Source: Escherichia coli (lineage in GTDB: Bacteria > Pseudomonadota > Gammaproteobacteria > Enterobacterales > Enterobacteriaceae). Taken from it: DNA of 64,000 bases. Position numbers and translations under genes: made by a program. Numbering within the stretch: the first letter of the stretch is position 1; each line of letters begins with the position of its first letter. Of this stretch, positions 1-64,000 are shown piece after piece. A model generated the notes under the pieces. It did not search any database and was not told where the DNA came from. It worked only from the letters and a program-made list of their open reading frames with translations. The stretch lies in NCBI GenBank assembly GCA_005400705.1, contig GCA_005400705.1_4079.1; one strand, written 5' to 3'.

Positions 1-1
1 A

Positions 2-235
2 GAGTATGTGTTAAAAGCTATCAATCCAGATTCAAGTACAGTTGAAGAAGAACTGTTCCAGATGAGCACTGTTATACCTGAAGAGGTTCTTAGTACTGTT
101 ATTTTTTGTAGTTTAATTTATCATGAATACAAAAAGAACCAGTTCGATTTCCACATGTTAGGAACGTACATCTTCAATAATTTGAATGTAGATCGTTTAA
201 AAGCATTAAATTCAGCAATGGATAAGGTGCTATAA
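2..235 (+). CDS. hypothetical protein, 5' end probably outside window; carries FQMST motif of a paralog family
   Basis: ORF runs to the window edge; the in-frame start at 8 is GTG; contains EELFQMSTV motif shared with ORFs at 1153, 1796, 5280, 16861, 17436. Confidence 0.35.
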   Translation, partial: EYVLKAINPDSSTVEEELFQMSTVIPEEVLSTVIFCSLIYHEYKKNQFDFHMLGTYIFNNLNVDRLKALNSAMDKVL

Positions 236-663
236 TGACAAGAGATGATTGTTTGTACATATGGGATATAATTGAAACTACACTTTCAAATCCAGAAAAT
301 TATAAAACACAAAAAAGACAACGACACAAAACATGGATAGATTTGTTCGTTGAGGACATACACGCAGTGACTATTTGGGATTCACCGAGGACATCAGCAT
401 CTACTCTGTTGGACAATGAATGCATTGATTGTATTAATTCCACTTTTCATCTCCACGGTACTACAATTTTTGGTACATTTCTGGATATTGAAAGTAAAGA
501 TGATATTGATTCACTTGCGTTACAATACCAAGTACTGTATAATACTAAATTAATTTACGATTTAGTACTAGCTTCTTATGTGTATAAATTAATGATGAAA
601 TATAATCATATTTCTGTTTCAGTTTATACTAAGGATATTCTTTCATTAAGAGACAAAACATGA
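235..663 (+). CDS. hypothetical protein (142 aa)
   Basis: ORF track; tight packing with neighbours on + strand. Confidence 0.5.
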   Translation: MTRDDCLYIWDIIETTLSNPENYKTQKRQRHKTWIDLFVEDIHAVTIWDSPRTSASTLLDNECIDCINSTFHLHGTTIFGTFLDIESKDDIDSLALQYQVLYNTKLIYDLVLASYVYKLMMKYNHISVSVYTKDILSLRDKT

Positions 664-1169
664 GTTTATTAAATGCACGCGAATTGGTTGAGATGTATGA
701 GATTTTGTCTTCATATAAAAATTCTCATGGAGATGTGATTCTCGACAAAAAGTTCCATGTCAGTGTTGAAAATATATCAAATATAGATATGATTTCTTTG
801 GTGGAAAGTAATAAGTCAGGTCTTGAACGCGATATCATGCGTTTGATTTATATTCCCAAACCATCATATACTAATGATAGTTCAATTAGTAATGAGACAT
901 TCATGTATAGTCCTGGTACGGATTCTACTATAGTATCGCTGTCCAATAAATCAATGGGTACTTTCCAATTCATCTATACCAGTACTGATAACATTGAAGA
1001 AATTGAATTTCAAAACAATACATTAAGTCCATGTAGTAGTGTTATAACCTTTATGTCATATCTATGGTCAACTAAAACAAGTGCTGTTGTATATAGTTCA
1101 AATTATACACAAGATAGTATTGTTGAATCATATAAAGTTCTAAAGGAATACTATGAAAATAACAAATGA
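660..1169 (+). CDS. hypothetical protein (169 aa)
   Basis: ORF track; 4-nt overlap with upstream gene. Confidence 0.5.
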   Translation: MSLLNARELVEMYEILSSYKNSHGDVILDKKFHVSVENISNIDMISLVESNKSGLERDIMRLIYIPKPSYTNDSSISNETFMYSPGTDSTIVSLSNKSMGTFQFIYTSTDNIEEIEFQNNTLSPCSSVITFMSYLWSTKTSAVVYSSNYTQDSIVESYKVLKEYYENNK

Positions 1170-1734
1170 TTTTATTAAAAGTGTAGTACACCCTATGCTT
1201 AGTATTATGAAAAAAATACAGAATCTACCGGAAGATAACGATTACAAGTTTAATCGTTTTGATTCAGATGTGTTTTGTATTGAAATTGAAATTAATAACA
1301 ATCGCAATTTACATTTAAAATTCAAAGAATCGTCAAGTCCGTACTACAACTTTGATATGAATTTTAAAATAGATACTGACATTGAAGAAAACGTAATATC
1401 AAATCATACTAGCAAAAATGGTTTTATGCATAGAACTACTATGTACAATAATAAAAATAGTATTATATCTAAATGGAATCATCAATTCACTAAAATTTGT
1501 GAAATTGTATATAGTGATTTTGGTGAAGAGAATTACTTTCAGTTAAGTACAATTCATGAACTTCCACCGTATGATTATGTTAAAACATGGTTTGATATTC
1601 ATAATATAATTGATGATGCAATCAAACTTCCATTTGGTGTGTCAATATCATATACTGCTCCTAAAACATTTGTTTTTACTGAAGATATGATTATGAAAAA
1701 GATATGGGCAATTATCCCACTTATGATGGATTAA
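1153..1734 (+). CDS. hypothetical protein, FQLST-motif paralog family
   Basis: ORF track; motif EENYFQLSTIHELPPYDY near C-terminal half. Confidence 0.5.
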   Translation: MKITNDFIKSVVHPMLSIMKKIQNLPEDNDYKFNRFDSDVFCIEIEINNNRNLHLKFKESSSPYYNFDMNFKIDTDIEENVISNHTSKNGFMHRTTMYNNKNSIISKWNHQFTKICEIVYSDFGEENYFQLSTIHELPPYDYVKTWFDIHNIIDDAIKLPFGVSISYTAPKTFVFTEDMIMKKIWAIIPLMMD

Positions 1735-1795
1735 ATTCGTACCAGGGGTTGACTCTGGTATTTTTGTATGATACATTGTCCTAAAGGAGAATTTT

Positions 1796-2347
1796 ATGAA
1801 CTACAATCATGATCTTTTTACATTATGTGCATCCAAATGTGTTGATGGATGGACAGATAAAATCAATACCATAATTCATCGATATCTGGTCTTTAGTTCT
1901 CGTGCACGAAGTGAGGGGGCTATGGATTTCAAATATACACTATCTATTGATGGTGTAACTATCCATGCAGACGAAGAACGTCTGAGCATTAATTTGTATG
2001 ATTCCTGTGTATTTGCTATTCACCAAAAGATGGGGAAAGGATGGGGTTGTAATAACATTAACTCAAAAGCTATCTTTTGGGTTGGTCACCACCAGACAGT
2101 ACTTGATCCTTCAATCAAATCTAATCTTTTATCCGATAATATGGTTTATGATTTATTGTACTCCGAAGAACAACATTTTCAGTTAAGTACATTACATGAT
2201 CTGGCACAGTACGAGGATTGTTACAAAACATTAGAACTATGCCATTCCCTTGAACTTAAAGATAAATTGATACAAGTTTACCCTTCATTCTTTCATGAAG
2301 AAGTACAAAGTACACTAGATCATATTTTATATGGATACGATAAATGA
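1796..2347 (+). CDS. hypothetical protein, FQLST-motif paralog family
   Basis: AAAGGAGA Shine-Dalgarno before ATG 1796; motif EEQHFQLSTLHDLAQYED. Confidence 0.55.
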   Translation: MNYNHDLFTLCASKCVDGWTDKINTIIHRYLVFSSRARSEGAMDFKYTLSIDGVTIHADEERLSINLYDSCVFAIHQKMGKGWGCNNINSKAIFWVGHHQTVLDPSIKSNLLSDNMVYDLLYSEEQHFQLSTLHDLAQYEDCYKTLELCHSLELKDKLIQVYPSFFHEEVQSTLDHILYGYDK

Positions 2348-2946
2348 GAAAAAGTTATCAAGAAGCTATTGACTTAATTCGTGAAGTTATCAAGGTGGCT
2401 CCTGCTGCTATTGAGTTCAAGAAGTCCATATACAAGAAGTATGGTTCAATGTCGAGTATGTGCTTTCAAAAGAAACGTAGAGCATTCACTACCCAGTACT
2501 GGAATGATTCTATCATCCTGAGCAATGAGACTCAGCGTATTTTAACACTAGAATCTGAACCTAATGAGTACGGGGAAGGGAACATTTGTGTACCTGATTA
2601 TGATGAAATTAACTTCAACTGCGGTGATTTTGAAACAACATTATTACTTCATGAGGGTTATCCAGAAGGTGATGTATTAGCTGAGTACAATCCAAAAACT
2701 AAAATTCTCAAAAGAGGAATCCAGTTCACTATTAATAACAAAGATGATGTTCAAGCAGCACTGATGCAACTGAGTACAAGTGAACCTATCACTATTAGTG
2801 TAGAAGAGTTATGGGGAATTATTTCAGTACTCAATGAGTGCTATAAAGTAAAATCATTGCGTAAACACAGCATTATATTACATACCAATATGGCAAATAT
2901 AAAATGTAAGCACATTCAAGAAATGGTGGTTCCAGATGGACTTTAA
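2344..2946 (+). CDS. hypothetical protein (200 aa)
   Basis: ORF track; ATGA overlap with upstream gene. Confidence 0.5.
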   Translation: MRKSYQEAIDLIREVIKVAPAAIEFKKSIYKKYGSMSSMCFQKKRRAFTTQYWNDSIILSNETQRILTLESEPNEYGEGNICVPDYDEINFNCGDFETTLLLHEGYPEGDVLAEYNPKTKILKRGIQFTINNKDDVQAALMQLSTSEPITISVEELWGIISVLNECYKVKSLRKHSIILHTNMANIKCKHIQEMVVPDGL

Positions 2947-3520
2947 AGAAATTGAAAGTAAATTAAAGTACTTCAAAGATATCAAACTTCTTTGGGAAAA
3001 GTATAAAGTTGATTACAATTTCAGTGATGATGACACTGTAAAAACAATTGAGATTAATATCAAAATCAAGTTCAAGAATAATAATTATGGTGAAGTAACC
3101 TTAAATCATACTGGTATATCACTCAAGGACTATGATGGTTCAACACTCGCATATTTTGACTTCACACCAGAACCAGGTGAAACACTACTTAGTGAGATAA
3201 ATTCCTATGACATGGAAGTGTTCGGCGGGAATCCGTTACTGTTCCGACTTTCTGAAGATTGGAGTGAAGAATACTACACTTACAAAGATGGTGTAGTACT
3301 TGACATTAATGGTGAAGTTGTGAATGACTTGGAAGAACGCTTGTTCCAAGAATTGTGTGTTTCAAATACTTCATATGCATACAATCATATCCTTGACATG
3401 TTTGATTTATATAGTAAAATAGATGCTGAAATGAATGCACATGGTATTCATTATCTTACAATCAACGACTATGCTCAACTTGAAACTGTAGTGAAAGCAT
3501 TGACTAAAGTACTGAAATAG
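2936..3520 (+). CDS. hypothetical protein (194 aa)
   Basis: ORF track. Confidence 0.5.
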   Translation: MDFKEIESKLKYFKDIKLLWEKYKVDYNFSDDDTVKTIEINIKIKFKNNNYGEVTLNHTGISLKDYDGSTLAYFDFTPEPGETLLSEINSYDMEVFGGNPLLFRLSEDWSEEYYTYKDGVVLDINGEVVNDLEERLFQELCVSNTSYAYNHILDMFDLYSKIDAEMNAHGIHYLTINDYAQLETVVKALTKVLK

Positions 3521-3529
3521 GAATGAAAT

Positions 3530-3943
3530 ATGAAACTGTATCATGCGAGTACTGTAAAAATTGATAACTTTTATATCCCGTATGGTGGTCTTCATATGGG
3601 AGGTAAACACAGTGCTTTGGAAGCTGCATTACGCAAGCTCAGAAGTCCACTGAACGTAGTAGACGCATGTACAGTATACTTGCATACCTTAGAAGTTGAT
3701 GTTGATAACGTGCTTCTGTGTGAAGATTTAGGCAGTGATGATGAGTGGCGTTCACTTATTGAGAATTGCACTGCTCAAGGTTATGATGCTGTTCAGTACA
3801 AAAATGATTACGAGCCAGACAATGTTCCTAGTTTTATGATTTGGGATGCATCTAAAGTTCGCATCATTGAAGTTGATGCTATGCATATGGATGAAGCTGA
3901 AATGATTATCGAAGATTTTCTTGATGAATATGAAGGTGTATAA
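3530..3943 (+). CDS. hypothetical protein (137 aa)
   Basis: ORF track; GGAATGAAATATG context. Confidence 0.5.
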   Translation: MKLYHASTVKIDNFYIPYGGLHMGGKHSALEAALRKLRSPLNVVDACTVYLHTLEVDVDNVLLCEDLGSDDEWRSLIENCTAQGYDAVQYKNDYEPDNVPSFMIWDASKVRIIEVDAMHMDEAEMIIEDFLDEYEGV

Positions 3944-4461
3944 TGATTGAACCTATGACAGTACTAGCACGTACTAAATTATTATTGAGGATTGGTGAGA
4001 TATTCACTGATATTTTGTACAGTGGGATTGATATACTTGAATTAGGCATTAAGCAACCGTGGGAATTAACCAAGTTCTCTGCGTTCCATCGTTTATCCTA
4101 TAAAGGGGAAACGGTTCTTGACTTGAACCCCAAAGCCAGATTCATGGACTATGCAGCTTTATATGGAACATGTGGAGGAATAACAAATGATTTCAAAGAA
4201 ATTAAAGTTCAAACAGCGTCACATGAATTTAATGATTTATTATATCCAGAATTTAAGTTAACAGAAGAATCATTCTTCCAGTACTCATTGATTTTAAAAG
4301 ATCTTAATGATTTAGAGTACTACAAAGAGTTAGTAGATATTTTTATTAATACACGACTTTCAAAAGATATTGTGATATTCTGGTATACAGAGCATGTTAC
4401 GGAGGAATTGCTTACTGAATTTCTTCTAAATATGACAGCTATAAAGGAGAAGTTATGTTAG
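3943..4461 (+). CDS. hypothetical protein (172 aa)
   Basis: ORF track; start overlaps upstream stop. Confidence 0.5.
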   Translation: MIEPMTVLARTKLLLRIGEIFTDILYSGIDILELGIKQPWELTKFSAFHRLSYKGETVLDLNPKARFMDYAALYGTCGGITNDFKEIKVQTASHEFNDLLYPEFKLTEESFFQYSLILKDLNDLEYYKELVDIFINTRLSKDIVIFWYTEHVTEELLTEFLLNMTAIKEKLC

Positions 4462-4928
4462 ATATTTTAGGAAACATCGACACTGCAAATTATTTTATTC
4501 AAGATGCATTGTTTAATACAGTACAACAAGGTTTAGAAGTTCACCACAATGTTTATCAGGGTGATGGATATTTTGTTGATATTATCGAGACACGTAAAAA
4601 TACATTTAATGTTAACATTACGACGCTTGGAAGACAGAACATTGCACGAATTTTAGTAAGTAAAGATGAAATAGTACTGAGATACAGTGCTAAGTTTATG
4701 TTGACTTATAAGAAAAAAACTGATATGTTCAGTACTAATTTATTTGATGAGCCATTTGACCTTGAAGATATTGAAGCTACTTTCTTTACTCAAAGTACTA
4801 TGGTAAAATACACTGATGTTCAATTTTCTGCTGATGTAATGTCAGAAACATTACAAATGATCAAGGTATTATTTTATGCATTTGAGCAATTTAGAGAAGA
4901 AAGAAACAAGGTTAACAACCACAGATGA
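4455..4928 (+). CDS. hypothetical protein (157 aa)
   Basis: ORF track; AAGGAGAAG before start. Confidence 0.5.
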   Translation: MLDILGNIDTANYFIQDALFNTVQQGLEVHHNVYQGDGYFVDIIETRKNTFNVNITTLGRQNIARILVSKDEIVLRYSAKFMLTYKKKTDMFSTNLFDEPFDLEDIEATFFTQSTMVKYTDVQFSADVMSETLQMIKVLFYAFEQFREERNKVNNHR

Positions 4929-5289
4929 ACTAATAGAGGCGATCACTAAGGAGTCAAAATACCATAAAGGTATTCGTCTATACTTTATAGATACTGGTTC
5001 GATGGAAGGTACATACATTTATGGTTCACAATCGTTGTCTTATGATGCAATGCCAAATAAACATGTTAAAATCTTTTTAGGTTCAAGTAATAAAACTTTC
5101 TTGACAATTAATGATAGCAGTGTTATTATGAATTCGTTGGGTCATGATAAGGTGGAAATTGATCTAAACACGCTGGAGGATATTGATTTTTTTCAATACG
5201 AGTGTTTAGGTGTTGACTTACATGGCATTAGTAGCGATATGATAAAATCATTAATCAAATATTTCGAAGGTGTTCATAAATGTATCTAA
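4876..5289 (+). CDS. hypothetical protein; true start uncertain (53-nt overlap with upstream ORF)
   Basis: ORF track. Confidence 0.4.
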   Translation: MHLSNLEKKETRLTTTDELIEAITKESKYHKGIRLYFIDTGSMEGTYIYGSQSLSYDAMPNKHVKIFLGSSNKTFLTINDSSVIMNSLGHDKVEIDLNTLEDIDFFQYECLGVDLHGISSDMIKSLIKYFEGVHKCI

Positions 5290-5777
5290 CTAAATCAATG
5301 AAAAATTCATTTGATAAAATCAAGAGTTGTCTTGATGGAGAAAATATTACAAGTGTTACACAAACTGCTGACCAAATTCAAAGCAGTTCAAGTGATTGCA
5401 CTGTTATTTTTGGTTTACATAGTCTGCGTTTATCAATAGTAAATAATATTGACAACACTGCTATTGTAATCACACCATGCAATATTCAAAATGAGAATGG
5501 TGTATATCTTCATCACATGGGAACAGTATTTCACATTTTCAATTCAAACGAAAACATTGTTAAGGAATACAATACTCTTAATATTGATTCAGGTGAATTA
5601 TTTCAAATGAGTACTTTGTACTCATGTAATTTTACAGATACTTCATGTATTTTGCCATTTTTCTTGGAAATTATTAAGAAAATGGAAAATTTAAAACGTG
5701 AATACAATAAAGAAATGGTTCCTGAAGCTATATTAAATATTACTAATGCTATAGAGAAGTATAATGCAGTGACTTAA
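5280..5777 (+). CDS. hypothetical protein, FQMST-motif paralog family
   Basis: ORF track; motif SGELFQMSTLYSC. Confidence 0.5.
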   Translation: MYLTKSMKNSFDKIKSCLDGENITSVTQTADQIQSSSSDCTVIFGLHSLRLSIVNNIDNTAIVITPCNIQNENGVYLHHMGTVFHIFNSNENIVKEYNTLNIDSGELFQMSTLYSCNFTDTSCILPFFLEIIKKMENLKREYNKEMVPEAILNITNAIEKYNAVT

Positions 5778-5819
5778 TAAAAACGCACATGGAGTGCATT
5801 AGAAGATCAAGGATAGATC

Positions 5820-6293
5820 ATGGAGATTAAAACTGTTGAAAATGGGAAAATTGATGACATTTTAGAGTTGGACGCATTCAAAGTTCATGATATAATGTTT
5901 AATGTGAAGGACATTATTCAATGTCTATTTTTGTGTAGCAAGACAATGCATGATTTTTTTCACAACCCAAATACTAACGTTTTTATACTAACAATCAGTA
6001 CTGAAAACTCGTTTATCATGGGTATGCCTATGAGTACAAATGAACAATATATTGATTGTGTTATTCGTAATAACGATAGTATTACGCCACAATCTGAAGT
6101 ACGTAAAAAGAAAAACACCTACACAATCAAAGATGATAAAATTATGATGTGCTGTAGTAAAGGGTTTATATTAGATAATTTTATCGTAAAAGACAGTTAT
6201 CACGACTTTAAAGTATCTGAAAATCAATCCAATGTAGTTCTTTATGCGAGTGACATAGAAAGTCTAACAGTTAAAGATCCCAGTTTGGAGTAA
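5820..6293 (+). CDS. hypothetical protein (157 aa)
   Basis: ORF track. Confidence 0.5.
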   Translation: MEIKTVENGKIDDILELDAFKVHDIMFNVKDIIQCLFLCSKTMHDFFHNPNTNVFILTISTENSFIMGMPMSTNEQYIDCVIRNNDSITPQSEVRKKKNTYTIKDDKIMMCCSKGFILDNFIVKDSYHDFKVSENQSNVVLYASDIESLTVKDPSLE

Positions 6294-6295
6294 GT

Positions 6296-6427
6296 ATGGC
6301 TAAGAAAGTAAACAATTTCGTACAGAAACACATGAATGAGTTTAACAAGCCTCAGACACATGTGGATCGTAAAAAAGAAATGAAAAATGGTAAAGTAAAA
6401 CACAAGTCGAGATTTATTCTCGACTAA
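6296..6427 (+). CDS. small basic protein (43 aa, MAKKVNNFVQKH...), below ORF-track size cutoff
   Basis: ATG at 6296 immediately after upstream stop; uninterrupted frame to TAA at 6425-6427. Confidence 0.3.
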   Translation: MAKKVNNFVQKHMNEFNKPQTHVDRKKEMKNGKVKHKSRFILD

Positions 6428-6450
6428 TTTTTTGTATAAATTTATGAGGA

Positions 6451-7305
6451 TTGTATATGTTAGACATTTCAGATTTTCTTAATTTTAAAAAGTATTCAGT
6501 ACTTGAACATATCAACGAATTTCTGAATTCTACTACACCATTTGGTATCAGTACATCAGATGTATACGATGGATATACAATCTTCCCATACAATGACTTT
6601 CAAATTTCCGTCAAAAAAGGTTTTACAAAAGAAGTTGCAATTCGTGATGTAGTAATGTATAGCGATTCTTCTATTTCTTACTGTCATGATGTGAACAAGT
6701 TTGAATCTCTTGCAACACCTAATTGTTCATACTACAAATCCCATGACACGATGATGTATAAAGAACAACATATCAATGGTGTTTCGTTCTATAAAACTAG
6801 CAGTGATAAATCATATACATCTAGAGATGATTTTGGAAAATACACATGTACTATGCACACGGATAATGAAAAAACAAATTACACTCATTCATTCGAGTCC
6901 AAATTCCAAGAGAGTGAAGTTTCAAATATCACTATACAAGAACAGGTTTCAGAAGGCATTGTATATCGTAGCACTGCATTCTTTCGCATGAAAGATATTG
7001 TCACAGGCAGACCAATGATGTACAATATTGACATATACATGAAAGGTGATATATCCGAAGTAGTGATTAGTACTGGTTATCGTGAAAAATATACAGTTAC
7101 AATGGAATCACCAGATGCATCATTAGTTCACCTCTTTAACAATTTATATACATTCCAATTCGAACTTAGTTTCGATCCAAATGAATATCAAATATTTGAT
7201 ATATTAAAAAGTAATATTATTAATAAGTTAGAATATTACTACAAGTTAGGTGGTAAGATGTGCATAGTTAATACTATGTTACATAACATAAAAGAAACAT
7301 TATAA
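6451..7305 (+). CDS. hypothetical protein (284 aa)
   Basis: ORF track; GAGGA before start; TATAAATT late-promoter-like site at 6435. Confidence 0.5.
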   Translation: MYMLDISDFLNFKKYSVLEHINEFLNSTTPFGISTSDVYDGYTIFPYNDFQISVKKGFTKEVAIRDVVMYSDSSISYCHDVNKFESLATPNCSYYKSHDTMMYKEQHINGVSFYKTSSDKSYTSRDDFGKYTCTMHTDNEKTNYTHSFESKFQESEVSNITIQEQVSEGIVYRSTAFFRMKDIVTGRPMMYNIDIYMKGDISEVVISTGYREKYTVTMESPDASLVHLFNNLYTFQFELSFDPNEYQIFDILKSNIINKLEYYYKLGGKMCIVNTMLHNIKETL

Positions 7306-7321
7306 ATCTGGAGGATTTGGT

Positions 7322-7615
7322 ATGGATACTAAATTCAAAATTATTTTTAAAACTAAGCCGTATATTCCACATACAGCAGAACGTTTTATACCACATGGTG
7401 CTGAGGAAATTATTCACCAAGATGGTACTAAGTTATACCTTGTTCCTTGTTCTTATGAACGTGCAGTAGAAATGTTGCTAATGAATGCTAGACTATGCAA
7501 AAACAAGTACATTAGTTACCTATACAATGAACATATTTTAGATTTCAATGATGAAAATATGTTCATTCTAGCAATTGAGGATTTTGATAACTGGTACAAT
7601 ATTATTAAAATCTAA
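7322..7615 (+). CDS. hypothetical protein (97 aa)
   Basis: ORF track; GGAGGA Shine-Dalgarno. Confidence 0.5.
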   Translation: MDTKFKIIFKTKPYIPHTAERFIPHGAEEIIHQDGTKLYLVPCSYERAVEMLLMNARLCKNKYISYLYNEHILDFNDENMFILAIEDFDNWYNIIKI

Positions 7616-7625
7616 TGAAAATAAT

Positions 7626-7670
7626 GTGAACATATTAGATTCTTGTGATATAATGTTCACATCTTTTTTT
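7626..7670 (+). terminator. hairpin (GTGAACAT / ATGTTCAC) followed by T-run; an extended -10 is embedded in its 3' arm
   Basis: inverted repeat 7626-7633 / 7653-7660 followed by TCTTTTTTT. Confidence 0.5.
7646..7654 (+). promoter_or_regulatory. extended -10 promoter element TGATATAAT
   Basis: exact TGnTATAAT match ~30 nt upstream of gene at 7687. Confidence 0.4.
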
Positions 7671-7686
7671 GATAACGGAGATATAG

Positions 7687-8073
7687 ATGAATACAAGTTC
7701 AGTCCTAAAAGCAATTGGTGGTGTTTTACTCATTGAAGTAAAAGGTGAGCCAAAGCTATGCTGTTTAGAAGATATGAAGAATACAAAACACTTCAGTACT
7801 GGTCAGATTTTCAATGCCATTCGTATTCTAAATGACAAATCCATTGCTGATTATGGAAAAGTTTGGCCTGTATATCAAAATGCTGATGGTGATATCAGTA
7901 CTGATTGGAAAACAATTGAGGCGGTACGACAAAGTTGTGAGAGTGATTGGGACTTCATTGTTGAAGTTTGTGATCAACTACAAGAAGATGTTCCAGAAAT
8001 TGTTGAACGAAAAGAAGTTCTAGCACGACTTGAAAAATTCCGTCACGGAACACTACAGTATGACACAATCTAA
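7687..8073 (+). CDS. hypothetical protein (128 aa)
   Basis: ORF track; AACGGAGATATAG before ATG. Confidence 0.55.
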   Translation: MNTSSVLKAIGGVLLIEVKGEPKLCCLEDMKNTKHFSTGQIFNAIRILNDKSIADYGKVWPVYQNADGDISTDWKTIEAVRQSCESDWDFIVEVCDQLQEDVPEIVERKEVLARLEKFRHGTLQYDTI

Positions 8074-8122
8074 TCTGCTTATTAAAAATATCTAATTAAC
8101 ATTATATAAAAGGAATTTAAAA

Positions 8123-8428
8123 ATGGAAGACAATGGAATGAAATTTGATATGTTTGAAGGTGTACCAGAGTTCGATTTCAACAAACTTGAAGAAGGTGAG
8201 GAATCAGAACTAGTTAGTGTTACACTTAAAGCAGATTCTAAAAAGAAATATTCATCATCAGTACGTTCACGTTCACAAGAAGAATACGAATCATTTATTG
8301 AAAGTATTCATTATGAAACATTCCATCACGCAGATGGAACTCCATATGAAGTACGTGTAACAGTACTGAAGCCTGAAGTAAATCCAATGGAAAATCTACG
8401 TCCTGTTTACTGCTGGGCAAGTCACTAA
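8123..8428 (+). CDS. hypothetical acidic protein (101 aa)
   Basis: ORF track; AAAGGAA before start; terminator follows. Confidence 0.55.
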   Translation: MEDNGMKFDMFEGVPEFDFNKLEEGEESELVSVTLKADSKKKYSSSVRSRSQEEYESFIESIHYETFHHADGTPYEVRVTVLKPEVNPMENLRPVYCWASH

Positions 8429-8436
8429 TAAACCAA

Positions 8437-8468
8437 AGGACGGGATTTGTTATCTCGTCCTTTTTTTT
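8437..8468 (+). terminator. rho-independent terminator
   Basis: stem AGGACG...CGTCCT followed by T8. Confidence 0.75.
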
Positions 8469-8480
8469 GTCTGGAGATGT

Positions 8481-9335
8481 ATGAAACTTTATCTAATCGT
8501 TGACTACAATAAGGATTATGCTGGTAACTTCACCGAAGATTCGGATGGATATTGCACATCGACTAATGTCAATGTACGTAGCAGTAGTGCTCATGAACAT
8601 GAATCTTGTAAAAATCTAAAAGATTTTATCGCATACCGAGCATTTGAAAAGAACTTCTGCCGCAGTAGATATTCGAAGTTTGAGTACCCGTTAATTGATG
8701 TTCCTGATGATTTAATGTTCCAGTTAATGCTGACTGGAGTTCAAGATTATGATTACATAGCGTATAATCATATTACTAAGAAAATTTATATTGGTACATC
8801 ATCACATGACACTTCTATGTATGCATCATGCCCAGATGATCGAATGAATGATAGAAAATCATACTATAGTGGGTCAGTTGGTTTAAATGATTCATTAAAT
8901 AAAAATTCATTCTTTGAGTATGTTTATGATTACCATCATGAGAAAAAAGAACGTGAAGATTACTGTATAGCAATTGATAGTACTAATGGTTATGAAGACG
9001 TGAAAGAAGCACTTATGCCGTACATTATTGAAAAGTACTACAAAGATTTTCAGTACTGTAGTAATTTTCTAATCAGAAATTCTATTATAATCGGTCGCCA
9101 ATCTAGTGCATACTCTCAGTACTATAATGATTCACCAGTAGCATCGGCAAATGAAATGTGTGATATTTTACAAATTCCACGTGAAGATATGGCATTCATT
9201 TTTACATCTTTTATTGAAGATGATGAGTTGTATATTAAAAATAAACACCGTTTCATGCCAAGCAAGATTGAGGTTATTCGAAGTTTTAGTGTTGATATAC
9301 TAACAAATTTCACAGAAAAAACCGAATATAACTGA
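8481..9335 (+). CDS. hypothetical protein (284 aa)
   Basis: ORF track; GGAGATG context. Confidence 0.55.
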   Translation: MKLYLIVDYNKDYAGNFTEDSDGYCTSTNVNVRSSSAHEHESCKNLKDFIAYRAFEKNFCRSRYSKFEYPLIDVPDDLMFQLMLTGVQDYDYIAYNHITKKIYIGTSSHDTSMYASCPDDRMNDRKSYYSGSVGLNDSLNKNSFFEYVYDYHHEKKEREDYCIAIDSTNGYEDVKEALMPYIIEKYYKDFQYCSNFLIRNSIIIGRQSSAYSQYYNDSPVASANEMCDILQIPREDMAFIFTSFIEDDELYIKNKHRFMPSKIEVIRSFSVDILTNFTEKTEYN

Positions 9336-9365
9336 GACAAATGATAAGTTAATGATATAATATAA

Positions 9366-9397
9366 GGTGACAACATAATATGTTAGTCACCTTTTTT
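9366..9397 (+). terminator. rho-independent terminator
   Basis: stem GGTGAC...GTCACC followed by TTTTTT. Confidence 0.7.
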
Positions 9398-9399
9398 AA

Positions 9400-9935
9400 T
9401 CCTGAAAGGTTCCCATAAGGAAATGATTAAAAGCCTAATCCACTCGAAAATGTAGAGGGTAGATGAGTAGTCCTTTCAGTACGAACAGCAGATGAAACCC
9501 GTTAGATGATGGCATAGTTTGAACCACTCACGGCAATGCGGCTGTATAAAGAACTCCAATAGGATAAAGAGAGTTCCTCGATAGACATATAAGGATCGCA
9601 CCTTACCAATTATCTAAGGGAGATTTCATAAGAAATATGCGGTCGGAATTATACAATATAGTTGCGTCCAAATTTTGTGAAATCAAATACAAGTACTGGT
9701 CATATGGTATTTGTATTATGTGTCGGGATGTTTAAGACCGACGACCGTTGCTACAAGAACCGCGATAGAGAGAAACAGAGCAACCCGCTTTCGTCTCGTA
9801 AGAGAATTCGTGATATGAACTATGTGAAGGCCACCAGCGTCAAATTTTTTTGTTCTTTCCCCTGCGGGGGGATGAAATATGCTCAAGCAAACCCCGTCAA
9901 TATTAATTAAAAGAAAATAGTACTTGTAGAATTAG
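9400..9935. other. GC-enriched ORF-free island with nested inverted repeats; candidate structured non-coding RNA
   Basis: no credible ORF; visibly higher G+C than flanks; CCTGAAAGG (9402) pairs with CCTTTCAG (9471); hairpins GTCGG...CCGAC (9722-9742) and CCCCTGCGGGG (9860-9872). Confidence 0.35.
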
Positions 9936-9937
9936 AC

Positions 9938-10558
9938 ATGCGTAGCATGATAATTCTACTGATGTTGATGCAATCAACGTCACGTATATTCATTGATGTT
10001 TCCATAGGAATAATGATGGCATTTATTAGAAAAGAAAAAACTGTTACTTATAAAACTTTGAATTTTGATGATTGCATTAATCAATCACAAGACGAAGATA
10101 TCTTTACTGGATATGTGGTTATTAAAGAAAAAGGATGCATTTCTTATATAAAGGAATTACAAAATGGAATTGAAGTGACTTCAGTTAAATTACTTCCTAC
10201 TCAAAAACCAACAATATCAAAAGCCCAGTATGGTAATTATTTTGAAGAAAGATATAGTAATAATTCAATAAGTGTTAAGGCTCATATTATTAAAGGAGAA
10301 CTAGAAGGAGAATATAGAAAATACAACCCACAAGGAAAATGTGTTTGGGTTAAATACTTCAATTCAGGATATGATGTAACATCTGAAATTATAGAATTCT
10401 TGGGTTTAAAATGTACCCCTGAGACTATTCATGATTACAAGTTCAATACTGAAGAAGAGTTTAATCTGATGATGCGTTACGGTTCACATTTTAAATTTTT
10501 ATATGAATATAACATTGACAGTAGTACTTTTGATAAGATAGTACACAACTGTCTCTAA
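9938..10558 (+). CDS. hypothetical protein with MORN/YwqK-like repeat signature
   Basis: ORF track; GEYRKYNPQGKCVWVKYFNSG resembles MORN-type repeats; start could be an internal ATG. Confidence 0.45.
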   Translation: MRSMIILLMLMQSTSRIFIDVSIGIMMAFIRKEKTVTYKTLNFDDCINQSQDEDIFTGYVVIKEKGCISYIKELQNGIEVTSVKLLPTQKPTISKAQYGNYFEERYSNNSISVKAHIIKGELEGEYRKYNPQGKCVWVKYFNSGYDVTSEIIEFLGLKCTPETIHDYKFNTEEEFNLMMRYGSHFKFLYEYNIDSSTFDKIVHNCL

Positions 10559-10574
10559 CAAAAGGAATTATATA

Positions 10575-11096
10575 ATGTCGAAGAAGGATGCTTCGAAAAA
10601 ACATTCAGTACATTTCAGTACTGGAAAAGATAACTGGACAACTCCCAAAGATTTCTTTGAAGATTTGGATGAGTTATGGGGATTTACACTTGATGCTGCT
10701 TGTGTTGATGAGACTGCATTGTGTGATAATTTTTTCACTCCAGAAGATGATTCACTATCACAGGATTGGGGAAATAATATAGTTTGGTTGAATCCACCAT
10801 ACAGTGACTTGAAAACTTGGTTATCTAAAGCAGTAGATGCATATAATAACGGGGCAACTGTAGTTATTCTTGTACCCTCAAGAACCGACACAATTGCTTT
10901 TCAGGATTATGCTGCTAAAATATGTGATTGTATTTGTTTTATTAAGGGAAGATTACGATTTGGTATACCAGAAGAACCCGATAAGAAAACAGATTCAGCA
11001 CCATTTCCTTCGTGTCTGATAGTACTGGATAAGTACTTAACCACTGCTAAAATCAATTATCTTAAATCTCTTGGGTTGGTGATGAAGAATTTATGA
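10575..11096 (+). CDS. DNA N6-adenine methyltransferase (phage Dam-like)
   Basis: AAAGGA Shine-Dalgarno; catalytic NPPY motif (VWLNPPYSD) typical of N6-adenine/N4-cytosine methyltransferases. Confidence 0.8.
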   Translation: MSKKDASKKHSVHFSTGKDNWTTPKDFFEDLDELWGFTLDAACVDETALCDNFFTPEDDSLSQDWGNNIVWLNPPYSDLKTWLSKAVDAYNNGATVVILVPSRTDTIAFQDYAAKICDCICFIKGRLRFGIPEEPDKKTDSAPFPSCLIVLDKYLTTAKINYLKSLGLVMKNL

Positions 11097-11626
11097 AAGA
11101 AACATGTGTATTAACGTTTGGTCGTATTAATCCTGTACATCGTGGACATGGTTTAGTTTTTGAAAAGGCCAAAACATTACAAGAACAGTACAATGCTGAT
11201 TTAAAAATATATCTAAGCACCAGTACTGACAATATAAAAAACCCACTCCCACCTGAACTAAAAATGTATTATACAGAGGGATTCTATCCTTCAGTGCAAG
11301 AGAACATCTACACAGAAGACAATCTGTTTGATATAATGAGAGAACTGGATGGAAAGTACTTAGATGTTCTTTTCATATGTGGTTCTGACCGTATTGATTC
11401 TTTTCAAAAAACTCTTGACATGTACAATGGTAAGTTGTATAATTTTTGTAGTATAAAAGCAATTCAGGCAGGTATTGACCGTAATGTAAGTCAATATAGC
11501 TCAACACAAATGCGTAACTTCGCAAAAAATGAAGATTTTGATAGTTTTCGTGAGTTTTTACCTGGAAATGACGAGGACTTAAAAATACAATTATTTGAAG
11601 ACGTTATAAAATACATGAGGAAATAA
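11093..11626 (+). CDS. HxGH-family nucleotidyltransferase, NMN/NaMN adenylyltransferase-like
   Basis: TFGRINPVHRGH (H/TxGH motif) and later SSTQMRN (ISSTxIR-like) typical of NadD/NMNAT-class enzymes; ATGA overlap with methyltransferase gene. Confidence 0.55.
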   Translation: MKETCVLTFGRINPVHRGHGLVFEKAKTLQEQYNADLKIYLSTSTDNIKNPLPPELKMYYTEGFYPSVQENIYTEDNLFDIMRELDGKYLDVLFICGSDRIDSFQKTLDMYNGKLYNFCSIKAIQAGIDRNVSQYSSTQMRNFAKNEDFDSFREFLPGNDEDLKIQLFEDVIKYMRK

Positions 11627-11628
11627 TT

Positions 11629-11922
11629 ATGTCAGTACTGTTCAAAACCAATCCAGTACTTTGGGATCAAAATGAGCAATCAGGATTTCGTTCCATCCAT
11701 GTTGAATACAAAGGTAATACTGTAGTTGCAATTATTGCTAACAAAACTCTAGGAAACTGGACTGCACAGGTTGTTCCTATGGGATATTCTTACACATCTG
11801 ATGAGGTTCAATTCCTGGCTGAACTATATCGTCAAGTGCCGTTTATCATTAATGTACTAGAAGGTAATGATACATTATCACATGAAGATGTGATTAATTT
11901 TCTTGGAAACTTACATGTGTGA
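11629..11922 (+). CDS. hypothetical protein (97 aa)
   Basis: ORF track; GAGGAAATAATTATG. Confidence 0.5.
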   Translation: MSVLFKTNPVLWDQNEQSGFRSIHVEYKGNTVVAIIANKTLGNWTAQVVPMGYSYTSDEVQFLAELYRQVPFIINVLEGNDTLSHEDVINFLGNLHV

Positions 11923-12202
11923 TGAAATAAATCTTACAGGATATTTTTTACAAGAATCAATGATTAAATTTAGTGATAAATTTTCAGTACTGGATGGTAT
12001 CGAAATGTGGCATGTCAAACCACTGTTCCACACTTTCAGTAAAGAGCACAAAATGTTATTGACTGAAGCCAGTAAATCAAATAACATATGTGAAATCAAA
12101 ATTGGTGTAAATGTCTATAAAGGGATGGTTATCTTTTTTGACAATAACAGCAACTACTTTTATATTGTTAAGGAGCATTACGTTGACAAATACAAATACT
12201 AA
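11903..12202 (+). CDS. hypothetical protein (99 aa)
   Basis: ORF track. Confidence 0.5.
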   Translation: METYMCDEINLTGYFLQESMIKFSDKFSVLDGIEMWHVKPLFHTFSKEHKMLLTEASKSNNICEIKIGVNVYKGMVIFFDNNSNYFYIVKEHYVDKYKY

Positions 12203-12797
12203 TACATATTTCCGTTATCTTCGCTTAGGTCTTTCCCTACGTCCGATCCGTGGAAAGTGCGATTCACTCGCTGACCTTGACTATGCATATGCATTACATC
12301 ATGAAGGTGTACAGTATGTATTGGGTGATTATGGTGAATTTGAAGAAACAAATGACAGTACTGGAATTAATGCTGGTGTAGAAAATCTTAACAACATTGC
12401 TAACAGTTCTCGCCATGACATTGTGTTACAGATTCAAAACTTTATTGAGCAGCACACAGGTAAACGTGTTTGGTGCTATGTCGGTACGGATGCACAAATG
12501 TCAATTTCATTCGGTAACGATGAAGGATATGTTGCACAGCTTATTATGGATTTTGAATCTGAAGAGAAGTTTTTAGAATTCAAAGAAAAGATTATTCAGT
12601 CACTTGTTGATATGGGTATCCCCGAAGATAAAATGCCAGAAGTCCAAAACATTGATGAATTTGTTTTGATTCCATCTGATGAGAAATATGATGCAATGTT
12701 TACTGCTCTTAATATTCCAGGAGTTATTGTGGAGTACTTTGATGATGGTGATGATAGTATCTATATCGATCTAGATGACGATGACGACGATGAATAA
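12111..12797 (+). CDS. hypothetical protein with poly-acidic C-terminus (DDGDDSIYIDLDDDDDDE); start uncertain
   Basis: ORF track; 92-nt overlap with upstream gene; no internal in-frame ATG until far downstream. Confidence 0.4.
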   Translation: MSIKGWLSFLTITATTFILLRSITLTNTNTNTYFRYLRLGLSLRPIRGKCDSLADLDYAYALHHEGVQYVLGDYGEFEETNDSTGINAGVENLNNIANSSRHDIVLQIQNFIEQHTGKRVWCYVGTDAQMSISFGNDEGYVAQLIMDFESEEKFLEFKEKIIQSLVDMGIPEDKMPEVQNIDEFVLIPSDEKYDAMFTALNIPGVIVEYFDDGDDSIYIDLDDDDDDE

Positions 12798-12803
12798 TGT
12801 ACA

Positions 12804-12831
12804 TAGCCCGACATAAGTTCGGGCTATTTTT
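12804..12831 (+). terminator. rho-independent terminator
   Basis: stem TAGCCCG...CGGGCTA followed by TTTTT. Confidence 0.75.
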
Positions 12832-12843
12832 GTAAGGGGATAT

Positions 12844-13119
12844 ATGAATTATAAAGTTCTACAATATACATACAGTGTTTTGTTTGATTTACATCACAAT
12901 GGAAGATATCTCAATACAATACGAGAAAACACATTCACTCATACTATCTGGATTAATCACTTAATAATGATACGTGAATATTTTGTTAATAGTGAGATAA
13001 TCATTCGTGGTAAAAAACAGAAGATAGAACAAGTTAATAGTTTTGGTGGTAAATTAGTACTATCATTTATAGATAGTAATACTAATGAAAGATATAGTAT
13101 AGATTTGGTGGACATATGA
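12844..13119 (+). CDS. small protein, tandem paralog array member
   Basis: AAGGGGATATATG; N-terminal YxxLxDL-type motif shared with following ORFs. Confidence 0.5.
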   Translation: MNYKVLQYTYSVLFDLHHNGRYLNTIRENTFTHTIWINHLIMIREYFVNSEIIIRGKKQKIEQVNSFGGKLVLSFIDSNTNERYSIDLVDI

Positions 13120-13382
13120 ATTATAAAGATTTCCTACTAACATACAAGATTATTCGAGATTTAGCACACGACAATGATAGCCCTAGTCTAGAAGACACAT
13201 GCACTGAAATGATTCATACAATTCGTGGTAAGATTAAAAAAAAATTCAGTACTGTTATTATTGGTGATGACCATGCAGAATTTTCTGATATAATCATTAG
13301 ACGTGATGGTAAAGTTGAGGTTCAGTACTACACTGATTTTGGATTTACCAGTATTCCGTTGGAGATATTCCCTTGGGATTAA
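13116..13382 (+). CDS. small protein, tandem paralog array member
   Basis: ATGA overlap; MNYKDFLLTYKIIRDL N-terminus similar to upstream ORF (MNYKVLQYTYSVLFDL). Confidence 0.5.
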   Translation: MNYKDFLLTYKIIRDLAHDNDSPSLEDTCTEMIHTIRGKIKKKFSTVIIGDDHAEFSDIIIRRDGKVEVQYYTDFGFTSIPLEIFPWD

Positions 13383-13684
13383 ATTTAAATGATATACAAT
13401 TCACTTATAAGATCCTATATGATTTGTATGATTTATACCTTGTTAGTAACAAAATAGGTTCACATAACTCATCCAAAGAACAACCATTTATTGATTTATA
13501 TATTGAGTACTTAGATTCAGTAGGTGAATATATAAAAAAGAATTACAGTACTTTTAACGATGGAAATGATATATTCGAGTTCTCTGGAGTTAAATCATAC
13601 AATGGGATTATCCATGTTGAATTTCTTGAAATAACCGATAGGGGATTTATCGAGATTAAAGTTGTGAAGTTGGTGAATTTATAA
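13373..13684 (+). CDS. small protein, tandem paralog array member (TTG start)
   Basis: GGAG 8 nt upstream of TTG at 13373; N-terminus LNDIQFTYKILYDLY matches next ORF. Confidence 0.45.
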   Translation: MGLNLNDIQFTYKILYDLYDLYLVSNKIGSHNSSKEQPFIDLYIEYLDSVGEYIKKNYSTFNDGNDIFEFSGVKSYNGIIHVEFLEITDRGFIEIKVVKLVNL

Positions 13685-13694
13685 GAGGTTACAT

Positions 13695-14006
13695 ATGTTA
13701 TTAAATGATATACAATTCACATACAAATTTTTGTATATCCAATACGCTACGGTTGATGCTGGAGAATATCTCTACGGTGAAATCTATCGTTCGGTATGGA
13801 TAAAGTTTTTGGATGAATTACATGAATATTACCATGATTTGTGTATAGTTCGTGATAATAAAATATACAAATTCCGCGATATTGTTAGTCATAGCGGTAA
13901 GCTACGATTGGAATTAAGTACTGATAGTGATGTTGATTGGATTGGTGTAAATTTACTGGAGTTGGAGAATGAAAAACAACTTAAAGGAAATACAAGTATT
14001 TTATAA
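13695..14006 (+). CDS. small protein, tandem paralog array member
   Basis: AGAGG before ATG; N-terminus MLLNDIQFTYKFLYIQY. Confidence 0.5.
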   Translation: MLLNDIQFTYKFLYIQYATVDAGEYLYGEIYRSVWIKFLDELHEYYHDLCIVRDNKIYKFRDIVSHSGKLRLELSTDSDVDWIGVNLLELENEKQLKGNTSIL

Positions 14007-14253
14007 ATTCTTATACTTGTCATATGTAAAAGATGAGTACTATGAAAGTGTGTATTATTTTTTATGGCAACATTACCGTACTATAGTAAGAGATTTATAT
14101 ATAGGAAAATCTATCATATCCAATGGTGAAAAATGTATATGTACTGATGTTGTTAGTTTTAATGGTTCTTTAACACTGTGTTTCAGATGCGATAATAATA
14201 GTGGGTCATTTTCATTAAACGTATATCAGTTAGAAGGAATAAATTTTGAATAA
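13969..14253 (+). CDS. small protein, tandem paralog array member
   Basis: N-terminus MKNNLKEIQVFYKFLYLSY fits family; 38-nt overlap with upstream gene. Confidence 0.45.
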   Translation: MKNNLKEIQVFYKFLYLSYVKDEYYESVYYFLWQHYRTIVRDLYIGKSIISNGEKCICTDVVSFNGSLTLCFRCDNNSGSFSLNVYQLEGINFE

Positions 14254-14446
14254 ATGTCCATATTGTAACAGTACTCAATTAGCTCGTTTCCGTTTAGATT
14301 CAGACTGGGCGACTGGTGCTGGTGATTTCTTCCCTATTAATGATGATGCGGAATACACCGAAGAACAGCACAAAGATTTTGATAAATCATGGCGACCTGA
14401 CATTGAGTGCATTTATTGCCTTAATTGTGAGCGTGTTCATGACTAA
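14246..14446 (+). CDS. small zinc-ribbon protein (CxxC...CxxC)
   Basis: CPYCNS ... CIYCLNCERV cysteine pairs. Confidence 0.5.
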   Translation: MNKCPYCNSTQLARFRLDSDWATGAGDFFPINDDAEYTEEQHKDFDKSWRPDIECIYCLNCERVHD

Positions 14447-14702
14447 AGCTGAACTAATAGTTCATACATATAAAATGATATCAAGTACTAAGTTATCATA
14501 TAGTGAAGATAATCCAGTACTGGATTATTTTGTTGAATTATTGAAAGAGCATTATATTGGTAAATCACTGATTCTTAATAATATTAATTTCACGGTAAAG
14601 GATGTAGCACCTGGAAAAAACGTACTAATAGTATGTGTTACTTCATCTGATAACCCAGTATACCCAATATCAATAATTTTTGAGATATTAGGAGATTTAT
14701 GA
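14439..14702 (+). CDS. small protein, tandem paralog array member
   Basis: ATG 14439 overlaps upstream stop; MTKAELIVHTYKMISS N-terminus fits family. Confidence 0.45.
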   Translation: MTKAELIVHTYKMISSTKLSYSEDNPVLDYFVELLKEHYIGKSLILNNINFTVKDVAPGKNVLIVCVTSSDNPVYPISIIFEILGDL

Positions 14703-14989
14703 ATATCATTTTAATGCAGAAAACATATGCTATATTGGTGAAAGATTATTCCATTACTTTCGATTCACAAGAAAGTGCTCTACATAACCTATACAAAAAC
14801 GTAACACAAGAATACAGAAATATGTTTTCTGACTTAGTAGTAGGAAGGTATTTCAGTACTAGAAAATACCCAAAACTTCAAATAGTTGATGTTTCTTTTT
14901 ATTTCAATGGTCATATTACTATTCATAGTTTAGACCAAGATTCAACAACGTACTTAAACTTTTCATTTGATGAGGTAACATTTTTATGA
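14699..14989 (+). CDS. small protein, tandem paralog array member
   Basis: ATGA overlap; MNIILMQKTYAILVKDY N-terminus. Confidence 0.5.
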   Translation: MNIILMQKTYAILVKDYSITFDSQESALHNLYKNVTQEYRNMFSDLVVGRYFSTRKYPKLQIVDVSFYFNGHITIHSLDQDSTTYLNFSFDEVTFL

Positions 14990-15148
14990 GAACAGTATTT
15001 TTTATCTGGAGTCTTTTTTCATTGGCAGTACTGACAGTATGTGGGATTTGTTTCCTTTCATCAATTAATACTTGGTATATCAATTTACTATTTCCATTTG
15101 TCTGTGTTGGTTTAGGGTTTACTTTGCATAGTGTATGTAAGGATTACA

Positions 15149-15427
15149 ATGAGAACAAATGAAGTACTTATTGCTGAAACAATGAAGATGATTTACAATA
15201 TCACGTCAGCACAGAATATGCCCTATCCAACTAAGTCTTTATTGAGGACTGTGTATCTGGGGATAGTACAGGAGTACTACAAATCCAAGCACCGAAGCAT
15301 TATTAGTGTTTATCGTGATTATGAAAGGATTCGTATTTTATTCTGGAACAAGAATCGAGTACGTTCTGAATGTGACCTAGTGGACTTTAAATTAGAGAAT
15401 CTTTATTGCTATAAACAGGGACAATAG
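15149..15427 (+). CDS. hypothetical protein (92 aa)
   Basis: AAGGA 5 nt upstream of ATG 15149 (ORF-track start at 15131 is GTG). Confidence 0.45.
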   Translation: MRTNEVLIAETMKMIYNITSAQNMPYPTKSLLRTVYLGIVQEYYKSKHRSIISVYRDYERIRILFWNKNRVRSECDLVDFKLENLYCYKQGQ

Positions 15428-15436
15428 TTTAATTCA

Positions 15437-15445
15437 TGATATAAT
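15437..15445 (+). promoter_or_regulatory. extended -10 promoter element TGATATAAT
   Basis: exact TGnTATAAT match upstream of gene at 15486. Confidence 0.4.
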
Positions 15446-15485
15446 AATGGGTAAGGAACAATAATTAACACAAGGAGTGTGTGAA

Positions 15486-16214
15486 ATGCTTGACCGTATC
15501 CGTTTCGCTACAGAGATGGCGAATGAATTAAACATGGCAAATTTCCAAATGTTAACATCAGTAATGGCTGAACATGCATGTGCTTATTCTGTAAGTGGTG
15601 TGCAGTGTGGTCAGGAGAATATGTTAGCAGATGTTTATAGTGAAGTGCAAAGTAAGCAATATAGTGTAAAGACATATAAGGATAAGTTTGTTAGTCTTTA
15701 TATGAACGAAGATATTGCCGAAGACCGTAAATTCACTGATTTTATTATTGAACGACGAGTATCAGGTGTATCTAATCCTAATGCATCAAGCGAGGAAGTT
15801 TTTGCAGAAGTACTGAAAGATATATACGAAAATGAATTAAAAAGTAAGAATCATTACAATGTACGTGAAACTAACACAGTGCTCTTGGGATATGATGAAG
15901 ACGAAGAATACTATTATTTTCGTATGACTGAAGTTCCTTTTGAATACAAATCTCCATATACAACTACAGTGAAAGAATTTACTGAAAAAAGTAAAAACTT
16001 CATGAAGCATGAAGGAAATCGTTGTAGTATAAATGGTTACGACGAAAATGGCATTCACATTTATGAATGGGTTCACCCAAATTGTCAGACATACACTCGT
16101 TGCTTGAAAAAACGTTATAATTTAGAAGAGCATGAATCATTCTATTTTAAAGTTAAGAAGCAAGGTTACACTCGCCCCGCCGATTCTGAATTGATGGGTA
16201 TGATATATTTCTAA
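15486..16214 (+). CDS. hypothetical protein (242 aa)
   Basis: AGGAG 8 nt upstream of ATG 15486 (ORF-track start 15477 is GTG). Confidence 0.5.
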   Translation: MLDRIRFATEMANELNMANFQMLTSVMAEHACAYSVSGVQCGQENMLADVYSEVQSKQYSVKTYKDKFVSLYMNEDIAEDRKFTDFIIERRVSGVSNPNASSEEVFAEVLKDIYENELKSKNHYNVRETNTVLLGYDEDEEYYYFRMTEVPFEYKSPYTTTVKEFTEKSKNFMKHEGNRCSINGYDENGIHIYEWVHPNCQTYTRCLKKRYNLEEHESFYFKVKKQGYTRPADSELMGMIYF

Positions 16215-16224
16215 GGAAACTTCT

Positions 16225-16506
16225 ATGGATTTTTATCTACACACATGGACATACGAACAATATATTACATTATATCTTGAAATTATTAACACAGAACCTA
16301 GGTGTGGTTGTTGGTTCGCAGATATCATAAAAGAGTATGCTGACGAGTTCGAGTTTGTGTATCTTGGGTCTGATATATTTGTAAAAAGTGTAGGTAAAAC
16401 CGGACGAATCACTGATATAGATTACGACACTGTTAGTGTGAATTTCTATGTTGATTTTCCTGATGCTGGCGTTGATGGTGTATATTGTCTTTATGAAATA
16501 ATTTAA
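16225..16506 (+). CDS. hypothetical small protein
   Basis: ORF track; terminator follows. Confidence 0.5.
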   Translation: MDFYLHTWTYEQYITLYLEIINTEPRCGCWFADIIKEYADEFEFVYLGSDIFVKSVGKTGRITDIDYDTVSVNFYVDFPDAGVDGVYCLYEII

Positions 16507-16514
16507 ATTCTTAG

Positions 16515-16537
16515 GCCAGCGTTTGCTGGTCTTTTTT
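16515..16537 (+). terminator. rho-independent terminator
   Basis: stem CCAGC...GCTGG followed by TCTTTTTTC. Confidence 0.65.
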
Positions 16538-16550
16538 CGCAGGTACAAAG

Positions 16551-16853
16551 ATGTTCAGTATAGATTTAATTAACAGTACTATCAAAATGTTGGCTGATTT
16601 GGTGAGACAATCAAATGGAACTTTATATTCTGCAATGTATAAAATGTTTGACCGATATATCAAGGATTGTAACATATCATTATATGGACTTGCTGTTGAT
16701 ATAGACGATTACTATGGAATTAATACTTCATATAAAACAGGAATTTTAATTGGTATTAATATAAAGATGGGGTATTTCCCTTATTACTGTATAGGATTAC
16801 CAGATAATACTTTGGTAGAATATCCAGCCAGTACTATTAAATTAAGAGGATAA
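16551..16853 (+). CDS. hypothetical protein (100 aa)
   Basis: ORF track. Confidence 0.5.
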   Translation: MFSIDLINSTIKMLADLVRQSNGTLYSAMYKMFDRYIKDCNISLYGLAVDIDDYYGINTSYKTGILIGINIKMGYFPYYCIGLPDNTLVEYPASTIKLRG

Positions 16854-16860
16854 AACTAAA

Positions 16861-17439
16861 ATGAATGTATTAGAATTAAGTACTAAGCTGATTAGTATGC
16901 GTAATGAGTGGTACGATTGGTTTTATAATGGTACTGATATGGATTTTTCAAAATATCCATTTATGGAATCAGGATGTGATGCAAGATACCGCTGGTTGAG
17001 CAAAGATTGTTCTGGTTTACATATTCTAGTTGACGATAGTGGTCAGGGAATTATAAAAGATTTACTTCAAGTTGAACAACTCGTCCATGATAATTGGTGT
17101 GATAACGATCCATACCTTGGAAATATGATTTATGTAAGTGAAGATGATTGCATATTCGTTATCCAGCGTCATGGTAATTCTATGTTTTATGTAGCAGACA
17201 GCAGTACTCCAGAAGGTGCAGCAGCCGATGGTCTTATGCCTAAGATTGATATATTGGAATTTGGATTACCTGAGCACTTCCAGATTAGTACTTTATACGA
17301 TATTCCACCACTTGAGTTCTTTGAAGAATTTAAATTGTACTACAATGATCTTCAAAAATTGAGTACTGATCGACGCATTGAAATAACTGTTAAGTACATG
17401 GACGGAACGAAATTAACTGATACGGGGATAGAATTTTGA
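16861..17439 (+). CDS. hypothetical protein, FQIST-motif paralog family
   Basis: ORF track; motif PEHFQISTLYDIPPLEF. Confidence 0.5.
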   Translation: MNVLELSTKLISMRNEWYDWFYNGTDMDFSKYPFMESGCDARYRWLSKDCSGLHILVDDSGQGIIKDLLQVEQLVHDNWCDNDPYLGNMIYVSEDDCIFVIQRHGNSMFYVADSSTPEGAAADGLMPKIDILEFGLPEHFQISTLYDIPPLEFFEEFKLYYNDLQKLSTDRRIEITVKYMDGTKLTDTGIEF

Positions 17440-18125
17440 TTAAAGATTTAGATAGAATTTTATATGTACTAAGGGGTGTAATTACATTACATCCACAAAT
17501 CAATCGAATTGAAAGTACATTTCAGTTGGAGTCAAGAGAAACTCCATATTCACATATATCAAATGTAGTTGGTTCACTCAGTACTGAAGACTCGCCTTAC
17601 GATATTTGTGTATGTGAAGTACAACCAAGTTCGGATCTTGGATTTGCTATTTTTGATAAAAATCAAAATCTCATTAGTATGTTTCAGTGCAATAATCCTT
17701 TTTGGAAAACATGCCTGTATCCAGAGTGGGCGATGCTTGATCCAACCAAGAGTACCATTAAAGTTTATGACTCTAAAAATGATGAAGTCGTTATTGATTT
17801 GGATGAGTCAATGTCAGAGGAAGAACACTTTCAGCTAATGATGATGCGTGCTATGCCTGAGTACAATGCAATGATTAACACTGTGCAATACATTAAGGAT
17901 ACTATGCCATCATTGCGTACACATGAGTTTTGTCATCCTGTATTGTATGAACATTTGGATTTAGATTTCAGTACTATTAAATTTAAAGATAGTGTTATTA
18001 GATATATCCAAGAGGTTACTAAATTTGATTTTATTAGTACTATGAACAATAATCCAAAAACTAATTTTAGGCATCAGTACAATGAATCTTTGTCCGGTGG
18101 ACGCGATACAAGTTGGTGGAAATAA
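17436..18125 (+). CDS. hypothetical protein, divergent member of FQLST family
   Basis: ORF track; motif EEEHFQLMMMRAMPEYN. Confidence 0.5.
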   Translation: MIKDLDRILYVLRGVITLHPQINRIESTFQLESRETPYSHISNVVGSLSTEDSPYDICVCEVQPSSDLGFAIFDKNQNLISMFQCNNPFWKTCLYPEWAMLDPTKSTIKVYDSKNDEVVIDLDESMSEEEHFQLMMMRAMPEYNAMINTVQYIKDTMPSLRTHEFCHPVLYEHLDLDFSTIKFKDSVIRYIQEVTKFDFISTMNNNPKTNFRHQYNESLSGGRDTSWWK

Positions 18126-18126
18126 T

Positions 18127-18390
18127 ATGAATATTAAAGATAGATTACAATTACTATACACTATTGAACAGGCTGCTTTTGAACTTGTTAATAAAATCTC
18201 CGAAGAACTTCCCAAAGGAACTATAGTTCGTGTAATTGAGAGGGATTATGAATCTGGAGAAATTGAAGAACTAGTACTAACCGTGAATAAAGTAACATAC
18301 TATGAATCTGAGTTGGCTATCCAATGTATATCGGAAGATGGTAAAATATACTATTATGACACTGGTGTAGATATAGAGGTAATAAAATGA
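18127..18390 (+). CDS. hypothetical small protein
   Basis: ATG 18127 directly after upstream stop; ORF-track start 18082 would overlap 44 nt. Confidence 0.45.
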   Translation: MNIKDRLQLLYTIEQAAFELVNKISEELPKGTIVRVIERDYESGEIEELVLTVNKVTYYESELAIQCISEDGKIYYYDTGVDIEVIK

Positions 18391-19529
18391 CCCTTTTACA
18401 AATATATGAAGATTTAATGCACTTATGTAATACAAACGATGCGTTTTTTTATGTGGATCATAAAAGTCCTGCTGGTGGTACGTATCGTGTATTCAGTTAT
18501 CGTCTAGCATCATACACTGATTTCATGCAACCAAATGCGTTGGAAACCCGTGGCTCTATGTGGGAAATTGATGAAGAAGGTGACATGATACGTTGTGCAG
18601 CACGTACAATGAAAAAGTTCTTCAATGCTTACGAGAATCCTGCTACAATGTTCCCTGCTAACACCACATGCGATGACATTGCGGTAGTGATGCCTAAGTT
18701 GGATGGTTCGATTATCAGTACTTATCGTGATAATGATGGTGAGATTCGTTGTAAATCACATACTGCATTGTATTCTGACCATGCGATTAACAGTACTCGA
18801 CTTATTAACGAGAACCAGAATTTGTACCAGTACATCGACGAAGCGGAACGTTTAGGTTACACAGTTAATATGGAGTATACAAGCCCAGAGTACCGAATTG
18901 TATTACCATATCAGGTAGAACAACTGTTTGTACTGAACGTTCGACATCGTGTGAGTGGTGAGTTGCTATGTGGTAAAGCACTACGTGATAAGTTTCCATG
19001 TCTTGCACAGTACAGTACTAATATGACTGGAAAAGATATTCATCACACTTTTCCGGTACGAAATACCTTCCGTGAAAGCGTGGAGGAAGTTCATAAAATG
19101 CTTGATATTGAGGGTTTTGTGTGCATCCTAAATAATGGGACAATGTGTAAAATAAAGACTGACTGGTACAGTTCATTACATCTTACAAAAGATAGTATTA
19201 TTATTGATTCTCATTTATATGAAGCCGTATTAAATGGTTCAAGTGATGATTTAAAACAATTGTTCAGTACTGATGAATATGCTATGCAAAAGATATTAAG
19301 AATGGAACAATTGGTATTTTCGTGCTATAATGCATTACAAGATGAAGTAGAAAGCTTCGTCAAGGAACACAAGCACTTGGAGCGAAAGGAATTCGCAATG
19401 AAGGTTCAGGAGTGTTTAACTAATGAACTGAATCGTCAGGGCTTGGCCTTTGCAATGTATAACAATAAGAAAGTTGATTACAAAGAGACTCTTATAAAAT
19501 ACATGAAAATTGTACTAAAGGATTTTTAG
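18387..19529 (+). CDS. rnlA: RNA ligase 1 (T4 gp63-like, tRNA repair)
   Basis: N-terminal region collinear with T4 Rnl1 as recalled (FFY...YR[IV]FSY...Y[ST]D...ALE.RG); similar length (380 aa); GAGGT before ATG. Confidence 0.9.
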   Translation: MTLLQIYEDLMHLCNTNDAFFYVDHKSPAGGTYRVFSYRLASYTDFMQPNALETRGSMWEIDEEGDMIRCAARTMKKFFNAYENPATMFPANTTCDDIAVVMPKLDGSIISTYRDNDGEIRCKSHTALYSDHAINSTRLINENQNLYQYIDEAERLGYTVNMEYTSPEYRIVLPYQVEQLFVLNVRHRVSGELLCGKALRDKFPCLAQYSTNMTGKDIHHTFPVRNTFRESVEEVHKMLDIEGFVCILNNGTMCKIKTDWYSSLHLTKDSIIIDSHLYEAVLNGSSDDLKQLFSTDEYAMQKILRMEQLVFSCYNALQDEVESFVKEHKHLERKEFAMKVQECLTNELNRQGLAFAMYNNKKVDYKETLIKYMKIVLKDF

Positions 19530-19559
19530 TACTATCTAGCCTAAGCACAAGGAGAAGTG

Positions 19560-19814
19560 ATGGCTAAACCTAAGTATAAAAATGACGGTTCCCTTTCTCC
19601 GACTGAGTTCAGGAAAATACAAGAAGAAATCGATGAATTACAGCACAAACGCTCAATGAAAGGTGTGAAGATAAGTAAGAAACGAATCGAGAATACCTTC
19701 GGATGTAGTAGTACTGAATACAAGAAGAAAAGGAAACCAAAAGGTGTTAAGCCGAGAATACATGATGTAACTCGCTATACATCGAAACGTGAAAATAAAT
19801 TTGATCCACTATAA
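19560..19814 (+). CDS. small lysine-rich basic protein
   Basis: GGAGA before ATG 19560 (ORF-track start at 19557 is GTG); MAKPKYK N-terminus. Confidence 0.45.
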   Translation: MAKPKYKNDGSLSPTEFRKIQEEIDELQHKRSMKGVKISKKRIENTFGCSSTEYKKKRKPKGVKPRIHDVTRYTSKRENKFDPL

Positions 19815-19823
19815 GGAGTTCAT

Positions 19824-20054
19824 ATGAAAGTTGAAGTTCAGCATAGTATTGTTCAGGATATGTCAGTAGTTAAATTTCTTTCTCTGAAAGATTACTTCAG
19901 ATGTATCAAGTTCCTAGAAGAATCTCAATTACAGTGGACCCCATTAAAGTACAGTTCATCCAATGATACAGCTAGTATTCGTTGTGATGAATCTGTACTT
20001 GTGAAAATCTCCAAACGATTTGGAGTAGGAAAAGTTAATGAGCACAGTAAGTGA
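19824..20054 (+). CDS. hypothetical small protein
   Basis: AAGGAG before ATG. Confidence 0.5.
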   Translation: MKVEVQHSIVQDMSVVKFLSLKDYFRCIKFLEESQLQWTPLKYSSSNDTASIRCDESVLVKISKRFGVGKVNEHSK

Positions 20055-20292
20055 CCTAAAATACTACAACAAAACTGCGGATACGTTTATTACTCATTTA
20101 TATGAAGAATTTAGTCGTATCCGTAAGGAATATACAGGTAAATGTATTTTATATAGTTCTTATCATAGTGGTGGAATTGAAAGTGCTTACATTACTAAAG
20201 TGAAGTTTTCTGATGACTATCAATTACTCTTTGAATTAGATGATTGTTTCGTTATTGAAGCTTGTTTGATAGTGGATGTTCTAGATAATTGA
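20038..20292 (+). CDS. hypothetical small protein
   Basis: ORF track. Confidence 0.45.
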   Translation: MSTVSDLKYYNKTADTFITHLYEEFSRIRKEYTGKCILYSSYHSGGIESAYITKVKFSDDYQLLFELDDCFVIEACLIVDVLDN

Positions 20293-20298
20293 GGACAT

Positions 20299-20613
20299 AT
20301 GAATAAAGAACTTGCATTTGAGAGGATCGAAAAGTTAAAGTACATTGAAAAGGAACTAATAAAATCTGTCGAATCAATGGTCGAAGATTACGTTTTCGAT
20401 TTTAAGAAAACATTGATTGGATGTAAAGTTAAATGCTGGGATCATACAATCAGAGAATGGTTCAGTACTATAATTCTTGATGTTAAAGTATCGCGTACTG
20501 CTATTGGTAATTTAGTAAATGGTGAATGCTTTGTATACACTGAATACAATAACGGAACAAGAAACCTTTCAAGAGGATGGCACAAACTCGAAGATGTAGA
20601 ATTCATTGAGTAA
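20299..20613 (+). CDS. hypothetical small protein
   Basis: GAGGACATATG. Confidence 0.5.
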   Translation: MNKELAFERIEKLKYIEKELIKSVESMVEDYVFDFKKTLIGCKVKCWDHTIREWFSTIILDVKVSRTAIGNLVNGECFVYTEYNNGTRNLSRGWHKLEDVEFIE

Positions 20614-20625
20614 CAAGGAGTAATA

Positions 20626-21558
20626 ATGCCAACTATTACACTAACAGTTGGATTACCTGGGTGTGGTAAAACCACATGGGCAGTTCAAGAAATTAAAAAT
20701 GCCAAATCCAAGACTATCAACATCAACCGTGATGATATTCGTGAATCTATGGCTGGGTCACATGATGCTTACAAATTCAACGATGCTAATGAGCAGTACG
20801 TAACTAATTTACAGTTCAGTGCAGCAAATTCAGCAGCAGAGAATGGTTGGAACATCATCATATCCGATACAAACCTTAAACAACATTTCCGTAATCTCTG
20901 GAAAGTATGGGCTAAAGATAATGGTTATGATTACAAAGAAAAGAACTTCTATGATGATTTTGTACCTAATGAAGACCGTGGTGCAGATGTTCATGAATTC
21001 TTTAAGATTAAAGAGTTCGTAAAACTTTGTAAGAAATATAACCTTCAGCGTGAGCGTTCAGTACAAGATAATATCATTGACACAATGGCAGATACGTACT
21101 ATTATAGTAAGGCATTGCACATTGGTTACTATGGTAATTCACGAGAAGCTGCTGTTATCGTTGATATTGACGGTACTCTTGCTCATAAATGGGGTCGTAA
21201 TCCTTACGATGAAAGTACTGTTCTTCAGGATACACCTGATGAAGAAGTTATTTTGTCTATTATCGCTGAAGCAGTTTTTCATAAACGCAAGATTATCGTC
21301 ATGAGTGGGCGTACTGAAGGGTGTCGTACTGACACCGAACAGTGGCTTAAGAATTGGGGTGTTCCTTACGATGCATTGTTTATGCGAGGCATCGATGATA
21401 AACGTCCTGATGATGTTGTTAAATTCGACCTGTACATGAAAAATGTGGTTAATCAATACGATGTTAAAAAGGTATATGATGACCGCGAAGCCGTGACGTT
21501 CATGTGGCGTAAGCTACTTGGTTTGAAGGTATTTCAAGTAGATTTTGGACGTTTTTGA
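20626..21558 (+). CDS. pseT: polynucleotide 5'-kinase / 3'-phosphatase
   Basis: P-loop GLPGCGKTT near N-terminus, NINRDD, and HAD-type VIVDIDGTLA phosphatase motif; collinear with T4 Pnk as recalled; AAGGAG Shine-Dalgarno. Confidence 0.9.
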   Translation: MPTITLTVGLPGCGKTTWAVQEIKNAKSKTININRDDIRESMAGSHDAYKFNDANEQYVTNLQFSAANSAAENGWNIIISDTNLKQHFRNLWKVWAKDNGYDYKEKNFYDDFVPNEDRGADVHEFFKIKEFVKLCKKYNLQRERSVQDNIIDTMADTYYYSKALHIGYYGNSREAAVIVDIDGTLAHKWGRNPYDESTVLQDTPDEEVILSIIAEAVFHKRKIIVMSGRTEGCRTDTEQWLKNWGVPYDALFMRGIDDKRPDDVVKFDLYMKNVVNQYDVKKVYDDREAVTFMWRKLLGLKVFQVDFGRF

Positions 21559-21577
21559 TAAAATAAATAGTGCATAT

Positions 21578-22285
21578 ATGACAAAAAGGACTTTCTATAT
21601 GCACTATTATATTATATATAAAATAACCAATTTAATTAATAATAAAATTTATATTGGTGCTCATATGACTGATGACATAAATGATGAATATATGGGTTCA
21701 GGTGTTCTGATAAAGAAATCCATTAAGAAATATGGAATTGAAAAATTCAATAAAGAAATACTTTATATTTTTGATAATAAAGAAGAAATGTATAACAAAG
21801 AAAGAGAAATTGTTAATGAACAATTTATACAAAGAAGCGACACATATAACATCAAACGTGGTGGAGAAGGTGGCTACGGCGTAATTGATAAAGAAAATTG
21901 GAAAAAACAAATATCAACGGCACAAAAGAAGCGATATTCTTCAGGTGTTGTGGCTTGGAATAAAGGTAAATCTGTATCAGAAGAAACACGTATTCAAATG
22001 AGTCAGAGGATGAAAGGTCGTTTCCCTGGAGATAAAAATCCTATGCATGGTAAACCCTGTACATATAAAATGACAGATGAAGAAAAAACATCATGGTCCA
22101 ACAATATAAAGAAATCAAACACTGGTAAAAAGAGAACTGATGTTCAAAAACAAAAATATTCTTCGGTCGCGTCAAAACGAATTTGGTTAGTTCATAAAAG
22201 TGGTAAAGTTACTAATACACAAAATGAAAATGACCCACGTTTGAATGATCCAGATTGGCAACGTGGTCAAAAGTGGAGAGAATGA
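21578..22285 (+). CDS. GIY-YIG homing endonuclease (Seg-like) with NUMOD-type DNA-binding repeats
   Basis: YIIYKITNLINNKIYIGAH (GIY-YIG motif), WNKGK and KNPMHGK repeats; start at 21578 or 21599 (ORF-track start 21545 overlaps pseT). Confidence 0.75.
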   Translation: MTKRTFYMHYYIIYKITNLINNKIYIGAHMTDDINDEYMGSGVLIKKSIKKYGIEKFNKEILYIFDNKEEMYNKEREIVNEQFIQRSDTYNIKRGGEGGYGVIDKENWKKQISTAQKKRYSSGVVAWNKGKSVSEETRIQMSQRMKGRFPGDKNPMHGKPCTYKMTDEEKTSWSNNIKKSNTGKKRTDVQKQKYSSVASKRIWLVHKSGKVTNTQNENDPRLNDPDWQRGQKWRE

Positions 22286-22310
22286 ATATTTTTATGGATT
22301 ATAATTTTTG

Positions 22311-22340
22311 AGGGATCATAATTTGGTCCCTTTTTCTTTT
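22311..22340 (+). terminator. probable rho-independent terminator
   Basis: AGGGA...TCCCT stem followed by TTTTTCTTTT. Confidence 0.5.
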
Positions 22341-22529
22341 AAGGTACATTATAGTGAATGTAACAACACAGATGTTATTGCGAAAAGACTACTTAGAAAA
22401 TATAGAAAGATTCTATAGAATGTCTTTGTATGAAAATAAACATAAAAATTATAATTTTGATAAACTACTAAATTCCAGTACTGATGATTATCTATTTTCA
22501 TCAATGTTTTATGTGAGAGGTTTATTATA

Positions 22530-22790
22530 ATGGATAAATTTCACACAGATATAACACAGATAGGTAATCTTATCAATAGTCTAATTACTGATTTAGAAGA
22601 AAAGTATTTAGGTCGAAATGTATACGTAGAAATGTATGAAACATATGGTGTTATTGATATGATTTATTACAGTGCATTGAAGTGTGAAATACGTTTAACA
22701 GTATGTTTGTTTGAAAAAAATACATTCAACAGAAGTACTGCAATTCGCCAAGTTGGAGTTGATGATATAGAATTATACGAGGAACAATGA
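22530..22790 (+). CDS. small protein, resembles tandem-array family
   Basis: ORF track. Confidence 0.5.
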   Translation: MDKFHTDITQIGNLINSLITDLEEKYLGRNVYVEMYETYGVIDMIYYSALKCEIRLTVCLFEKNTFNRSTAIRQVGVDDIELYEEQ

Positions 22791-23041
22791 TGTTTGAGCA
22801 GGACTTAGAGATATTCAAAAGTCATATTGATTACTTGACTATATTAGAAAATGATTTAACTACAAAGTACAAAGGTATTCGTGTTCTGTGCTGGTATGAT
22901 GATTGGGATTATAAACGTGAACTCACTATTGATCGAATTTATTTCAGTGACGGTGTACTAAATGTACATGGTGTAAATGATTTTGGTCATTCATATACAT
23001 ATTCTAATAATGCTAAATTTAAAAGGATCTGCAATGAATGA
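22787..23041 (+). CDS. small protein, resembles tandem-array family
   Basis: ATGA overlap. Confidence 0.5.
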   Translation: MMFEQDLEIFKSHIDYLTILENDLTTKYKGIRVLCWYDDWDYKRELTIDRIYFSDGVLNVHGVNDFGHSYTYSNNAKFKRICNE

Positions 23042-23336
23042 ATATTATCATAATTTATTCGATTACATAAAACTAATAGATGATCTTTCTTTTGAATTTC
23101 TCAGTACTGAAAAAGTTCTTGAACCTCTCTATTATGATTGTATTAGTTCACTATCTTTAGATGAAAAAGAGATATTATCAAATAATTTACCGTCAACCGT
23201 CTGTGTAATCAATGGTTCCAAGGCTGTGGTGTCTGAGGTTAATTTTCATAAATCACTTAATACAATTGTTTACAAGTTCGATAACACTTGGATCAATCAT
23301 GTAACCAGTAATATTAAATCTGTGAGATTTTTATGA
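23034..23336 (+). CDS. hypothetical small protein
   Basis: AAAAGGA 6 nt upstream of ATG 23034; ORF-track start 22977 would overlap 65 nt. Confidence 0.5.
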   Translation: MNEYYHNLFDYIKLIDDLSFEFLSTEKVLEPLYYDCISSLSLDEKEILSNNLPSTVCVINGSKAVVSEVNFHKSLNTIVYKFDNTWINHVTSNIKSVRFL

Positions 23337-23629
23337 ATATAAAAAAATTATTTGAACAAGTAAATTTATTGTACTGGTGTTCAGACGGTTCAGATAAGGA
23401 ATATAGTGAAGTTTATTTAGAACTGTTTAGAACTGAAATTCATTATATTCGAAGATACTTAATTGATAACAAAACTAAAGTACAAGTAAGATACCATAAC
23501 GGTACTTTAAAGGATGGTATAATTATTGGATTGATAGTTGCACGATGGTCTAGTAATATTAAAGTTGCAGTAAGATTAATGACTGATGATGGTGTCTACA
23601 CAATAGAAGCTAGTGAGATTATATATTAA
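23333..23629 (+). CDS. hypothetical small protein
   Basis: ATGA overlap. Confidence 0.5.
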   Translation: MNIKKLFEQVNLLYWCSDGSDKEYSEVYLELFRTEIHYIRRYLIDNKTKVQVRYHNGTLKDGIIIGLIVARWSSNIKVAVRLMTDDGVYTIEASEIIY

Positions 23630-23935
23630 ATGGATATACAAACATTCAATAAGCTAAAGTACTATGATAATGGTTTTGCATTAATAATTAACGAACTTGA
23701 TGGGATACCATACGAATATCATAATCAATTAATGAAGATAGTAAAATGTATATGTGAAGAATTAAAAAGTATGTTTAAAAATGAATATGTTTATGATTTA
23801 GGTAATAGTAGCAAAAAACTATACATAAAGAAATTCTGGGGAACGCATTGTGGTTTAATGGTCGATTTAGGTTTAAGTTTAGACGATAATTCTGAATCAT
23901 GTTCATTATATATAGATGAAATGCGAATATCATGA
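23630..23935 (+). CDS. hypothetical small protein
   Basis: ORF track. Confidence 0.5.
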   Translation: MDIQTFNKLKYYDNGFALIINELDGIPYEYHNQLMKIVKCICEELKSMFKNEYVYDLGNSSKKLYIKKFWGTHCGLMVDLGLSLDDNSESCSLYIDEMRIS

Positions 23936-23951
23936 GACGTATCAGAATTCG

Positions 23952-23960
23952 GTGATATAA
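23952..23960 (+). promoter_or_regulatory. extended -10 promoter element TGATATAAT
   Basis: exact TGnTATAAT match upstream of gene at 23993. Confidence 0.4.
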
Positions 23961-23992
23961 TTTGATTACATCACCAATGTGGAGAAGTTGAA

Positions 23993-24319
23993 GTGAATGG
24001 TTCGTTTTTAACAATTTTAGAAAAGACATCCGAGATGCTTTCTAGTTCGTTAATGCACATTTTCAGTACTAATAATTTATACAATACCCAGGTGTTAGAT
24101 TCAATTAGTAATAACTATGTGGTAAGTATATCTGATGAAATATGTCCATTTAATGCGTATACGAATTATAGTGTAGAAGAGTTTCATATATCCGAAATTC
24201 GATGTGGTTTTGGTGCTTGGTTAGTTCTAAATGAACGTTCAGGGACGTCTTTATACATCGAAGAAATTGATAAATTTATATACAAAGGAGTAGAATATGT
24301 TAACCCCAATCATTCTTAG
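23993..24319 (+). CDS. hypothetical protein (GTG start)
   Basis: GGAG 8 nt upstream of GTG 23993. Confidence 0.45.
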   Translation: MNGSFLTILEKTSEMLSSSLMHIFSTNNLYNTQVLDSISNNYVVSISDEICPFNAYTNYSVEEFHISEIRCGFGAWLVLNERSGTSLYIEEIDKFIYKGVEYVNPNHS

Positions 24320-24926
24320 CAGTGCATATGTAATCGGTATTATTATTTCTGGTATGCTTGCATATAACTATAACAGAAGTGTTCTAGGTTATGTAGTACT
24401 TGGTACAGTACTAAGTCCAGTGATTGCTATTGGTCTTCTTGTTATGCTAGGTGAGAAAAATACAAACTTCTTTATTACTAAAGAACTTGATAAAATCACC
24501 CCAGCACCAGAAACAGTTATTCCAGAAGTTAAAGAAGAAGTTAAAGAAGTTGAAGTGCAAATGCAAGTTAAAGTGTATAATACACTTGAAGAAACTGACC
24601 CTAAAGTTGTAGTGAATGTAGTTCCAGTCGTTGAAGATGTGAAACCAAAAGCTCCTAAAGCACAGAAAAATACTAAAACTGCAAAGAAAGCTCGTTACAC
24701 TAAAGGTAAGAACAAAGGTAAATCTAAGGATGAACCACAACTAGGTGTTCATGACCATACTGCACAAATTGCAACGGCAGCGACCGCAGCAGCAATCGTA
24801 ACATCACCAATCTACAACAATGATGATTACAGTGATTATAGCCGTCACAGCAGTTCTTCCTCTGATTCTTGTTCCTATGATAGCTCTAGTTCTGATTCAA
24901 GTTCATCTTCTGGAAGTTGTGATTAA
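24297..24926 (+). CDS. membrane protein with two N-terminal TM helices and Ser/Asp/Cys-rich C-terminal tail
   Basis: AAAGGAG Shine-Dalgarno; hydrophobic N-terminus; C-terminal SSSSSDSCSYDSSSSDSSSSSGSCD. Confidence 0.5.
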   Translation: MLTPIILSSAYVIGIIISGMLAYNYNRSVLGYVVLGTVLSPVIAIGLLVMLGEKNTNFFITKELDKITPAPETVIPEVKEEVKEVEVQMQVKVYNTLEETDPKVVVNVVPVVEDVKPKAPKAQKNTKTAKKARYTKGKNKGKSKDEPQLGVHDHTAQIATAATAAAIVTSPIYNNDDYSDYSRHSSSSSDSCSYDSSSSDSSSSSGSCD

Positions 24927-25255
24927 TGTCAATGAAACCACTAATTCAACATAATATTTTTTATAGGTCATTATTCAAAATTCAAGATGATTTTTATCAG
25001 ACGTTGAGTAATGATCTTATAGGTAAAACTGTACGATATTCGGAACAATACATCAAACGTATGACAAGTCAGTATATTGACCCTGAATACGAATACGACA
25101 TTGAACACATTAATCCCAATACTAGAATGAAAATCATTGAGATATTTAAGAATGGGAGAACTATAGGTGCTGAAATTGAGTACTTGAATTGTGATTGTTA
25201 CATAGATACAGAGTTGAGTTTGGATTATCTTGTTTTAGTGGATGATGAGGAATAA
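24926..25255 (+). CDS. hypothetical small protein
   Basis: ORF track. Confidence 0.5.
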   Translation: MSMKPLIQHNIFYRSLFKIQDDFYQTLSNDLIGKTVRYSEQYIKRMTSQYIDPEYEYDIEHINPNTRMKIIEIFKNGRTIGAEIEYLNCDCYIDTELSLDYLVLVDDEE

Positions 25256-25257
25256 TT

Positions 25258-25473
25258 ATGATAACATTTTTCGCAATATATGGATTTGTAGCATTTGTTA
25301 CATTTATAACCAACTTTCTAGTACTTAATTGGGGTTGTTTTAAAGATGAAATCATGATTATCATGAATCTCCAAACAGCAGCACTGATGGCTATTATTTG
25401 GCCTGTAACGTTAGTATATATTTTTATTTCACTTACCCAAGATATTATTAACAAATATAAGAGAAAGAAATAA
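25258..25473 (+). CDS. small hydrophobic membrane protein (71 aa)
   Basis: two hydrophobic segments. Confidence 0.45.
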   Translation: MITFFAIYGFVAFVTFITNFLVLNWGCFKDEIMIIMNLQTAALMAIIWPVTLVYIFISLTQDIINKYKRKK

Positions 25474-25724
25474 TGTTCAACAACGACTTATCACATTTGC
25501 GATATCTTATGTCTTTGGCTGATGATTTTATAAATGATCTGAAGCCAAAATATATTGGTCAAGAAGTACGATTAATAAACTCCAGAGGGTATGGAAAATA
25601 TATTATTACTGATATGTATATTAGTGGTGGTGAATGGCGTTTTAAAATTAATACTTATCTTAAAGATGGTTCTTTTGCTGGAACACAAGTTACTAAACAC
25701 ACTAATATTATATGGTTGGAGTAA
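25473..25724 (+). CDS. hypothetical small protein
   Basis: ORF track. Confidence 0.5.
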   Translation: MFNNDLSHLRYLMSLADDFINDLKPKYIGQEVRLINSRGYGKYIITDMYISGGEWRFKINTYLKDGSFAGTQVTKHTNIIWLE

Positions 25725-25726
25725 TA

Positions 25727-26470
25727 ATGAAACATTTCTTAGAAGTAACCGTACCTGATGATAAAGATTTATACATTGTAGGTGATTTGCATGGTAATGG
25801 TAAACTATGGGATGCTACAGTGAAAGAATTTGGTATTACACACAATGATTATGTTTTCAGTGTAGGTGATATTATCGACCGTGGAGAACAAAATTCAAAG
25901 CTCCTTTTTGAATTTTTGTTCGGAGAAAATCGTTACATGATTGCAGGTAATCATGAGATGATGTGCGTTGATTCGGAAACACTTCGAGATTGGTATCATT
26001 GTTGGATAAGTAATGGTGGTGATAAATTCCTTGATGAAGTTGGAGGAACAGGCATTCAATTCTTTCGTCAGTACTTAAAAGATCTCCCTATGATTATCCA
26101 AATCAATCACCGAGGCTTGAAGATTGGGTTAGTTCATGCTGGAGTTCCGTTGGAATATACAACATGGGAACGATTTGTTAATGGGACAAAATCACTTAGT
26201 GCTGATATAATTGATAAGTGCTTGTGGGATAGGAAAACATTCGATTATTGTAGAACGAATAATACCTATTATGCACCTAAGTTAGATGGAGTGCATTGTG
26301 TCTTTAGTGGACATACAGCAGTTACTGATCCACTCATTTATGGTAATCGCATTTGGATTGATAGTCAGTTCTTGACGGGTGACTTAACTCTCGCTACTCC
26401 ACAAAGTGGTGGGATGAGATACTTACGTAAAGAAAAAGATGAATACTCATTCAATCGTTTCAAAAGGTAA
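25727..26470 (+). CDS. Ser/Thr protein phosphatase (calcineurin-like metallophosphoesterase)
   Basis: GDLHGN, GDIIDRG and GNHE motifs in canonical order; GGAG before ATG 25727. Confidence 0.75.
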   Translation: MKHFLEVTVPDDKDLYIVGDLHGNGKLWDATVKEFGITHNDYVFSVGDIIDRGEQNSKLLFEFLFGENRYMIAGNHEMMCVDSETLRDWYHCWISNGGDKFLDEVGGTGIQFFRQYLKDLPMIIQINHRGLKIGLVHAGVPLEYTTWERFVNGTKSLSADIIDKCLWDRKTFDYCRTNNTYYAPKLDGVHCVFSGHTAVTDPLIYGNRIWIDSQFLTGDLTLATPQSGGMRYLRKEKDEYSFNRFKR

Positions 26471-26475
26471 TAATT

Positions 26476-26745
26476 ATGCATGATGTAGTTAAAAAATATT
26501 TGAATGATAGATATATTATGAAAAAATCTATTAATTCTATCCTAAAAGATCATGCTAATCAAATACGTGAGATTCTATCAAATAAACTTATTGGTTGTTC
26601 AGTTGAGTTCAATTACAAAAAGAATGTAGTGAAGATTGGAGTTATTAAACGTGTAGTTGCTGTTTATGACCAAAATGTATATGTTGAAATTGAATATGAT
26701 GGTAAATTATCACAATTAAGTACTGAAGATTTAACATTTTTATAA
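26476..26745 (+). CDS. hypothetical small protein
   Basis: ORF track. Confidence 0.5.
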   Translation: MHDVVKKYLNDRYIMKKSINSILKDHANQIREILSNKLIGCSVEFNYKKNVVKIGVIKRVVAVYDQNVYVEIEYDGKLSQLSTEDLTFL

Positions 26746-26755
26746 GGAAATAGAA

Positions 26756-26983
26756 ATGAAAGTAATTCAAGTTATGGTAGAAAAATACCAAACTGAAGAT
26801 GGTCGTATTTTTGATTCAGCTAAACAAGCTGAACACCATGAACGTATTATTTCGGGTGCACGTAAAGTGTGTCCTACATGTAATGGAACACAACAAGTAC
26901 CGTCAGAAGATTACCGCAGCTTTTATGCTTGTCCACACTGTGATGGGAAAGGCTATGTAGAAAAACAAGAGGTATGGAAATGA
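26756..26983 (+). CDS. small zinc-finger protein (CPTC...CPHC)
   Basis: two CxxC pairs; GGAAATAGAAATG. Confidence 0.5.
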   Translation: MKVIQVMVEKYQTEDGRIFDSAKQAEHHERIISGARKVCPTCNGTQQVPSEDYRSFYACPHCDGKGYVEKQEVWK

Positions 26984-27393
26984 AATTGTATTGCTTAACT
27001 AATATGTACTGTCAAGGTGTCCAAGCTGGTATTCAAGCATTCCATGCTGGTGTTAAACTAATTAAAGAATATGAAGGTACTGCTTTCAGTACTATTATTG
27101 ATGAATGGTACTATGAACACGAAACTATTGTAGTACTAAATGCTGGTGGACATGATAAATTAAATTCTTATTATAACAACCTTAGCAAACAGGGGAAAGT
27201 TCCGTTTGCCAAGTTCAATGAAGCTGGATTGAATGATGCTATTACCTGTGTAGCAGTACTGTGTACGTCTGAAATGATTGAAGACATGGCTGTTATGCGT
27301 ATGAATCTTCCTGCTGGTGATCAACTAATGCAAGTAAAATATGGTGCATTGTTTGACACACTAAAAGCAATCAGTACAATGAGGACTATTTGA
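26974..27393 (+). CDS. hypothetical protein (139 aa)
   Basis: ORF track. Confidence 0.5.
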   Translation: MEMKLYCLTNMYCQGVQAGIQAFHAGVKLIKEYEGTAFSTIIDEWYYEHETIVVLNAGGHDKLNSYYNNLSKQGKVPFAKFNEAGLNDAITCVAVLCTSEMIEDMAVMRMNLPAGDQLMQVKYGALFDTLKAISTMRTI

Positions 27394-28592
27394 TGGATTT
27401 TCCAGAGAAGTTATTTGTTGCACGTTCCTATGTAAACCACAACCAAGTTGATGGTTTTATTATCGATGCAACAAAATCACATACAAAAGCGTTTGAAACA
27501 AAGAAAGAGAGAGCAGAGTACTGGGCAAAGAAGAACAATCTTCCATCGTTATATATTGACAACGTTCCAACTACTGGATTTTGTGTAGTTGATAAATTAA
27601 CAATTCATGCACGAGAAACATATTTCACAATCCGTCACCCAGAAGGATTTGAATTTATGATTAGTGCCAAAAACATGAATGATTTAATTATCAATAACGA
27701 TATAATCAAAGGTGTTTTTGTAGACCCAATGTTTTTCAACAATAACTTAGAATTAATTAATGGTAAAACAAAAACATTTGCTAAGTTAGTTGAAAAAGAA
27801 AATAAAAAAGAACAACAAAAAGAAACTGTAGCAGGTCTTAAAGTTGGTGATGGTTTCACGTATCTCAAAGAAGATTACTATTACTGCGGTAAAGTACATG
27901 CAATTTGTATAAAGAAAACTAAAGAATTTGCATACCCCGACAAAAGTTCTGTTTATCATTTACTTTTTAACAGTACTCGTGGAACTTATGCATTGAATCA
28001 ACGTTTGGATAATTACAATCTTGAACCTCGTGCACTCTTGAATAAGAAGACTACGGCAGATGAAGAAATTAAACTTGCTAATGAATTTTGGCAAAGCTAT
28101 AGAACAAACAGACATAACCCATTAGGTGAATCTAACATTCCAGTACTGGTACACAATAAATCATTTAAAGCAAAAGACCTAAAAATTAAATATGAAGAAA
28201 TAAATGTTGATGATCTTATGAATAATGGACGTTTCAACGAGAACGTACCATTTATGACTAAAGATAATGAACAATCTTATCGCGTATTTTTTGGTGTAAG
28301 TAATAATACAACACGTAGTTATTATGGACGTAGCGGGGATTATAATATTCATTATAATGATAAATTTGAACGCTTTAGTGCATACCCAGTTCAAATTGAT
28401 GATAATGGAATTATGTCAATGGATGTTGATATTAATGAGCACACATCATTTAGTACATGGAACGGTTATCGTTCACCATTCTTTCCACCAAATGAACGTA
28501 AAACATCAAGTAGTCGTTACTACCAAGATAAGCCGTGCCACGTCCAGCTATCAATTAATAATCCACTTTATATTGGAAAGTATTATCTATAA
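27390..28592 (+). CDS. hypothetical protein (400 aa)
   Basis: ORF track; ATGA overlap. Confidence 0.55.
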   Translation: MMDFPEKLFVARSYVNHNQVDGFIIDATKSHTKAFETKKERAEYWAKKNNLPSLYIDNVPTTGFCVVDKLTIHARETYFTIRHPEGFEFMISAKNMNDLIINNDIIKGVFVDPMFFNNNLELINGKTKTFAKLVEKENKKEQQKETVAGLKVGDGFTYLKEDYYYCGKVHAICIKKTKEFAYPDKSSVYHLLFNSTRGTYALNQRLDNYNLEPRALLNKKTTADEEIKLANEFWQSYRTNRHNPLGESNIPVLVHNKSFKAKDLKIKYEEINVDDLMNNGRFNENVPFMTKDNEQSYRVFFGVSNNTTRSYYGRSGDYNIHYNDKFERFSAYPVQIDDNGIMSMDVDINEHTSFSTWNGYRSPFFPPNERKTSSSRYYQDKPCHVQLSINNPLYIGKYYL

Positions 28593-28603
28593 AGGAATAT
28601 ACA

Positions 28604-30022
28604 ATGAGCATTTTAGCAATTCTTGAAAGCATTAAAAATACTAGCAGTACTCTAGGAAAAAAAGCTATTCTTGAACAAAATAAAGATAATGTAACTTTAC
28701 AAAAAGTACTGAAATATACACTCGATCCTAGTATTGTAAGTGGGTATAAAAAGCTACCAGACGCTGATAACGTGTATCAACATATGACATTGGATGAAGC
28801 TATTGATAAACTAGAATGCATCTATAAGCGTGCATTGACGGGACATACAGGGCGTGATTTCATTGCTTCAGTACTAGGTAGTGTGAGTCCAGATGATGCT
28901 GAAGTTCTTCGTAAGATGCTTACAAAGAACTTAGATTGTGGTATTCAAGAAAAGAACTGCAATGATGTATTTGGTAAAGGATTTATTAAAGATGAACCAT
29001 ATATGCGTTGTTCTTTGCTTGATAAAAAGACTGTTAAGAACATCAACTTCAAAGGTCATGGTTATGCTGTCTCCGAGGTCAAGATGGATGGTCAGTACTT
29101 AAACCATGTAGTCATTAATGGTGCTCTTACCTCTTCCTCCCGTAATGGTAAACTATATGACTTCTTAGGTTGTCGTGATGGTGAGATGGCAGGTCTTGCA
29201 CATCAAATTCAAATGAATGATGAACGTTTTAGTAGTGGTGTCGTCTTTATGGGTGAAGGTCTAGTACTTGATAATGACGGTGAAACTATTCTTCCACGAA
29301 CAACTGGTAATGGTATCATTCAGAAGGCTGGTAAAGATAGTATTAGTCAGAATGAAGCAATGCGTACTGTATTTGTACTATGGGATGTTGTTCCGTATGA
29401 TGCATTCTGTGAAGGTACATGGAATGTAAAACGTAAAGAACGTCGCGAACTTCTTGAATCTGCCATCAATGTATTGGGTAGTGATTTTGTACGTATGGTG
29501 AAATACCGTAAGGTTCAAAACATTAAAGAAGCATTTGAGTACAATAACGAACTCATGGATCAGGGTGAAGAAGGATCAGTACTGAAATGTGAAGATGGTA
29601 TCTGGAAATCACATACATCTCCTAAGCAGTTGAAAGTAAAACTAAAAATGCAATTGGATTTGCGTATTGTTGGTTTCAACGAAGGTGAAGGTAAGCGTAA
29701 AGGTTCACTTGGTTCGTTACAACTTGAAAGTGCATGTGGCACACTGAAGGTAAATGTAGGAACAGGTATCCGTGAAAAAGATGCAGAGTGGACATTCAAA
29801 ACCATTTGGGAACGAATGCAAGAACTAATTGGTAAAGTCGTTACCGTTGAGTGCAATGAGATTGTAATCGACAAGCGTACAGGTGAACCATCACTATTTT
29901 TACCAGTGTTTATTGAATTTAGATTTGACAAAAACACTTGTGACGATTATACTCGTATCTTAGAAATTCGTGATAGTGCTGTTGAGGTGTTCTCTAACAG
30001 TATTATTGAAGCACTTAGCTAA
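28604..30022 (+). CDS. ATP-dependent DNA ligase (T4 gp30-like)
   Basis: N-terminus collinear with T4 ligase as recalled (K[KQ]AILE[QK]NKDN); adenylation motif I KxDG as VKMDGQ; AAAGGA Shine-Dalgarno. Confidence 0.9.
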   Translation: MSILAILESIKNTSSTLGKKAILEQNKDNVTLQKVLKYTLDPSIVSGYKKLPDADNVYQHMTLDEAIDKLECIYKRALTGHTGRDFIASVLGSVSPDDAEVLRKMLTKNLDCGIQEKNCNDVFGKGFIKDEPYMRCSLLDKKTVKNINFKGHGYAVSEVKMDGQYLNHVVINGALTSSSRNGKLYDFLGCRDGEMAGLAHQIQMNDERFSSGVVFMGEGLVLDNDGETILPRTTGNGIIQKAGKDSISQNEAMRTVFVLWDVVPYDAFCEGTWNVKRKERRELLESAINVLGSDFVRMVKYRKVQNIKEAFEYNNELMDQGEEGSVLKCEDGIWKSHTSPKQLKVKLKMQLDLRIVGFNEGEGKRKGSLGSLQLESACGTLKVNVGTGIREKDAEWTFKTIWERMQELIGKVVTVECNEIVIDKRTGEPSLFLPVFIEFRFDKNTCDDYTRILEIRDSAVEVFSNSIIEALS

Positions 30023-30041
30023 TCATTTATTGGAGGTAATT

Positions 30042-30833
30042 ATGAAATTTGTTGTAACATCTGACGTACACGGTGGAACTGATTACCTCCATAGCGGTGA
30101 TTACAGTGATGTAGTACTGATCATTGCTGGTGACTTTGATGAAGTGAAGCGTAGTCGTTATCGTACTGGTATCGAATCACTGTGTAAGCAGTTCAAAAAT
30201 GTAGTACTGGTTCCAGGTAATCACGAATATTATGGTTCCAATATCATCAAAACGCATAAAGTACTGTCCGATATGCAAGATGAGATTCCAAATTTCATCT
30301 TTTTGCAAAACAAATTTGTATGGCTGGATGGAGTACTGCTTGTTGGTAGTACTCTGTGGACAGACTTCGATAAAGGTAATTCTTTGACGAAGTTTGATGC
30401 TCGTCAGAAGATGAACGATTACAAACATATCCGTCATGGAACAACATCAGAGCCTTGGCGTAAGAAACTGACACCTGATGATACTGAGTTTATGCATCAC
30501 AAAGATAAACAATTTATCAAAAATTCTATTGACACAGTTCGCTTTATGCATGATAATGATTTCAAGGTCATCGTGATTACTCATCACGCACCAAGTTATC
30601 AAAGTGTTTCACCAAAATATAAAAATGATTCACTAAATGGTTGTTACTGTTCCGATATGGATCAGTACATTGAAGATTTGGGTGCTGATGTTTGGATTCA
30701 TGGTCATGTTCATAGTAGCTTTGACTACCACATTGGTAAGACACGTATCATTTGTAATCCACGAGGCTATGAATCGTATAGTGGAGCTTGTGAGAATTTT
30801 TATTACAATCCTAAATTTGTATTTGAAATTTAA
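30042..30833 (+). CDS. calcineurin-like metallophosphoesterase
   Basis: TSDVHGG, AGDFDE and PGNHEYYG motifs; GGAGG before ATG 30042 (ORF-track start 29970 overlaps ligase). Confidence 0.7.
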   Translation: MKFVVTSDVHGGTDYLHSGDYSDVVLIIAGDFDEVKRSRYRTGIESLCKQFKNVVLVPGNHEYYGSNIIKTHKVLSDMQDEIPNFIFLQNKFVWLDGVLLVGSTLWTDFDKGNSLTKFDARQKMNDYKHIRHGTTSEPWRKKLTPDDTEFMHHKDKQFIKNSIDTVRFMHDNDFKVIVITHHAPSYQSVSPKYKNDSLNGCYCSDMDQYIEDLGADVWIHGHVHSSFDYHIGKTRIICNPRGYESYSGACENFYYNPKFVFEI

Positions 30834-30845
30834 TGTGAGGATACA

Positions 30846-31229
30846 GTGTCATTGATTTATTTTGAACTACCAGAATATACCAATTATCCAAGCCGAGTTA
30901 TTTGCTCAGTTTATAGTAATGCATATCATCACTTGTTAGTGAATAGTAATAAAGCTGTGCATTATTATCGAAATAAAGAACCACGTACATTAAAGAATCG
31001 TTATGGTTTTGACCCAACTAACACTGAAGTTGAACTCTGTGATCTGTTTGGGGAAGTAATGGTGGTGTTGAAACGAGATATTCATCTTTTCCATACATAC
31101 AAACTTAATCAGTACTTTATGGAAACACTGTCTATACGTTCCCATGCTCCGATGATTAAAGTTGATTTGAATTATGTTGATGATAAATTGAAATATGATT
31201 TCATAAATTCACTTGTTTATTTGGAGTAA
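30846..31229 (+). CDS. hypothetical protein (GTG start)
   Basis: ORF track. Confidence 0.4.
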   Translation: MSLIYFELPEYTNYPSRVICSVYSNAYHHLLVNSNKAVHYYRNKEPRTLKNRYGFDPTNTEVELCDLFGEVMVVLKRDIHLFHTYKLNQYFMETLSIRSHAPMIKVDLNYVDDKLKYDFINSLVYLE

Positions 31230-31230
31230 T

Positions 31231-31635
31231 ATGAATATACGTTCAGTACGAATATTTTCATTTGTTGATATGAATGAAAAACACTCTTATGTGTTTGAAA
31301 CTGTCAATAAGTTAAATCCTCATACGGCAAAAATGATTGAAACCATGAAGATCTTGAGTTTGCATATAGAAGTTTACTATCTTCATGACGATTCTGTTTT
31401 TGTATATGATGATGGATGGTATGACGGTGTGTTTTATGATGACATTAGCACTACTGCTGATTACTACTTTCTAGTGAGTAACCCACTATTCAGTACTAAA
31501 ACTTTGTTTGACATTACCGATACAAGCGTGTATGATACAACTCATGTTGAGTTACTTAAGTTTGATCCAGTATTATTCAACAAAGAGACGGCGTATTGGA
31601 TGACTGATTTCTTTTCAAATATTCCAGTAAAATAG
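31231..31635 (+). CDS. hypothetical protein
   Basis: GGAG before ATG 31231 (ORF-track start 31213 is TTG). Confidence 0.5.
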   Translation: MNIRSVRIFSFVDMNEKHSYVFETVNKLNPHTAKMIETMKILSLHIEVYYLHDDSVFVYDDGWYDGVFYDDISTTADYYFLVSNPLFSTKTLFDITDTSVYDTTHVELLKFDPVLFNKETAYWMTDFFSNIPVK

Positions 31636-31636
31636 T

Positions 31637-31665
31637 TTGGACATTTTAAATCTTAGTGATATAAT
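31637..31665 (+). promoter_or_regulatory. sigma70-type early promoter (TTGGAC, 17 nt spacer, TGaTATAAT)
   Basis: -35-like TTGGAC 31637-31642; extended -10 31657-31665; directly upstream of clpP. Confidence 0.5.
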
Positions 31666-31699
31666 ACTCACAACAACGAAATAATAGAGGAAATTAATA

Positions 31700-32395
31700 A
31701 TGGTTGAACAATTCATGTTTGGTGGTTATGCTAATGGCGAAGTACGTAACATTTCTATTCCTTACGTAGTTGAGAAAGTTAATGGTTCAGAACGTACATA
31801 TGATCTAGCATCTCGTATGATGCAAGACCGTATCATTTTCCTTGATACTGATTTCAATGATCAAATGGCACATATCATCAAACAACAATTGGTATGGTTA
31901 GACTCACAAGGTGATTCCCCTATTACATTCTACATTAGTTCACCGGGTGGTTCAGTACACGCAGGTTTGGGTATTGCAGATGTTGCTAAGTCTTGTATTT
32001 CGCCAATTCGCACTGTAGTAATGGGCTATGCAGCATCAATGGGTTGCTATACACAATCTGTTATTGGGACTAAAGGTTTCCGTTTAGGTGGTAAACGCTC
32101 ATACTTCATGTGTCACCAAGTAAGTTCTGGTACACAAGGTCTAATTACAGACCAGAAGATTTCCCTACAACATTCTGATGCACTGAATACATTGTTGACC
32201 AAAGAAATTGCAGAAGCTGTAGGTGTATCACATGAACAATTACTAAAAGATGCTGACCGCGATTTGTGGTTAAATGCAGAAGAAGCACTTGAATATGGTG
32301 AACATGGTTTCATTGATGGTATTATTCTTGGTCCACGTAACGAAGAAGGCAAGTACTTAGTTAAGCGTCGCGGTGGTGTAGAAGAGTGGGTGTAA
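31700..32395 (+). CDS. clpP: ATP-dependent Clp protease proteolytic subunit (ClpP-like)
   Basis: SPGGSVHAGLGI, MGYAASMG (Ser nucleophile context) and downstream His as in the ClpP S14 family; AGAGG Shine-Dalgarno. Confidence 0.8.
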   Translation: MVEQFMFGGYANGEVRNISIPYVVEKVNGSERTYDLASRMMQDRIIFLDTDFNDQMAHIIKQQLVWLDSQGDSPITFYISSPGGSVHAGLGIADVAKSCISPIRTVVMGYAASMGCYTQSVIGTKGFRLGGKRSYFMCHQVSSGTQGLITDQKISLQHSDALNTLLTKEIAEAVGVSHEQLLKDADRDLWLNAEEALEYGEHGFIDGIILGPRNEEGKYLVKRRGGVEEWV

Positions 32396-32443
32396 GATAG
32401 ATTTTGATGCCTCAATATGGGGCATCATCTTTGTGGAGATTAT

Positions 32444-32734
32444 ATGAAAGTACTAGTACGTAATAATACGGAAGTAGCAAATGTATTAGAAGATTCCGAT
32501 TTTATTAATGTTGCGTTCGATCAAATTAGTGCAGTAGCACTTGAATTAAAAAATGTAGATGAATCTGAGCGTGTGCTGAATGGTTTTGCAATTGTACTTG
32601 AATTAATGAATGAAGTACTAATTAAAAAGAACATTAATCCAGTTGATGCGGTTCAACATGCAGAAGCTGTGCGTAAAGAACACGGTACATTCTCTGACAA
32701 AAAATACATTCAAACTGATGAGGTAAAAGAATAA
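32444..32734 (+). CDS. hypothetical protein
   Basis: GGAG 5 nt upstream of ATG 32444; hairpin GATGCC...GGCATC between clpP and this gene. Confidence 0.5.
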   Translation: MKVLVRNNTEVANVLEDSDFINVAFDQISAVALELKNVDESERVLNGFAIVLELMNEVLIKKNINPVDAVQHAEAVRKEHGTFSDKKYIQTDEVKE

Positions 32735-32735
32735 T

Positions 32736-33182
32736 ATGTCCAATGCACAATATAAAGATGGTTATGACGCATACAAAGCAAAAGTAGTTCTAAGTGCTGA
32801 ACAGCTAAAAATGCAGCATCCATTCTATCGTCAGGGCTATCGTGCAGCACAAGCAGAAGCAATGAAGAAAAATAATGTAACTTTCCCTACTACACTATAT
32901 GATATTCCAAAACGTCCACACATTTTTAAAGCTGAATGGACTGATATTATGGCAGCGACAAAGCGTCCACGCTTTGCTAAATTACACACCGATGAAGGTC
33001 GCTGGTTGCTAATGGGGATTATGAAAGCAGTTGAGAATCAATCTCATAAGATTGTTCGTTATAAAGATGTTGTTGCTATGGTTGATAAAGCATTTGACCT
33101 TGTACTTCAATATGGTTATGATGAAGGTGTTCTAACTGTTTCTGATTGTGAAAAATATCAGTACACCCCATATCAAAAATAA
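32736..33182 (+). CDS. hypothetical protein (148 aa)
   Basis: ORF track. Confidence 0.5.
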   Translation: MSNAQYKDGYDAYKAKVVLSAEQLKMQHPFYRQGYRAAQAEAMKKNNVTFPTTLYDIPKRPHIFKAEWTDIMAATKRPRFAKLHTDEGRWLLMGIMKAVENQSHKIVRYKDVVAMVDKAFDLVLQYGYDEGVLTVSDCEKYQYTPYQK

Positions 33183-33192
33183 TATTGTGAAA

Positions 33193-33224
33193 AGGAATCC
33201 TATCATGGGATTCCTATTTTTATT
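33193..33224 (+). terminator. rho-independent terminator
   Basis: stem AGGAATCC...GGATTCCT followed by ATTTTTATT. Confidence 0.75.
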
Positions 33225-33302
33225 GCTGTATATCAATTTTCCATTGATCATATTTTGATCTATATGAGCTAAATACCCAAGGAATCATTGTTACTAGGGT
33301 AG

Positions 33303-33857
33303 GTGAATATGCAGCAATATAATTTAACTGAAGAACAAAGTGATATTTTTTACCATCATATGTTTTTAATTGATGAATTTGCTTTAAAAATTAATTCTGA
33401 AGCAATTGATATATTGAAGAAATGGTATAGTTGTTATAATAAAAACAAAAAGTGGTATTGGTTTAATAGAAATATAAAATCATTTCTAAAAACAATCACA
33501 TACACTGATAGTATTGAGTTAATACATAGTTCTATTGGATATAGTTACTTAACTAAACACAACAGTACTATGATGTTATCAGGGTTTAAAGTTGAAAGAA
33601 TTTCCAAGTTAACAGGTTTGTCATTAGAAACAATTCTATATGATATTGAGAAAATTTGGAAAACTATAGAATTAATGCATAAAAATATGTCATTCATATA
33701 TAGAAATTATGATATATTCACTGATGTACGACAATATCATAATAAACCGTATGTATTGGATGAAAAGTACTATAATCATATGGAAGTTTGTTCTAAACTC
33801 GTTGATGATTGGAATCTAGAGGGACATAATGAAATACACACACCTAAGTATAGATGA
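33303..33857 (+). CDS. hypothetical protein with possible helix-turn-helix segment
   Basis: ORF track; ISKLTGLSLETI resembles an HTH; very AT-rich region. Confidence 0.4.
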   Translation: MNMQQYNLTEEQSDIFYHHMFLIDEFALKINSEAIDILKKWYSCYNKNKKWYWFNRNIKSFLKTITYTDSIELIHSSIGYSYLTKHNSTMMLSGFKVERISKLTGLSLETILYDIEKIWKTIELMHKNMSFIYRNYDIFTDVRQYHNKPYVLDEKYYNHMEVCSKLVDDWNLEGHNEIHTPKYR

Positions 33858-34353
33858 TACTAATATCTGGTTAGATAACATAATCAAGACATTAGAATTA
33901 ATTAAACTTACATTACAAAAAACTACAGATATTGAAATTAATATTAAAAAAGAAATATTAAACTATTATCATAGAAACAAATATAGCACGTTTATCTCTA
34001 AATTAATTTATGGATTATATGATATTGAAGATATTTGCATCGGTTACAGTACTGGTATTTGCTTCACTGTTAATGGTTTAAAAAATGATTTAAATTTCAG
34101 ACTTTCCGATGAAGAGCAAAAGTTTCGTAGATTTTGTGATAATATTATGGATACAGATAAAATTACATTTGTTATTGAATTAAATCAAACGTGGTCTACA
34201 TATGCAGATAAACCATTTGAAATTAATGAAACAGATGTGTTAAACTATATTCGAGTTATGAAAATTCATGATTTGTGTAAAAACGCATTGTTAAGTATTG
34301 GAGCTTATAATGAAACATACGACTTGGTTGAAGATAGCAGAAGTAGTTGCTGA
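33829..34353 (+). CDS. hypothetical protein
   Basis: ORF track; overlaps start of cd. Confidence 0.4.
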   Translation: MKYTHLSIDDTNIWLDNIIKTLELIKLTLQKTTDIEINIKKEILNYYHRNKYSTFISKLIYGLYDIEDICIGYSTGICFTVNGLKNDLNFRLSDEEQKFRRFCDNIMDTDKITFVIELNQTWSTYADKPFEINETDVLNYIRVMKIHDLCKNALLSIGAYNETYDLVEDSRSSC

Positions 34354-34789
34354 GGAAAGTAAATGTATTTCACAAAAAGTTGGTTGTGTTATTGTTAAAA
34401 ATAACCGAGTATTGAGTACTGGTTACAATGGTACTCCATCAAAACAACCAAATTGCTGTGATGTGAATCAACACTTAGTCAATGATGGGCGTTTTCAAGA
34501 CTGGGTTAGTGATGAAGCAAAGCATGAACATCATGAGTGGAGTAATATTCATGAAATCCATGCTGAAATGAACGCTTTACTCTATAGTTCTCCTACTGAA
34601 CGTCAAGGTGCTACTCTTTACACAACACTACAACCATGTTATACTTGTTCTAAGTTGATCGCAGGTAGTGGGATTTCACGTGTAATTTATCTCAAAAATT
34701 ATCCTCGTACACCACCAGAAGCTATTAAAGTACTGGAAGATGCTGGAATTATTGTTAATTGCATTTATGATAAGGGTCTTGATAAATGA
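34310..34789 (+). CDS. cd: dCMP deaminase
   Basis: HAEMNAL and PCYTCSK zinc-binding motifs; N-terminus collinear with T4 Cd as recalled; GGAG before ATG 34310. Confidence 0.85.
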   Translation: MKHTTWLKIAEVVAEESKCISQKVGCVIVKNNRVLSTGYNGTPSKQPNCCDVNQHLVNDGRFQDWVSDEAKHEHHEWSNIHEIHAEMNALLYSSPTERQGATLYTTLQPCYTCSKLIAGSGISRVIYLKNYPRTPPEAIKVLEDAGIIVNCIYDKGLDK

Positions 34790-35043
34790 CAGTAATAATT
34801 ATTATTGCTTTTCTAATAACAGTGTTTTTCATTTTTATGTTATATATAGTTGCTATGGATGAACCTAATACTTCTTTTCGAAATTATGAAGTTCGTTTTT
34901 CTGCACAAAATAATAAGTACTATATTGTAAACTGTATACACCGTAGTGAGAAAAGGGTAACAAGTAGATTTGGATTTACCATTTATTATAAAGACCGAGT
35001 AGAAGCTGATATGATTTGTCAGAAGCTTAATACTGTAGAATAA
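34786..35043 (+). CDS. small membrane protein
   Basis: ATGA overlap with cd; hydrophobic N-terminus. Confidence 0.5.
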   Translation: MTVIIIIAFLITVFFIFMLYIVAMDEPNTSFRNYEVRFSAQNNKYYIVNCIHRSEKRVTSRFGFTIYYKDRVEADMICQKLNTVE

Positions 35044-35071
35044 AAAAAGGAGCCGTATGGCTCCTTTTTTG
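35042..35071. terminator. bidirectional rho-independent terminator between convergent genes
   Basis: A-run, stem GGAGCC...GGCTCC, T-run. Confidence 0.8.
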
Positions 35072-35449
35072 TTAACCAGGGAGGTTACAATAATACAAAT
35101 CCCAAGGGTGATATTTCATCGCACCAGTACTCAATTTAATTTTATGAAACTGGAATGATTCGGCAAATGCACTATCGTCAATCTTAATACAAAAAGTGTT
35201 TTTGGCTAGAGTTGGTGCAATTTCCAATGCTGTTTTAGATGCATCTAATCTGATTTTATCTTTATCAAAACTTGTTATAGTTACAAAACGATAAACATTA
35301 AAATCAGTGTCGATAAGATCGTAAACACAACTAGAACGTTGATTAAAGATGTTCAAGTTATATTTCAATTCACCGTTTATATTAGCTGCGGTTACACAAA
35401 ACCCGCCGATATTGAATGGTAGTTTACCTTGTGCTGCGATAGCTTTCAT
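35072..35449 (-). CDS. hypothetical protein (125 aa), only credible minus-strand gene in window
   Basis: no overlapping + gene; AAGGAAA before its ATG on the minus strand; convergent with upstream gene at bidirectional terminator. Confidence 0.6.
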   Translation of the reverse strand: MKAIAAQGKLPFNIGGFCVTAANINGELKYNLNIFNQRSSCVYDLIDTDFNVYRFVTITSFDKDKIRLDASKTALEIAPTLAKNTFCIKIDDSAFAESFQFHKIKLSTGAMKYHPWDLYYCNLPG

Positions 35450-35519
35450 ATTTTATTTCCTTTTTTAAATATAAGTATGAAATATATTTGTTTTTTACAT
35501 CAGATGCACCATGAACTAG

Positions 35520-35548
35520 TTGACAAAACATCAGTGGTATGATATGAT
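35520..35548 (+). promoter_or_regulatory. sigma70-type promoter (TTGACA, 17 nt spacer, TGaTATGAT)
   Basis: consensus -35 TTGACA at 35520-35525 and extended -10 at 35540-35548. Confidence 0.5.
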
Positions 35549-35675
35549 CTGTTATAAACTGTACACCTTAAGTTTTATTTTTTAAAAATTTGAGTTAAGT
35601 ACAGAAAAAGTTTGACTTAAGTGTTTAAGTACTATATTATTTATATCTTCCTAAACAAAATTGAGGACTTGTTAT

Positions 35676-36284
35676 ATGAAAAGACTATGGCTTGAAGTGA
35701 TACAAGCAGCAATGTTTCTATTGTTAATAAATTTTCCAGCCAGTGCTGGTATTGAAAGTAAAAATGTGATAAAGTATAATCCTGAAACCCGAAATGTATA
35801 TTTCATATCAGATATTACAGATGGGTCACTCAAGAGAATGATAGAGTTGTATGATAAAGAACACTATGATACCATCACAATTACATCTCCTGGTGGTGAT
35901 TTTGATGCAGGTATTCGAATGGCAAACTTTGTTAGAGACAATGGGATAAATTTAATTGTTTCTAGGTATTGCAATTCAGCATGTACTGTGGTATTCTTTA
36001 GTGTATCTCCCGAAAAGCGATATATGACAAATCGCTCAGTACTGGGTCTTCATAACATTTCGATTAAAAGTAATGTTACTGATGGTGATAATTCATTTGT
36101 ATCTGTAAGACAGCTATCAACTTTTACCGAAGAAATGGCAACAAAGGTAGGTTTCCTTTTTTCACTATATGCAGCAAATGGAATCCCACCAGAAGTACTA
36201 TTTAGAGTTAGTCGTTCTCGTGGTGAAGATGTTGTAATATTAACAAAACCAGAACTGGTTTTTTACGGTTCAGTCAAACAATAA
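35676..36284 (+). CDS. secreted/periplasmic ClpP-class (SPGG-motif) serine protease-like protein
   Basis: signal-peptide-like MKRLWLEVIQAAMFLLLINFPASA; ITSPGGDFDAG ... CNSACT follows ClpP spacing; ATG 35676 with GAGGA upstream (ORF-track start 35661 is TTG). Confidence 0.55.
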   Translation: MKRLWLEVIQAAMFLLLINFPASAGIESKNVIKYNPETRNVYFISDITDGSLKRMIELYDKEHYDTITITSPGGDFDAGIRMANFVRDNGINLIVSRYCNSACTVVFFSVSPEKRYMTNRSVLGLHNISIKSNVTDGDNSFVSVRQLSTFTEEMATKVGFLFSLYAANGIPPEVLFRVSRSRGEDVVILTKPELVFYGSVKQ

Positions 36285-36354
36285 AAATAATTAAAATAAC
36301 AGGATGATTATGATGTACTTCCTTTGTTATTAATTATATTGAGATTATATAACT

Positions 36355-36615
36355 ATGACAAACATCCAAAACTTGACATCTATTATTTTTTATGCTACTG
36401 TAGTAATGTATGCTACAGTTATTTTTCTAACAGTTTTCATTTACAAAGATTATCGCAATGGCTTTATTGATCCAACTACAATGAAGTTCAATTCAAAATT
36501 CGAAGCAATAATTTATTATGTACTATCAACTTCATACTTGGTGTGCCTAATGTTGTTAGGAGCACTAATTTATATCTTATACACAACATTATTTGCAATT
36601 GGAGCTATTTTATGA
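36355..36615 (+). CDS. small two-TM membrane protein
   Basis: two long hydrophobic segments. Confidence 0.5.
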   Translation: MTNIQNLTSIIFYATVVMYATVIFLTVFIYKDYRNGFIDPTTMKFNSKFEAIIYYVLSTSYLVCLMLLGALIYILYTTLFAIGAIL

Positions 36616-37205
36616 CCTGTATTATTGCACACACTAACGGAGTAAGTTCTTTTATTGCTGGGGATAAGTTAGGAAGCAATGGATTTACAAAAACTGTTCA
36701 AACTGAACCAAAGGTATTCGAGAAAGAATTTATCAAGTTACATGATGATGGACTAACAAGAACTAAAGAAGTAATGGCATTGGGTTATACTACATCATTT
36801 CGTATGGGTCAGTTGTTAAATTATAACCTTAATTTACCTGAACAAGATGCTAGTCAAACATTTTCACAATATTTGGTTCTTAAAGTTATTCCAATTATTC
36901 GTCAAATGTTTAAAGAAGAATGGGGTGCACGAGATGCATCACAAGATGTAGGTGGTGGACAATTTATCATTCTCCACAATCATACAATCTATGAAGTTCA
37001 AGAAGACTTTTCAGTACTACAACCTAAAACAAGAATTACCGCAGTAGGTAGTGGGACATATCATGCAATTGCAGCAATGCAAGCATATATTGAAGTTGAG
37101 AACGAATCTAAAAAACCACTACACGAACGTATCAAATCAATTTTTAAAATTGTTAGTGATAATGTAACAAGCGTAAGCGAAGAGTTTGATGTTTTAAAAT
37201 ATTAA
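36612..37205 (+). CDS. HslV / proteasome beta-subunit-like Ntn hydrolase
   Basis: MTCIIAHTNGVSSFIAGD (Thr2 then IAGD) and AVGSGTYHAIAAMQA parallel HslV N-terminus and GSGG region; GGAG before ATG 36612. Confidence 0.55.
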   Translation: MTCIIAHTNGVSSFIAGDKLGSNGFTKTVQTEPKVFEKEFIKLHDDGLTRTKEVMALGYTTSFRMGQLLNYNLNLPEQDASQTFSQYLVLKVIPIIRQMFKEEWGARDASQDVGGGQFIILHNHTIYEVQEDFSVLQPKTRITAVGSGTYHAIAAMQAYIEVENESKKPLHERIKSIFKIVSDNVTSVSEEFDVLKY

Positions 37206-37232
37206 AAGTACTAATATTATAAGAGAGAATAG

Positions 37233-37427
37233 ATGATGGCATACACAATTTATGAATGGGTTTTGAGTTTTTTTATAGTTTTTTCTATTGTTGTAATTTA
37301 TAACCATGCTAAATGCTTATATAGGGACTTGAAATCCAATGGTTATCACAAAGATAATAATTTTATGTATGCCTATCATATTGGAATCATTCTGTTATTA
37401 TCAATATATTTAATTGTTTTTTTATAA
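37233..37427 (+). CDS. small two-TM membrane protein
   Basis: hydrophobic segments. Confidence 0.45.
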   Translation: MMAYTIYEWVLSFFIVFSIVVIYNHAKCLYRDLKSNGYHKDNNFMYAYHIGIILLLSIYLIVFL

Positions 37428-37436
37428 GGATTGAAT

Positions 37437-38189
37437 ATGATATCAGAAAAATTTATAAGCAATGAAGGTAAAAAGCGATTACTGATTATATCAGGTGCAG
37501 GACTTTCTGTTGAAAGTGGTATGGAACCTTTTCGATTTGATGATGGTTTGTGGGATACATTTAAAATTAATGATGTATGTAACATTGCGAGTTTAACTAC
37601 AAAATATCATGTTGTTCATTCTTTCTATAATACATTACGTGTAAAATTGGGACAATGCGAACCGAATGCAATGCATTATTTTATAAAATCGTTAGAAGAT
37701 CAATATGGTGATTGCTTCCTTCATATGACTTCTAACATGGACGATCTTTATACTCGTATTGGTGGTCATGAGCTTAAACTTCATGGAAACTTGTGTGAAG
37801 TTATTGAAAATTATAGTATCAATTCCGATGATTATAATGTTATTAACTGCGGATACGAACCATACATACCAAAACATGATGTTTTTGCTAAACCAAATGT
37901 AGTAATGATTGGAGAATATCATCGTTATGTTGATGGTATTCGCTTACCAATTTACGAAGAACGAAATAATGTGTTGAAATCTCTTAATGAAAATGATACA
38001 GTTATTGTAATTGGTAGTAGCGATACAGTACTGGTATGGTCGAGATTAGCAGCAGCATTGCCATGTTATAGTGTTAATGTTAACATTCGTAAAAATGATA
38101 ATGATTTTTTGTTTAATGAAAAAGTTATCAAGCCAGCAACCAAAGCAATACCGCATCTAGAGACTATAATTAAGGAACGTATGAAATGA
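37437..38189 (+). CDS. Sir2-family (sirtuin/CobB-like) NAD-dependent protein
   Basis: GAGLSVESGMEPFRFDDGLW, TSNMDDLYTRIG and LHG align with CobB GAGISAESGI / TQNIDNLH / HG motifs; AAGGA before ATG 37437. Confidence 0.75.
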   Translation: MISEKFISNEGKKRLLIISGAGLSVESGMEPFRFDDGLWDTFKINDVCNIASLTTKYHVVHSFYNTLRVKLGQCEPNAMHYFIKSLEDQYGDCFLHMTSNMDDLYTRIGGHELKLHGNLCEVIENYSINSDDYNVINCGYEPYIPKHDVFAKPNVVMIGEYHRYVDGIRLPIYEERNNVLKSLNENDTVIVIGSSDTVLVWSRLAAALPCYSVNVNIRKNDNDFLFNEKVIKPATKAIPHLETIIKERMK

Positions 38190-38737
38190 GTGTTAAAGAA
38201 GTTCCCTTTGGTGAATATGGCACACGTGCAAATTTTGTATTTTGTTATTTCTTTGCAAGAAAATGCAACCCTTACAAAAACTATGAGTTGAATGATATAC
38301 CAGAAGTAAATTTAGTATTACTGCAATTACGATGGGATGGTCTTCTTGGTGGATGTGGTGGAACCGTAGAAAGTACTGATATCTCACTAGAAGATGCGTT
38401 GTGTCGTGAAGTTCAAGAAGAAATGGATTACAATATTTTTGTTTCCCATCTTCGACCACTCAAAACTTTTGAAATTTACCCAGGTGCAAACAGTCATAGT
38501 TTTAGCTATGAAGTGAGCTATGACGAGTTGAAACACATTAGAGATGGATACACTAATGCTAAACATGCAAGTGCAGAAGTTGCTGGTGTAAATTTATGTC
38601 ATATTTCTCGTTATTCTAAGGGACAAAATCGAGAAGCGGGATATCATAATCTTATGACACAGAACTTCATCGGTACAGCAAAACAAGAATTGGAGTATCT
38701 GGTTCAAAAAGAAAACTTACTAATTAGTTATCTATAG
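38186..38737 (+). CDS. Nudix-like hydrolase (divergent Nudix box)
   Basis: GGCGGTVESTDISLEDALCREVQEEMDY carries the REVQEE core with non-canonical spacing; ATGA overlap with Sir2 gene. Confidence 0.5.
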   Translation: MSVKEVPFGEYGTRANFVFCYFFARKCNPYKNYELNDIPEVNLVLLQLRWDGLLGGCGGTVESTDISLEDALCREVQEEMDYNIFVSHLRPLKTFEIYPGANSHSFSYEVSYDELKHIRDGYTNAKHASAEVAGVNLCHISRYSKGQNREAGYHNLMTQNFIGTAKQELEYLVQKENLLISYL

Positions 38738-38746
38738 GAGTTTAAC

Positions 38747-39067
38747 ATGTCTTACTCAATGTTTTTGGATGATATTCGTGATGCAAATCTATATTATCCA
38801 AACCAAGATATGGTGGTATGTCGTGACTTTAAAAGTGCATGTGAATATGTTATTGAAAATGGAATTCCAGCATTTGTATCATTCGACCATGACTTGGGTG
38901 ATGTGAGCGAAGACGAAAAGACTGGATATTCTTTTGCTAAGTTTCTTATTGATTATATGTTTGATAATAATATTAAAGAACCGTTTGAGTACTTTGTTCA
39001 CAGTAGTAATCCTGTTGGTAAAATTAATATTGAAACATACTTAAACAATGGATTTAACGCATTATGA
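38747..39067 (+). CDS. receiver-like (CheY-fold-like) small protein
   Basis: FLDDIRD acidic pair, VSFDHDLGD, HSSNPVGK: pattern similar to receiver / cyclic-phosphate-processing receiver domains; from memory. Confidence 0.4.
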   Translation: MSYSMFLDDIRDANLYYPNQDMVVCRDFKSACEYVIENGIPAFVSFDHDLGDVSEDEKTGYSFAKFLIDYMFDNNIKEPFEYFVHSSNPVGKINIETYLNNGFNAL

Positions 39068-39366
39068 TTCAAACACACATCAAAAGTCTTATTTGTACTG
39101 TTCTGTTAGGTGCAGGAGTTCTTTGGTTCGGACAGTATCACGAGAACACTAAGCGTACCAACATTCACTACAATACCGCAGAAGTTGTTAGTTTAGGACA
39201 ATGTAGCGAGTCCAAATGTTCATTTATGTATAAAACCCAAAGTGGTGAAGTACGTAATGGACTATCAAGAGAACCAGTTTCAATTGGTCAACTTGTTTAC
39301 CAGGAGTGCTGGGAAGAAAAGGTTCGAGGTTCACGTTGCTATGTTGAATACGAACCAAATATGTAA
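39064..39366 (+). CDS. small protein with N-terminal TM helix
   Basis: ATGA overlap; LICTVLLGAGVLWFG hydrophobic segment. Confidence 0.5.
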   Translation: MIQTHIKSLICTVLLGAGVLWFGQYHENTKRTNIHYNTAEVVSLGQCSESKCSFMYKTQSGEVRNGLSREPVSIGQLVYQECWEEKVRGSRCYVEYEPNM

Positions 39367-39426
39367 TAATCCGAGTCAATAACATTAGTCGAGTGCAAGG
39401 ATGTACTCATAACTCAAGGATGTTTT

Positions 39427-40866
39427 ATGAAAAAATATACAATTGACACAAACGTACTACTATCTGACCCGAATGCATCTATTGCTTTTGATGGTGCTGC
39501 AATCATTCTACCATTTACAGTACTGGAAGAATTAGATTCGATTAAGAGTCGTAATGTAGATGTTTCACGCGATGCTCGTGTTGCTATTCGTAACATTGAA
39601 GCAATTATTGCAGATGCATCACATGACGAGATTAGTAGTACTGGTGTTAATATTGCTGATGTTCATACCAATATGAATCCTGATAGCAAATTGTTTGTTA
39701 TTACAAACGAAGAAGCTGAGGCACTAATTCGTACTAAAGGTACAGAAGAGAAAGTTCAAACCCTTCTCAAAAGTACTGTACCTGATGATAAAATCATTCT
39801 GGTAGCTTTAGCAACAGAATCAGTACTGGTAACTCGTGATATCAACATGCGTATCAAAGCACTAAGTTATGGTGTCGAGGTACAAGATTATCGCCATGAT
39901 ATTGTTATTGGTGATAGTGATTTGATTCACATTGGTCAACACCATCTGGAAATCAATTTTTGGGAAGTATACAGCAACTTAACCAATACTAATATTCAAT
40001 CCGAACAAGTTGGTCGTCGTTTGTATCATTACATTTCTAAAAGCTTGATTGAACATCTGCTTCCACAAAATCTATGCATCGGTGATTATCTATATGATGA
40101 TGCTGACGTATTATTTGTGTACGAAGGACAATCAGCAATTGAGGAAGATGATGGAACACTAACACCAGAAGATATTTTGGTATTCCAAGATATTGGACAA
40201 TCAGTAGCTTTACGTGCTAAAGTATGGGATATTAAAGCAAAGAATATCCAACAAGCACTCGCCATCAACAGTATTCTCGATCCTGATGTACATCTAACAG
40301 TACTGCTAGGTTCTGCTGGTACTGGTAAAACACTAATTACGATTGCTACTGCATTAGAATTAGTACTGGAAAAATGTAAATACGACCGAATCATCTTCTC
40401 TAAAACTCAAGACTCACAGTTTGAAGATATTGGTTTCTTGCCAGGTTCAGAAGCAGAAAAAGTGATTCCATTCTGTGGAGCCGCAATTGACGCGTTAGAG
40501 TTTCTTCATAAAGATGATGCTAACCCACAAGGTAGTATTGAAGAGATTATGAAACGTAATGTTATTCAATTTAAAGCACTAAACTTTGTACGTGGACGTT
40601 CATTCACCAACACTATTCTAGTAGTTGATGAATTCCAAAACATTACACCTGCACAAGCCAAAACAATCTTGACACGAGCAGGATTAAACTGTAAAGTAGT
40701 AATTATGGGTAACTTGAGTCAGATTGACAGTAAGTTTATTAGTCCTGTTAACAGTGGTTTGACATATGTAACTGAGAAGTTTAAAGATTGGGCAGGTTGT
40801 CGTGTCATCGAACTTGAAGGTGTTGTTCGCTCACCACTAGCTGAATTTGCTGAAGAAAATATGTAA
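39427..40866 (+). CDS. phoH: PIN-domain + PhoH-like ATPase
   Basis: N-terminal YTIDTNVLL..LEELD (PIN-like); Walker A GSAGTGKT; Walker B VVDEFQN. Confidence 0.85.
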   Translation: MKKYTIDTNVLLSDPNASIAFDGAAIILPFTVLEELDSIKSRNVDVSRDARVAIRNIEAIIADASHDEISSTGVNIADVHTNMNPDSKLFVITNEEAEALIRTKGTEEKVQTLLKSTVPDDKIILVALATESVLVTRDINMRIKALSYGVEVQDYRHDIVIGDSDLIHIGQHHLEINFWEVYSNLTNTNIQSEQVGRRLYHYISKSLIEHLLPQNLCIGDYLYDDADVLFVYEGQSAIEEDDGTLTPEDILVFQDIGQSVALRAKVWDIKAKNIQQALAINSILDPDVHLTVLLGSAGTGKTLITIATALELVLEKCKYDRIIFSKTQDSQFEDIGFLPGSEAEKVIPFCGAAIDALEFLHKDDANPQGSIEEIMKRNVIQFKALNFVRGRSFTNTILVVDEFQNITPAQAKTILTRAGLNCKVVIMGNLSQIDSKFISPVNSGLTYVTEKFKDWAGCRVIELEGVVRSPLAEFAEENM

Positions 40867-40870
40867 TATT

Positions 40871-40893
40871 GTATGGGACATTATGTCCCATAC
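40871..40893 (+). other. perfect hairpin GTATGGGAC-N5-GTCCCATAC (no clear U-tract)
   Basis: inverted repeat read directly; immediately precedes an extended -10. Confidence 0.5.
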
Positions 40894-40894
40894 A

Positions 40895-40903
40895 TGATAT
40901 AAT
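40895..40903 (+). promoter_or_regulatory. extended -10 promoter element TGATATAAT
   Basis: exact TGnTATAAT match upstream of small basic protein gene. Confidence 0.4.
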
Positions 40904-40934
40904 GTTGTTATCATAATACAGAAGGAGATATAAA

Positions 40935-41123
40935 ATGGCTAAACAACCTAAGAAAAAAGAACCAGTAGCAAAAGTTAAGAAAGAGAAAGTTATTCAATCT
41001 AAAGAACAACGTATGTACGAACAACGTAAGAGTGAAACCCTATCCGGTCTACAAGCTCTACGCAAACAAGGTGTACTAACTCGTGCACAGTACCGTGAAC
41101 TAGTAGCTCAGAAAGGTTTTTGA
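40935..41123 (+). CDS. small lysine-rich basic protein (62 aa), apparently monocistronic
   Basis: GGAGATATAAAATG; own promoter upstream and terminator downstream. Confidence 0.55.
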   Translation: MAKQPKKKEPVAKVKKEKVIQSKEQRMYEQRKSETLSGLQALRKQGVLTRAQYRELVAQKGF

Positions 41124-41227
41124 TTCATTTGAAGACATATTGTGGAGTTCTTAATAAATACTTTTATAAGAATAATAATACTTTTTATTAAATTAAAAAG
41201 AACTCCATGTGTTATTTCAGTTTTTCG

Positions 41228-41255
41228 TCCCTGTCTTTTGGCAGGGATTTTTTTA
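41228..41255 (+). terminator. rho-independent terminator
   Basis: stem TCCCTG...CAGGGA followed by T7. Confidence 0.7.
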
Positions 41256-41350
41256 TATCTATATCTTGACAAAAGGAACAAATAATGAGAACATGTACTA
41301 AAGGAAGAATGACTTTCCATTAGGTTATTTTAACTTAAAGGAGATTTCAT

Positions 41351-41908
41351 ATGTTTTTTGACCAAACATTTACGTTGTATCACGATTCTGGTAAAGTTGA
41401 GATTGTAGACGATCTACTTCAATACATTGCTGACCATCAAGGGATAGATCGTTTCCACAGTAAGATGAAATTTGATTTAGCAGAATTCAACAAAAAGAAT
41501 CGTGAAACTTTTTGGAAGAACCGTTTCTATTACGAAATGTTCCCAGAAGAGTTTGTGGGTTATTATCTTTGTACTGAAAAAGGATTACTTGTATCTCCTG
41601 ATTTACTTATGGGTGAATACATGATACTCTATAATGAGTACTGGGAACATAAACGTAAAGCTCGTGATACGGAATGGCGACATAAGCGTTCGTATATGTA
41701 CAAACATAACCACTCCCGATACAAGCGTCCTAAGACTCAGCAAGAGCGTCGTATGGCTTGTGCAGTACTGAAGGATGAGGGGGAACCTGATATACGTGGA
41801 AGACGTAAGATGCGTTCATTACCATCGTATTGGGACGATATCAGAACAAGACATAGTACTGGCTGGAAATACAGTACTAAACGTAAACATCAATACAAAG
41901 GGAGCTAA
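41351..41908 (+). CDS. hypothetical protein with Arg/Lys-rich C-terminal half
   Basis: AAGGAG before ATG. Confidence 0.5.
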   Translation: MFFDQTFTLYHDSGKVEIVDDLLQYIADHQGIDRFHSKMKFDLAEFNKKNRETFWKNRFYYEMFPEEFVGYYLCTEKGLLVSPDLLMGEYMILYNEYWEHKRKARDTEWRHKRSYMYKHNHSRYKRPKTQQERRMACAVLKDEGEPDIRGRRKMRSLPSYWDDIRTRHSTGWKYSTKRKHQYKGS

Positions 41909-41926
41909 TGCTCCCTAATTTTATAG

Positions 41927-42265
41927 GTGAACTTTATGAACAAAATTGACGTTACTGTAGTGATTGGTTATATTGAAATTGAACCGTGTGGCATTGATAC
42001 CTTTATTGACACTCTTAATAAGTATCGTGCTGAATATAACGGTCCCATTAGTCTTTCACCCGACGGTGGTTACGGCGGTTTTCATGGATACAATGTAATT
42101 TGGACCAGAGAAGAAACTGACGAAGAATATAATACACGAATTGAAGCTGAATCTAAAAGATGTGAAGAAATTGAACGTCAAGAAATGAAACACTTAATGA
42201 ACAAGAAATCATTAAGTACCGAAGAGAAATCTAAACTGCTAAAATACATCAAGGATTACATGTAA
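41927..42265 (+). CDS. hypothetical protein (112 aa)
   Basis: ORF track. Confidence 0.5.
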   Translation: MNFMNKIDVTVVIGYIEIEPCGIDTFIDTLNKYRAEYNGPISLSPDGGYGGFHGYNVIWTREETDEEYNTRIEAESKRCEEIERQEMKHLMNKKSLSTEEKSKLLKYIKDYM

Positions 42266-42915
42266 TGAAAAATGTAACTCAAGAAAAGATTCTGTACCTT
42301 GCAAAGTACAATGGTGGTTTCAATATCATTAGCCGTGAGTACAGTGGTAATTTGGCTAAGTTGATTGACAGTTTGTTAGAATTTGATTTCATTAAATGGG
42401 GAACTAATGAACTTTGGTACGAATATGCTGGTCAGAAATGGGAAAGTGATTATGATAATGCAATACATTCATACACTATCACCAAAGCAGGTGAAGTTCG
42501 ATTAGCCATTATGCGTTGTGCATATACTTACAAAAATCATAAAGGTGAAGAAAAACATATTCGCAGAAATGAAGAGCTATTACTTCTCATGGAAGCAGCA
42601 AAAGTTACAATGCATGATTTGTTCCACCACCCACGTTGGTATGAAAATCTAACAAAAGCAGAGTACAAAGCTTTACGTTACATTGATGAACAAAACAACA
42701 CCCCAGTTGAAGTTGATGATGTTAGTGATGATGAACTAAGCCTCAAAAATGTATTTGAAAGTACCAGTACTGAAAGTATTACAGACATTTCTGTACAGAT
42801 GGCACTAAAAGCAATGGAACTTTTCAAGACACAATATGAAGGACACAGTGCTGAAGAAGTAGAGCGTGAGTTCATCACACGCGTACAGATTGCATTGTTC
42901 CAATCGAAAAAGTAG
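42265..42915 (+). CDS. hypothetical protein (216 aa)
   Basis: ORF track. Confidence 0.5.
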   Translation: MKNVTQEKILYLAKYNGGFNIISREYSGNLAKLIDSLLEFDFIKWGTNELWYEYAGQKWESDYDNAIHSYTITKAGEVRLAIMRCAYTYKNHKGEEKHIRRNEELLLLMEAAKVTMHDLFHHPRWYENLTKAEYKALRYIDEQNNTPVEVDDVSDDELSLKNVFESTSTESITDISVQMALKAMELFKTQYEGHSAEEVEREFITRVQIALFQSKK

Positions 42916-43122
42916 GATGATATGAAATATGAACATCAGTGATGGGTTATCATATAAAGAAGCAGGTAAAGATGGTGTCAAAGGTGAAGCTGTAGATCTT
43001 TGCATTTGTGCACTTGACATGTTCGCTTTGTAATGCGATAATATGAGTTCAGAAGAGATGGAACGTGAGTTCCTTACTTACATGAATGTTAAACTAGCCA
43101 AATGGCGTAAATCAATTCAATA
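42916..43122 (+). pseudogene. degenerate duplicate of the 3' end of the upstream gene, split across two frames
   Basis: translations ...AVDLCICALDMFAL* and MSSEEMEREFLTYMNVKLAKWRKSIQ* resemble upstream C-terminus ...ISVQMALKAMELF...SAEEVEREFITRVQIALFQSKK. Confidence 0.3.
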
Positions 43123-43132
43123 GGTATTTTAA

Positions 43133-44104
43133 ATGAAAACTAAAATTATTTCTGAACAAAAAATTGGCAATACTACAGTACTGAATCTTGAAGTTCAAGG
43201 TCTTAGTAATGTTCGTTCTCTTACGGTTTGTACTCAGAGAGATGATTTGACTGATTTCTATAGCTCAGAATACATGTCAGAAGAACCTTGGGGTATGGGA
43301 TGGTTGGACGGTAGTAGTTATATCAGTTCACGTTATAGTTTTGGTTCTCATGAAAATATTGAACAATTAAAAAATGAGTATATTAAACTCAGTGATACTA
43401 TTGAAATGAAAGAAGAAGATTGTGTAGAACTTTTCATTTTTGAATTCGATGCCGGAAATGGTAATTCATTACTAGTAAGTAATATTGAAGAACATTTAAT
43501 GTATCATGAAATTGAAGATGTAGATTTTGAAAGTATTAAAAATGTTGTTCATATGGTTGGTGGTAGTATTACTGATGATTCAGATATCGGTCATAATATT
43601 TCACTGTGCTTAATTTCTCATCCAAAAACTCGTGGTTTTAAAGTTCCACAAGATGAAACTTACGTGTCTGAAACTGCTGATGAAGGAATTTATCCTTGGA
43701 ATGATTATGTAGAATACTATGGTCATTTCTGTTCTGATACAAAAGAACTGAAAAAAGGCGAACAATATTTTGATATGTTCCGTGCTGCACAGCGTTTAGT
43801 ACTGAATAATACTGAACTATTTCCTGATCGCGGCGAAGAAAATATGATTGATATTATCTTCAAGAACTATGATTATGTACAGAACATTCCTGATAATGTT
43901 CATTTGGAATATGTTCACGGTTCTTCAAACAAATTCTATAATATTGAATTGAATGCTCCAGTGTGTGAAGTAATTATTGAGTACGGTGCTATTGGTAAAA
44001 CCAGTACTACTGATGGTGAAGAATTCGAAACTATTGAAGAAGCACGTAAGTTCTTCGAGAAGAAAGTAATTTCCAAAATTAAAAGTGGTTATAGCCCAAA
44101 ATGA
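43133..44104 (+). CDS. hypothetical protein with WGR-like C-terminal domain
   Basis: C-terminus SSNKFYNIELN...EYGAIG...EEFETIEEARKFFEKKVISKIKSGY follows the WGR-domain pattern with WGR replaced by EYG. Confidence 0.45.
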   Translation: MKTKIISEQKIGNTTVLNLEVQGLSNVRSLTVCTQRDDLTDFYSSEYMSEEPWGMGWLDGSSYISSRYSFGSHENIEQLKNEYIKLSDTIEMKEEDCVELFIFEFDAGNGNSLLVSNIEEHLMYHEIEDVDFESIKNVVHMVGGSITDDSDIGHNISLCLISHPKTRGFKVPQDETYVSETADEGIYPWNDYVEYYGHFCSDTKELKKGEQYFDMFRAAQRLVLNNTELFPDRGEENMIDIIFKNYDYVQNIPDNVHLEYVHGSSNKFYNIELNAPVCEVIIEYGAIGKTSTTDGEEFETIEEARKFFEKKVISKIKSGYSPK

Positions 44105-44481
44105 AAATCACACGCTTTGGTAAAACCTTTGAACTAAACATTGTTTCTGTTTATAAAAAAGGAAAATCAGGAAAGTTAAGCACTGATAATATTAGATTTG
44201 TTATTAGTGATTATTATGATATGTTTAATCAGGCATTTGAAGAAAATAAATTTGGTTTGATTTTATGTAAACCACAAAAACCGGAATTAGGTATTTTGGA
44301 TTTAAGAACTGATAAGTCTGATTTTATTGGTAATCTTGATATTATTGAATTTAAAGTTGATATATCAAAAGAACATTTTAGAGTTAAAAACTATAATTAT
44401 TACAAAGTTGATATTAATTCTATCGAAGTACAAAACGTACTTGATGAACTTATCAGTAATAATTCGTGTTTTACTAAATGA
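44101..44481 (+). CDS. hypothetical protein (126 aa)
   Basis: ATGA overlap. Confidence 0.5.
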   Translation: MKITRFGKTFELNIVSVYKKGKSGKLSTDNIRFVISDYYDMFNQAFEENKFGLILCKPQKPELGILDLRTDKSDFIGNLDIIEFKVDISKEHFRVKNYNYYKVDINSIEVQNVLDELISNNSCFTK

Positions 44482-44493
44482 GAAAAAAATATC

Positions 44494-44727
44494 ATGAAAA
44501 ATATATTCATTACATTAACAATATTTGTATCCATTATTCTCTGTGGTTGTGCTCCTAAAGTTGATGAGATGGATGCTGAAATCATCCGTCAAGGTTTAAC
44601 AAAACTAAATCACCAAGGAACACTATACGCATGTCATACTATGCGTCATGGGCAAGATCTTAATCTCATGTGCAGGAAGATTGTGAATCGCAAACGTCTT
44701 AATACTGTTCCGAAGGATGCACAATGA
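44494..44727 (+). CDS. putative small lipoprotein (77 aa)
   Basis: MKNIFITLTIFVSIILCGCAPK: signal peptide with lipobox-like LCGC. Confidence 0.5.
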   Translation: MKNIFITLTIFVSIILCGCAPKVDEMDAEIIRQGLTKLNHQGTLYACHTMRHGQDLNLMCRKIVNRKRLNTVPKDAQ

Positions 44728-44894
44728 AAGAAGTAATTGACTACAAATGTAAAAATTGTGGCAAAGATAAGGGTAAGCATTCAGTACAAGGGATGGCTTG
44801 CCCGAATCCAGGTCGTGGTAATTTCAGCGGGTTCAGTACTGAAAAGTCTTACGAACCGGATCATACCAAACCTGTAATGGGTTATAAATTATGA
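44724..44894 (+). CDS. small zinc-ribbon-like protein (56 aa), below ORF-track cutoff
   Basis: ATG 44724 overlapping upstream stop; CKNCG and MACPNPG; ends in ATGA overlap with next gene. Confidence 0.4.
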   Translation: MKEVIDYKCKNCGKDKGKHSVQGMACPNPGRGNFSGFSTEKSYEPDHTKPVMGYKL

Positions 44895-45250
44895 GTGATT
44901 ATGTAGCATTTCTTCATCGCTTTGGAGAAGCTAAAGAAAAACATATTATCCGTATGCCATTATATGGTGAAAAAGACTGGTACAAAAGTACTATAAGTGT
45001 AGGTGCATTTCGTGACCGTGAAGCTGGATTCTTTCTGGGTAAGCAACATGAACGAGAGGTACTTTGCTCACTGTGGCGTTTGGATGAATGGGATAGTGAG
45101 AACGTAAGAACTGCTGAATCAATGCTGGCTATTGTTGGTATTGCGAACTATCAGCACCCATATGACCTATTACCTACATTTGAACATGCTTCTTTGTTTG
45201 ATTTTTACAAAGCAGTAGGGTATGATTATAAAAAGAAACGTTACATTTAA
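44891..45250 (+). CDS. hypothetical protein (119 aa)
   Basis: ORF track. Confidence 0.5.
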   Translation: MSDYVAFLHRFGEAKEKHIIRMPLYGEKDWYKSTISVGAFRDREAGFFLGKQHEREVLCSLWRLDEWDSENVRTAESMLAIVGIANYQHPYDLLPTFEHASLFDFYKAVGYDYKKKRYI

Positions 45251-45296
45251 TATCAGTACTACCACAGTGGGCAGTACTTTTTAATTGGAGATTACT

Positions 45297-45911
45297 ATGA
45301 CTACATCTGAAAAGTACTGGTGGATTTTGGCTCATCCTAAATTCATAAACAAAGATATGGTTCCAGCTAGGATTGATATAGAACCTCATGATGTGTGTCC
45401 AATGACAAATCGAATTGAAGATTTCAAAGCATTGAATACAAAGACTCAATTTTGGGTAGAATTTCTTTCACCAATGTATATTGAGCAAGACGACGAATGG
45501 GTACAAGCACATGATTATCAATTGGATTGTGGTGGTGATACGTATGAAGAGGCGATTGATAAATTATACAAAAATGTGCTAAACACATATGGTGATTACA
45601 CCCAACAAGAAGCAGATAACACATTTAATAAGATCCATGCATTCAAATCTACTCCATCAATTTTTAATCCTACTAAAACTGTTTGGGAGGAACGACACAG
45701 TTGGAGTTCATGTGTAATCGATGAAGAAACCAAAGAAAAAATCATCGATGATATAAAAAATTTAAAAAATACGATAGAAGCCTTGCGTGAATTCATAATG
45801 TCTTGTACAATAGAACAACAGAAAGAGGCAAAGATACATTTGGAGAGTGAAGAATGTAAACTTTGGGTTCTAGAGAAATCTATTGAAAAGGGTATAGACT
45901 TAGACTTATGA
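45297..45911 (+). CDS. hypothetical protein
   Basis: GGAG 6 nt upstream of ATG 45297 (ORF-track start 45285 is TTG). Confidence 0.5.
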   Translation: MTTSEKYWWILAHPKFINKDMVPARIDIEPHDVCPMTNRIEDFKALNTKTQFWVEFLSPMYIEQDDEWVQAHDYQLDCGGDTYEEAIDKLYKNVLNTYGDYTQQEADNTFNKIHAFKSTPSIFNPTKTVWEERHSWSSCVIDEETKEKIIDDIKNLKNTIEALREFIMSCTIEQQKEAKIHLESEECKLWVLEKSIEKGIDLDL

Positions 45912-46276
45912 ATAGTAAATTGGAGAAACTAATCGAAGAATTACGCCAGATGCCACCTATTGAACAAGTAGGAAATTACAAACGGTATCGTGTTATTGCT
46001 CGTGCACTTGATAAAAAAGGTAGAGTACTGGCAACTCGCACAAATTCTTATACACAGACTCACCCAGTACAGAAGGGTTTCGCCATTCGTGCTGGGCGAC
46101 CGCAAGGTGAGTTTCTTCATGCTGAAATTTCATGTTTACTGGCTGCTCGTGCTGATGTTCATACTTTACTGATTGCACGGATAAGTAAAGATGGAATTCC
46201 TGTTCCGGCTAAACCATGTGAAATTTGCTCATTAGCAATAAAAGAATATGGGGTGAAAGAGATTATCCACACATGA
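45908..46276 (+). CDS. small cytidine/deoxycytidylate-deaminase-fold zinc enzyme
   Basis: HAEISCLL and PCEICS (H[AC]E ... PCxxC) zinc-binding signature; ATGA overlap. Confidence 0.6.
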   Translation: MNSKLEKLIEELRQMPPIEQVGNYKRYRVIARALDKKGRVLATRTNSYTQTHPVQKGFAIRAGRPQGEFLHAEISCLLAARADVHTLLIARISKDGIPVPAKPCEICSLAIKEYGVKEIIHT

Positions 46277-46494
46277 AAATTGAAAGATATGCTAAGCATA
46301 CTGTTGGGTGTGTAAATGATATATTCTATTATTATATTTTTGCACCTGAACTACGTTTTCAAATCACAACATACAATGATGGCAGATTTAAAGATACAAA
46401 CTTCCTCATAACCGACTTAGCAAAGTATGCGAATACAGAACATTTTAATCATTTAGTATTTGTGTACTGTATACCAAACCCAAATAAAAAGTAG
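46273..46494 (+). CDS. hypothetical small protein
   Basis: ATG 46273 overlaps upstream stop (ATGA); ORF-track start 46225 lies inside the deaminase gene. Confidence 0.4.
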   Translation: MKIERYAKHTVGCVNDIFYYYIFAPELRFQITTYNDGRFKDTNFLITDLAKYANTEHFNHLVFVYCIPNPNKK

Positions 46495-46504
46495 GAGATT
46501 AAAA

Positions 46505-46864
46505 ATGGCTAAAACAATTTCTTTAAAAAATGAAAATGTAGGACAACGCAAAGATGGTTTCTTTGGTTTTTCTTGGACAACATTATTCTTTGGACCGTTC
46601 CCTGCATTGTTTCGTGGTGACTTTATTACGTTCATCGGTGCATTCGTAATTTACTTCATCCTCAACGCAGTGTCATTTTGGATTGTGGGTACAATTGCAA
46701 TGGTTGTATGGGCATTTCTTTATAATAAGTACTACACCGTGAATCTCATCAAGAATGGGTATAAATTCAATGGCACACATGAAGAAAATGCTGAAGCTGC
46801 AATGGCTTTGCAAATTGATTTGAATAAAAACAACACAGTTGATAAAAATAAAGATCCTGAATAA
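46505..46864 (+). CDS. membrane protein
   Basis: AGGAG before ATG 46505; several hydrophobic segments. Confidence 0.5.
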   Translation: MAKTISLKNENVGQRKDGFFGFSWTTLFFGPFPALFRGDFITFIGAFVIYFILNAVSFWIVGTIAMVVWAFLYNKYYTVNLIKNGYKFNGTHEENAEAAMALQIDLNKNNTVDKNKDPE

Positions 46865-47083
46865 ATGGAAAAATACGATATAATTTACGATTATTATGGT
46901 AAGGCTTATATGAAGTGTGGGCGTTATGTTGAACTCTCTAATAGAGAATCAATAGACCCCCACACTCTTATAACAATTCATAATTCGTACTATAAAAAAG
47001 TTACAATAGCTAATTTTGCAACATACGTAAATAATCCTTTATTTCCTTACATTATTCAGTACTACTGTAGAGTTATCAAATAA
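46865..47083 (+). CDS. hypothetical small protein
   Basis: ORF track. Confidence 0.45.
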   Translation: MEKYDIIYDYYGKAYMKCGRYVELSNRESIDPHTLITIHNSYYKKVTIANFATYVNNPLFPYIIQYYCRVIK

Positions 47084-47094
47084 GGTAAAAAGAA

Positions 47095-47505
47095 ATGTTA
47101 GCTGATGAATTTATGTCACTAAGTATCAAGATATTTGATATACTAGGTGATGAAACAGATTTCAATCTAAGCGACAAAGATATTCCATTGGAAGATGGTG
47201 GATACTTTTTTGCGATTGGAACTACGTATAATCTGGATCTTTCAAAGCCTATCAGTGATGATAGTGATTATAATGCAACAACATATTTTGATTTCCAGCT
47301 TGATGGACATAAAGAGCGTTTACTAACGTACAGACGTAAAGGTAGTTTCAATAGAACCGAGATTACAATAATGGATTTTGAAAAACGCATTGAACTAGCT
47401 AAGAAACATCCATTCATCAGTACTCATACATTTAATAGACTAATCGATCTATTAGATAATTATCCATATACAATCCGAGGGTCGTTACGTTTAAATGCAG
47501 AATGA
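47095..47505 (+). CDS. hypothetical protein (136 aa)
   Basis: ORF track. Confidence 0.5.
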   Translation: MLADEFMSLSIKIFDILGDETDFNLSDKDIPLEDGGYFFAIGTTYNLDLSKPISDDSDYNATTYFDFQLDGHKERLLTYRRKGSFNRTEITIMDFEKRIELAKKHPFISTHTFNRLIDLLDNYPYTIRGSLRLNAE

Positions 47506-47680
47506 AATCTTCAAAAAAGAATACGATGGTGAAAGTCTCTATGATATTCAAAGAGACGTACATGAAGCATTCGATTCAAGATTTAACCCATTAGCTGAAC
47601 AAATCCCACAAGATGAGTTTGGTTTTCAGGAAGGCACTTTCACAGTGACTATTACATGGAGTCCAGATGAGACTAGCTAA
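47495..47680 (+). CDS. hypothetical small protein
   Basis: ORF track. Confidence 0.4.
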   Translation: MQNEIFKKEYDGESLYDIQRDVHEAFDSRFNPLAEQIPQDEFGFQEGTFTVTITWSPDETS

Positions 47681-47783
47681 ACTTGTCATAGGTTGTAGTG
47701 CACTTGCTGCATATATGCTTTTTTCCGCACCAACCAATGTATTACTGTTAATTTGGGCAGTTGTTATATTAGCAGTACTTTAA

Positions 47784-47806
47784 AGCACCCTAGTGGTGCT
47801 TTTTCT
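47784..47806 (+). terminator. rho-independent terminator
   Basis: stem AGCACC...GGTGCT followed by TTTTCT. Confidence 0.65.
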
Positions 47807-47875
47807 ATTTGTGCAAATAAAAACCAATGTGACTTTTCCTTGATATAGGTCAAGAGAAATAACCTGTTCTGACGC

Positions 47876-47881
47876 TATAAT
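47876..47881 (+). promoter_or_regulatory. -10-like TATAAT upstream of nrdD
   Basis: TATAAT hexamer; no convincing -35. Confidence 0.3.
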
Positions 47882-47942
47882 GTTGTCTGGTGATATTAAA
47901 TATCTTCACCCCCAGATGATTTCAAAATACAAGGAATGTACA

Positions 47943-49748
47943 ATGCAATTAGATAAATTATATACTGACGTAACGAATTTCCTCAATCAGAGCAATACTG
48001 ATCTTACCAACGAAAATGCGAACAAAGATGCGAAATGCGTCAATACACACAGGGATTTACTTGCAGGTATCCTATCTAAGCATTATTCACAAGATGTTAT
48101 TCCAAATGAGCTAATGCAGTGGCATAATGATGGTTATGGTCATATTCATGATTTAGACTACTATATCAGCCCATTAACCAACTGTTGCTTAGTTAACTAC
48201 CCAGATATGCTAAAAAATGGATTTACCATTGGTTGTGCCAAAATTGAAGAACCAAAGAGTTTTAGTGTAGCATGTACAGTACTGACACAGATTGTACAAG
48301 CTGTAGCTAGTTCCCAATACGGCGGTCAATCGTTGGCTCACATTGATGTCGGTTTAGAACCTTACGTTCAAAAGTCATGGGATAAGCTGTTAGAAAAACA
48401 AAAGAAATATAATCTAAGTGATGAGTTCATTGAAGAAGAATTACGAAAAGAAGTATACGATGGATGTCAAACATTACTTTACCAGACTAATTCAATGATT
48501 AGCACTAATGGACAAGCTGCATTCATTTCTCTTAGTTTAGGGCTTAATACTTCTAAATTTGGTAAATTAATCACTGAACAGTACTTAAAAGTTCATGAGA
48601 ATGGTTTAGGTAAAGATAAGATTACTCCAGTGTTTCCTAAAGTAATTTTCTTTTTACAAGATGGTATAAACATGAATACCAATGATAGTAATTATGACCT
48701 TAAACAGTTAGCTATGCGTTGTGCATCAAAACGAATCTACCCAGACTTTGTTTCAGTTCCATTAAATCACAAAGTGACGGGAAGTAGTAGTACTGCTGTA
48801 ACACCGATGGGATGTCGTTCATTCTTAGGAAAATGGGAAGATTCAAATGGAAATGAACAATACAACGGTCGTTTCAATTTAGGTGTGGTTTCTATCAATT
48901 TACCTCTAATTGCTCTTGAGAGTGATTCTGATGGAGAGTTTTTTGATAAGATAGACGAGCATATGAATATTGCATATCGTGCTCAGATGAACCGTGTGGA
49001 GCGTTTAAAAGGCACTAAAGCGAAGCAGAATCCAATTTTGTTCATGGAAGGTGCATTAGCACGTTTAGGTGCAGAAGAAACCATTGACAAGCTATTTTAC
49101 AATGGTTATGCTAGTATTAGTATTGGTTATGTTGGTCTTGTTGAATGTTCAGAAATCCTCACTGGTTCTATCAGTAAGGAGTTTTGTATGTCAGTACTGA
49201 ATTATATGAAAGTAAAATGTGATGAGTTCAAAAAAGAAAGTAATATTGCTTTTAGTCTATATGGAACTCCAGCAGAGTCGCTTTGTTATAAATTTGCACG
49301 TTGCATTGAAGCAAAATATCCTTCAGTACTAAAACGTGATTACATCACAAATTCCTTCCATCAACCAGTATGGGTAGAAAGTTCTCCATTTGATAAATGG
49401 AGTTATGAAGAAGGGTTTGCTTACCTAAGTAACGGTGGAAACATCAGTTATGTTGAATCTCCAAACTTAGCAAACAACATTCAAGCACTTGAAACATTAG
49501 TTAACTATGCGTACACTAAGATACCATATTTTGGTATTAACCAACCAGTTGACCATTGTTATGAATGTGGCTTCCAGGGTGAGTTCAGTGTAGATAAACA
49601 TGGTTTCCACTGTCCTGTATGTGATAATCGTAATGAGAAGACAATCTCAGTGATTCGTCGTGTTTCTGGGTACTTGGGTAATCCTTCTTCGCGTGGCTTC
49701 AATAAAGGCAAGCAACAAGAGTGTTGTGAGCGTATTCAGCACAAATAA
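47943..49748 (+). CDS. nrdD: anaerobic ribonucleoside-triphosphate reductase (class III)
   Basis: C-terminal zinc ribbon CYECG...CPVCD and glycyl-radical motif RRVSGYLGN; AAGGAA before ATG 47943 (ORF-track start 47880 overlaps the -10). Confidence 0.9.
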   Translation: MQLDKLYTDVTNFLNQSNTDLTNENANKDAKCVNTHRDLLAGILSKHYSQDVIPNELMQWHNDGYGHIHDLDYYISPLTNCCLVNYPDMLKNGFTIGCAKIEEPKSFSVACTVLTQIVQAVASSQYGGQSLAHIDVGLEPYVQKSWDKLLEKQKKYNLSDEFIEEELRKEVYDGCQTLLYQTNSMISTNGQAAFISLSLGLNTSKFGKLITEQYLKVHENGLGKDKITPVFPKVIFFLQDGINMNTNDSNYDLKQLAMRCASKRIYPDFVSVPLNHKVTGSSSTAVTPMGCRSFLGKWEDSNGNEQYNGRFNLGVVSINLPLIALESDSDGEFFDKIDEHMNIAYRAQMNRVERLKGTKAKQNPILFMEGALARLGAEETIDKLFYNGYASISIGYVGLVECSEILTGSISKEFCMSVLNYMKVKCDEFKKESNIAFSLYGTPAESLCYKFARCIEAKYPSVLKRDYITNSFHQPVWVESSPFDKWSYEEGFAYLSNGGNISYVESPNLANNIQALETLVNYAYTKIPYFGINQPVDHCYECGFQGEFSVDKHGFHCPVCDNRNEKTISVIRRVSGYLGNPSSRGFNKGKQQECCERIQHK

Positions 49749-49756
49749 GGTAAATT

Positions 49757-50089
49757 ATGGATTTAAAGCCAATTGTGGTTAACAAATACAAAGAACCGTA
49801 TGATGTGTATATTGGACGTGGGTCTAAATGGGGAAACCCATTTACCCATATTAAAGATAAACAAACCAAAGCCGAGTTCATTGTTAGTACAAGAGAAGAA
49901 TCAATTGAAAAATTCAGAGAATACATTATTGAACGTATTTCTTGTGGAGAAGTTAAGATTGATGAATTACTTGAACTCGCAGGGAAACGCCTTGGTTGTT
50001 TCTGTAAACCAAAATCATGTCACGGCGATGTTCTTGTCGAAATAGTGAGTGCAATATTAGATGAATTACCAGACGATAATCAAGGATGA
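49757..50089 (+). CDS. hypothetical protein between nrdD and nrdG
   Basis: ORF track; GRGSKWGNPF motif. Confidence 0.5.
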   Translation: MDLKPIVVNKYKEPYDVYIGRGSKWGNPFTHIKDKQTKAEFIVSTREESIEKFREYIIERISCGEVKIDELLELAGKRLGCFCKPKSCHGDVLVEIVSAILDELPDDNQG

Positions 50090-50531
50090 TTTAGTAAATG
50101 GAGAGGGCGTTCGCTGCTCTTTATTTGTTAGTGGGTGTTCGCACGGATGTGATGGTTGCTTCAATGAAGAAGCATGGGATTACAGAAGTGGTCAATTGTT
50201 CAGTACTGAAACAGTTGAGATTATACTACAGGAACTAAAAAAACCATATGTTAGTGGTTTGTCACTTCTAGGCGGCGATCCATTAATGAAAAAGAATATA
50301 GATGAAGTTTTAAATCTATGCAAAGTAGTTAAAGAAACTTATCCTAGTAAAACTATTTGGTGCTGGAGTGGGTATACTTTAGATGAGATTATGAAAAATC
50401 ATGCTAAAGATATACTTCAGTACTTAGATGTATTAGTTGATGGTAAGTTTATTGAGTCCGAAAAGAATTTAAAATTACCTTTTCGTGGTTCAAATAATCA
50501 AAGAATACTATATAAAAATAAAGATTTTTAG
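50061..50531 (+). CDS. nrdG: anaerobic ribonucleotide reductase activating protein (radical SAM)
   Basis: CSHGCDGCFN radical-SAM cysteine cluster; adjacency to nrdD. Confidence 0.85.
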   Translation: MNYQTIIKDDLVNGEGVRCSLFVSGCSHGCDGCFNEEAWDYRSGQLFSTETVEIILQELKKPYVSGLSLLGGDPLMKKNIDEVLNLCKVVKETYPSKTIWCWSGYTLDEIMKNHAKDILQYLDVLVDGKFIESEKNLKLPFRGSNNQRILYKNKDF

Positions 50532-50533
50532 CA

Positions 50534-50558
50534 TAAGCACCCGTTGGGTGCTTTTTTA
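50534..50558 (+). terminator. rho-independent terminator
   Basis: stem AAGCACCC...GGGTGCTT followed by TTTTTT. Confidence 0.75.
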
Positions 50559-50564
50559 TTATGT

Positions 50565-50572
50565 ATATAAAT
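50565..50572 (+). promoter_or_regulatory. T4-type late promoter TATAAATA
   Basis: exact TATAAATA ~35 nt upstream of first tail-fibre-like gene. Confidence 0.45.
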
Positions 50573-50607
50573 ACATTAACTAATATCTAATTTATAAGGG
50601 ATATATA

Positions 50608-53304
50608 ATGTCAAAGAAAATATATGGTGGCTTAGATGTCACACATAATGTGACAGTTAATGGTAAAAGAACAATTCAAGGAATAAATGAACAAGTTTTT
50701 GATTCCAACGGTAACTTGGAATTAGATACTTATTCCAGAGATGAAGTACTAGATATAGTAAGTATGATACCAATCTCCCATTATGGTTCACAAAACTATC
50801 TACCTGCGGGTGTTTCTGGGGATTTCAATGGTGCATCAGAAAACCAGTCACAACGTAGAAATAAAATTTTATTAGAAAACGATGGTACACTAGTGCTTTT
50901 ACGTAGTGGGACAAACGGTAGTGTTGAGGGATTATTTTATTCATATTTGGCTAACGCATTATCAGTTGATGACATGAGCCGTACAATTAACACCAGTCGT
51001 CAATACAAGCCTGGGTTTTTTGGTTCAAATAGAGTTGCGATTGGTTTATACAATACTGATCCAAATATTTTACTCGGTAGATATATTGATACTTCTAACA
51101 GTACTAATGGTTTGTTCATATCAATTACCAATGGTACATTAGATGATAAATTGCATACTGGTTTTTTCGTTAACCAAGCAGATATATCACCGGAAGGTGG
51201 TATTGAATATGCTATGATGGCAGAAGATGGTTCTATATATGTTTTTAACGTACTTAATGAAAATAACCAACTACAATTAGTTGTTGTTAAAGTTGTTTAT
51301 AATATAAGCAATGGTACTTATACTGCAACTCGAATTACTGGATGGACTACTAAAACATTTTATAACACGACATATTCTGCACAAAATAATATGGTTATTA
51401 CTAATCAGGTAACATCAACAAATATTGCTGATAAACCTTATGCTTATGTCCCACAAAATCTACGCGGTATTGGGATTTACATGACATCAATTGATTTATA
51501 TGTTGCACAGCAGCCAGGAACGCAGAATTTCCGCTTTAGAATGAACGGGGATGCTTGGTTTACAATGGCAACATATAATACACGTCCACAGCATAGTTAC
51601 AGTTTTGTGTTCAATATGAGTACTAAACAATGTACATTAGATGCAGGTAACGATATTGGTTCATATCAAGCACCATTAGTTATAACTAATACTGGTTCGG
51701 CATTAGTTCCTACTGGTAACGTTTTAAATAACGATCCATTGTATAACCATGCAAATGCAAGAAACATTTATAGTTCATATTTTTATTTGAATTCTGGTGA
51801 AGCTTTTTGTACTGCATGTCCAAACTTAGCAGAACCATTACTTATGCAAAAAGCTAAGTTTCCTATTCAAATAGTTTATAGTATGCTGAATGTCCGTGCT
51901 GTACTTTCTACTGACTTCAAAGGTGGTATAGTTCGCCCGTCTTTTGGTTCAGCGGTTGGTTCATTTATTAATGGTGTAGAATTACTACCAGATAACAGTA
52001 CTAAACAATATTCACGTGCATCAGGTAGTGGTGGATTTAGACCATCATATGCAGTTCATAAAAGTACTCCTAATTTTACATTTAAATCATTATCTTTAGG
52101 AACAATACAAGGTTATGAACCTACAGTTGAACGTGCTAATGTTGATGATAATGCAAATAATAGAATTTTTATTAGTAGTATTTCTGGGTCAACTGTCACA
52201 ACCAATGGTGGTATTTTTATGGTTGGGCAACGTTATTCACAATCATTATCCTATGATAAAAACTTAAATGGCACAGGAATTATAAGCGTTACACAATCAG
52301 TACTGGACAATTTTAGAAATACTGAATATGCCAAAGTTCTAAGTGATTGGAATTTATCAGCACAAGCATACCGTGATATGACACTATTTGTTCCACAACA
52401 AACAGACATTCCAGCTTTTGTTATGTTGAGTACAATTACTAATGATTATAGAAACTATATTAGAATTGCTGAAGTTAATGTCAATACTAGAGTTGGTAAT
52501 ATTACATCTATTACATTTAAGCGTTTAGTACTTGAGAATACGTATGGTAATAACTTTACACCAACTGGGAATGGTTCGATTGCATCTTCTTCTGTTGGTT
52601 TGACCATATATGATGGTGGTTCATTCTACTTCATTGGTGGTTCTGACCCATTATCACATCCAACAATAGGTAATACTGCAACTCATCAATTTAGAGCATA
52701 TGTAACTAAATCAACTGCACAATTTACAAGTTTTATAATTACTGGATCTCATGCCAGTTATGAACAAGGAAGTCAACCAGCAGCATTACCTGGTATTGGT
52801 TTTGGAATTTTTGAACCAATGGATTACTCAAATAAAATGACATTCAAAAAATATGGAACAACGATTGCAGACTATAATAACTGGACTGCACAAGGTAGCC
52901 CAATTAACGTAGTATCCCAGGACGTTGCTCAAGGGTTTATTGTATATTTTACAGAGGAAACACCAGTTATTCTTTCAGGTAAGTCATTTTCACTACCAGT
53001 TTCAAATATTGATTTGAGAACTATTAAGTCTAATCCAGCAAATACAACATTTTATGTATATGTTAAATTGGAACAAGGATTGGCAAACTATTACATAACT
53101 ACTGATGTTATTTCTGAAACAGGAACAACTGCATATAATATTTTTTGGATAGGTACAATTCAAACTAATGCAATTCAAATCGAAACAATTAATATACAAA
53201 AACGTTCCCGTTTAGATATATTTGGTGCTTCACTTGAATCAGCAGGTTCATCGTTCCCAGTTAGCTACGGTCTACCATCACAAACAGGAACCATAAACTG
53301 GTAA
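50608..53304 (+). CDS. tail-fibre-like / receptor-binding structural protein, paralog 1 (898 aa)
   Basis: AAGGG before ATG; long Asn/Thr/Ser/Gly-rich sequence; conserved N-terminal block (DGTLVLLRSGTNGS) and C-terminal tail (GSSFPVSYGLPSQTGTINW) shared with next two genes. Confidence 0.5.
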   Translation: MSKKIYGGLDVTHNVTVNGKRTIQGINEQVFDSNGNLELDTYSRDEVLDIVSMIPISHYGSQNYLPAGVSGDFNGASENQSQRRNKILLENDGTLVLLRSGTNGSVEGLFYSYLANALSVDDMSRTINTSRQYKPGFFGSNRVAIGLYNTDPNILLGRYIDTSNSTNGLFISITNGTLDDKLHTGFFVNQADISPEGGIEYAMMAEDGSIYVFNVLNENNQLQLVVVKVVYNISNGTYTATRITGWTTKTFYNTTYSAQNNMVITNQVTSTNIADKPYAYVPQNLRGIGIYMTSIDLYVAQQPGTQNFRFRMNGDAWFTMATYNTRPQHSYSFVFNMSTKQCTLDAGNDIGSYQAPLVITNTGSALVPTGNVLNNDPLYNHANARNIYSSYFYLNSGEAFCTACPNLAEPLLMQKAKFPIQIVYSMLNVRAVLSTDFKGGIVRPSFGSAVGSFINGVELLPDNSTKQYSRASGSGGFRPSYAVHKSTPNFTFKSLSLGTIQGYEPTVERANVDDNANNRIFISSISGSTVTTNGGIFMVGQRYSQSLSYDKNLNGTGIISVTQSVLDNFRNTEYAKVLSDWNLSAQAYRDMTLFVPQQTDIPAFVMLSTITNDYRNYIRIAEVNVNTRVGNITSITFKRLVLENTYGNNFTPTGNGSIASSSVGLTIYDGGSFYFIGGSDPLSHPTIGNTATHQFRAYVTKSTAQFTSFIITGSHASYEQGSQPAALPGIGFGIFEPMDYSNKMTFKKYGTTIADYNNWTAQGSPINVVSQDVAQGFIVYFTEETPVILSGKSFSLPVSNIDLRTIKSNPANTTFYVYVKLEQGLANYYITTDVISETGTTAYNIFWIGTIQTNAIQIETINIQKRSRLDIFGASLESAGSSFPVSYGLPSQTGTINW

Positions 53305-53315
53305 AGGATTACATA

Positions 53316-53903
53316 ATGGCATATAAAATAAGAGCAGACCTTAAGGCAATGCAACAAGTTACAGTTCAGGGTAAAAGTACTGGTCTTGGTGTATTAGGTA
53401 ATAATATGACTTATTACCCAACAAATTCAAATGGGGAATGTACATTCCCCTCTATTACCAAAGATGAAGTTAACTTTATTGTCAATGGATTACCACTTAC
53501 ACAATACGGAGAATTGTATGATGACGCTAGTCTAAATATTACTTCATCAGGCTATAGTCTTACATTTAATAGACAGATACCATCATTTATTGGTGGTTAT
53601 CTTTATAAATTTCCAGCAGTTTCTATTTTTGCTTCAACTGTTTCATCTGGAACACAAACACAATACGTATATGCAACGTTAGTTCTCGGTGAACCAATTT
53701 ATAAAATATCACCAACACAAATACAAGAATCTGAAATTATAATGTTTATTGGAACACTGACCGTTGGTACAAGTGGTATTACAAATATAAACATTAATAA
53801 AGTATCCAGATTTAGTACATATAGACCTAGTGTTACACAAAAAGGTTCTTCATTCCCAGTCAGTACTGGAAAACCATCAGAAACTGGTACAATTGGTTGG
53901 TAA
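53316..53903 (+). CDS. short paralog of tail-fibre-like family (195 aa)
   Basis: AAAGGA before ATG; C-terminus GSSFPVSTGKPSETGTIGW. Confidence 0.5.
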   Translation: MAYKIRADLKAMQQVTVQGKSTGLGVLGNNMTYYPTNSNGECTFPSITKDEVNFIVNGLPLTQYGELYDDASLNITSSGYSLTFNRQIPSFIGGYLYKFPAVSIFASTVSSGTQTQYVYATLVLGEPIYKISPTQIQESEIIMFIGTLTVGTSGITNININKVSRFSTYRPSVTQKGSSFPVSTGKPSETGTIGW

Positions 53904-53919
53904 ATTAAGGAAAAGAAAG

Positions 53920-56649
53920 ATGTCATCAAAACGAATTATAGGAAGTGCCGAGATCCTTGGGAACTTGGCAATTGGACAAAGGTACGCTATGCGTACTTTT
54001 AATGGAACCTCACCGAATGCCAATACTGGAATTGTTCAATATCCAATATATAAGCGTTCAGAAGTTCAAAGTATTTTAGATATGTTGCCTATATCACGTG
54101 TAGGAGAAATGGATTACTTACCATTAAACGTAAGTGGATCGTATGAAGGTGCTACACCTATGTCAAGTGACCAAGTAGTTCAGCCAACAATTATTGAAGA
54201 TGATGGAACCGCCGTTGTTCTGCGTAGCGGAACCAATGGTAGTACTAAAGGTTTTTATTATTCATTTATACGAGATCTCCGAAATATAACTATGATTTCA
54301 CAAGAAAGTGTTATTTCAACCAATTCAATGTATAAACCTTCAATTATGAGTAGTACTGAAAATATTAAGTATTTTATTGGCTCTAATGGTTATGAGATGC
54401 TTGGATGTTTAAGTACTGAAGATAATTATATTTTTACTATAACCAATGGCACATTTAACGAAATATCACATATTCATGCTAAAGTTCCAAGTACTTCTTT
54501 TGGTAATGATATGCCAATATATACACATATTGTTGGGACAAAGGTTTATATTTGGTGTAAAGATAAAAGTGTTTCTAATTTAGGATTAGCACTTTCAATT
54601 TATACAGTAGAGCTAAGTGATGTGAAAGCAAGCTCAATGGCATCATTAACAAAAGTTACTGGGTTATCAGGTCAAACTGTTCGAAACACAAGTTATTCTG
54701 CATCTAATAACATAAGAGTGTTCGATAAATTATATAGTGTTGGTACTAGCTCGGATTCATTATTCGAAGTTACATCACCAGTATCACGTGTAGAATTTTC
54801 AGACTATACAGACTTTAACATTCAAGCCAACGTTAGTCCTGATTTATCAAAAATACGTGTAACTTTATATCCAACACATCGAATGGTTACACCTTTGTAT
54901 ATTTCAACAGTTTATGGTACTGGAATAAGTTTTGTTTATAATATAAACTCAAAATCTATGTCACTAGATGGTAGTGCTCGTGCACCTGCAACTGTTTCAT
55001 ATAATAATGGATTTCAAGTTTCTAACCCATTTGAAATTAATATGGTCAACTTCACAGGGACAACTGCTGCTGGTGTATTAGGAAACGCAGGTGGTTTATG
55101 TCAAACTAAAGATGGTTTGGTATTTGCATCTAAATTTAGATGGAGTTCAACTGAATTTTATGGTCTACAACGATATAAGGTTAGTGGGACACCGTTTGAT
55201 TCATGGGTTGCCAGTACTAGAACCGCAAGTAACGTTATAAATGCAAACGTTTTACCAGTTTTTGGTAGTGCTGTTGGTGCAAACCTTTTAGGTGTACGTT
55301 TCATCGATAATAGAAAAATATTATTAGCATGTTCTGGTACGTATGATGATGTAACATATAATTATAATAATACTGTTTTTTCTGAAATAGGTTCACAACC
55401 AACATATCAATATAACTCAGTTCAAAATAATACTACATTAAATGGTTTTGCACCACAATCTAATCGTAAACAAATAGGCGATGATTTTACATACACTGCT
55501 ATGATTTCTCTTGTTGATACCGATGGTAGTGTTAGATGCTATGGAACATCATTCATTGAAGGTGTATATAAAACAAGTGGTGGATTATTAAACCCAGATA
55601 CTTTAGAATTTGATGAAACATATACAATAGAACCAACGGTATTAGAATCATTAAAACAAGATATTTTTGCTAATCTAGGAAACTCTGGCATTGTTGGTAC
55701 ACTATCTGGACAAATTGTATTATATTATGTACCTGATAATACTTTTTCTAAATCCATCGCAGTAGTTTCAGCATATAATCTTAACAATAACCAAGGTTAT
55801 GCAATCTATGCCGAAGTTGATGTTGTATTATCTGGAACTAACATAACTTCAGCTACATTGGTGAGTACTAGATATGAGACACTTAGTTCTGTTACAGGAA
55901 TTATTACTGAAGCATATATGAAACGTTGTACTGGTCTAACAGTTGCAAAATATTCAGGATTTGGTTACATTGGTGTTGATGCTGTTCATCAATTTTCACA
56001 ACCAGGTAATGCACAATTTAAGATGATGATAGCTAAAACAGTAGATGGTGTCATAACATCAAATCGTTTTTTATCATCTAGTTACATCCAACTTGGTGCA
56101 GCATATCAACATGGTGTTATTCCTGGTGTTGGTTTTGGATATTACAATTTTCAAGATTCTGACTATCAAACCAAATCTGTATTCAGCGTTTTTGGTACAA
56201 CATCTGCTGAAATGGATGGTTTAATTAGTGGAAATGGTAGCGTTAAAGAAAAGATTGTGGTAGTATCACAAGACGTTGCACAAGGATTCTCAGTGTACTT
56301 TACACGTGAAGTTCCGGTGTTTTTAGGTGGAATTTTCGACAGACTACCTATACAAAGTGTTGATTTAAGTACTGTAAAAAGTAACCCAGCTAATACTACG
56401 TTCTATTTGTATATACAAATGAACAGGAATACTAAGAAGGCGTCATATGTTATTAGTACTGAAACAATTGATGAATCTTTAACTAGCACTTACATTGGTA
56501 AGATAGTTACTGGAACTTCAGGAATAACTTCAATTGATACAGAAAAAGTAACTCGTTTTTTGACATATCGTCCAAGTACAACGAAACGTGGTTCAGCGAT
56601 ACCTGCCAGTACTGGTGTACCATCAGGTCCAGGTACACGTTGGAAATAA
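53920..56649 (+). CDS. tail-fibre-like / receptor-binding structural protein, paralog 2 (909 aa)
   Basis: AAGGA before ATG 53920 (ORF-track start 53830 overlaps upstream gene); DGTAVVLRSGTNGS and C-terminus GSAIPASTGVPSGPGT. Confidence 0.5.
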   Translation: MSSKRIIGSAEILGNLAIGQRYAMRTFNGTSPNANTGIVQYPIYKRSEVQSILDMLPISRVGEMDYLPLNVSGSYEGATPMSSDQVVQPTIIEDDGTAVVLRSGTNGSTKGFYYSFIRDLRNITMISQESVISTNSMYKPSIMSSTENIKYFIGSNGYEMLGCLSTEDNYIFTITNGTFNEISHIHAKVPSTSFGNDMPIYTHIVGTKVYIWCKDKSVSNLGLALSIYTVELSDVKASSMASLTKVTGLSGQTVRNTSYSASNNIRVFDKLYSVGTSSDSLFEVTSPVSRVEFSDYTDFNIQANVSPDLSKIRVTLYPTHRMVTPLYISTVYGTGISFVYNINSKSMSLDGSARAPATVSYNNGFQVSNPFEINMVNFTGTTAAGVLGNAGGLCQTKDGLVFASKFRWSSTEFYGLQRYKVSGTPFDSWVASTRTASNVINANVLPVFGSAVGANLLGVRFIDNRKILLACSGTYDDVTYNYNNTVFSEIGSQPTYQYNSVQNNTTLNGFAPQSNRKQIGDDFTYTAMISLVDTDGSVRCYGTSFIEGVYKTSGGLLNPDTLEFDETYTIEPTVLESLKQDIFANLGNSGIVGTLSGQIVLYYVPDNTFSKSIAVVSAYNLNNNQGYAIYAEVDVVLSGTNITSATLVSTRYETLSSVTGIITEAYMKRCTGLTVAKYSGFGYIGVDAVHQFSQPGNAQFKMMIAKTVDGVITSNRFLSSSYIQLGAAYQHGVIPGVGFGYYNFQDSDYQTKSVFSVFGTTSAEMDGLISGNGSVKEKIVVVSQDVAQGFSVYFTREVPVFLGGIFDRLPIQSVDLSTVKSNPANTTFYLYIQMNRNTKKASYVISTETIDESLTSTYIGKIVTGTSGITSIDTEKVTRFLTYRPSTTKRGSAIPASTGVPSGPGTRWK

Positions 56650-56655
56650 ATTTAA

Positions 56656-56684
56656 AGCTCGTCTATTGACGGGCTTTTCTTTTA
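56656..56684 (+). terminator. rho-independent terminator
   Basis: stem AGCTCGTC...GACGGGCT (one G-U pair) followed by TTTTCTTTT. Confidence 0.65.
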
Positions 56685-56688
56685 TGTG

Positions 56689-56694
56689 TATAAT
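56689..56694 (+). promoter_or_regulatory. -10-like TATAAT
   Basis: GTGTATAATTG upstream of gene at 56717. Confidence 0.3.
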
Positions 56695-56716
56695 TGAATA
56701 AAAATAGGAGGAAATT

Positions 56717-57283
56717 ATGGTCAAATCTTTATTACCGCCACCAAAACGTCACAAAATCAAAGAAATGAAAGAACAACGTACATTAAAGATGTACATCAAT
56801 TTAGTTAAGTTACTGTGTAAAAGTCCATCGCTCAAAGCAGAGTTTAAAACTGATGATGACCGCAAAGCACTAATTGAGATGAAGTATATGCTCAGTAAAA
56901 TGTCCTTTTACAAATTTGTAAAAGAATACGCATCTGACCCATTTAGTCCTCGTTGGAGAGCCAAACCAAGAGAGTATTTTTACGGTGGTTCATATACGGA
57001 TATCATTCAAGACACAGTGATGGGAGTTGAATTTGAAATCGATTATGATCCGAATGGTGTGGAAAGCTGGCCGATTGAGAAACGTTTACCAAGTGAAGAA
57101 GAAATTTATGTTTATGCAAGAAAACTTTCAAATTTCAGTTCAAGAATTACTCTAGGCAATTTAGATTCATTTATTATTTTCTATACACGTGTTGGTGTAG
57201 ATAAAATGGTAACTAAACTCAATGAACTTTCATTACAACAAAAACAGATTAATGCATACAAAGACATTACTGATTTATACTAA
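56717..57283 (+). CDS. hypothetical protein, first of three tandem paralogs
   Basis: GGAGGAAATTATG; shared block KSPSLKAEFKTDDDRKALIEMKYMLSK. Confidence 0.55.
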   Translation: MVKSLLPPPKRHKIKEMKEQRTLKMYINLVKLLCKSPSLKAEFKTDDDRKALIEMKYMLSKMSFYKFVKEYASDPFSPRWRAKPREYFYGGSYTDIIQDTVMGVEFEIDYDPNGVESWPIEKRLPSEEEIYVYARKLSNFSSRITLGNLDSFIIFYTRVGVDKMVTKLNELSLQQKQINAYKDITDLY

Positions 57284-57289
57284 TGAGGA

Positions 57290-57811
57290 ATGGATATGTT
57301 TTTTGGATCAGTTGGAAAACAAAACAGTACTTTAATTTGGCATGAAATTATCTTTAAAATTATATCTAAAAGCTACTCACTAAAGGATATTATTACCACA
57401 GATAATGATAGACGTATCCTGTTAGATGCAAAATATAAATTGAGCAAACACCCTTTACTTTCTTTAATCATTGATTACGTTAATGATTATGAATCTAGTC
57501 GTTGGAAGTGGGAAGACGGCGGTTTATTTCGTGGAAAAACATTCTACGGTGCGGAACGATATGTTTTCAGTGATACATCAAATGGCGTTAAGTTTGCTAT
57601 TAGAAACTTTAACTCCAAAGAAAATGATTATCTTGAAAGTGGAGTGAAAGTATATATCGATAATAATAGCAATGTACTAACATATGACGAATCACTAATT
57701 ATGTTACAAATAATGCGTGGAGTTGAAGGTGTAAGAAACAACCTTACTAAATTGAAAATCCAGCAAAATGATATACATAATAGACAGAAAATTAAGGGTT
57801 TATATAAATGA
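57290..57811 (+). CDS. hypothetical protein, second of three tandem paralogs
   Basis: shared block KSYSLKDIITTDNDRRILLDAKYKLSK; start 57290 or 57296. Confidence 0.5.
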   Translation: MDMFFGSVGKQNSTLIWHEIIFKIISKSYSLKDIITTDNDRRILLDAKYKLSKHPLLSLIIDYVNDYESSRWKWEDGGLFRGKTFYGAERYVFSDTSNGVKFAIRNFNSKENDYLESGVKVYIDNNSNVLTYDESLIMLQIMRGVEGVRNNLTKLKIQQNDIHNRQKIKGLYK

Positions 57812-58317
57812 TTTCATTTTTCAAAAAGAAACAAAAAGTTGATGAAACCGGATTAGAATCGTTTCTGTGGACTCTTATCATCAAAAAAAGCCCATTGATG
57901 AAAGAATATGCTATCAATGATGCTAATAGAAAAACTATCATTGAATACAAATATGAATTATCTAAATGTGATCCAATTGTTTATCACTTTGCGAAGTACT
58001 GTTCAAAAAATTTATCGGATATCACAATCGACCACGAGTCAGTCCCGATGAGTTTTCCTTATGGTGATTGGGTAGATACTTTTGATATTTTTGATGGGTC
58101 AAATGGTTTCAGTTTCTTTTACTCGTCAAATAAAGCAAATGTTCGTATTAAAACAGACATAGGTTGGACACAGCATAGCTCAAATAAAGAAGATTATAAT
58201 TTATTAGCTGACGTATACCGAAGTGTGAAGAATTCAAAGGATATTGATGAAAGAATTAAAAAGCAAAATCGTATATCTTTATCACTTGAAACATACAAGT
58301 CAAAGTATGGTGGTTAA
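57808..58317 (+). CDS. hypothetical protein, third of three tandem paralogs
   Basis: shared block KKSPLMKEYAINDANRKTIIEYKYELSK; ATGA overlap. Confidence 0.5.
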   Translation: MISFFKKKQKVDETGLESFLWTLIIKKSPLMKEYAINDANRKTIIEYKYELSKCDPIVYHFAKYCSKNLSDITIDHESVPMSFPYGDWVDTFDIFDGSNGFSFFYSSNKANVRIKTDIGWTQHSSNKEDYNLLADVYRSVKNSKDIDERIKKQNRISLSLETYKSKYGG

Positions 58318-58319
58318 CT

Positions 58320-58721
58320 ATGACTACAGTTGATGATATCTATAGCACTATACGCAATATGAGTACAGATAGAAAAGTATTTGGCGATAAAGAAAAATCT
58401 AAGTGTTATGGTATTGATTCTTTTGATATAATTTCTTATGAGTACAATACAAGTGGAAATAGTTCACTGAATATCGTCTGTCCTCGTGACCCAGAAAATA
58501 ATTTTATGTATGTTGAAATTAATAATGATGGAATGTTTTTTACAAAAGTTTTCAAAGGTGGAATTAATTACGAACCTATTGAATGTATGAATGAAGAAAC
58601 TTTCTTTCAAGAAGATACAATTATCAATTTAGGTTTTAGTTTTGATGATTATAAAACATTAGAACATGACTTTAATCGTTATTATAATGGTTTCTTAAAG
58701 GAGTTAACAATTTATCTATGA
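58320..58721 (+). CDS. hypothetical protein (133 aa)
   Basis: ORF track. Confidence 0.5.
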   Translation: MTTVDDIYSTIRNMSTDRKVFGDKEKSKCYGIDSFDIISYEYNTSGNSSLNIVCPRDPENNFMYVEINNDGMFFTKVFKGGINYEPIECMNEETFFQEDTIINLGFSFDDYKTLEHDFNRYYNGFLKELTIYL

Positions 58722-59950
58722 ATAACCAATATATTGAACAAACAATAGTGAAACACTTGGCTGGGTCACAAGCCTACGGAACCAGTACACCTGAAAGTGA
58801 TACTGATTATCGTGGTATTTTTCTTGCTAATAAAGAATTTATTCTTACACCCTTCTATAAGGTCAAAGAGGTAGCTGATAAAAGCGAAGAAGATACTAAA
58901 TTCTATGAGTTGAATCAGTATTTAAAATTATACACTGAAGCTAACCCTAATATTCTTGAATCACTTTGGGTTGAACCTGAACACATTGTTGAAAGTACTG
59001 AAATTTATGACTATCTTCGTTCATTTAACCAAAAACTTCTTAGTTCCAAGATTGCATTTTCATATACTGGTTATGCATATAATCAGATTAAGCGTATGAC
59101 AAATCATCACGGTTGGATGGATAAAGAGCGTATTGCTGAAAAACGATTAAATGAGATTTTAGAAGAACACCCTGTCGATGAGGTTCTTGCGTGGATGTAT
59201 GATTCATTCCCACAGTATCTTGTTGAACGTTTAGATACATCCAACTTACATCCATTTAATGCTAAAAAGATTGATTTTGAAAAATATATGCGTGATACAT
59301 CATTGCAGTTAGTTTCGAAAAATCCATTAAAGCAATATCATTTCGTAAGATTAGTGCATAACTACACTACTGAAAAAATTCTTGATCGTGATTTCAATTT
59401 ATTGAATTTTAATAATGGTTATGAACTAATTCATTACGGAGAAAACATTTTTGCGATTGTTAAGAATCCTAATGAAAGCACTATTAACCATGATGGTTCA
59501 TTGCGTTATTTTTCAAAAGAACGTAGTACTGAAGAGTTGAAAACCAAACCAGAACTAATTGTAAAATTTAACGAAAAAGAATATCAGGAGAATAGTGAGA
59601 ATAGGAAAAGTTATCATAAATGGAAAGAAAATCGTAATGCCAAACGTGCTATTTTAGAATCACAACACGGATACGATTGTAAACATGCTATGCACACAAT
59701 CCGACTTTTGAATAGTGCAGAAGAAGCATTACAAAGTGGAATTATTCAAGTTAAACGACCAGATGCACAAATGTTGATGGATATTCGTAATGGTAAATGG
59801 AAGTATGAAGAAGTATTAGAATATTTCGATGATAAAGTACAATACATTCGTGATGTTCTATATAAGAAATCAGTACTTCCTAAAAAACCAAACATCAAGT
59901 TAGCATCAAAAATTATCATTGATATTAGAGAAATGCAATGGTATAAGTAA
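58718..59950 (+). CDS. Pol-beta-superfamily nucleotidyltransferase-domain protein (410 aa)
   Basis: N-terminal GSQAYGTSTPESDTDYRGIF = G[SG]x9-13Dh[DE]h nucleotidyltransferase signature; ATGA overlap. Confidence 0.55.
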   Translation: MNNQYIEQTIVKHLAGSQAYGTSTPESDTDYRGIFLANKEFILTPFYKVKEVADKSEEDTKFYELNQYLKLYTEANPNILESLWVEPEHIVESTEIYDYLRSFNQKLLSSKIAFSYTGYAYNQIKRMTNHHGWMDKERIAEKRLNEILEEHPVDEVLAWMYDSFPQYLVERLDTSNLHPFNAKKIDFEKYMRDTSLQLVSKNPLKQYHFVRLVHNYTTEKILDRDFNLLNFNNGYELIHYGENIFAIVKNPNESTINHDGSLRYFSKERSTEELKTKPELIVKFNEKEYQENSENRKSYHKWKENRNAKRAILESQHGYDCKHAMHTIRLLNSAEEALQSGIIQVKRPDAQMLMDIRNGKWKYEEVLEYFDDKVQYIRDVLYKKSVLPKKPNIKLASKIIIDIREMQWYK

Positions 59951-60027
59951 CATACATGAGTATAATGGTACTAAAAATGCCATTATACTCGATAAATACT
60001 CAATATAAATTAACGCAAGGATTAAGT

Positions 60028-60156
60028 ATGGCACAACAAATTTTCACAGATATCCACACTACCGGAGTTATTAAATTTCAAAATAATTTTTCAGGTGCAA
60101 CTGGTGTAGACATTAAAAATGATGGTTTTAACATTGTCAGTACTCGGATCTATTGA
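60028..60156 (+). CDS. short ORF, possibly the N-terminal part of a frameshifted gene continuing at 60119
   Basis: AAGGA 7 nt upstream of ATG 60028; TATAAATT late-promoter-like site at 60005; ORF-track variant starts at 59956. Confidence 0.3.
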   Translation: MAQQIFTDIHTTGVIKFQNNFSGATGVDIKNDGFNIVSTRIY

Positions 60157-60655
60157 TGGTGAAGATAGTTCTCTTAGTGATTCTGTGATTGCATCATTCG
60201 GAACTAATAAAAACAGTTCTTTTATTATATCTGGATGGACTGGAATGACTGATTCTGAAAATAATGTTAAGATAAAAGCTAAATCTACTAACGAGAATCA
60301 TGAAACAGAATGGGTAACATTATATGATAGTGCAAGTAATAAGTTATATAATGTACTAAGTTCTAATAACATTTTAATTAATCCACTGTCGGGTAATGCT
60401 GTTTTTAATATTAATTTATCTGATAGAAATACTACTATTTCGATTGGTGCGGCTCCTACTGAAGTTTATTCAATTACCATCCTATTAACACAACAAACAG
60501 GTTCAAACCTAGTTAATTGGGGTTCTAATGTTAAATGGTCATATAACAGACCAGTTGTTCTTTCTTATGAAATTGGTGAAAAAGATATTATTTCATTAGA
60601 AACATATGATAAAGGAGTTACATGGTACGGTGCATTAATTAGAGCAGGAGTATGA
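60119..60655 (+). CDS. probable virion structural protein (Ser/Asn/Thr-rich)
   Basis: ORF track; start overlaps upstream ORF by 38 nt in a different frame. Confidence 0.45.
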   Translation: MMVLTLSVLGSIDGEDSSLSDSVIASFGTNKNSSFIISGWTGMTDSENNVKIKAKSTNENHETEWVTLYDSASNKLYNVLSSNNILINPLSGNAVFNINLSDRNTTISIGAAPTEVYSITILLTQQTGSNLVNWGSNVKWSYNRPVVLSYEIGEKDIISLETYDKGVTWYGALIRAGV

Positions 60656-60656
60656 T

Positions 60657-63446
60657 ATGTTAAACAATAATATTGATAATATTGTACAACTTCTTTATGG
60701 GCATCACAAATTTATTGAAAGAAATACTGGTGATACAATAGACCCAACAGTACAACATTATGTGGTGAACAATCAGGGTGTTTTGGCGAACAACCGTCAT
60801 TTTATTAACTATTCTGCAATGGAAGGTCAACCAAACGGTGACGGAACAACAGAAGGTCAAAGTCTATTAATTTTAGGATACATTTATGCGTATCTGGCAA
60901 CAAATGATCCAATGTTTTTAGATAAGGCAAAGTGGTATTGGGACGCATATCATCAGTACTTTTATGCTGGACGTGAATTACCAGATCCACCTACACCACT
61001 ACAATGTAACTGGATAGTTAATGCCAAAGAACCTATATTGGCTAACTGGCCTTTAGCTGATGATGGCTGGCCCACACATGGTGGTTTCAAGGGTGTAGAA
61101 TTTACATTTACAAATGGACAATGTAAAATACCACATGGTGCACCTTATTATGGTCAGTTCTTGGATAAAGTAACATTTGCATTCAAAGGTGCTTTAGCAT
61201 GGAACCAAATAAATGCGTCAGTAAAAGCATTATTACCAGATGGTAGTGTTGATTGGGATACACCAGGTGAACAATATGATGTTGACTGGATTATCGATTT
61301 CATGGGTAGAAAAATCGACTGGGATGGTAATATTTTAGCAGAAGGTTTTGACGAATCTGAAAAAGGAACTGTTCAATTAAAGAATACAACAATTAATGGT
61401 GTATATAAATTAAATTTTGCAAATCGTCAACCAGTAGAATATGGTGGTGTGATAATTCAACGAAATGAAATGCAACACAACCGCCCTCTTCATGTTCCAA
61501 TTGATTTGGAATTTGCTGATAACGCATCAGATGCAGAATTATGGTTTAGTGATGCTTCTTATTTGTTATATAAAATAACAAAAGAAAGAAAACATTATTT
61601 GGGTTGGAAATGTTCACTACTAACGTGTTATGCTTATGGTGATATTGACTCCAGAGATAAATTTTTCAGACAAAGTACAATTGTAACCACACCATTCACT
61701 GATGGTATTTCCTATGAATATTTTTATCCTAGTGATGCTATTGCTAAGTTTGGTAGAAATTCTCTAGGATATATTACTATCAGGCAAGACCAAAGTGCAC
61801 AAAGTACTATGGAACAACAAGCTATTTGGTTCAGGGTCAATGCTGATTCTAAATTACTTGTAGACTATGGTGGTGTATGTGATGATGGTAAGCCGTTATC
61901 ATTTAAACCAGTACTGGAATTGTCAAAAACAAAAAATGACCATGATGTTGTTCGTTATCGTTGTGGCTTACCGGAAAGTAAAGACCAAAATATCACACAT
62001 TCATTAACACCTTTAAGTGCATTTGTTAGAGAAAAGAAAGCAGATGGTTCCCCTTATATAATTGCTGATAGTAGAATTGTTGTTCCTTATGGTGCAGCTA
62101 CATCCGAAATGATATATAGTACTGATATATTAGTTACACGCCGAGATACCATTAATCAGTTAGTTTGTGGTGAAGATGATGGTGCTGTTATTGGATTTTG
62201 GCTATTAGCAACAAATAAGTCTGAAGTTAAATCTTTTACATATCGTTCATATGAAGATGATTACAATATAAGAATTGTAGATGATAATGGTTGGAGATGG
62301 TGGTGGATGATTCCTGCAACACACGGGGAATGGACTACAATCACACTAAGTTCCGATACATTACGTTTATCTGGGTATCAGCCAAATCATCCAAGTTCTG
62401 ACCCAAGACCAGATGCACCAGTTTATAGTGAGCTAGAAGATATTACTATTTTACCTGATACAACCCCAGTAGATGGTGTTGCTGCAATAATTGATTGGTA
62501 TTGTATTAATGACATTCCAGAATTATATACGGATGCTGATGGTGATGACTATACTATGACATTTTCAATAACAATTGCAGGTGAATCACCATATACTGCA
62601 CAGTTAGGGGATTGTGTAATCAAAGATTATTTGTTAAACTCATTGCATTACACACCAGGAACAATACCATTTTCTAACATCACTGACCCGTATGCGAACC
62701 AGTATTCAGGATGGCGTGGTTTACCGTATCCAGGTTATCAATATCCTGTGATATATTGTTTTAAAGACCAGCCAGTAGATAACACACGCTTAGGAAACAT
62801 GTTAAGCTTTATGAAAGATTCCCAAACATGGTTTACTCAACAATTCGGTACTGTTGGTCCGTGTGCACAAGCATATGTTTGGAACCGCTGGGATAACTTA
62901 AAGTATGGTGAACCAGATACATTTACTATGCTACATTGGGGTGATCAAGCATGGAGTGGGTATGAACCACGTGCGTTCTTTGGGGCTGCCAGAGCATGGC
63001 AAGAACTCGCAGAGAGAGGAATTGAACCACCAGCAGATCTTGTTGAATTTTGTGAGAATTGGATTCACTTTTTAATTCAATTTCAAAAAGATAATGATGG
63101 TCGTTCACCAACAATCTTCAATAAAGATGGCACAGTTGAAGGTCCAGATTGGGACTTTACGGGTCATATGTGTGGGTTGTGGTTAGCTGGGGCTTGTGCT
63201 GCTGGGTTGGCTGGATGTAAAATAGAAGGTCTAACAACACTCGCTGATAACTTAGTTCTCGAACTTCAAAAGAATTATGTTATTGTAAATCCAGGTTCAC
63301 CAATGAATGGTTCATGGAGTCCAGCAGTTAGAGAAGGTACTGATAATGGTATGTTTTTTGGTTTCTGGGCAGGTGAGAATATGCGTGGATTGGGATTATA
63401 CTCAATGTACCGCTTAAACACACCAAATCGTTTCCGTGATTTATAA
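60657..63446 (+). CDS. large Trp-rich protein (929 aa); possible carbohydrate-active or tail-associated protein
   Basis: GCAGGAG before ATG; C-terminal third is Trp/Gly/aromatic-rich in a way reminiscent of glycoside-hydrolase toroid domains; weak inference. Confidence 0.5.
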   Translation: MLNNNIDNIVQLLYGHHKFIERNTGDTIDPTVQHYVVNNQGVLANNRHFINYSAMEGQPNGDGTTEGQSLLILGYIYAYLATNDPMFLDKAKWYWDAYHQYFYAGRELPDPPTPLQCNWIVNAKEPILANWPLADDGWPTHGGFKGVEFTFTNGQCKIPHGAPYYGQFLDKVTFAFKGALAWNQINASVKALLPDGSVDWDTPGEQYDVDWIIDFMGRKIDWDGNILAEGFDESEKGTVQLKNTTINGVYKLNFANRQPVEYGGVIIQRNEMQHNRPLHVPIDLEFADNASDAELWFSDASYLLYKITKERKHYLGWKCSLLTCYAYGDIDSRDKFFRQSTIVTTPFTDGISYEYFYPSDAIAKFGRNSLGYITIRQDQSAQSTMEQQAIWFRVNADSKLLVDYGGVCDDGKPLSFKPVLELSKTKNDHDVVRYRCGLPESKDQNITHSLTPLSAFVREKKADGSPYIIADSRIVVPYGAATSEMIYSTDILVTRRDTINQLVCGEDDGAVIGFWLLATNKSEVKSFTYRSYEDDYNIRIVDDNGWRWWWMIPATHGEWTTITLSSDTLRLSGYQPNHPSSDPRPDAPVYSELEDITILPDTTPVDGVAAIIDWYCINDIPELYTDADGDDYTMTFSITIAGESPYTAQLGDCVIKDYLLNSLHYTPGTIPFSNITDPYANQYSGWRGLPYPGYQYPVIYCFKDQPVDNTRLGNMLSFMKDSQTWFTQQFGTVGPCAQAYVWNRWDNLKYGEPDTFTMLHWGDQAWSGYEPRAFFGAARAWQELAERGIEPPADLVEFCENWIHFLIQFQKDNDGRSPTIFNKDGTVEGPDWDFTGHMCGLWLAGACAAGLAGCKIEGLTTLADNLVLELQKNYVIVNPGSPMNGSWSPAVREGTDNGMFFGFWAGENMRGLGLYSMYRLNTPNRFRDL

Positions 63447-63477
63447 CTTGACATAGAAAAAGTAATTATGTATAATT

Positions 63478-63507
63478 AGAGAACTTCATATGGAGTTCTC
63501 TTTTTTA
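63478..63507 (+). terminator. rho-independent terminator
   Basis: stem AGAGAACT...AGTTCTCT followed by TTTTTT. Confidence 0.75.
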
Positions 63508-63519
63508 TAAGGTGATAAA

Positions 63520-63939
63520 ATGTTAAATGAACGTATTAAAAATGCACTACATGTATTGAACCAAGAAGTTAATTCTATCGATAAAAGTACTGACCGTTAT
63601 AAAGTAATGCATGAAATCAAACAAGAATTGGAATCTATTAATAAGGGAGAATGGTGGTATCTTCAGCCCGAATATCAAACTCGTGAATTAAACGATGTTG
63701 AAAAAGAAATTGTCAAATTCATCACTACTCGTTACTGTGATACATCAGAGAATGATGTATCAGCGAACTTCAATCTTACTAAATTGGAAGTAGAAGAAAA
63801 ATTCAATTTTGATTGGCTTGATTGGCTTGAAATGGTGATGGAACTAGAAGAAAAATTCAATGTTGAAGTTGATGAAAAGTTCGAGAATAATGAAACTAAG
63901 CTGTATGAACTAGCAGAACATATTCAAAACATGTTGTAA
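63520..63939 (+). CDS. hypothetical acidic protein (139 aa)
   Basis: ORF track; contains near-duplicated EEKFNFDW / EEKFNVEVDEKFE segments. Confidence 0.5.
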   Translation: MLNERIKNALHVLNQEVNSIDKSTDRYKVMHEIKQELESINKGEWWYLQPEYQTRELNDVEKEIVKFITTRYCDTSENDVSANFNLTKLEVEEKFNFDWLDWLEMVMELEEKFNVEVDEKFENNETKLYELAEHIQNML

Positions 63940-64000
63940 ACCTATACAATTGTATGCTCTAAATAATATCATCAACTATAGGAGATATTATTATGAGTAT

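Follow-up and report, generated by a model that had tools for sequence, protein, structure and literature searches.

A gene of an Asteriusvirus jumbo coliphage, here termed ORF B, encodes a stand-alone nucleotidyltransferase of the HIGH superfamily that we tentatively regard (with a probability of about 0.4) as an adenylyltransferase acting on host NMN or NaMN; both the donor nucleotide and the acceptor are inferred. ORF B would adenylylate host-derived NMN or NaMN, so that NAD(+) or NaAD would be topped up during infection, and it might also help the phage against host defence. A complete salvage route encoded by the phage itself is not envisaged, since the lineage lacks Nampt and NadM-Nudix as well as annotated NadR or PnuC (see below).

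Phage and gene pair

The window, i.e. the whole stretch of 64,000 nucleotides that was analysed (contig GCA_005400705.1_4079.1), belongs to a 121Q-like jumbo coliphage, with 95-98% DNA identity to 121Q throughout. Identity reached 99.5% in region 10575-11626, where ORF A and ORF B encode proteins 100% identical to 121Q gp417 and gp418, annotated 'DNA methyltransferase' and 'cytidyltransferase', respectively. They are an ordinary early-region gene pair of this Asteriusvirus, already annotated in 121Q, PBECO4, phAPEC6 and relatives, and the window itself adds nothing new. The 121Q genome (348.5 kb) served as a proxy for the window phage in whole-genome gene-content searches. No RNA family was detected between 9200 and 12000 (Rfam), and minus-strand ORFs within the region (e.g. 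10568-10891) were discarded as shadow ORFs of the plus-strand genes.

ORF A and its junction with ORF B

ORF A (10575-11096, plus strand, 173 aa) is a Dam-family N6-adenine DNA methyltransferase. It matched Pfam Dam (PF05869, E 7.4e-32, 110.8 bits for a cut-off of 28.1, residues 16-156) and phrog_111 'DNA methyltransferase' (E 7e-57), and the catalytic NPPY motif mentioned in the preliminary description was found at N73-P-P-Y76 (10791-10802, plus strand) by reading the sequence and its translation. With the NCBIfam equivalog for phage Dam proteins (TIGR01712, phage_N6A_met) ORF A scored 91.5 bits, slightly under the cut-off of 97.05; despite this near miss, membership of the Dam family stands at the family level. 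ORF A presumably methylates phage DNA and would thereby protect it from restriction.

The TGA of ORF A (11094-11096) and the ATG of ORF B (11093-11095) share the ATGA at 11093-11096 (plus strand). The two genes had been described as translationally coupled; the stop/start overlap is real, implying co-transcription and possibly coupled translation, but such overlaps are a generic feature of this genome (19/102 gene junctions, or about one in five, in the homologous 50 kb of 121Q) and are not evidence of a shared pathway. The pair was conserved across four genera, with an identical 4-base overlap in K64-1 and distances of 3 and 8 bases in GAP32 and Yen9-04, respectively. Since the whole surrounding region is syntenic in these related phages, descent explains the adjacency. 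No Dam gene adjoined the ORF B family member in Ettore, DLP_6 or the cyanophages and, among the loci examined outside this clade, no methylase of any kind was next to it. Functional coupling of Dam and ORF B was therefore rejected as unsupported, adjacency being confined to a single syntenic phage clade and ATGA overlaps being common. The same observations bear on a joint action of both proteins on DNA, in which ORF B would, for instance, supply a modification alongside adenine methylation with an activated, nucleotide-linked donor. The overlapping or nearly abutting arrangement in four genera is what such a partnership would predict; yet it is accounted for by synteny, the family never accompanied a methylase elsewhere and no transferase able to use such a donor was found nearby, which makes this idea highly improbable.

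Fold, motifs and family of ORF B

ORF B (11093-11626, plus strand, 177 aa) belongs to the phrog_3041/cyanophage T4-GC190 family, as it aligned with phrog_3041 'cytidyltransferase' over its full length (residues 2-176, E 8.5e-58). Like those of ORF A with PF05869 and phrog_111, this profile match is far beyond chance. The HxGH and SxTxxR motifs previously noted were both confirmed. The first (H16-R-G-H19; 11138-11149, plus strand) forms the nucleotide-binding loop after strand 1 and is included in the family signature (F/Y)GRxNPx(T/H)xGH, whereas the second nucleotide-binding motif is S136-S-T-Q-M-R141 (11498-11515, plus strand). H19 was invariant in family alignments, where G10, R11, P14 and G18 were at least 90% conserved, and S136 and R141 were, together with H19, invariant in 42 diverse homologues. 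In the AlphaFold2 model (pLDDT 86.9), HxGH is predicted between a strand (residues 4-10) and a helix (17-32), and SxTxxR within a helix (130-145) of the C-terminal helical part. ORF B displayed the Rossmann-like alpha/beta fold that is common to PPAT, NMNAT and GCT.

At the sequence level the family is divergent, broad alignments of it containing no conserved stretch of 7-10 residues, and its membership of the HIGH superfamily rests on fold and motifs. ORF B scored 17.3 bits with Pfam PF01467, under the gathering score of 21, and 29 of 66 long homologues matched this model at E<=1e-4. Neither the single sequence nor a profile of 12 close members found a match in the PDB. The family was recorded in 560 phage records and in 3419 cluster representatives (exhaustive representative search, clusters at 50% identity), and is apparently large and virus-specific.

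HIGH-superfamily enzymes transfer an NMP (usually AMP from ATP) to the phosphate of a small acceptor, with release of pyrophosphate. In the ORF B family, the acceptor-binding C-terminal half displays a signature of its own (GSDR ... YNGxxYxF ... AGxR). Judging from sequence, ORF B thus appears NadM-like in its N-terminal nucleotide-binding half only, the acceptor half being family-specific.

Comparison with NMNAT, PPAT and FAD synthase

ORF B had been described as NMNAT-like. The superfamily was right; yet ORF B cannot be confirmed as an NMNAT, since it reached no curated NMNAT cut-off and, in the acceptor half, the family aligned with NadM at SxTxxR only. Indeed, none of the curated NMNAT, PPAT and FAD-synthase models reached its cut-off with ORF B. 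The best curated NMNAT score was obtained with NadD (TIGR00482) and amounted to 19.8 bits for a cut-off of 112.45, over residues 8-28 only. No such model gave ORF B more than 20 bits, whereas the control, RaK2 NadM-Nudix, received 267.7 bits (E 1.6e-79), a score itself under the cut-off of 397 of that model.

Several observations were nevertheless counted in favour of an NMNAT. Sub-threshold NCBIfam matches among the 42 family members were in majority to N(a)MNAT models (NadD 29, archaeal-type 18, NadR 16), as compared to 10 weak ones to CoaD (TIGR01510) and at most 10 to FAD synthase. The HMM of these 42 members scored 32.6 bits (E 6e-7) with RaK2 NadM-Nudix, above any PPAT of the PDB (24 bits). 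The motifs are NadM-like as well, the family GRxNPxxxGH resembling GRFQxPHxGH, and SxSxDxxKNPL resembling ...KNPFTFEER, of RaK2 NadM-Nudix. This similarity covers half of the protein: the alignment spans profile positions 2-93 and touches the acceptor half at SxTxxR only. Likewise, likeness of ORF B to NadM-type NMNATs in general (archaeal MJ0541, NadM-Nudix of Francisella and Synechocystis, phage NatV of KVP40 and RaK2 ORF498) was limited to residues 2-93.

Other comparisons pointed elsewhere. When the 42-member profile was run against the PDB, NMNATs aligned with the N-terminal 60-90 residues only; PPATs were the only proteins aligned over the full length, at 13-18% identity and with a weak score of 24 bits, values by which the family also differs from CoaD/PPAT. 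The predicted fold of ORF B was a tie between PPAT and NadM-type NMNAT, the top Foldseek matches all being PPATs. In the viral structure library its nearest neighbours were all 'cytidyltransferase-like' phage proteins and the first NMNAT-named protein came at rank 47. Finally, the best curated match of the K64-1 orthologue was, nearly over its full length, the RibF_rel FAD-synthase model (E 6.7e-6, residues 2-150). Profile comparison of NMNATs with other subfamilies hence gave neither a clean NAD nor a clean non-NAD result.

A different acceptor for ORF B, such as FMN, 4'-phosphopantetheine, a sugar or polyol phosphate or an undescribed nucleotide derivative, is nearly as likely as host NMN or NaMN. 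The family would then be a virus-specific enzyme that acts in the metabolism of nucleotides or nucleic acids and not in NAD synthesis, in line with the PPAT and FAD-synthase matches and with the acceptor-half signature, which has no counterpart in NadM. These matches are as weak as the NMNAT ones (24-26 bits), and both the higher score of the phage NadM domain and the more numerous N(a)MNAT matches across family members speak against such an acceptor. As for PPAT activity in particular, we know of no reason why a phage would need extra CoA synthesis.

Gene content for NAD synthesis

The preliminary description linked ORF B, as a phage NAD-salvage step, to Sir2 and Nudix genes at 37437-38737. 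These genes are real. Sir2 (37437-38189, plus strand; Pfam SIR2, E 3.6e-20) is followed by a Nudt16-like Nudix gene (38186-38737, plus strand; Pfam E 3.4e-18) and by a gene for a cREC cyclic-phosphate-processing domain (38747-39067, plus strand; cREC_REC, E 1.5e-22), and their products were 63, 53 and 61% identical, respectively, to RaK2 counterparts (ORFs 502-504). The link itself did not hold. The cluster lies 26 kb from ORF B, and tblastn searches of the whole 121Q genome with RaK2 proteins found neither the Nampt partner that had been suggested (best E 0.064) nor a NadM-Nudix (best E 1.8). Neither NadR nor PnuC is annotated in 121Q, and Asteriusvirus was absent among the 60 best Nampt-bearing phages. 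ORF B itself carries neither a kinase nor a Nudix domain, the latter distinguishing it from NadM-Nudix proteins.

E. coli itself is not known to possess Nampt, so that nicotinamide released by NADases could not directly reach an NMNAT. This weighs on the proposal that ORF B is the NMNAT of a NARP2-like NAD reconstitution which, together with Sir2 and Nudix, would oppose NAD-depleting immunity and be coupled to the anti-restriction methylase as an anti-defence module. Phage NAD reconstitution pathways employing HIGH-superfamily NMNATs do exist (bioRxiv 10.1101/2024.02.11.579819; PMC13464706; PMC9503650). The superfamily and N-terminal half of ORF B would suit such a role, as would the Sir2 and Nudix genes of the window and a macro-domain protein encoded elsewhere in 121Q. 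If ORF B were an NMNAT, its chemistry would also be the final one of NARP2 (Nampt and NMNAT) and NARP3 (PnuC and a NadR-like protein), namely NMN + ATP -> NAD+. Yet NARP2 needs Nampt, NARP3 needs PnuC and a NadR kinase domain, and none of these was found or annotated in 121Q. Because the partner genes are absent, the NARP2-like proposal is largely refuted and we consider it improbable. Moreover, its coupling to the methylase is confronted with the clade-limited adjacency and the generic ATGA overlaps described above. According to a published computational survey, the sirtuin, Nudix and cRec domains of phages are associated with RNA repair that consumes NAD and with the processing of ADP-ribose rather than with making NAD (PMC9503650).

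In sister genera the defining partner genes do occur, in the same genome as an orthologue of ORF B. Nampt is encoded by RaK2, K64-1, GAP32 and Yen9-04, which retain the Dam-ORF B pair at another location. Directly upstream of its Sir2-Nudix genes, and away from the ORF B orthologue, RaK2 has Nampt and a canonical NadM-Nudix; in its close relative K64-1 Nampt is about 25 kb from the Dam-ORF B pair. From this gene placement, ORF B is not the NMNAT of that pathway in these phages. Its coexistence with Nampt, and in RaK2 also with NadM-Nudix, was counted against an NMNAT and in favour of a different acceptor.

Cyanophage and metagenomic relatives

Named relatives of ORF B fall into phrog_3041 and phrog_395 and include P-HM1 PHM1_162, the S-PM2 'cytitidyltransferase' and S-SCSM1 ORF91 (annotated NMNAT). 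The family occurred in more than 450 cyanophage records and in most records of T4-like cyanophages, and it has sometimes been reported in cyanophage virions. ORF B displayed 31-39% full-length identity to the cyanophage 'cytidylyltransferase' T4-GC190, with Foldseek TM scores of 0.84-0.89 and shared motifs. The coliphage protein differs in being a bare 177-aa catalytic domain encoded next to a Dam methylase, whereas many marine members reach 400-1200 aa through C-terminal extensions (DUF5824, P-loop kinases). No biochemical characterisation of any family member was found in the literature.

Evidence on the acceptor from these relatives went both ways. NaMN adenylyltransferase is the Preiss-Handler step missing from a pncA-pncB1-nadE operon. 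Phages of the PA5oct type have a family member, as found in their relative Ettore, and PA5oct induces the pncA-pncB1-nadE operon of its host (PMC7318152). This induction and the existing NMNAT annotations of cyanophage homologues (PMC9602691, PMC12801897) were counted in favour of an NMNAT. Against it were counted the large number of cyanophage records as compared to the absence of Synechococcus from the ten organism names with most Nampt-bearing records, together with the low rank of NMNAT-named structures and the non-NAD neighbours. Cyanophage members are located near gp41, MazG and a 2OG oxygenase. A three-sequence alignment uncovered 16 further loci. All of them belonged to metagenome-assembled genomes with scattered taxonomic assignments and had a phage-like gene order, so that they provided no cellular context. 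Their neighbours or fusions included DUF6267 (9/16), DUF5824, adenylate-kinase-like and AAA_33/Zeta P-loop kinases and NT5C, and no NAD gene was among the 25 neighbour families listed. The recurrence of these partners is a further argument for a different acceptor, although no conserved neighbour of known function points to a specific alternative substrate. The fused kinases were also considered as NadR-type ribosylnicotinamide kinases; this was discarded for P0039, in which the kinase domain comes nearest to adenylate kinase.

DUF6267 was near or fused to the family member in most metagenomic loci examined, and is also fused to the family domain in phrog_455. It displays the motifs KWDG, QGDL, EGYVAxD and KLVDR. 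From these motifs alone it looks like a cryptic lysine-nucleotidyl ligase and was kept only as a lead. A profile search of the PDB returned nothing for DUF6267, nor did Pfam at E<=10. Comparison by hhalign with the ATP-dependent DNA ligase of the window and with the RnlA of the window gave probabilities of 0.1% and 0.4%, respectively; in the latter case EGYVAxD..VKL was placed on EGFVC..CKI, an alignment that is not significant.

A broader and rather unlikely interpretation is that the family is a virus-specific HIGH branch whose re-modelled acceptor half binds a non-textbook substrate. Marine members would then form a module with DUF6267, P-loop kinases being its third component, for self-contained, cofactor-regenerating nucleic-acid ligation or repair or for the synthesis of a new dinucleotide, with the coliphage gene as a minimal version that stands alone.

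Implications

Gene content does not support a link of ORF B to Sir2/Nudix and to immunity by NAD depletion. If, as we tentatively propose, ORF B adenylylates NMN/NaMN as a stand-alone enzyme, there would be phages that reinforce just one step of NAD synthesis and do not encode a whole salvage pathway, and the NARP1-3 picture would be modestly extended. Given the great abundance of the family in marine T4-like cyanophages, the activity of one enzyme would annotate thousands of viral genes.

Gene pair and phage of origin

ORF A (10575-11096, + strand, 173 aa), a Dam-family N6-adenine DNA methyltransferase gene with N73-P-P-Y76, is directly followed by ORF B (11093-11626, + strand, 177 aa), a nucleotidyltransferase gene with H16-R-G-H19 and S136-S-T-Q-M-R141. 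The two overlapping ORFs and their NPPY, HxGH and SxTxxR motifs, as reported in the preliminary description, were confirmed in the sequence and its translation. Region 10000-12500 displayed 99.5% identity to Escherichia phage 121Q and 98-99.6% to phAPEC6, G17, Sharanji, SP27, PBECO4 and others, which are jumbo myoviruses of about 350 kb from genus Asteriusvirus. The window was colinear with positions 183392-245345 of 121Q (95-98% identity). The two products match 121Q gp417 and gp418 at 100% identity, proteins named 'DNA methyltransferase' and 'cytidyltransferase' in RefSeq; the genes are real, but they were catalogued before and annotations already exist. The GenBank/RefSeq entry of gp418 is also mis-annotated, with 'NrdB ribonucleotide reductase A' in its note field (in KM507819, as the product name). 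This name recurs on the UniProt entry of a cyanophage homologue, while ORF B/gp418 displayed no similarity to ribonucleotide reductase.

Translational coupling had been proposed for the pair, and the overlap is indeed real: the ATG of ORF B overlaps the TGA of ORF A (ATGA, 11093-11096). Yet such ATGA overlaps are generic (in the homologous 121Q stretch of 50 kb, 19 of 102 junctions between genes are of this kind), and Dam-ORF B adjacency was restricted to one syntenic clade, being absent in Ettore, DLP_6 and cyanophages. The arrangement implies co-transcription, not a common pathway.

The adenine methyltransferase call on ORF A, which contains NPPY, proved right, with matches to Pfam Dam (PF05869; E 7.4e-32, 110.8 bits, cut-off 28.1) and phrog_111 (E 7e-57); the score against equivalog TIGR01712 (91.5 bits) was slightly below its cut-off of 97.05. 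A protective, anti-restriction role is the conventional reading, also inferred in the phAPEC6 and Sharanji papers (PMC7247149, PMC11895373).

Fold and subfamily of ORF B

Membership of ORF B in the (T/H)xGH nucleotidyltransferase superfamily, as first described, is secure from its motifs and its fold. It matched phrog_3041 'cytidyltransferase' (E 8.5e-58) and phrog_395 (E 1e-24). An AlphaFold2 model built with 12 homologues as input (pLDDT 86.9) displayed strands and helices in Rossmann-like alternation, with HxGH between strand 1 and helix 1 and SxTxxR in a C-terminal helix. The subfamily is not secure. ORF B scored just 17.3 bits against Pfam CTP_transf_like (cut-off 21), and the NCBIfam NadD and FAD-synthase models were touched over its first 20-40 residues only (at most 20 bits; cut-offs 112-396). 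Foldseek placed phosphopantetheine adenylyltransferase (CoaD/PPAT) on top (E 7e-5, TM about 0.6), followed by NadD. Among entries of the viral structure library, the closest matches (TM 0.84-0.89) were all 'cytidyltransferase-like' phage proteins, the first NMN/NaMN adenylyltransferase (NMNAT) by name appearing at rank 47.

An alignment of 42 members yielded the family signature (F/Y)GRxNPx(T/H)xGH ... SxSxDxxKNPL ... GSDR ... YNGxxYxF ... AGxR ... S(A/S)TxMR. Against NCBIfam these members gave sub-threshold hits only, the hit counts being 29 for NadD, 18 for archaeal-type NMNAT, 16 for NadR, 10 for CoaD and at most 10 for FAD synthase. Among characterised types the family HMM scored highest against the canonical NadM-Nudix of jumbo phage RaK2 (32.6 bits), although the alignment covered only profile positions 2-93 and the SxTxxR motif; as a control, the RaK2 protein gave full-length matches to NadM-Nudix equivalog models (E 1.6e-79). 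The profile-based check against all PDB sequences was likewise divided. With NadM- and NadR-type NMNATs the alignment spanned the first 60-70 positions only (19-23 bits), and with a TmcAL-like protein the C-terminal motif, whereas PPATs alone aligned over the full length (24 bits, E about 3e-4). The latter result, together with the K64-1 orthologue, whose top curated match was the FAD-synthase model RibF_rel (E 6.7e-6), argues for an acceptor other than NMN/NaMN, a possibility that we rate as nearly as likely as NMN/NaMN. In our reading, the nucleotide-binding half would be NadM-like and the acceptor half family-specific, so that the acceptor is not assignable by homology. The 'NMNAT-like' label would then fit the N-terminal half. 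For the ORF B family every NMNAT model remained sub-threshold; NMN or NaMN as acceptor is plausible, with a probability of roughly 40%.

NAD-related gene content

The preliminary description had linked ORF B to NAD salvage and to the Sir2 and Nudix genes in countering host immunity, a link that gene content did not support. A local search of the whole 121Q genome, used as proxy, revealed neither Nampt (best E 0.064) nor NadM-Nudix (best E 1.8), nor a second ORF B copy, and no NadR or PnuC is annotated there. In Klebsiella phage RaK2, NadM-Nudix (ORF498) and Nampt (ORF500) lie immediately upstream of the Sir2-Nudix cluster (Sir2, ORF502; Nudix, ORF503; ORF504, which shares 61% identity with the cREC gene of the window). 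The window carries the orthologous Sir2 (37437-38189), Nudt16-like Nudix (38186-38737) and cREC (38747-39067) genes, but both NAD-synthesis genes are missing from this cluster. Asteriusvirus is without these two genes, lost or never acquired, and has retained the NAD-consuming cluster. Nampt (at least 50% identity to the RaK2 enzyme) occurred in all other RaK2-like genera examined, including Alcyoneusvirus, Mimasvirus, Eneladusvirus, CBB, Munch and EJP2, while Asteriusvirus was not among the best 60 matches. K64-1, GAP32 and Yen9-04 have nevertheless retained the Dam-ORF B pair at the syntenic position, 25 kb from Nampt in K64-1, so the known phage pathway has an NMNAT other than ORF B, which stands without partner where that pathway is absent.

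A computational survey tied phage sirtuin, Nudix and cRec domains to the processing of ADP-ribose and to RNA repair that consumes NAD (PMC9503650). Genes for RnlA, polynucleotide kinase and an ATP-type DNA ligase are also present in the window.

In the RaK2 locus (1791-7659; window, 35661-39067), four genes (ORF498-ORF501) separate Sir2 from the ORF497 homologue. The C-terminal part of ORF499 resembles 121Q gp584, annotated as HNH endonuclease; in place of the four genes the window has an ORF (36543-37205), and the corresponding 121Q gene carries an HslV-family peptidase annotation.

Sequences flanking the pair

The gap upstream, between an ORF ending at 9335 and one starting at 9938/9947, holds a non-coding element (9400-9940, +; about 480 nt) that is conserved and preceded by a terminator (hairpin and T-run, 9367-9397). 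Each Asteriusvirus genome has four paralogous copies (71-74% mutual identity; in 121Q, 192745-193356, 326676-327149, 90332-90783 and 247513-248041), all in large intergenic gaps. The element was found in 62 RaK2-like jumbo phage records, at 4-5 copies per genome and 275 places, mostly without annotation. RNAalifold on the four copies predicted 89 pairs, 37 with compensatory double changes, and Rfam gave no match at E<=1; the element may represent a new family of structured RNA.

Within ORF B, 11415-11443 (+) is a perfect sigma-70 consensus (TTGACA-17 nt-TATAAT) directed into small ORFs downstream. Two such sites occur in the 64-kb window (the second at 63448-63476) versus 0.08 expected by chance. 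Conserved Y-N codons fix the -10 hexamer of the former, and its -35 hexamer is not kept in K64-1. Directly downstream of the pair, 12844-14253 (+) holds tandem small paralogous ORFs (about 88-103 aa) alike at their N-terminus, e.g. 'LNDIQFTYKxLY'.

Distribution of the ORF B family

An exhaustive HMM search (E<=0.001) recovered 3419 cluster representatives. Of the 560 phage records hit by tblastn, about 460 belong to T4-like cyanophages, which have the gene under the names 'cytitidyltransferase' and T4-GC190; the remainder came from jumbo phages (RaK2-like and PA5oct-like) and a few further phages. Many homologues reach 400-1200 aa, an N-terminal transferase being joined to downstream DUF5824 or P-loop kinase domains (in one fusion, closest to adenylate kinase), and phrog_455 is a DUF6267-transferase fusion. 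In cyanophage P-HM1 the order is gp41, MazG, 2OG oxygenase, hypothetical, DUF6267, nucleotidyltransferase and a large 'possible cytitidyltransferase'. Neighbours in 16 metagenomic loci included DUF6267 (9/16), DUF5824, AAA_33/Zeta, AAA_17/18/adenylate kinase and NT5C, with no NAD-pathway family among the 25 listed.

In cyanophages and in contigs of marine phages, DUF6267 (about 400 aa) is either a neighbour of the nucleotidyltransferase or fused to it (comparison loci L005, 3784-4986, and L018-L032). Its invariant motifs KWDG, QGD, HTxY, EGxV and K...R are ordered like motifs I, III, IIIa, IV and V of covalent nucleotidyltransferases (ligases and capping enzymes), pointing to a putative unrecognised ligase in T4-like cyanophages, an idea that found no support in hhalign against two ligases, a PDB search or a Pfam search.

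Cyanophage homologues, NMNATs by annotation only, were reported from virion proteomes (PMC9602691, PMC12801897). PA5oct-type phages have a family member, found in the related phage Ettore, and PA5oct infection induces the host pncA-pncB1-nadE operon (PMC7318152), circumstantially compatible with a phage-supplied NaMN adenylyltransferase. Overall, ORF B belongs to a very abundant family of viral enzymes.

Follow-up and report, generated by a model that had tools for sequence, protein, structure and literature searches.

Seven small tandem genes of an Asteriusvirus jumbo coliphage, very probably one protein family with a shared predicted fold

Seven small consecutive genes of an Asteriusvirus jumbo coliphage (G1 to G7, encoding proteins of 87-103 aa) very probably constitute one paralogous family, located in a single operon and characterized by a single fold. 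They were found in a 64,000-nucleotide stretch of DNA (the window) from a phage of the 121Q/PBECO4 group, with ~99% identity to 121Q and vB_EcoM_E9.1. Eight genes are tightly packed on the plus strand between positions 12844 and 14989. The preliminary description of this DNA reported consecutive ORFs with overlapping stops and starts that share N-terminal signatures, both of which are borne out: MNYK is present in G1 and G2, LNDIQFTYK[IF]LY in G3 and G4, and EIQVFYKFLY in G5. The number of paralogs, given there as about eight, is seven, because the eighth ORF (14246-14446) encodes a zinc-ribbon protein that resembles none of the others.

The array occupies a slot between the Dam gene and the T4-type Rnl1/PNKP genes, and the region is delimited by hairpins at 12803 and 16513. 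The first hairpin (12803..12837, plus strand) is GC-rich and terminator-like, with a 9-bp stem that includes 5 GC pairs and a TTTTTG tail; located directly 3' of the acidic homolog of gp421 and 7 nt upstream of the Shine-Dalgarno sequence of G1, it is the upstream edge of the array unit, and a terminator in this stretch has also been marked by other annotators in phages G17 and UE-S1. From 12844 to 15427, eight of ten gene junctions overlap by 4-38 nt, and Shine-Dalgarno-like sequences (AAGGGG, GGAG, AAGAGG, GAAGGA, GAGG and AAGGA were counted) precede seven of ten starts. This stretch is a single tightly packed operon, the genes of which are probably translationally coupled. The neighbourhood of the array is weak evidence because 83% of the genes in such a genome have no known function (PMC7247149). 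This may be an early region, as was suggested: sigma-70-like promoters of the stricter TTGACA form, and only these, show a mild enrichment, whereas their overall number in the 9-20 kb interval is not in excess (62 observed, 63 expected). Literature searches for Asteriusvirus transcriptomes, the array protein family and anti-defence screens with these phages yielded nothing relevant.

The stop of G1 (12844..13119, plus strand like every gene of the unit; 91 aa; 121Q gp422) is overlapped by the ATG of G2 (13116..13382; 88 aa; gp423) in the sequence ATGA. G3 (13373..13684; 103 aa; gp424) begins with a TTG inside the end of G2, and its orthologs have the same start residue. The C-terminal tail of G4 (13695..14006; 103 aa; gp425) overlaps the start of G5 (13969..14253; 94 aa) by 38 nt. 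The 121Q gene model of G5 (gp426, 78 aa) is too short; the long N-terminus with the family motif is kept in orthologs. The 66-aa zinc-ribbon protein (14246..14446; gp427; phrog_22354), with CxxC...CxxC in its translation, follows as a non-family gene and is the best conserved of the array (dN/dS 0.06-0.11), being 95-99% identical among coliphages and ~71% identical in Klebsiella phages RaK2 and K64-1. Its assignment to the Lar restriction-alleviation family (PF14354) was rejected at E 0.19 and 12.4 bits, below the Pfam cut-off of 28.6. The real start of G6 (14439..14702; 87 aa; gp428) is an internal ATG within a 128-aa ORF (14316-14702), and the 121Q gene model of G7 (14699..14989; 96 aa) is, like that of G5, too short (gp429, 83 aa). 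Two genes outside the family complete the operon. The 58-aa product of gp430 (14986..15162) is a small membrane protein with two hydrophobic helices (GRAVY 0.97); RaK2 has a protein of the same kind, ORF458, ahead of its gp432 homolog. The packed unit ends with gp431 (15149..15427), a basic protein of 92 aa without a family match, which scored 6.8-10.9 bits against the family profiles, no more than the shuffle maxima in those searches (10.0-14.3), and 3% with hhalign.

Several kinds of comparison connect the seven copies. In a database of 115 ORFs, blastp forms a chain from G1 to G5, G2 to G3, G3 to G4 and G4 to G5, with E values of 2e-5 (G1 to G5) to 3e-6; the match of G2 to G3 is also listed at 3e-4. 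Profiles built without the group in question recovered G1 with 27 bits, G3 with 40, G4 with 47 and G5 with 51, as well as G2 with 13 (shuffle maximum 9.9) and G7 with 15 (E 2e-5 with a five-member HMM), whereas the best of 2300 shuffled ORFs reached 10-14 bits. The alignments are collinear along the full length of the proteins, and phrog_21004 independently unites G3 and G4, with weaker matches from G1 and G5. Six of the genes are thus adjacent same-strand neighbours with significant mutual similarity, and G1-G5 and G7 are firm paralogs by sequence comparison. G6 is a probable one, attached to the family by hhalign and iteration only: its leave-one-out HMM fails at 5.7 bits, but it matches a G6-free family profile (hhalign 71%, E 3.7e-5) and was picked up at the second iteration of a profile search that contained no G6 sequence. 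With mutual identities of only 25-30%, the copies stem from old duplications.

A resemblance born of the compositional bias of AT-rich short ORFs, with no true family behind it, might be expected in a genome of 32% G+C, where Y, K, N and I are frequent in the motifs and where G6 fails the leave-one-out test. However, shuffles of equal composition reached 10-14 bits as compared to 13-51 for the left-out members, the alignments run from end to end, and independently derived structure models superpose. This explanation is next to impossible and, for six members, has already been refuted by blastp, leave-one-out HMMs and structure superposition.

Each paralog is confidently predicted to fold as a two-helix hairpin set against an SH3/Tudor-like barrel of four strands. 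The AF2 model of G5 (pLDDT 88, pTM 0.75) has the order of elements H-H-E-E-E-E, and it is matched by the BFVD models of orthologs of G7 and of the G1 type, with TM scores of 0.72-0.76; for the slurp01 ortholog of G7, an independent BFVD model, the score is 0.76 (E 2e-4). The superposition of these models supports a fold common to the family. The AF2 model of G6 (pLDDT 55), computed from a shallow alignment of its own orthologs, was used solely to check the order of secondary-structure elements, which is the same as in G5. As modelled, the small bent antiparallel barrel superposes on known members of the SH3-like small beta-barrel fold class, to which the family would belong. Across the family, conservation is confined to the hydrophobic core, the glycines at the turns and, in helix 1, a Q-x-T-Y patch, with free variation everywhere else. 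The proteins are soluble and mildly acidic overall, G2-G7 having pI values of 4.7-5.8 and net charges of -1 to -6 and G1 being neutral. Searches by sequence and by structure connected the family to no protein of known function: in Pfam, with all array genes as queries, no member had a match at E <=1, the family profile retrieved nothing from the PDB sequences, and no Foldseek hit in the PDB was better than E 0.07, which is not significant.

In PHROGs, six of the copies (all except G5) are spread over five families, each of "unknown function" (phrog_21004, phrog_32291, phrog_35943, phrog_33961 and phrog_28826), so that tandem paralogy is not on record there. G1 (phrog_32291), G2 and G6 each match a PHROG of their own in full, and G7 matches its own over residues 14-96; the latter profile has a length of 83 aa, its N-terminus being cut off. 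G5 has no strong PHROG of its own and only weakly matches phrog_21004 and phrog_32291. The family is lineage-restricted: a profile search run exhaustively through 1.84 billion representatives found ~18 small relatives, and two PKD/Ig-repeat proteins from the same search were discarded as spurious. In Klebsiella phage RaK2 the zinc-ribbon gene has degenerate family members on either side. In GAP32-like relatives the slot holds an unrelated HD-domain protein and a ~360-aa protein.

Not all small ORFs of the window belong to this family. Similar small ORFs had been reported at 22530-23629, 25473 and 26476, a claim that did not survive comparison with the family profile, against which they are at noise level: at most 10 bits in full-family and iterative searches (9.5-12 for shuffles) and up to 12.0 bits in leave-one-out searches (shuffle maxima 10-14). 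Each has its own PHROG without cross-matches, and hhalign gave no more than 12% for any of them except 23333-23629, where 65% was obtained over the N-terminal helices only. What recurs in these distant ORFs is a loose helix-Gly-strand motif alone, which was defined post hoc from the same sequences. Extension of the family to gp431, gp433, gp434 and the ORFs of 22530-26745 was therefore rejected, all but 23333-23629 being at noise or <20% by HMM, iterative search and hhalign. In a more speculative and rather doubtful reading, the family may be only the part that sequence comparison can detect of a much larger superfamily, to which many of the other ~90-aa ORFs of the region would belong.

The array members have dN/dS values of 0.19-0.44 (dS 0.8-1.9) as compared to 0.04-0.12 for flanking genes of similar dS, which indicates that G1-G7 are real coding genes, and at the protein level they evolve 3-5 times faster than the flanks. 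Their dN/dS is below 1 overall and is compatible equally with positive selection and with relaxed constraint. The nearby small ORFs gp420, gp433 and gp434 are just as divergent as the array members. In phage fEgEco12 the flanking genes are 87-92% identical to those of the window, whereas G1-G7 are 59, 76, 72, 99, 100, 48 and 56% identical, respectively (29% instead of 48% when G6 is cut to its true start); across the block of G4, G5 and the zinc-ribbon gene, dS is ~0-0.2 as compared to ~1.4 in the flanks. Another block, over G5-G7, has a dS of 0.02-0.14 in a contig from a metagenomic relative (L014). Identity bands differ from position to position among 36 isolates, so that the alleles are mosaic. 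These patterns show the recent exchange of whole array blocks between lineages by recombination of co-circulating phages.

The allele at each position varies, and copy number does not: 32 of the 36 isolates, and L014 as well, have every one of the seven positions intact, and copy-number variation, for which a genome comparison had been proposed, gives way to a stable complement of seven across Asteriusvirus isolates. No pseudogenes were seen in the array outside the deletion-ridden records of the Salmonella SD-series phages, which were rejected as examples of copy-number variation; their genomes (310-326 kb) contain deletions and fragmented genes throughout, and their fusion of G2 and G3 (P0036), not being specific to the array for that reason, may be an artefact of assembly or passage. 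G5 hardly varies among the isolates, a pattern unlike that of an arms race at this position.

Tandem duplication in Rak2-like genomes has been described before. An array of >30 very similar genes is present in 121Q and phage G (Hua et al. 2017, PMC5646251), an array of related genes was noted in phAPEC6 (PMC7247149), and phage CBB has 22 paralogous ORFs (PMC5259590). The present array is an instance of the same phenomenon, and 121Q is of the same phage group, but G1-G7 encode proteins of ~90 aa that are 25-30% identical, in contrast to the very similar genes of Hua et al., and no description of the G1-G7 paralogs was found in the jumbo-phage papers searched. The SH3-like barrels of DUF4222 and DUF1653 resemble G1-G7 in size, in barrel topology and in being small proteins of unknown role (Foldseek target TM 0.6-0.67 over ~50 residues, E only 0.02-0.05), but they lack the helical hairpin and are not found in paralog arrays.

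Anti-CRISPR loci possess a conserved aca gene that encodes an HTH regulator, and the hyperplastic regions of T4 are clusters of accessory genes. By analogy, G1-G7 may be compared to both, as small fast-evolving operon genes exchanged in mosaic fashion between related phages, with one well-conserved small gene among variable ones. Here, however, the conserved gene encodes a zinc ribbon and not an HTH regulator, and no member matches a known anti-defence protein; comparison of the operon genes with Pfam and PHROG functions revealed no anti-defence homolog and no adjacent HTH aca gene. The suggestion that these are diversified host-interaction or anti-defence factors is consistent with their fast, mosaic and non-virion character and with the location of the slot between Dam and Rnl1/PNKP, and finds no counterpart in homology to any known anti-defence or takeover protein. 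G1-G7 would be non-enzymatic binding proteins made within the infected cell. They would share one scaffold and differ, from paralog to paralog or from allele to allele, in the surface with which they bind host proteins that are themselves distinct or variable in distinct ways, and the likely role of the array would be host takeover or counter-defence. That they bind host proteins is a tentative proposal, which falls a little short of an even chance; the explanation taken as a whole, from paralog operon and fold to host-protein binding, is given a compromise rating of evenly balanced. More speculative, and rather doubtful, is the idea that G1-G7 and the zinc ribbon make up a cassette for anti-defence or host takeover that has so far gone unrecognised in Rak2-like jumbo phages. 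One hairpin/SH3-like scaffold would then have given rise to a panel of inhibitors, each directed against a different or polymorphic factor of E. coli, and alleles would pass from phage to phage with changes of host.

Other roles would account for some of the same observations. The copies could be dispensable filler, old tandem duplicates of a small domain that drift under relaxed constraint in a hyperplastic region of a jumbo genome with head-full packaging, the single copies having no function of their own; jumbo genomes have been proposed to grow by tandem duplication (Hua et al., PMC5646251), the slot is filled by unrelated genes in GAP32-like relatives, gp420, gp433 and gp434 are equally divergent, and dN/dS is raised yet below 1. 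Such drift is unlikely, given seven intact positions in 32 of 36 isolates and in L014 with no pseudogenes outside the SD records, purifying selection that is still evident (dN/dS 0.2-0.4), and blocks of recent spread between lineages (dS ~0), which suggest that alleles are selected. It is quite unlikely that G1-G7 modulate RNA polymerase, with the barrel acting, like that of CarD, Mfd and UvrD/PcrA, as a Tudor-like RNAP-interacting domain on the lobe of the host beta subunit to redirect or protect transcription during takeover. Pfam and PDB searches detect no sequence relationship to CarD/CdnL/TRCF-RID or to the C-terminal domain of UvrD/PcrA. The phage proteins are predicted to have four strands, where the Tudor-like barrel has five, and an N-terminal two-helix hairpin, which those domains lack.

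Nucleic acid binding in the manner of Sm/KOW barrels, as RNA chaperones or regulators of phage mRNAs, would fit the location of the array next to RNA-repair genes and the binding of RNA or ligands by SH3-like barrels of the EF-P/eIF5A domain I, KOW and WYL types, but is improbable for a family in which six of seven proteins are acidic and G1 is neutral, with no conserved basic patch and no KOW, Sm or WYL match in Pfam. Packaging in the virion and injection with the DNA, like the internal proteins of T4, is highly improbable. The proteins are small, diversified and phage-specific, but gp384c-gp389c of phAPEC6 are absent from its 62 virion proteins (Table 1, PMC7247149), although mass spectrometry may miss proteins of small size. 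They have no motif for cleavage or targeting, and the genes are far from the structural modules.

In jumbo coliphages such as these, which are candidates for phage therapy, >80% of genes have no known role. Seven "hypothetical proteins" are now one family with a confident fold model, and two truncated gene models are corrected. The protein family is new but of a familiar kind, and no concept is changed by it, since large phages are well known for tandem arrays of small accessory genes that evolve fast. The slot that it occupies is a recombination hot spot with position-specific turnover of alleles; the conserved zinc-ribbon gene is a marker by which the equivalent slot may be located in Klebsiella phages, and G1-G7 are a compact candidate set for host-interaction or counter-defence factors.

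Nearly every gene of the window lies on the + strand (G+C content about 32%), and positions 12000-16500 matched 36 phage records by megablast. The top matches are Escherichia phages vB_EcoM_E9.1, CRJP21, phAPEC6 and 121Q at 99.1-99.4% identity, which identifies the window as Asteriusvirus (Rak2-like) jumbo coliphage DNA. The array region corresponds to genes 422-431 of 121Q, all annotated as hypothetical proteins. Upstream are a Dam methylase (10575-11096) and a gene (11093-11626) labelled ribonucleotide reductase A in 121Q and fEgEco12 and putative cytidylyltransferase in RaK2; downstream are a T4-type RNA ligase 1 (18387-19529), PNKP (20626-21558), a metallophosphatase and a DNA ligase. The reductase label of the 177-aa product of 11093-11626 is probably a misannotation, because its N-terminus (TFGRINPVHRGHG) resembles the nucleotidyltransferase HxGH motif, its RaK2 homolog bears the cytidylyltransferase label, and a Pfam search gave no match. 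Immediately 5' of the slot that the array occupies, all relatives (RaK2 ORF451 included) keep a homolog of gp421 (12186-12797), which has a pI of 4.1, a net charge of about -30, a C-terminal poly-Asp tail and no Pfam match; its acidity recalls DNA-mimic proteins.

Consecutive ORFs of 87-103 aa with overlapping stops and starts fill 12844-14989 and carry the N-terminal motifs quoted in the preliminary description, which counted about eight paralogs. The sequence comparisons point to seven, six firm and one (G6) probable: G1 (12844-13119), G2 (13116-13382), G3 (13373-13684), G4 (13695-14006), G5 (13969-14253), G6 (14439-14702) and G7 (14699-14989). The count was off by one because the eighth ORF (14246-14446) encodes an unrelated CxxC...CxxC zinc-ribbon protein. 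All-against-all blastp of 115 non-nested + strand ORFs, the check proposed for similarity beyond composition, gave a significant chain through G1-G5 (G1 with G5, E 2e-5; G2 with G3, 3e-4; G3 with G4, 3e-6; G4 with G5, 2.5e-6), the remaining small-ORF pairs scoring 0.004 or worse. An HMM of these five members found G7 at E 2e-5 and, at E 0.003, the C-terminal 87 aa of a 128-aa ORF-finder ORF (14316-14702) that is actually the 87-aa gene G6 starting at 14439. Leave-one-out HMMs, with each paralog removed together with its orthologs, gave 27, 13, 40, 47, 51, 5.7 and 15 bits for G1 to G7, respectively, against a maximum of 10-14 bits for 2300 composition-matched shuffles. G6 was picked up in the second round of an iterative profile search and aligned collinearly with a G6-free family profile (hhalign 71%, E 3.7e-5). 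G3 and G4 share one PHROGs family, to which G1 and G5 have weak matches. Compositional chance is excluded as the source of the resemblance for six members.

The AF2 model of G5, from a 25-sequence family alignment (pLDDT 88, pTM 0.75), has helices at residues 5-22 and 28-44 and strands at 48-51, 54-64, 67-74 and 80-84. Independent BFVD models, one for a G1-type protein and one for slurp01 G7, superpose on it (TM 0.72-0.76, E 1e-5 and 2e-4), which confirms, among predicted structures, the common fold that the preliminary description proposed to look for. Foldseek of the model against the PDB gave a best E of 0.07, the family profile matched no PDB sequence, and Pfam has no family for the array paralogs. 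Conserved columns comprise the hydrophobic core, glycines at turns and, within helix 1, a Q-x-T-Y patch, other positions being variable; the array proteins are soluble and range from mildly acidic to neutral.

A hairpin with a T-run (12803-12837) separates the gp421 homolog from G1, after which the order is G1, G2, G3, G4, G5, zinc ribbon, G6, G7, a 58-aa two-helix membrane protein and gp431 (92 aa). Overlaps of 4-38 nt occur at eight of the ten array junctions and Shine-Dalgarno-like sequences precede seven of the ten starts; before gp432 comes a gap of 49 nt that contains a promoter-like site, and the next terminator-like site on the + strand is at 16513. In the family alignments the extended N-termini of G5 and G7 prove genuine: the 121Q models gp426 (G5, 78 aa) and gp429 (G7, 83 aa) are too short, their late starts dropping the family motif, and in phAPEC6 neither G5 nor the zinc ribbon is annotated. 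TTGACA-N16-18-TAnnnT sites number 15 in the window against 7.1 expected, an excess that hints at early transcription of the region by host RNAP; 13 of the 15 are on the coding (+) strand, and two are found 0.7 and 1.4 kb 5' of the array. Coding-strand sequences at 11415-11443, 12138-12166 and 63448-63476 match the sigma-70 promoter consensus perfectly or nearly so.

The family is confined to this lineage, since 1.84 billion representatives, searched exhaustively with a profile, yielded only about 18 small proteins; two further matches, both repeat proteins, were judged spurious. In fEgEco12, whose flanking genes are 87-92% identical, all seven positions are present with identities of 59, 76, 72, 99, 100, 48 and 56%, the value for position 6 falling from 48% to 29% when G6 is counted from its true start. 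In a metagenomic contig (L014; flanks 75-88%), positions 1-3 are taken by three G1-like genes (36-39%), followed by a G4-like gene (38%), G5 (97%), G6 (88%) and G7 (94%). In another contig (L002; flanks 69-80%), the zinc ribbon is accompanied by one member and by six small ORFs, of which five can be recognised as members by profiles only. By the Nei-Gojobori method, dN/dS is 0.04-0.12 in flanking genes (dS about 1.4) and 0.19-0.44 in diverged array genes. Recent recombinational exchange is indicated by the low dS across G4, G5 and the zinc ribbon relative to fEgEco12 (about 0-0.2) and across G5-G7 relative to L014 (0.02-0.14). Among isolates, 33 of 35 records have a G5 of at least 95% identity; G1 is at least 95% identical in 22 records versus below 60% in 13, G7 spans all identity bands, and tblastn detected G6 in 24 records only. 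The comparison for copy-number variation proposed in the preliminary description showed a stable number across Asteriusvirus isolates; the allele at each position varies instead. In the 310-326 kb Asteriusvirus records of Salmonella phages SD-1_S14 and SD-6_S16 the region shows numerous deletions and broken-up genes, a G2/G3 fusion ORF (P0036) among them; this could mean that the genomes have truly shrunk on Salmonella, or that the assemblies are poor.

The 66-aa zinc ribbon (14246-14446) is the best conserved gene of the array (dN/dS 0.06-0.11): identity is 95-99% among coliphages, and about 71% for the copies of Klebsiella phages RaK2, K64-1 and Muenster. Its K64-1 homolog is "transcription factor IIS-like" in RefSeq, its match to Pfam Lar is not significant (E 0.19), and it could be a marker or regulator of the slot between gp421 and gp432. 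In RaK2 the slot holds ORF452, ORF453, the zinc ribbon, ORF455, ORF456, ORF457 (205 aa, no Pfam match; 5733-6350 of record L022) and a small membrane protein. Three of these ORFs resemble degenerate family members by profile score: ORF456 (17 bits), ORF453 (13 bits; hhalign 74%) and ORF455 (10 bits). In GAP32-like relatives (L004-L012, about 3900-5960) the array is absent, and two genes unrelated to it occupy the slot, one for an HD-domain protein (262 aa in L004), the other for a protein of about 350-370 aa. Genes have been replaced at this slot over a long time.

The similar small ORFs reported at 22530-23629, 25473 and 26476 scored no better than shuffled sequences. Together with gp431, gp433 and gp434, they did not exceed 10 bits with the full-family and iterative profiles or 12 bits, the shuffle level, in leave-one-out runs; each has a separate PHROG, and profile-profile probabilities against the family were at most 12%, except for 23333-23629 (65%, N-terminal helices only). 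A loose motif, [YFL][ILKV]G..[IVFLY], defined post hoc, occurs in 15 of 47 small ORFs versus 4.4 +/- 2 in shuffles, and a weak hhalign network links 25473-25724 to ORFs at 22787, 20299, 20038, 22530 and 24926 (13-33%, always collinear); both are leads to fold-level relatedness, not evidence. The small ORFs of this network (20038-26745) share a helix-Y[IL]Gxx[VI]-strand motif and may constitute another remote family or be related to the array in fold. Elsewhere, 50608-53304 and 53830-56649 encode paralogs of about 900 aa (27.5% identical over full length, E 1e-61), a 195-aa ORF between them (53316-53903) matches the ends of both, and 56717-58317 holds three consecutive paralogous ORFs of about 170-190 aa (first pair E 4e-14); none has a Pfam match. 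A 75-aa protein (26756-26983) with a DnaJ-type CxxCxGxG zinc-finger motif has Anti-TRAP as its top Pfam match (E 3e-7, slightly below the cut-off), and its fEgEco12 homolog is annotated as a chaperone protein.

The array is an old seven-member tandem family, predicted to form a helical hairpin on an SH3-like barrel, encoded in one operon with fast-evolving, recombining alleles. The conserved scaffold with variable positions, mosaic turnover, non-virion location and accessory neighbourhood suggest, as the likeliest though still tentative role, a panel of stoichiometric binding proteins that would be directed at host factors; that the array is neutral filler seems unlikely. The phAPEC6 orthologs (gp384c-389c) are absent from the 62 proteins of its virion proteome (PMC7247149). 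A literature search found no description of this paralog family, the array of more than 30 genes described in 121Q by Hua et al. (PMC5646251) being a different one. The finding is real yet ordinary in kind: accessory paralog arrays of large phages are already known, and what is new here is one more such family, restricted to its lineage.

Follow-up and report, generated by a model that had tools for sequence, protein, structure and literature searches.

A predicted exported ClpP-fold protein and an HslV-like hydrolase homologue, probably inherited independently, share an accessory locus of Asteriusvirus jumbo phages

Results and discussion

The locus and its source phage

In the 64,000-nucleotide stretch of DNA analyzed here (the window), genes for two peptidase homologues, A and C, alternate with genes for two small putative membrane proteins, B and D. 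The locus raises the question of whether the four products form one proteolytic system or are independent proteins that happen to be encoded together. A sequence-only reading of the window had favored a single module, possibly serving host takeover or envelope remodeling, and had considered such a set of proteases unusual for a T4-like phage. The elements and genes of the region are as follows.

31508 and 31638: promoter-like sites near the ClpP gene
31700..32395, + strand: separate cytoplasmic ClpP homologue, 231 aa (Pfam CLP_protease, 4e-41)
35072..35449, - strand: divergent gene for a virion protein, forming the upstream boundary of the cluster (phrog_33171 virion structural protein, 6e-88)
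35520..35548, + strand: sigma-70-type promoter (TTGACA-17-TATGAT, with an extended -10 TG)
35612-35640, + strand: second, weaker promoter-like site
35676..36284, + strand: gene A, predicted exported ClpP-fold serine hydrolase homologue, 202 aa (phrog_26024; ClpP profile and fold matches)
36355..36615, + strand: gene B, putative two-helix membrane protein, 86 aa (hydrophobic segments, Kyte-Doolittle 2.28 and 2.34)
36612..37205, + strand: gene C, probably cytoplasmic N-terminal-threonine hydrolase homologue of the HslV/BPH branch, 197 aa
37233..37427, + strand: gene D, putative two-helix membrane protein, 64 aa (hydrophobic segments, Kyte-Doolittle 1.98 and 2.21)
37437-38189, + strand: Sir2 homologue (Pfam SIR2, 3.6e-20)
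38186-38737, + strand: Nudt16-like Nudix hydrolase (Pfam Nudt16-like, 3.4e-18)

The Asteriusvirus jumbo coliphages PBECO4, JP4 and phAPEC6 are 99.5% identical to the window, which is therefore derived from a RaK2-like jumbo phage and not from a T4-like one. Nor is the pair of proteases a novelty, since the record of phage 121Q labels the A and C genes "protease (ClpP-like)" and "protease (ClpYQ-like)", and proteasome homologues of phages have been surveyed previously (PMC8665760). The A/C locus is ordinary phage content that has been annotated before, and merely re-deriving the annotations on these phage genomes changes little. For HslV homologues of phages and for ClpP-like proteins of the periplasm, literature searches on function returned only genome notes, and the A-D genes receive no discussion in the papers on JP4 and Sharanji. 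PADLOC found no defense-system relatives for A-D, ClpP or Sir2.

The ClpP homologue at 31700 is a canonical one, as had been proposed. In addition to its Pfam match, it matches ClpP structures in the PDB (1.4e-36), shares 36% identity with E. coli ClpP, and retains the catalytic AASM serine, the histidine and the DRD aspartate. We rejected the function implied by its PHROG label, head-maturation protease, because a T4 gp21-like prohead protease is encoded separately and ClpP is not found in phAPEC6 virions. A, C and ClpP are all absent among 62 phAPEC6 virion proteins, a set in which the neighboring gp347 and PhoH were detected, and on the basis of this set we conclude that the three are not virion components. 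Mass spectrometry of the virions detected gp347, the homologue of the 35072..35449 product, at 75% coverage.

Promoter and transcription

The near-consensus promoter that had been reported is present at 35520-35548, in the intergenic space from 35449 (- strand) to 35676 (+ strand), where transcription diverges, and is the top-scoring site within positions 34700-39500 (11/12 plus TG). Single promoter-like sites occur about as often as chance predicts for such AT-rich DNA (32 found, 28 expected). Matches of at least 11/12 in the whole window number 15 on the + strand and 1 on the - strand, where ~5.8 are expected on both strands together, and this enrichment and strand bias argue for real host-type promoters. 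Only one terminator-like site was found between 35548 and 38737; it is within gene B, and such sites are no more numerous than chance predicts. The Sir2 and Nudix genes, which overlap each other by ATGA, probably share a transcript with A-D. Tight packing of genes is the norm in phage genomes.

Gene A: a ClpP-fold protein with a predicted signal peptide

The coordinates of ORF A and its ITSPGGDFDAG motif were verified, and a GAGG Shine-Dalgarno sequence precedes the start codon. The following features of the protein are relevant.

35676-35747, + strand: predicted signal peptide, aa 1-24, with predicted cleavage between ASA and G
aa 71-74: SPGG oxyanion motif
35970-35984, + strand: Cys99-x-Ser101-x-Cys103
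36051-36053, + strand: His126

The N-terminus consists of MKR, a hydrophobic stretch, and PASA before the glycine at the predicted cut, so that a Sec signal peptide is predicted by hydrophobicity and the AxA rule. Two residues within this signal sequence, E7 and Q10, are invariant among phage homologues, and the signal helix could therefore do more than target the protein. A hydrophobic N-terminal segment is also present in 169 of 198 relatives of A, and 47 of the 198 carry a lipobox-like motif.

A matches phrog_26024 ("protease") at 4e-119. Its placement among ClpP proteins by profile searches, suggested earlier, holds in part: against Pfam CLP_protease (PF00574) A scores 17.5 bits, under the gathering cut-off of 20.2, whereas a profile built on A aligns with ClpP in the PDB, placing S101 on the catalytic serine and H126 on the catalytic histidine. 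The profile is needed for this result, as a PDB search with A as a single sequence gave only noise. The Pfam family is matched by 10 of 30 relatives at E<0.01 (best 2.4e-7), and Foldseek matches the structure model of A to ClpP at 6e-7. This model has a pLDDT of 67, with values >80 in the N-terminal half and <50 in residues 126-153; its input was 8 close sequences, which accounts for the poor C-terminal half. Taken with the family-wide N-termini, the alignments suggest that A is, as first proposed, an exported ClpP-fold protein that keeps the serine and histidine.

Among 30 diverse relatives, S71, G73, G74, C99, S101, C103 and H126 are invariant, and CxSxC is present in 197 of 198. At least 1,889 relatives were found among cluster representatives, and some are located on bacterial chromosomes. 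Pfam has no model dedicated to this family, and the searched literature yielded no study of it. A belongs to a large, unnamed family of bacterial and phage proteins, predicted to be exported and to have the ClpP fold, in which SxGG, CxSxC and the histidine are present.

With ClpP itself (MEROPS S14, PF00574), A has in common the fold, the SPGG oxyanion motif, the nucleophilic serine and the general-base histidine. Unlike ClpP, it has a predicted signal peptide that would take it to the periplasm, where use of an ATPase would be impossible. It also has the invariant CxSxC around the serine and is without a conserved equivalent of Asp171; close homologues do not always have an acidic residue in the region aligned to it (RGED), where the model is unreliable. 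The predicted Sec signal, together with a window that lacks ClpX and HslU, sets A apart from cytoplasmic ClpP tetradecamers that dock AAA+ partners.

NfeD/STOPP (1510-N) and SppA (S49) proteins resemble A in having a ClpP fold, in being extracytoplasmic or membrane associated, and in being ATP independent. Catalysis in these enzymes relies on a Ser-Lys dyad. No lysine is invariant in the A family, in which His126 is invariant instead, and a stomatin/SPFH partner gene is absent. A scores 13.5 bits against Pfam NfeD1b_N (cut-off 40), and its match to 1510-N in the PDB is weak.

Gene C: an HslV/proteasome-like protein

ORF C was also verified, including its coordinates, its start and its GSGTYHAIAA motif. 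Features of this protein are as follows.

36615-36617, + strand: Thr2 codon (Thr1 once Met is removed)
36663-36665, + strand: Asp18
36711-36713, + strand: Lys34
37047-37055, + strand: Gly146-Ser-Gly148
aa 36-54: lineage-specific hairpin insertion

The N-terminus reads MTCIIAHTNGVSSFIAGD, with the start codon fixed by a GGAG Shine-Dalgarno sequence, and M1 and T2 do not vary among 41 homologues. D18, K34, G146 and G148 (with Met counted; these correspond to Asp17, Lys33 and the GSG) are likewise invariant, and align with residues of HslV. Profile searches with C give significant matches to HslV, whereas a PDB search with the single sequence gave only noise. The structure model is confident and has a four-layer alpha-beta-beta-alpha fold, to which HslV and BPH are equally close. 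Curated family thresholds were missed: C scores 18.9 and 20 bits against the HslV equivalogs TIGR03692 and NF003964, whose cut-offs are 157.75 and 137, Pfam Proteasome gave no match, and the sole Pfam match is to the connectase MJ0548_N domain at E=0.08. The placement of C that had been proposed is supported by the HslV profile matches and not by Pfam or NCBIfam cut-offs. The conserved Thr1, Asp17, Lys33 and GSG suggest that C is indeed an HslV/proteasome-beta-like Ntn hydrolase homologue of the MEROPS T1 type.

C resembles HslV (ClpQ) in its Ntn fold and size, in the presumed generation of Thr1 by Met removal without a propeptide, and in the positions of Asp17, Lys33 and the GSG loop. The two proteins differ in that they are only ~17% identical, that C has the extra hairpin at aa 36-54, and that HslU is neither adjacent nor phage encoded. 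The other close comparators are BPH (beta-proteobacterial proteasome homologue) and the group I proteasome homologues AAH, CPH and PPH (Fuchs, Alva and Lupas 2021, PMC8665760); PPH proteins are only ~140 residues long, compared with 197 for C.

As the sequence-only reading had noted, no HslU/ClpX-type ATPase is encoded nearby: tblastn of the 64-kb window with HslU, ClpX and Lon gave only matches with E>0.5. No HslU gene was seen in any inspected genomic context of C homologues, and a tblastn search of phages with E. coli HslU found matches in only four "Escherichia" records. HslU is encoded by E. coli and by the other hosts listed for the phages with C-family matches. C might be a surrogate HslV, whose rings dock host HslU; such a hybrid would be an ATP-dependent protease and would redirect the proteolysis of the host during infection. 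The HslV-like fold and catalytic set, the lack of a propeptide, and the lack of an HslU of the phage's own are in keeping with this possibility, as is the orphan HslV likewise noted in another jumbo phage (PMC7823757). However, a score of 20 bits is far from the equivalog cut-offs of 137-158, and the hairpin at aa 36-54 is at the S3/S4 site, beside the active site. Also, HslV Lys28, which we take to be the residue that contacts the HslU tail, lies opposite a valine of C in an ungapped N-terminal alignment. We consider a surrogate HslV rather unlikely.

Genes B and D: small membrane proteins

The proposed two-helix topology of B and D is supported by the two hydrophobic 19-mers predicted in each, which were identified by Kyte-Doolittle score (2.0-2.3). 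B matches no Pfam or PHROG family, and its stop codon overlaps the ATG of gene C (ATGA). Homologues of both proteins were found only in Asteriusvirus-type records (36 for B, at 38-100% identity, and 32 for D, at 51-98% identity), suggesting that B and D are lineage-specific membrane proteins. Positional equivalents of D are present in phages A4, Turkey5 and EJP2; the B homologue of EJP2 is instead located downstream of C.

One module or independent genes

The C family matches 198 phage records, mostly without A, whereas A matches 50. Phages with C-family members include T5-like, Vibrio, Aeromonas and Geobacillus phages, and their host genera differ from those of A. In Klebsiella phage K64-1, A is accompanied by two small membrane proteins and Sir2, with C missing at that locus, and Klebsiella jumbo phages have A without an adjoining C. 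Relatives carry other genes in the interval between A and C, for NAD salvage, Acb1 and Ig-like proteins: in EJP2 the two are ~5 kb apart, with NAD-salvage genes between them, and in Turkey5 an Ig-like gene on the opposite strand is located between B and C. C has no membrane-protein neighbors in the phages of Vibrio, Aeromonas and Geobacillus, and on this basis we rejected the idea that the C family is universally partnered by membrane proteins.

The differing distributions, the absence of C from K64-1, and the EJP2 and Turkey5 insertions argue against the earlier view of A-D as a single module. As to whether the gene order recurs in relatives, the A-B-C-D order is kept across Asteriusvirus lineages, in which the proteins are only 38-64% identical, but is broken in EJP2, Turkey5 and K64-1. 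Together with the B/C overlap and the lack of a convincing terminator, the kept order makes a functional link possible within the Asteriusvirus lineage.

The strongest form of such a link would be one system, in which the two membrane proteins couple an exported to a cytoplasmic protease, with host takeover or envelope remodeling as its purpose. Preservation of gene order despite strong divergence, the one strong promoter, the ATGA overlap of B and C, the overlap of C with a D-like two-helix membrane gene in EJP2, and the invariant E7 and Q10 in the signal sequence of A could all be explained in this way. We nonetheless judge a single system improbable, given the distributions and insertions described above, the occurrence of C elsewhere without membrane-protein neighbors, and tight packing that is usual in phages.

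Two further explanations concern activity. A, C or both might be devoid of catalysis and serve as scaffolds or decoys, for instance by inhibiting ClpP or HslV assemblies of the host, given that both score below curated family thresholds and that no third triad residue is conserved in A. The nucleophile, general-base and oxyanion positions are, however, all invariant in very divergent homologues, a pattern expected of active enzymes, and the predicted export of A would place it away from cytoplasmic host proteases, so we regard this explanation as very improbable. Finally, we regard it as most improbable that C is, like archaeal connectase (PF09894), a ligase or transpeptidase with sequence specificity, as opposed to a degradative enzyme: the MJ0548_N match and the Asteriusvirus-specific insertion at the S3/S4 site, the site at which connectase has its specificity element (PMC8665760), point that way, but the family cut-off was missed and connectase is not the closest structure.

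Preferred explanation

The locus is probably a conserved, non-structural accessory stretch, transcribed from a sigma-70 promoter, that encodes two unrelated, probably active and independently inherited peptidase homologues, and not one machine. This explanation is founded on folds, motif conservation, distribution and gene order, from which we infer export, catalysis, oligomeric state, partners and substrates.

Under this explanation, A would be exported through Sec, with its signal peptide cleaved behind Ala24, and would act in the periplasm as an ATP-independent ClpP-fold serine hydrolase by means of Ser101 and His126, with SPGG forming the oxyanion hole. Cys99 and Cys103, which flank Ser101, could form a disulfide, and likely substrates would be envelope or exported peptides and proteins. 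C would remain in the cytoplasm, where removal of the initiator Met would expose Thr1, which with Asp17, Lys33 and the GSG loop would make up a proteasome-type threonine active site. C is probably part of a ring-shaped oligomer like that of HslV or BPH, and since the phage lacks HslU, it would work alone, as BPH does, or with host HslU. B and D would be small inner-membrane proteins, with B translationally coupled to C.

Implications

Sister phages carry anti-immunity genes in their variable island, namely Acb1 and an NMNAT and NAMPT NAD-salvage pair. We speculate, with little confidence, that C, perhaps with the coupled B, is a counter-defense or host-takeover protease in this variable accessory island, degrading specific host proteins alone or via captured host HslU, and that, separately, A represents phages for the first time in a large, as yet undescribed group of exported ClpP-fold peptidases in which the nucleophilic serine is located between two invariant cysteines. 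Two testable questions remain, namely the role of orphan phage proteasome/HslV homologues and the nature of the exported CxSxC ClpP-fold family. Either answer could reveal phage proteolysis directed against the host cytoplasm or envelope.

Phage identity and gene arrangement

The stretch is 99.5% identical to the Asteriusvirus jumbo coliphages PBECO4, JP4, SP27 and phAPEC6, and 88.6% identical to phage 121Q. The Asteriusvirus matches are RaK2-like phages of 350 kb, so the T4-like phage envisaged in a sequence-only reading of this DNA is not the one present. The observation and the family assignments made in that reading stand, but its "module in a T4-like phage" lacks support. The promoter and four ORFs that it described are all found:

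35520-35548, +, promoter by sequence match, TTGACA-17-TATGAT with an extended -10 TG
35676-36284, +, ORF A, ClpP-fold protein, 202 aa
36355-36615, +, ORF B, two-helix membrane protein, 86 aa
36612-37205, +, ORF C, HslV/proteasome-beta-like protein, 197 aa
37233-37427, +, ORF D, two-helix membrane protein, 64 aa

Good Shine-Dalgarno sequences precede A and C, and the C ATG overlaps the B stop codon. A local scan finds 32 promoter-like sites, a number close to the 28 in shuffled sequence. Across the entire window, however, 15 sites with at least 11/12 matches lie on the coding (+) strand and only 1 lies on the opposite strand, with ~5.8 expected from the two strands combined. This excess and the strong strand bias of near-consensus sigma-70 promoters suggest that the 35520 site probably belongs to a group of genuine host-type promoters. 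Near-consensus sites at 31508 and 31638 sit directly upstream of a separate ClpP gene.

In the 121Q record, gp464 and gp473 are labelled "protease (ClpP-like)" and gp475 "protease (ClpYQ-like)", and more recent phage records name the three genes "protease" or "peptidase HslV family". Because A, C and ClpP are already annotated publicly, their novelty is low. We found no functional study of the A or C family in the literature, and PADLOC returned no match.

Protein A

By itself, A scores 17.5 bits against Pfam ClpP, under the 20.2 threshold, and Pfam has no model dedicated to its family. The ClpP-family call is nevertheless right: a profile of A homologues aligned to solved ClpP structures places Ser101 and His126 at the catalytic Ser and His, and ClpP chains are the top Foldseek matches (6e-7) to the AlphaFold model of A (mean pLDDT 67; N-terminal half >80, C-terminal half poor). 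Exhaustive profile searching yields 1,889 relatives, some on bacterial chromosomes, such as those of Vibrio aestuarianus and Undibacterium. Residues S71, G73, G74, C99, S101, C103 and H126 are invariant among 30 diverse members, and CxSxC occurs in 197 of 198 relatives; the equivalent of ClpP Asp171 is not conserved. SppA and NfeD use Ser-Lys chemistry, which the invariant His of A argues against.

The family is predicted to be exported, given the hydrophobic N-termini of 169/198 relatives, lipobox-like motifs (47/198) and the N-terminus of A itself, in which MKR leads into a hydrophobic stretch and PASA/G. Within the hydrophobic region of this signal peptide (aa 1-24, 35676-35747), Glu7 and Gln10, in a KE..Q pattern, are invariant among phage homologues that share as little as ~50% identity overall. 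Such conservation is unusual for a signal peptide, and the helix may serve some further purpose besides targeting.

Of three bacterial neighbourhoods examined, two have peptide-export genes (HlyD-like and ABC components) adjoining the A relative. The V. aestuarianus locus (L011 1-4759) carries a C39-peptidase ABC exporter, an HlyD-like adaptor, a radical-SAM enzyme and a 61-aa ORF, and that of Undibacterium (L012 3871-6693) an ABC ATPase and a faint HlyD-like match. This proximity hints at a link between bacterial relatives and secreted peptides or bacteriocins.

Protein C

The assignment of C as an HslV-like Ntn hydrolase is also correct. Its family profile gives a full-length match to E. coli HslV (7e-8; hhalign probability 95%), and its structure model is confident (pLDDT 92.4). 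We found 76 homologues; in 41 aligned sequences M1, T2, C3, D18, K34, G146 and G148 are invariant, corresponding to proteasome Thr1, Asp17, Lys33 and the GSG loop. An HslV orthologue is excluded by the score of 20 bits against equivalog models whose cut-offs are 137-158. C fits the "group I" proteasome homologues (HslV, BPH, AAH, CPH and PPH), of which phage members were noted previously by Fuchs, Alva and Lupas (PMC8665760).

Asteriusvirus C proteins have an additional, Asteriusvirus-specific segment of ~18 residues at the S3/S4 site (aa 36-54, 36717-36773), modelled as a beta-hairpin beside the active site and missing from most other family members. The connectase specificity element occupies the same position (PMC8665760). 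Some phages carry two neighbouring "peptidase HslV family" genes: in Aeromonas phage 2L372X (L004), the C-family gene (3501-4052) adjoins a second, origin-spanning one of only ~138 aa, the size of PPH. Other phages encode a 327-aa version, for example Vibrio phage 166E36-1 (L006 3501-4484), whose C-terminal extension of ~140 aa matches no Pfam family.

As the sequence-only reading had noted, no HslU/ClpX-type ATPase lies nearby; homologues of HslU, ClpX and Lon are absent from the window. A tblastn search of all phage records with E. coli HslU returned just four "Escherichia" records, and from the two results together we conclude that Asteriusviruses lack HslU. Orphan HslV genes without HslU were remarked on in the genome paper of another jumbo phage (PMC7823757).

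Our analysis establishes the folds, motifs, distribution and synteny of these proteins; their export, activity, assembly and targets we infer. A would enter the periplasm and act as an ATP-independent Ser-His hydrolase, its substrate being some peptide or protein that is exported or belongs to the envelope. C would shed its initiator Met and work in the cytoplasm as a Thr1 peptidase, probably as a ring; we consider it somewhat more likely that C acts alone, like BPH, than that it captures host HslU.

Neighbouring genes and virion data

The separate canonical ClpP reported earlier is confirmed at 31700-32395 (+) as a genuine homologue with an intact Ser-His-Asp triad. Mass spectrometry of phAPEC6 virions detected the products of two neighbouring genes, gp347 and the PhoH homologue (gp341c), while homologues of A, C, ClpP and Sir2 went undetected, from which we conclude that none of the three protease homologues is a structural protein. 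Given this absence and the separate T4 gp21-like prohead protease of these phages, PHROG is probably wrong to label this ClpP a "head maturation protease".

A PhoH-like ATPase gene lies ~2 kb or less from the C-family gene in three phages:

39427-40866, window
L004 610-1395, Aeromonas phage 2L372X
L006 2491-3276, Vibrio phage 166E36-1

The divergent virion protein upstream of A (35072-35449, -) has a longer paralogue of 302 aa with two Big_2 Ig-like domains. Genes for Sir2 and a Nudt16-like Nudix hydrolase (37437-38737), joined by an ATGA overlap, are directly 3' of D.

A variable accessory island

The order A-B-C-D-Sir2-Nudix...PhoH is kept within Asteriusvirus, even at 38-64% protein identity. 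In all, 198 phage records contain C-family genes, among them those of T5-like Epseptimavirus and of phages of Aeromonas, Vibrio, Yersinia and Geobacillus, versus only 50 records matched by A. In Klebsiella phage K64-1, A is followed by NMNAT and NAMPT, then by a pair of small membrane proteins and by Sir2, with no C at this locus. EJP2 has ~5 kb of NAD-salvage genes between A and C, and a B-like gene downstream of C, then an Acb1 anti-CBASS homologue (gene 129; Pfam 1.8e-17). In Turkey5, an Ig-like gene on the opposite strand, a paralogue of the virion protein (L007 2984-3892, -), separates B and C.

L009 3218-6353 and 8351-8782, NMNAT and NAMPT / Acb1 island of EJP2
L010 4571-7183, NMNAT and NAMPT island of K64-1

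These distributions and arrangements leave the proposed protease module unsupported and indicate different histories for A and C. We conclude that A and C probably lie side by side because a variable accessory island was inherited by common descent, and not because they form an obligate machine. C homologues in Vibrio, Aeromonas and Geobacillus phages have no membrane-protein neighbours; a lineage-specific tie of C to a small membrane protein is still conceivable. In T5-like phages, as in OSY-STA (L003 3094-3402), the gene immediately 5' of the HslV-like one codes for a DUF3307 membrane protein (Pfam 2.3e-9) that has no relation to B or D.

Together with the NAD-salvage genes of relatives, the Sir2-Nudix pair points to NAD or ADP-ribose metabolism. 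The interval from the A homologue to Sir2 is a variable island, and the presence there of NMNAT and NAMPT in EJP2 and K64-1, and of Acb1 in EJP2, suggests that it collects counter-defence genes.

Follow-up and report, generated by a model that had tools for sequence, protein, structure and literature searches.

In the 64,000-nucleotide stretch of DNA analysed here (hereafter the window), the gap that follows the gene at 42265-42915 contains two short open reading frames on the plus strand, one of 34 amino acids (42929-43033) and one of 26 amino acids (43043-43123). What these reading frames are, and how they came to lie there, is the question that this locus raises. A first-pass annotation had noted that both resemble the C-terminus of the product of the preceding gene, and had explained them as a decaying tandem partial duplication interrupted by a frame change, or else as a small split gene. 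The region shares 99.6% identity with Escherichia phage BF17, and megablast matches it to about 34 records of Asteriusvirus jumbo phages.

The resemblance to the upstream gene is genuine. The joined translation of the two ORFs aligns with the C-terminus of the 216-aa product by BLASTP with 14 of 53 residues identical (26%), 60% positives and a pairwise E value of 6e-10, and its Smith-Waterman score of 72 was reached by none of 2000 shuffled sequences, which scored 25.7 +/- 4.4. The frame change does not exist. The starts at 42929 and 43043 are both 2 mod 3, and frame 2 of 42916-43132 reads MNISDGLSYKEAGKDGVKGEAVDLCICALDMFAL*CDNMSSEEMEREFLTYMNVKLAKWRKSIQ*, so that the two ORFs are one reading frame separated by a sole in-frame TAA at 43031-43033. 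At the nucleotide level, a local alignment of 42600-42915 against the gap gave a best match of 27 nt, a score equalled in 10 of 300 mononucleotide shuffles; the signal that a duplication should leave is therefore absent from the DNA. As a whole, the initial observation was partly right: the homology is real and the frame change is not, and the segment was correctly described as a decaying 3' gene fragment, but by the wrong mechanism.

Comparison with related phages revealed that the locus occurs in four arrangements. The first is that of the window, in which the 216-aa gene is followed by a 195-nt segment, a WGR-domain gene and a 126-aa gene; it is shared by BF17, UB, G17, slurp01, Sharanji, ELP-22, ECO103 4-12-1 and EC22.5-2. 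Both ECO103 4-12-1 and EC22.5-2 are 100% identical to the window across the stretch, and Sharanji, represented by its match figure only, matches at 97.7%, the same as G17 and slurp01. The second arrangement, that of SP27, PBECO4, phAPEC6, EC.P1, Ecwhy_1 and fEgEco12, is the first minus 86 nt (window 42921-43006) and, in SP27 and EC.P1, minus the 126-aa gene as well. In the third (JP4, 121Q, vB_Ec-M-J and others), the 216-aa gene is followed by a 59-aa lipoprotein-like gene, and neither the segment nor the WGR gene is present. In the fourth, found in UE-S1 and TH47, a 279-aa allele of the upstream gene is directly followed by the WGR gene. Counted by record, the full form of the segment occurs in eight and the short form in seven. 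The comparison upholds the homology of the segment to a gene, and it contradicts the tandem duplication.

The fourth arrangement identifies the segment. Positions 42929-43123 correspond to the last 64 codons and the stop (TAG, 43121-43123) of the 279-aa allele, hereafter allele B, the 216-aa form being allele A. The segment and the 3' end of the UE-S1 gene are identical at 192 of 195 nt (98.5%), and each of the three differences alters the encoded residue (S/R at 42938, stop/Q at 43031, S/P at 43049). At the place of the remnant, UE-S1 has an intact gene that ends in ...LEMNIRDGLSYKEAGKDGVKGEAVDLCICALDMFALQCDNMSPEEMEREFLTYMNVKLAKWRKSIQ*, and the intact long gene is also found in TH47. At the site of the nonsense codon TAA (43031-43033), the intact allele of both UE-S1 and TH47 has CAA (Gln), as does the short remnant of SP27 and EC.P1. 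The window's match to allele B begins at codon 216 of the 279, with allele A and a JP4-type spacer upstream; the identity to UE-S1 is 95-100% across 41957-42495, falls to about 40% across 42496-42928 and returns to about 99% across 42935-43132. The remnant thus holds helices 3 and 4 of the MazG-like domain discussed below, including the ExxD motif at 42986-42997, and lacks the 5' part of the gene and the EExxE helix. It combines the properties of a pseudogene fragment, namely homology to an intact gene, truncation, and disabling lesions that differ among lineages. We therefore consider it very probable that 42929-43123 is a pseudogene fragment, the stranded 3' end of allele B left by recombination between haplotypes, in keeping with the ordinary mosaicism of phage genomes.

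The 34-aa ORF is annotated as a 'hypothetical protein' in BF17 (2430-2534 of our locus record L001), G17 (L002, 2430-2534), and slurp01 and ELP-22 (L010 and L011, 1130-1234). This annotation is an artefact of residual coding signal, and the 'hypothetical protein' of several Asteriusvirus GenBank records should not be counted as a gene.

Had the 3' end of gene 42265-42915 been duplicated in place as a tandem copy, with the downstream copy decaying afterwards, the protein-level homology of the two segments and their head-to-tail order on one strand would be explained. However, the nearest relative of the remnant is allele B of other phages (98.5% at the nucleotide level) and not the adjacent gene (26% at the amino acid level), and genes of Klebsiella and Salmonella phages are also 77-79% identical to it, while the adjacent 3' end shows no nucleotide similarity to it beyond chance. 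A duplication old enough to have left 26% identity cannot also have left a copy nearly identical to a functional orthologue. Moreover, the two segments are separated by 13 nt, GATGATATGAAAT (42916-42928), which are identical to the JP4-type haplotype and include a foreign start codon. In JP4, 121Q and vB_Ec-M-J, allele A is followed by the 59-aa lipoprotein gene, and these 13 nt comprise the intergenic spacer and the opening 7 nt of that gene (ATGAAAT, 42922-42928). We consequently regard the tandem duplication as highly improbable.

The same 13 nt mark the left side of a recombination joint. Megablast matches to the JP4-type genomes stop at window position 42928, and allele B begins at 42929. 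Since JP4-type sequence, including the start of the lipoprotein gene, lies exactly at the joint, the arrangement points firmly to recombination between two haplotypes rather than to an in-place duplication of the neighbouring 3' end. Both haplotypes circulate among Asteriusviruses: JP4 and 121Q have allele A (216 aa) with the 59-aa lipoprotein gene, and UE-S1 and TH47 have allele B (279 aa) with the WGR gene. In the lineage of the window, a block of B-type origin, starting in codon 216 of gene B and carrying the WGR gene, would have been joined to a JP4-like backbone by illegitimate recombination, just past the first 7 nt of the lipoprotein gene. Such an event would have stranded a promoterless 3' fragment that lacks its own gene start.

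The flanks of the window are about 99% identical to JP4 and 121Q and 91-94% identical to UE-S1. The WGR block is 97% identical both to UE-S1 and to EC.P1, the backbone of which is 86-90% identical. Import of the WGR block into a JP4-like backbone would thus be the most economical history. The reverse direction, in which an A block was imported into a B backbone, is the alternative to be weighed against this import: members of this family recombine freely, and the direction of exchange rests solely on these flank identities. Nor is the joint a clean product of microhomology. A crossover at the TGAAAT shared by the sequenced parents predicts GATATGAAATGAAC, whereas the window has GATATGAAATATGAAC, with two extra bases. 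These two bases imply either that the real donor lies outside the genomes examined or that the joint has been remodelled; in the former case, the joint of the true donor would be a B allele reading ...GAAATATGAAC.... The protein search yielded 64 relatives.

On the right, the variable block ends within the region 44494-44545 on the plus strand, where the signal-peptide part of a 77-aa lipoprotein gene differs from JP4 and 121Q, and homology to these phages resumes at the lipobox (...GGATGTGCTCCTAAAG), near 44545. The recombination boundary, as judged from these alignments, lies inside the signal peptide of this gene, which would accordingly be where the right-hand crossover occurred. The signal peptides of the 77-aa lipoprotein interchange, being MKNIFITLTIFVSIILCGC in the window and MKLLYIFIISSIVFLSGC in JP4 and 121Q (positions 4106-4160 of JP4 in locus record L006). 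Between the WGR gene and this boundary lies the 126-aa gene (44101-44481), which the window shares with BF17 and G17 and which is missing from UE-S1 and, among the phages of the second arrangement, in SP27 and EC.P1. The insertion of the 126-aa gene is flanked on both sides by the repeat AAATGA.

The relationship between the two alleles provides insights into which haplotype is the older. Allele A (42265-42915, plus strand) has its N-terminal half in common with the long allele, and its C-terminal half is shortened and diverged; in the alignment, it is the same gene minus about 63 residues, with the MazG-like core (the EELGE helix and ExxD) missing. The B-type C-terminal domain occurs in 118 phage records, among them members of the sister genera (K64-1, RaK2, Munch, GAP32, CBB and Serratia BF) and phages of Aeromonas and Vibrio, while the A-type C-terminus is confined to Asteriusvirus records. 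This distribution indicates that allele B is the ancestral form. A lipoprotein homologous to the 59-aa one directly follows the gene in K64-1 and follows an intervening 169-aa gene in Munch, so the order of gene and then lipoprotein would be the older, and the WGR gene a newcomer. The 279-aa form (UE-S1 locus 1762-2601) has intact acidic motifs. Most E. coli Asteriusviruses carry the 216-aa form. With neither the EELGE helix nor ExxD, allele A has probably lost its catalytic activity or been repurposed.

Two irregularities were observed in the records of this gene. In UE-S1 (ON568341; L005, 1432-2601), the 112-aa upstream gene and the MazG-like gene are annotated together as a single CDS of 389 aa, the stop of the former having been lost through a frame shift close to its end; either a genuine fusion or a sequencing error may be responsible. 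In phage UB (MH383160; L009, 1110-1122; window 42905-42915), an extra A in a run of A residues turns the ending ...QSKK* into ...QSKKVG*, giving 218 aa.

The predicted function of the parent allele comes from three lines of evidence. Against PHROGs, allele B matches phrog_1247, 'MazG-like pyrophosphatase', at 5e-16, and the remnant alone matches it at 8.3e-10; allele A matches phrog_15672 and not phrog_1247. Across 35 homologues there is no variation at E207 E208 L G E211, at E215 or at E235 A V D238. The resulting acidic motif, EExxE ... ExxD, is intact in allele B; the remnant retains ExxD only, and allele A has neither part. An AlphaFold2 model of the UE-S1 protein (pLDDT 85) places C-terminal helices at residues 198-219, 231-250 and 256-278, and the only high-probability Foldseek matches were iMazG (0.94), YpjD (0.85) and DCTPP1 (0.60). 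The remnant maps to residues 216-279 of this model, which are its last two helices. Scans of both alleles and the remnant against Pfam and NCBIfam gave no match, and sequence searches of the PDB with a single sequence or a six-sequence profile returned E values of about 1, with YpjD among the noise. Based on the PHROGs match, the motif and the predicted fold, the C-terminus of allele B is likely to be a MazG-like, all-alpha nucleotide pyrophosphatase domain.

The state of the remnant in the relatives bears directly on whether it could be functional. In the window, BF17 and UB, the TAA is the only lesion. In G17 and slurp01, it is accompanied by a 4-bp deletion (43070-43073) that puts the 26-aa ORF out of frame, and in ELP-22 by a 13-bp deletion (42984-42996), which removes ExxD, and by an ATG to ATA change at 43043-43045. 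The SP27 group, of which SP27 and EC.P1 were read, has the 86-bp deletion and keeps CAA. Lesions that differ in this way among lineages are indicative of neutral decay.

A functional small gene, whether the 34-aa ORF, the 26-aa ORF, both, or a 64-aa read-through product, would be consistent with the ATG at 42929, which has an AGGA 12 nt upstream, with a frame that is otherwise open, and with the fact that gene callers annotate the 34-aa ORF. Nevertheless, the sister phages carry different disabling deletions: 13 nt are lost within the 34-aa ORF or 86 nt remove it entirely, and the 26-aa ORF is frameshifted or has lost its ATG. The product itself would amount to one half of a four-helix domain and would lack the EExxE helix. 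We also considered programmed stop read-through or recoding and rejected it. SP27, EC.P1 and UE-S1 have CAA at this codon, and in G17, slurp01 and ELP-22 the downstream ORF has been frameshifted or has lost its start. A scan of the window for a suppressor tRNA found no tRNA; the tRNAs reported for Sharanji (Thr, Asn, Met, Arg, Gly and two Ser) likewise include no suppressor (PMC11895373). The lineage-specific lesions and the absence of the 5' three-quarters of the gene thus rule out a conserved small gene and programmed read-through, and a functional small gene of any of these kinds, the split gene of the first-pass annotation among them, appears very unlikely.

It could be argued that the stop is a spurious one in a real gene of 64 codons, or that the contig was mis-joined, all the more as homopolymer errors do occur in this family, as in the extra A at the end of the 216-aa gene of UB. 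However, the TAA is present in seven other aligned records (BF17, UB, G17, slurp01, ELP-22, ECO103 4-12-1 and EC22.5-2), which excludes a sequencing error, and the joint likewise recurs in these seven records, which were sequenced independently; Sharanji, in its match figure, is like G17 and slurp01. In addition, the 5'-truncated structure does not hinge on the stop. The chance that the segment is an artefact of assembly or sequencing is therefore negligible.

The pseudogene fragment may nonetheless have retained a use. The cargo of the imported block is the WGR-domain gene (43133-44104, plus strand), which encodes 323 aa with a long N-terminal part, and 90 nt upstream of its ATG, inside the remnant, lies a consensus match to a sigma-70-like promoter (43014-43042, plus strand): TTGACA (43014-43019), a 17-nt spacer and TGcGATAAT (-10 hexamer at 43037-43042), with 11 of 12 positions matching and the TG of an extended -10. 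The window contains 15 motifs with at least 11 of 12 matches on the plus strand and one on the minus strand, against about 3.3 expected per strand. Ten of the 15 on the plus strand lie inside ORFs, often near their 3' ends (e.g. at 11415, 63448, 5101 and 35520). The motif is also found in the intact gene of UE-S1 and, slightly altered, in EJP2; Munch lacks it in the gene and has an intergenic TTGACA-N17-TATACT right after the homologous gene. A terminator scan over 42200-44600 found no terminator-like site on the plus strand; two weak hairpins were noted on the minus strand, and these are by-products of the EREF-coding palindrome GGAACGTGAGTTCC.

The WGR gene is polymorphic for presence or absence among the records, and in this data set it is always accompanied by at least 126 nt of the 3' end of allele B. 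Every lesion in the relatives spares the motif, and the 86-bp deletion stops 7 nt short of the -35 box, although the carriers are too similar for conservation statistics. This sparing of the motif may explain why the remnant has been retained: the 126 nt that persist in all carriers would hold the promoter and 5' leader of the WGR gene, within what is the end of the gene in intact allele B. Co-option of the dead gene tail, with its 3' 126 nt as promoter and 5' leader of the WGR-domain gene, is a reasonable possibility, to which we give somewhat less than even weight. If it is correct, what spreads among diverged Asteriusvirus backbones would be the WGR gene together with the tail of the MazG-like gene, the promoter having arisen in coding sequence (codons L-D-M ... 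D-N), and it would be understandable that every deletion stops short of the -35 box. The WGR block is approximately 97% identical across backbones that are otherwise 86-94% identical, suggesting its recent horizontal spread. The Asteriusvirus papers on Sharanji and UE-S1 contained nothing relevant to MazG, WGR or a promoter.

This locus is a worked example of how such a remnant arises, as both parental haplotypes and the recombinant survive, and the joint, the likely direction of exchange and four steps of decay can be read from them. It also draws attention to a jumbo-phage gene that is predicted to be a fusion ending in a MazG-like pyrophosphatase domain, the catalytic core of which is missing from the version in most E. 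coli Asteriusviruses. The locus is nevertheless a case of ordinary mosaicism of phage genomes, well resolved, and will not surprise a phage genomicist.

Comparison with known systems places each element of the locus. The four-helix domain of allele B resembles the MazG superfamily (MazG, iMazG, YpjD, HisE, DCTPP1/RS21-C6) in its EELGE...E...ExxD motif, in its PHROG match and in its predicted fold, which is similar to those of iMazG, YpjD, HisE and MazG. Unlike them, it is matched by no Pfam or NCBIfam model and is fused to an N-terminal domain of roughly 140 aa; in the window, only its last two helices persist, as a dead sequence, while the expressed allele A lacks both acidic motifs. The WGR gene, for its part, recalls the phage 'morons', which are extra genes with their own promoters inserted between conserved genes. 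Like a moron, it is found between conserved neighbours in some phages and missing there in others, is almost the same in diverged backbones and is preceded by a strong sigma-70-like motif. The difference is that the candidate promoter lies inside former coding sequence, and not in a dedicated intergenic region.

The closest parallel to the remnant itself is provided by the 'novel joints' and gene remnants that illegitimate recombination between related phages leaves in mosaic phage genomes, according to the model of Hendrix and Juhala. The locus shares with them a sharp transition between haplotypes that ignores gene boundaries, a truncated piece of a gene at the joint, the survival of both parental arrangements in relatives, and the decay of the piece through lineage-specific lesions. 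There is no essential difference. One side of the joint lies 7 nt into the lipoprotein gene and the other within a diverged allele that is homologous to the gene upstream, and for this reason the product mimics a tandem partial duplication.
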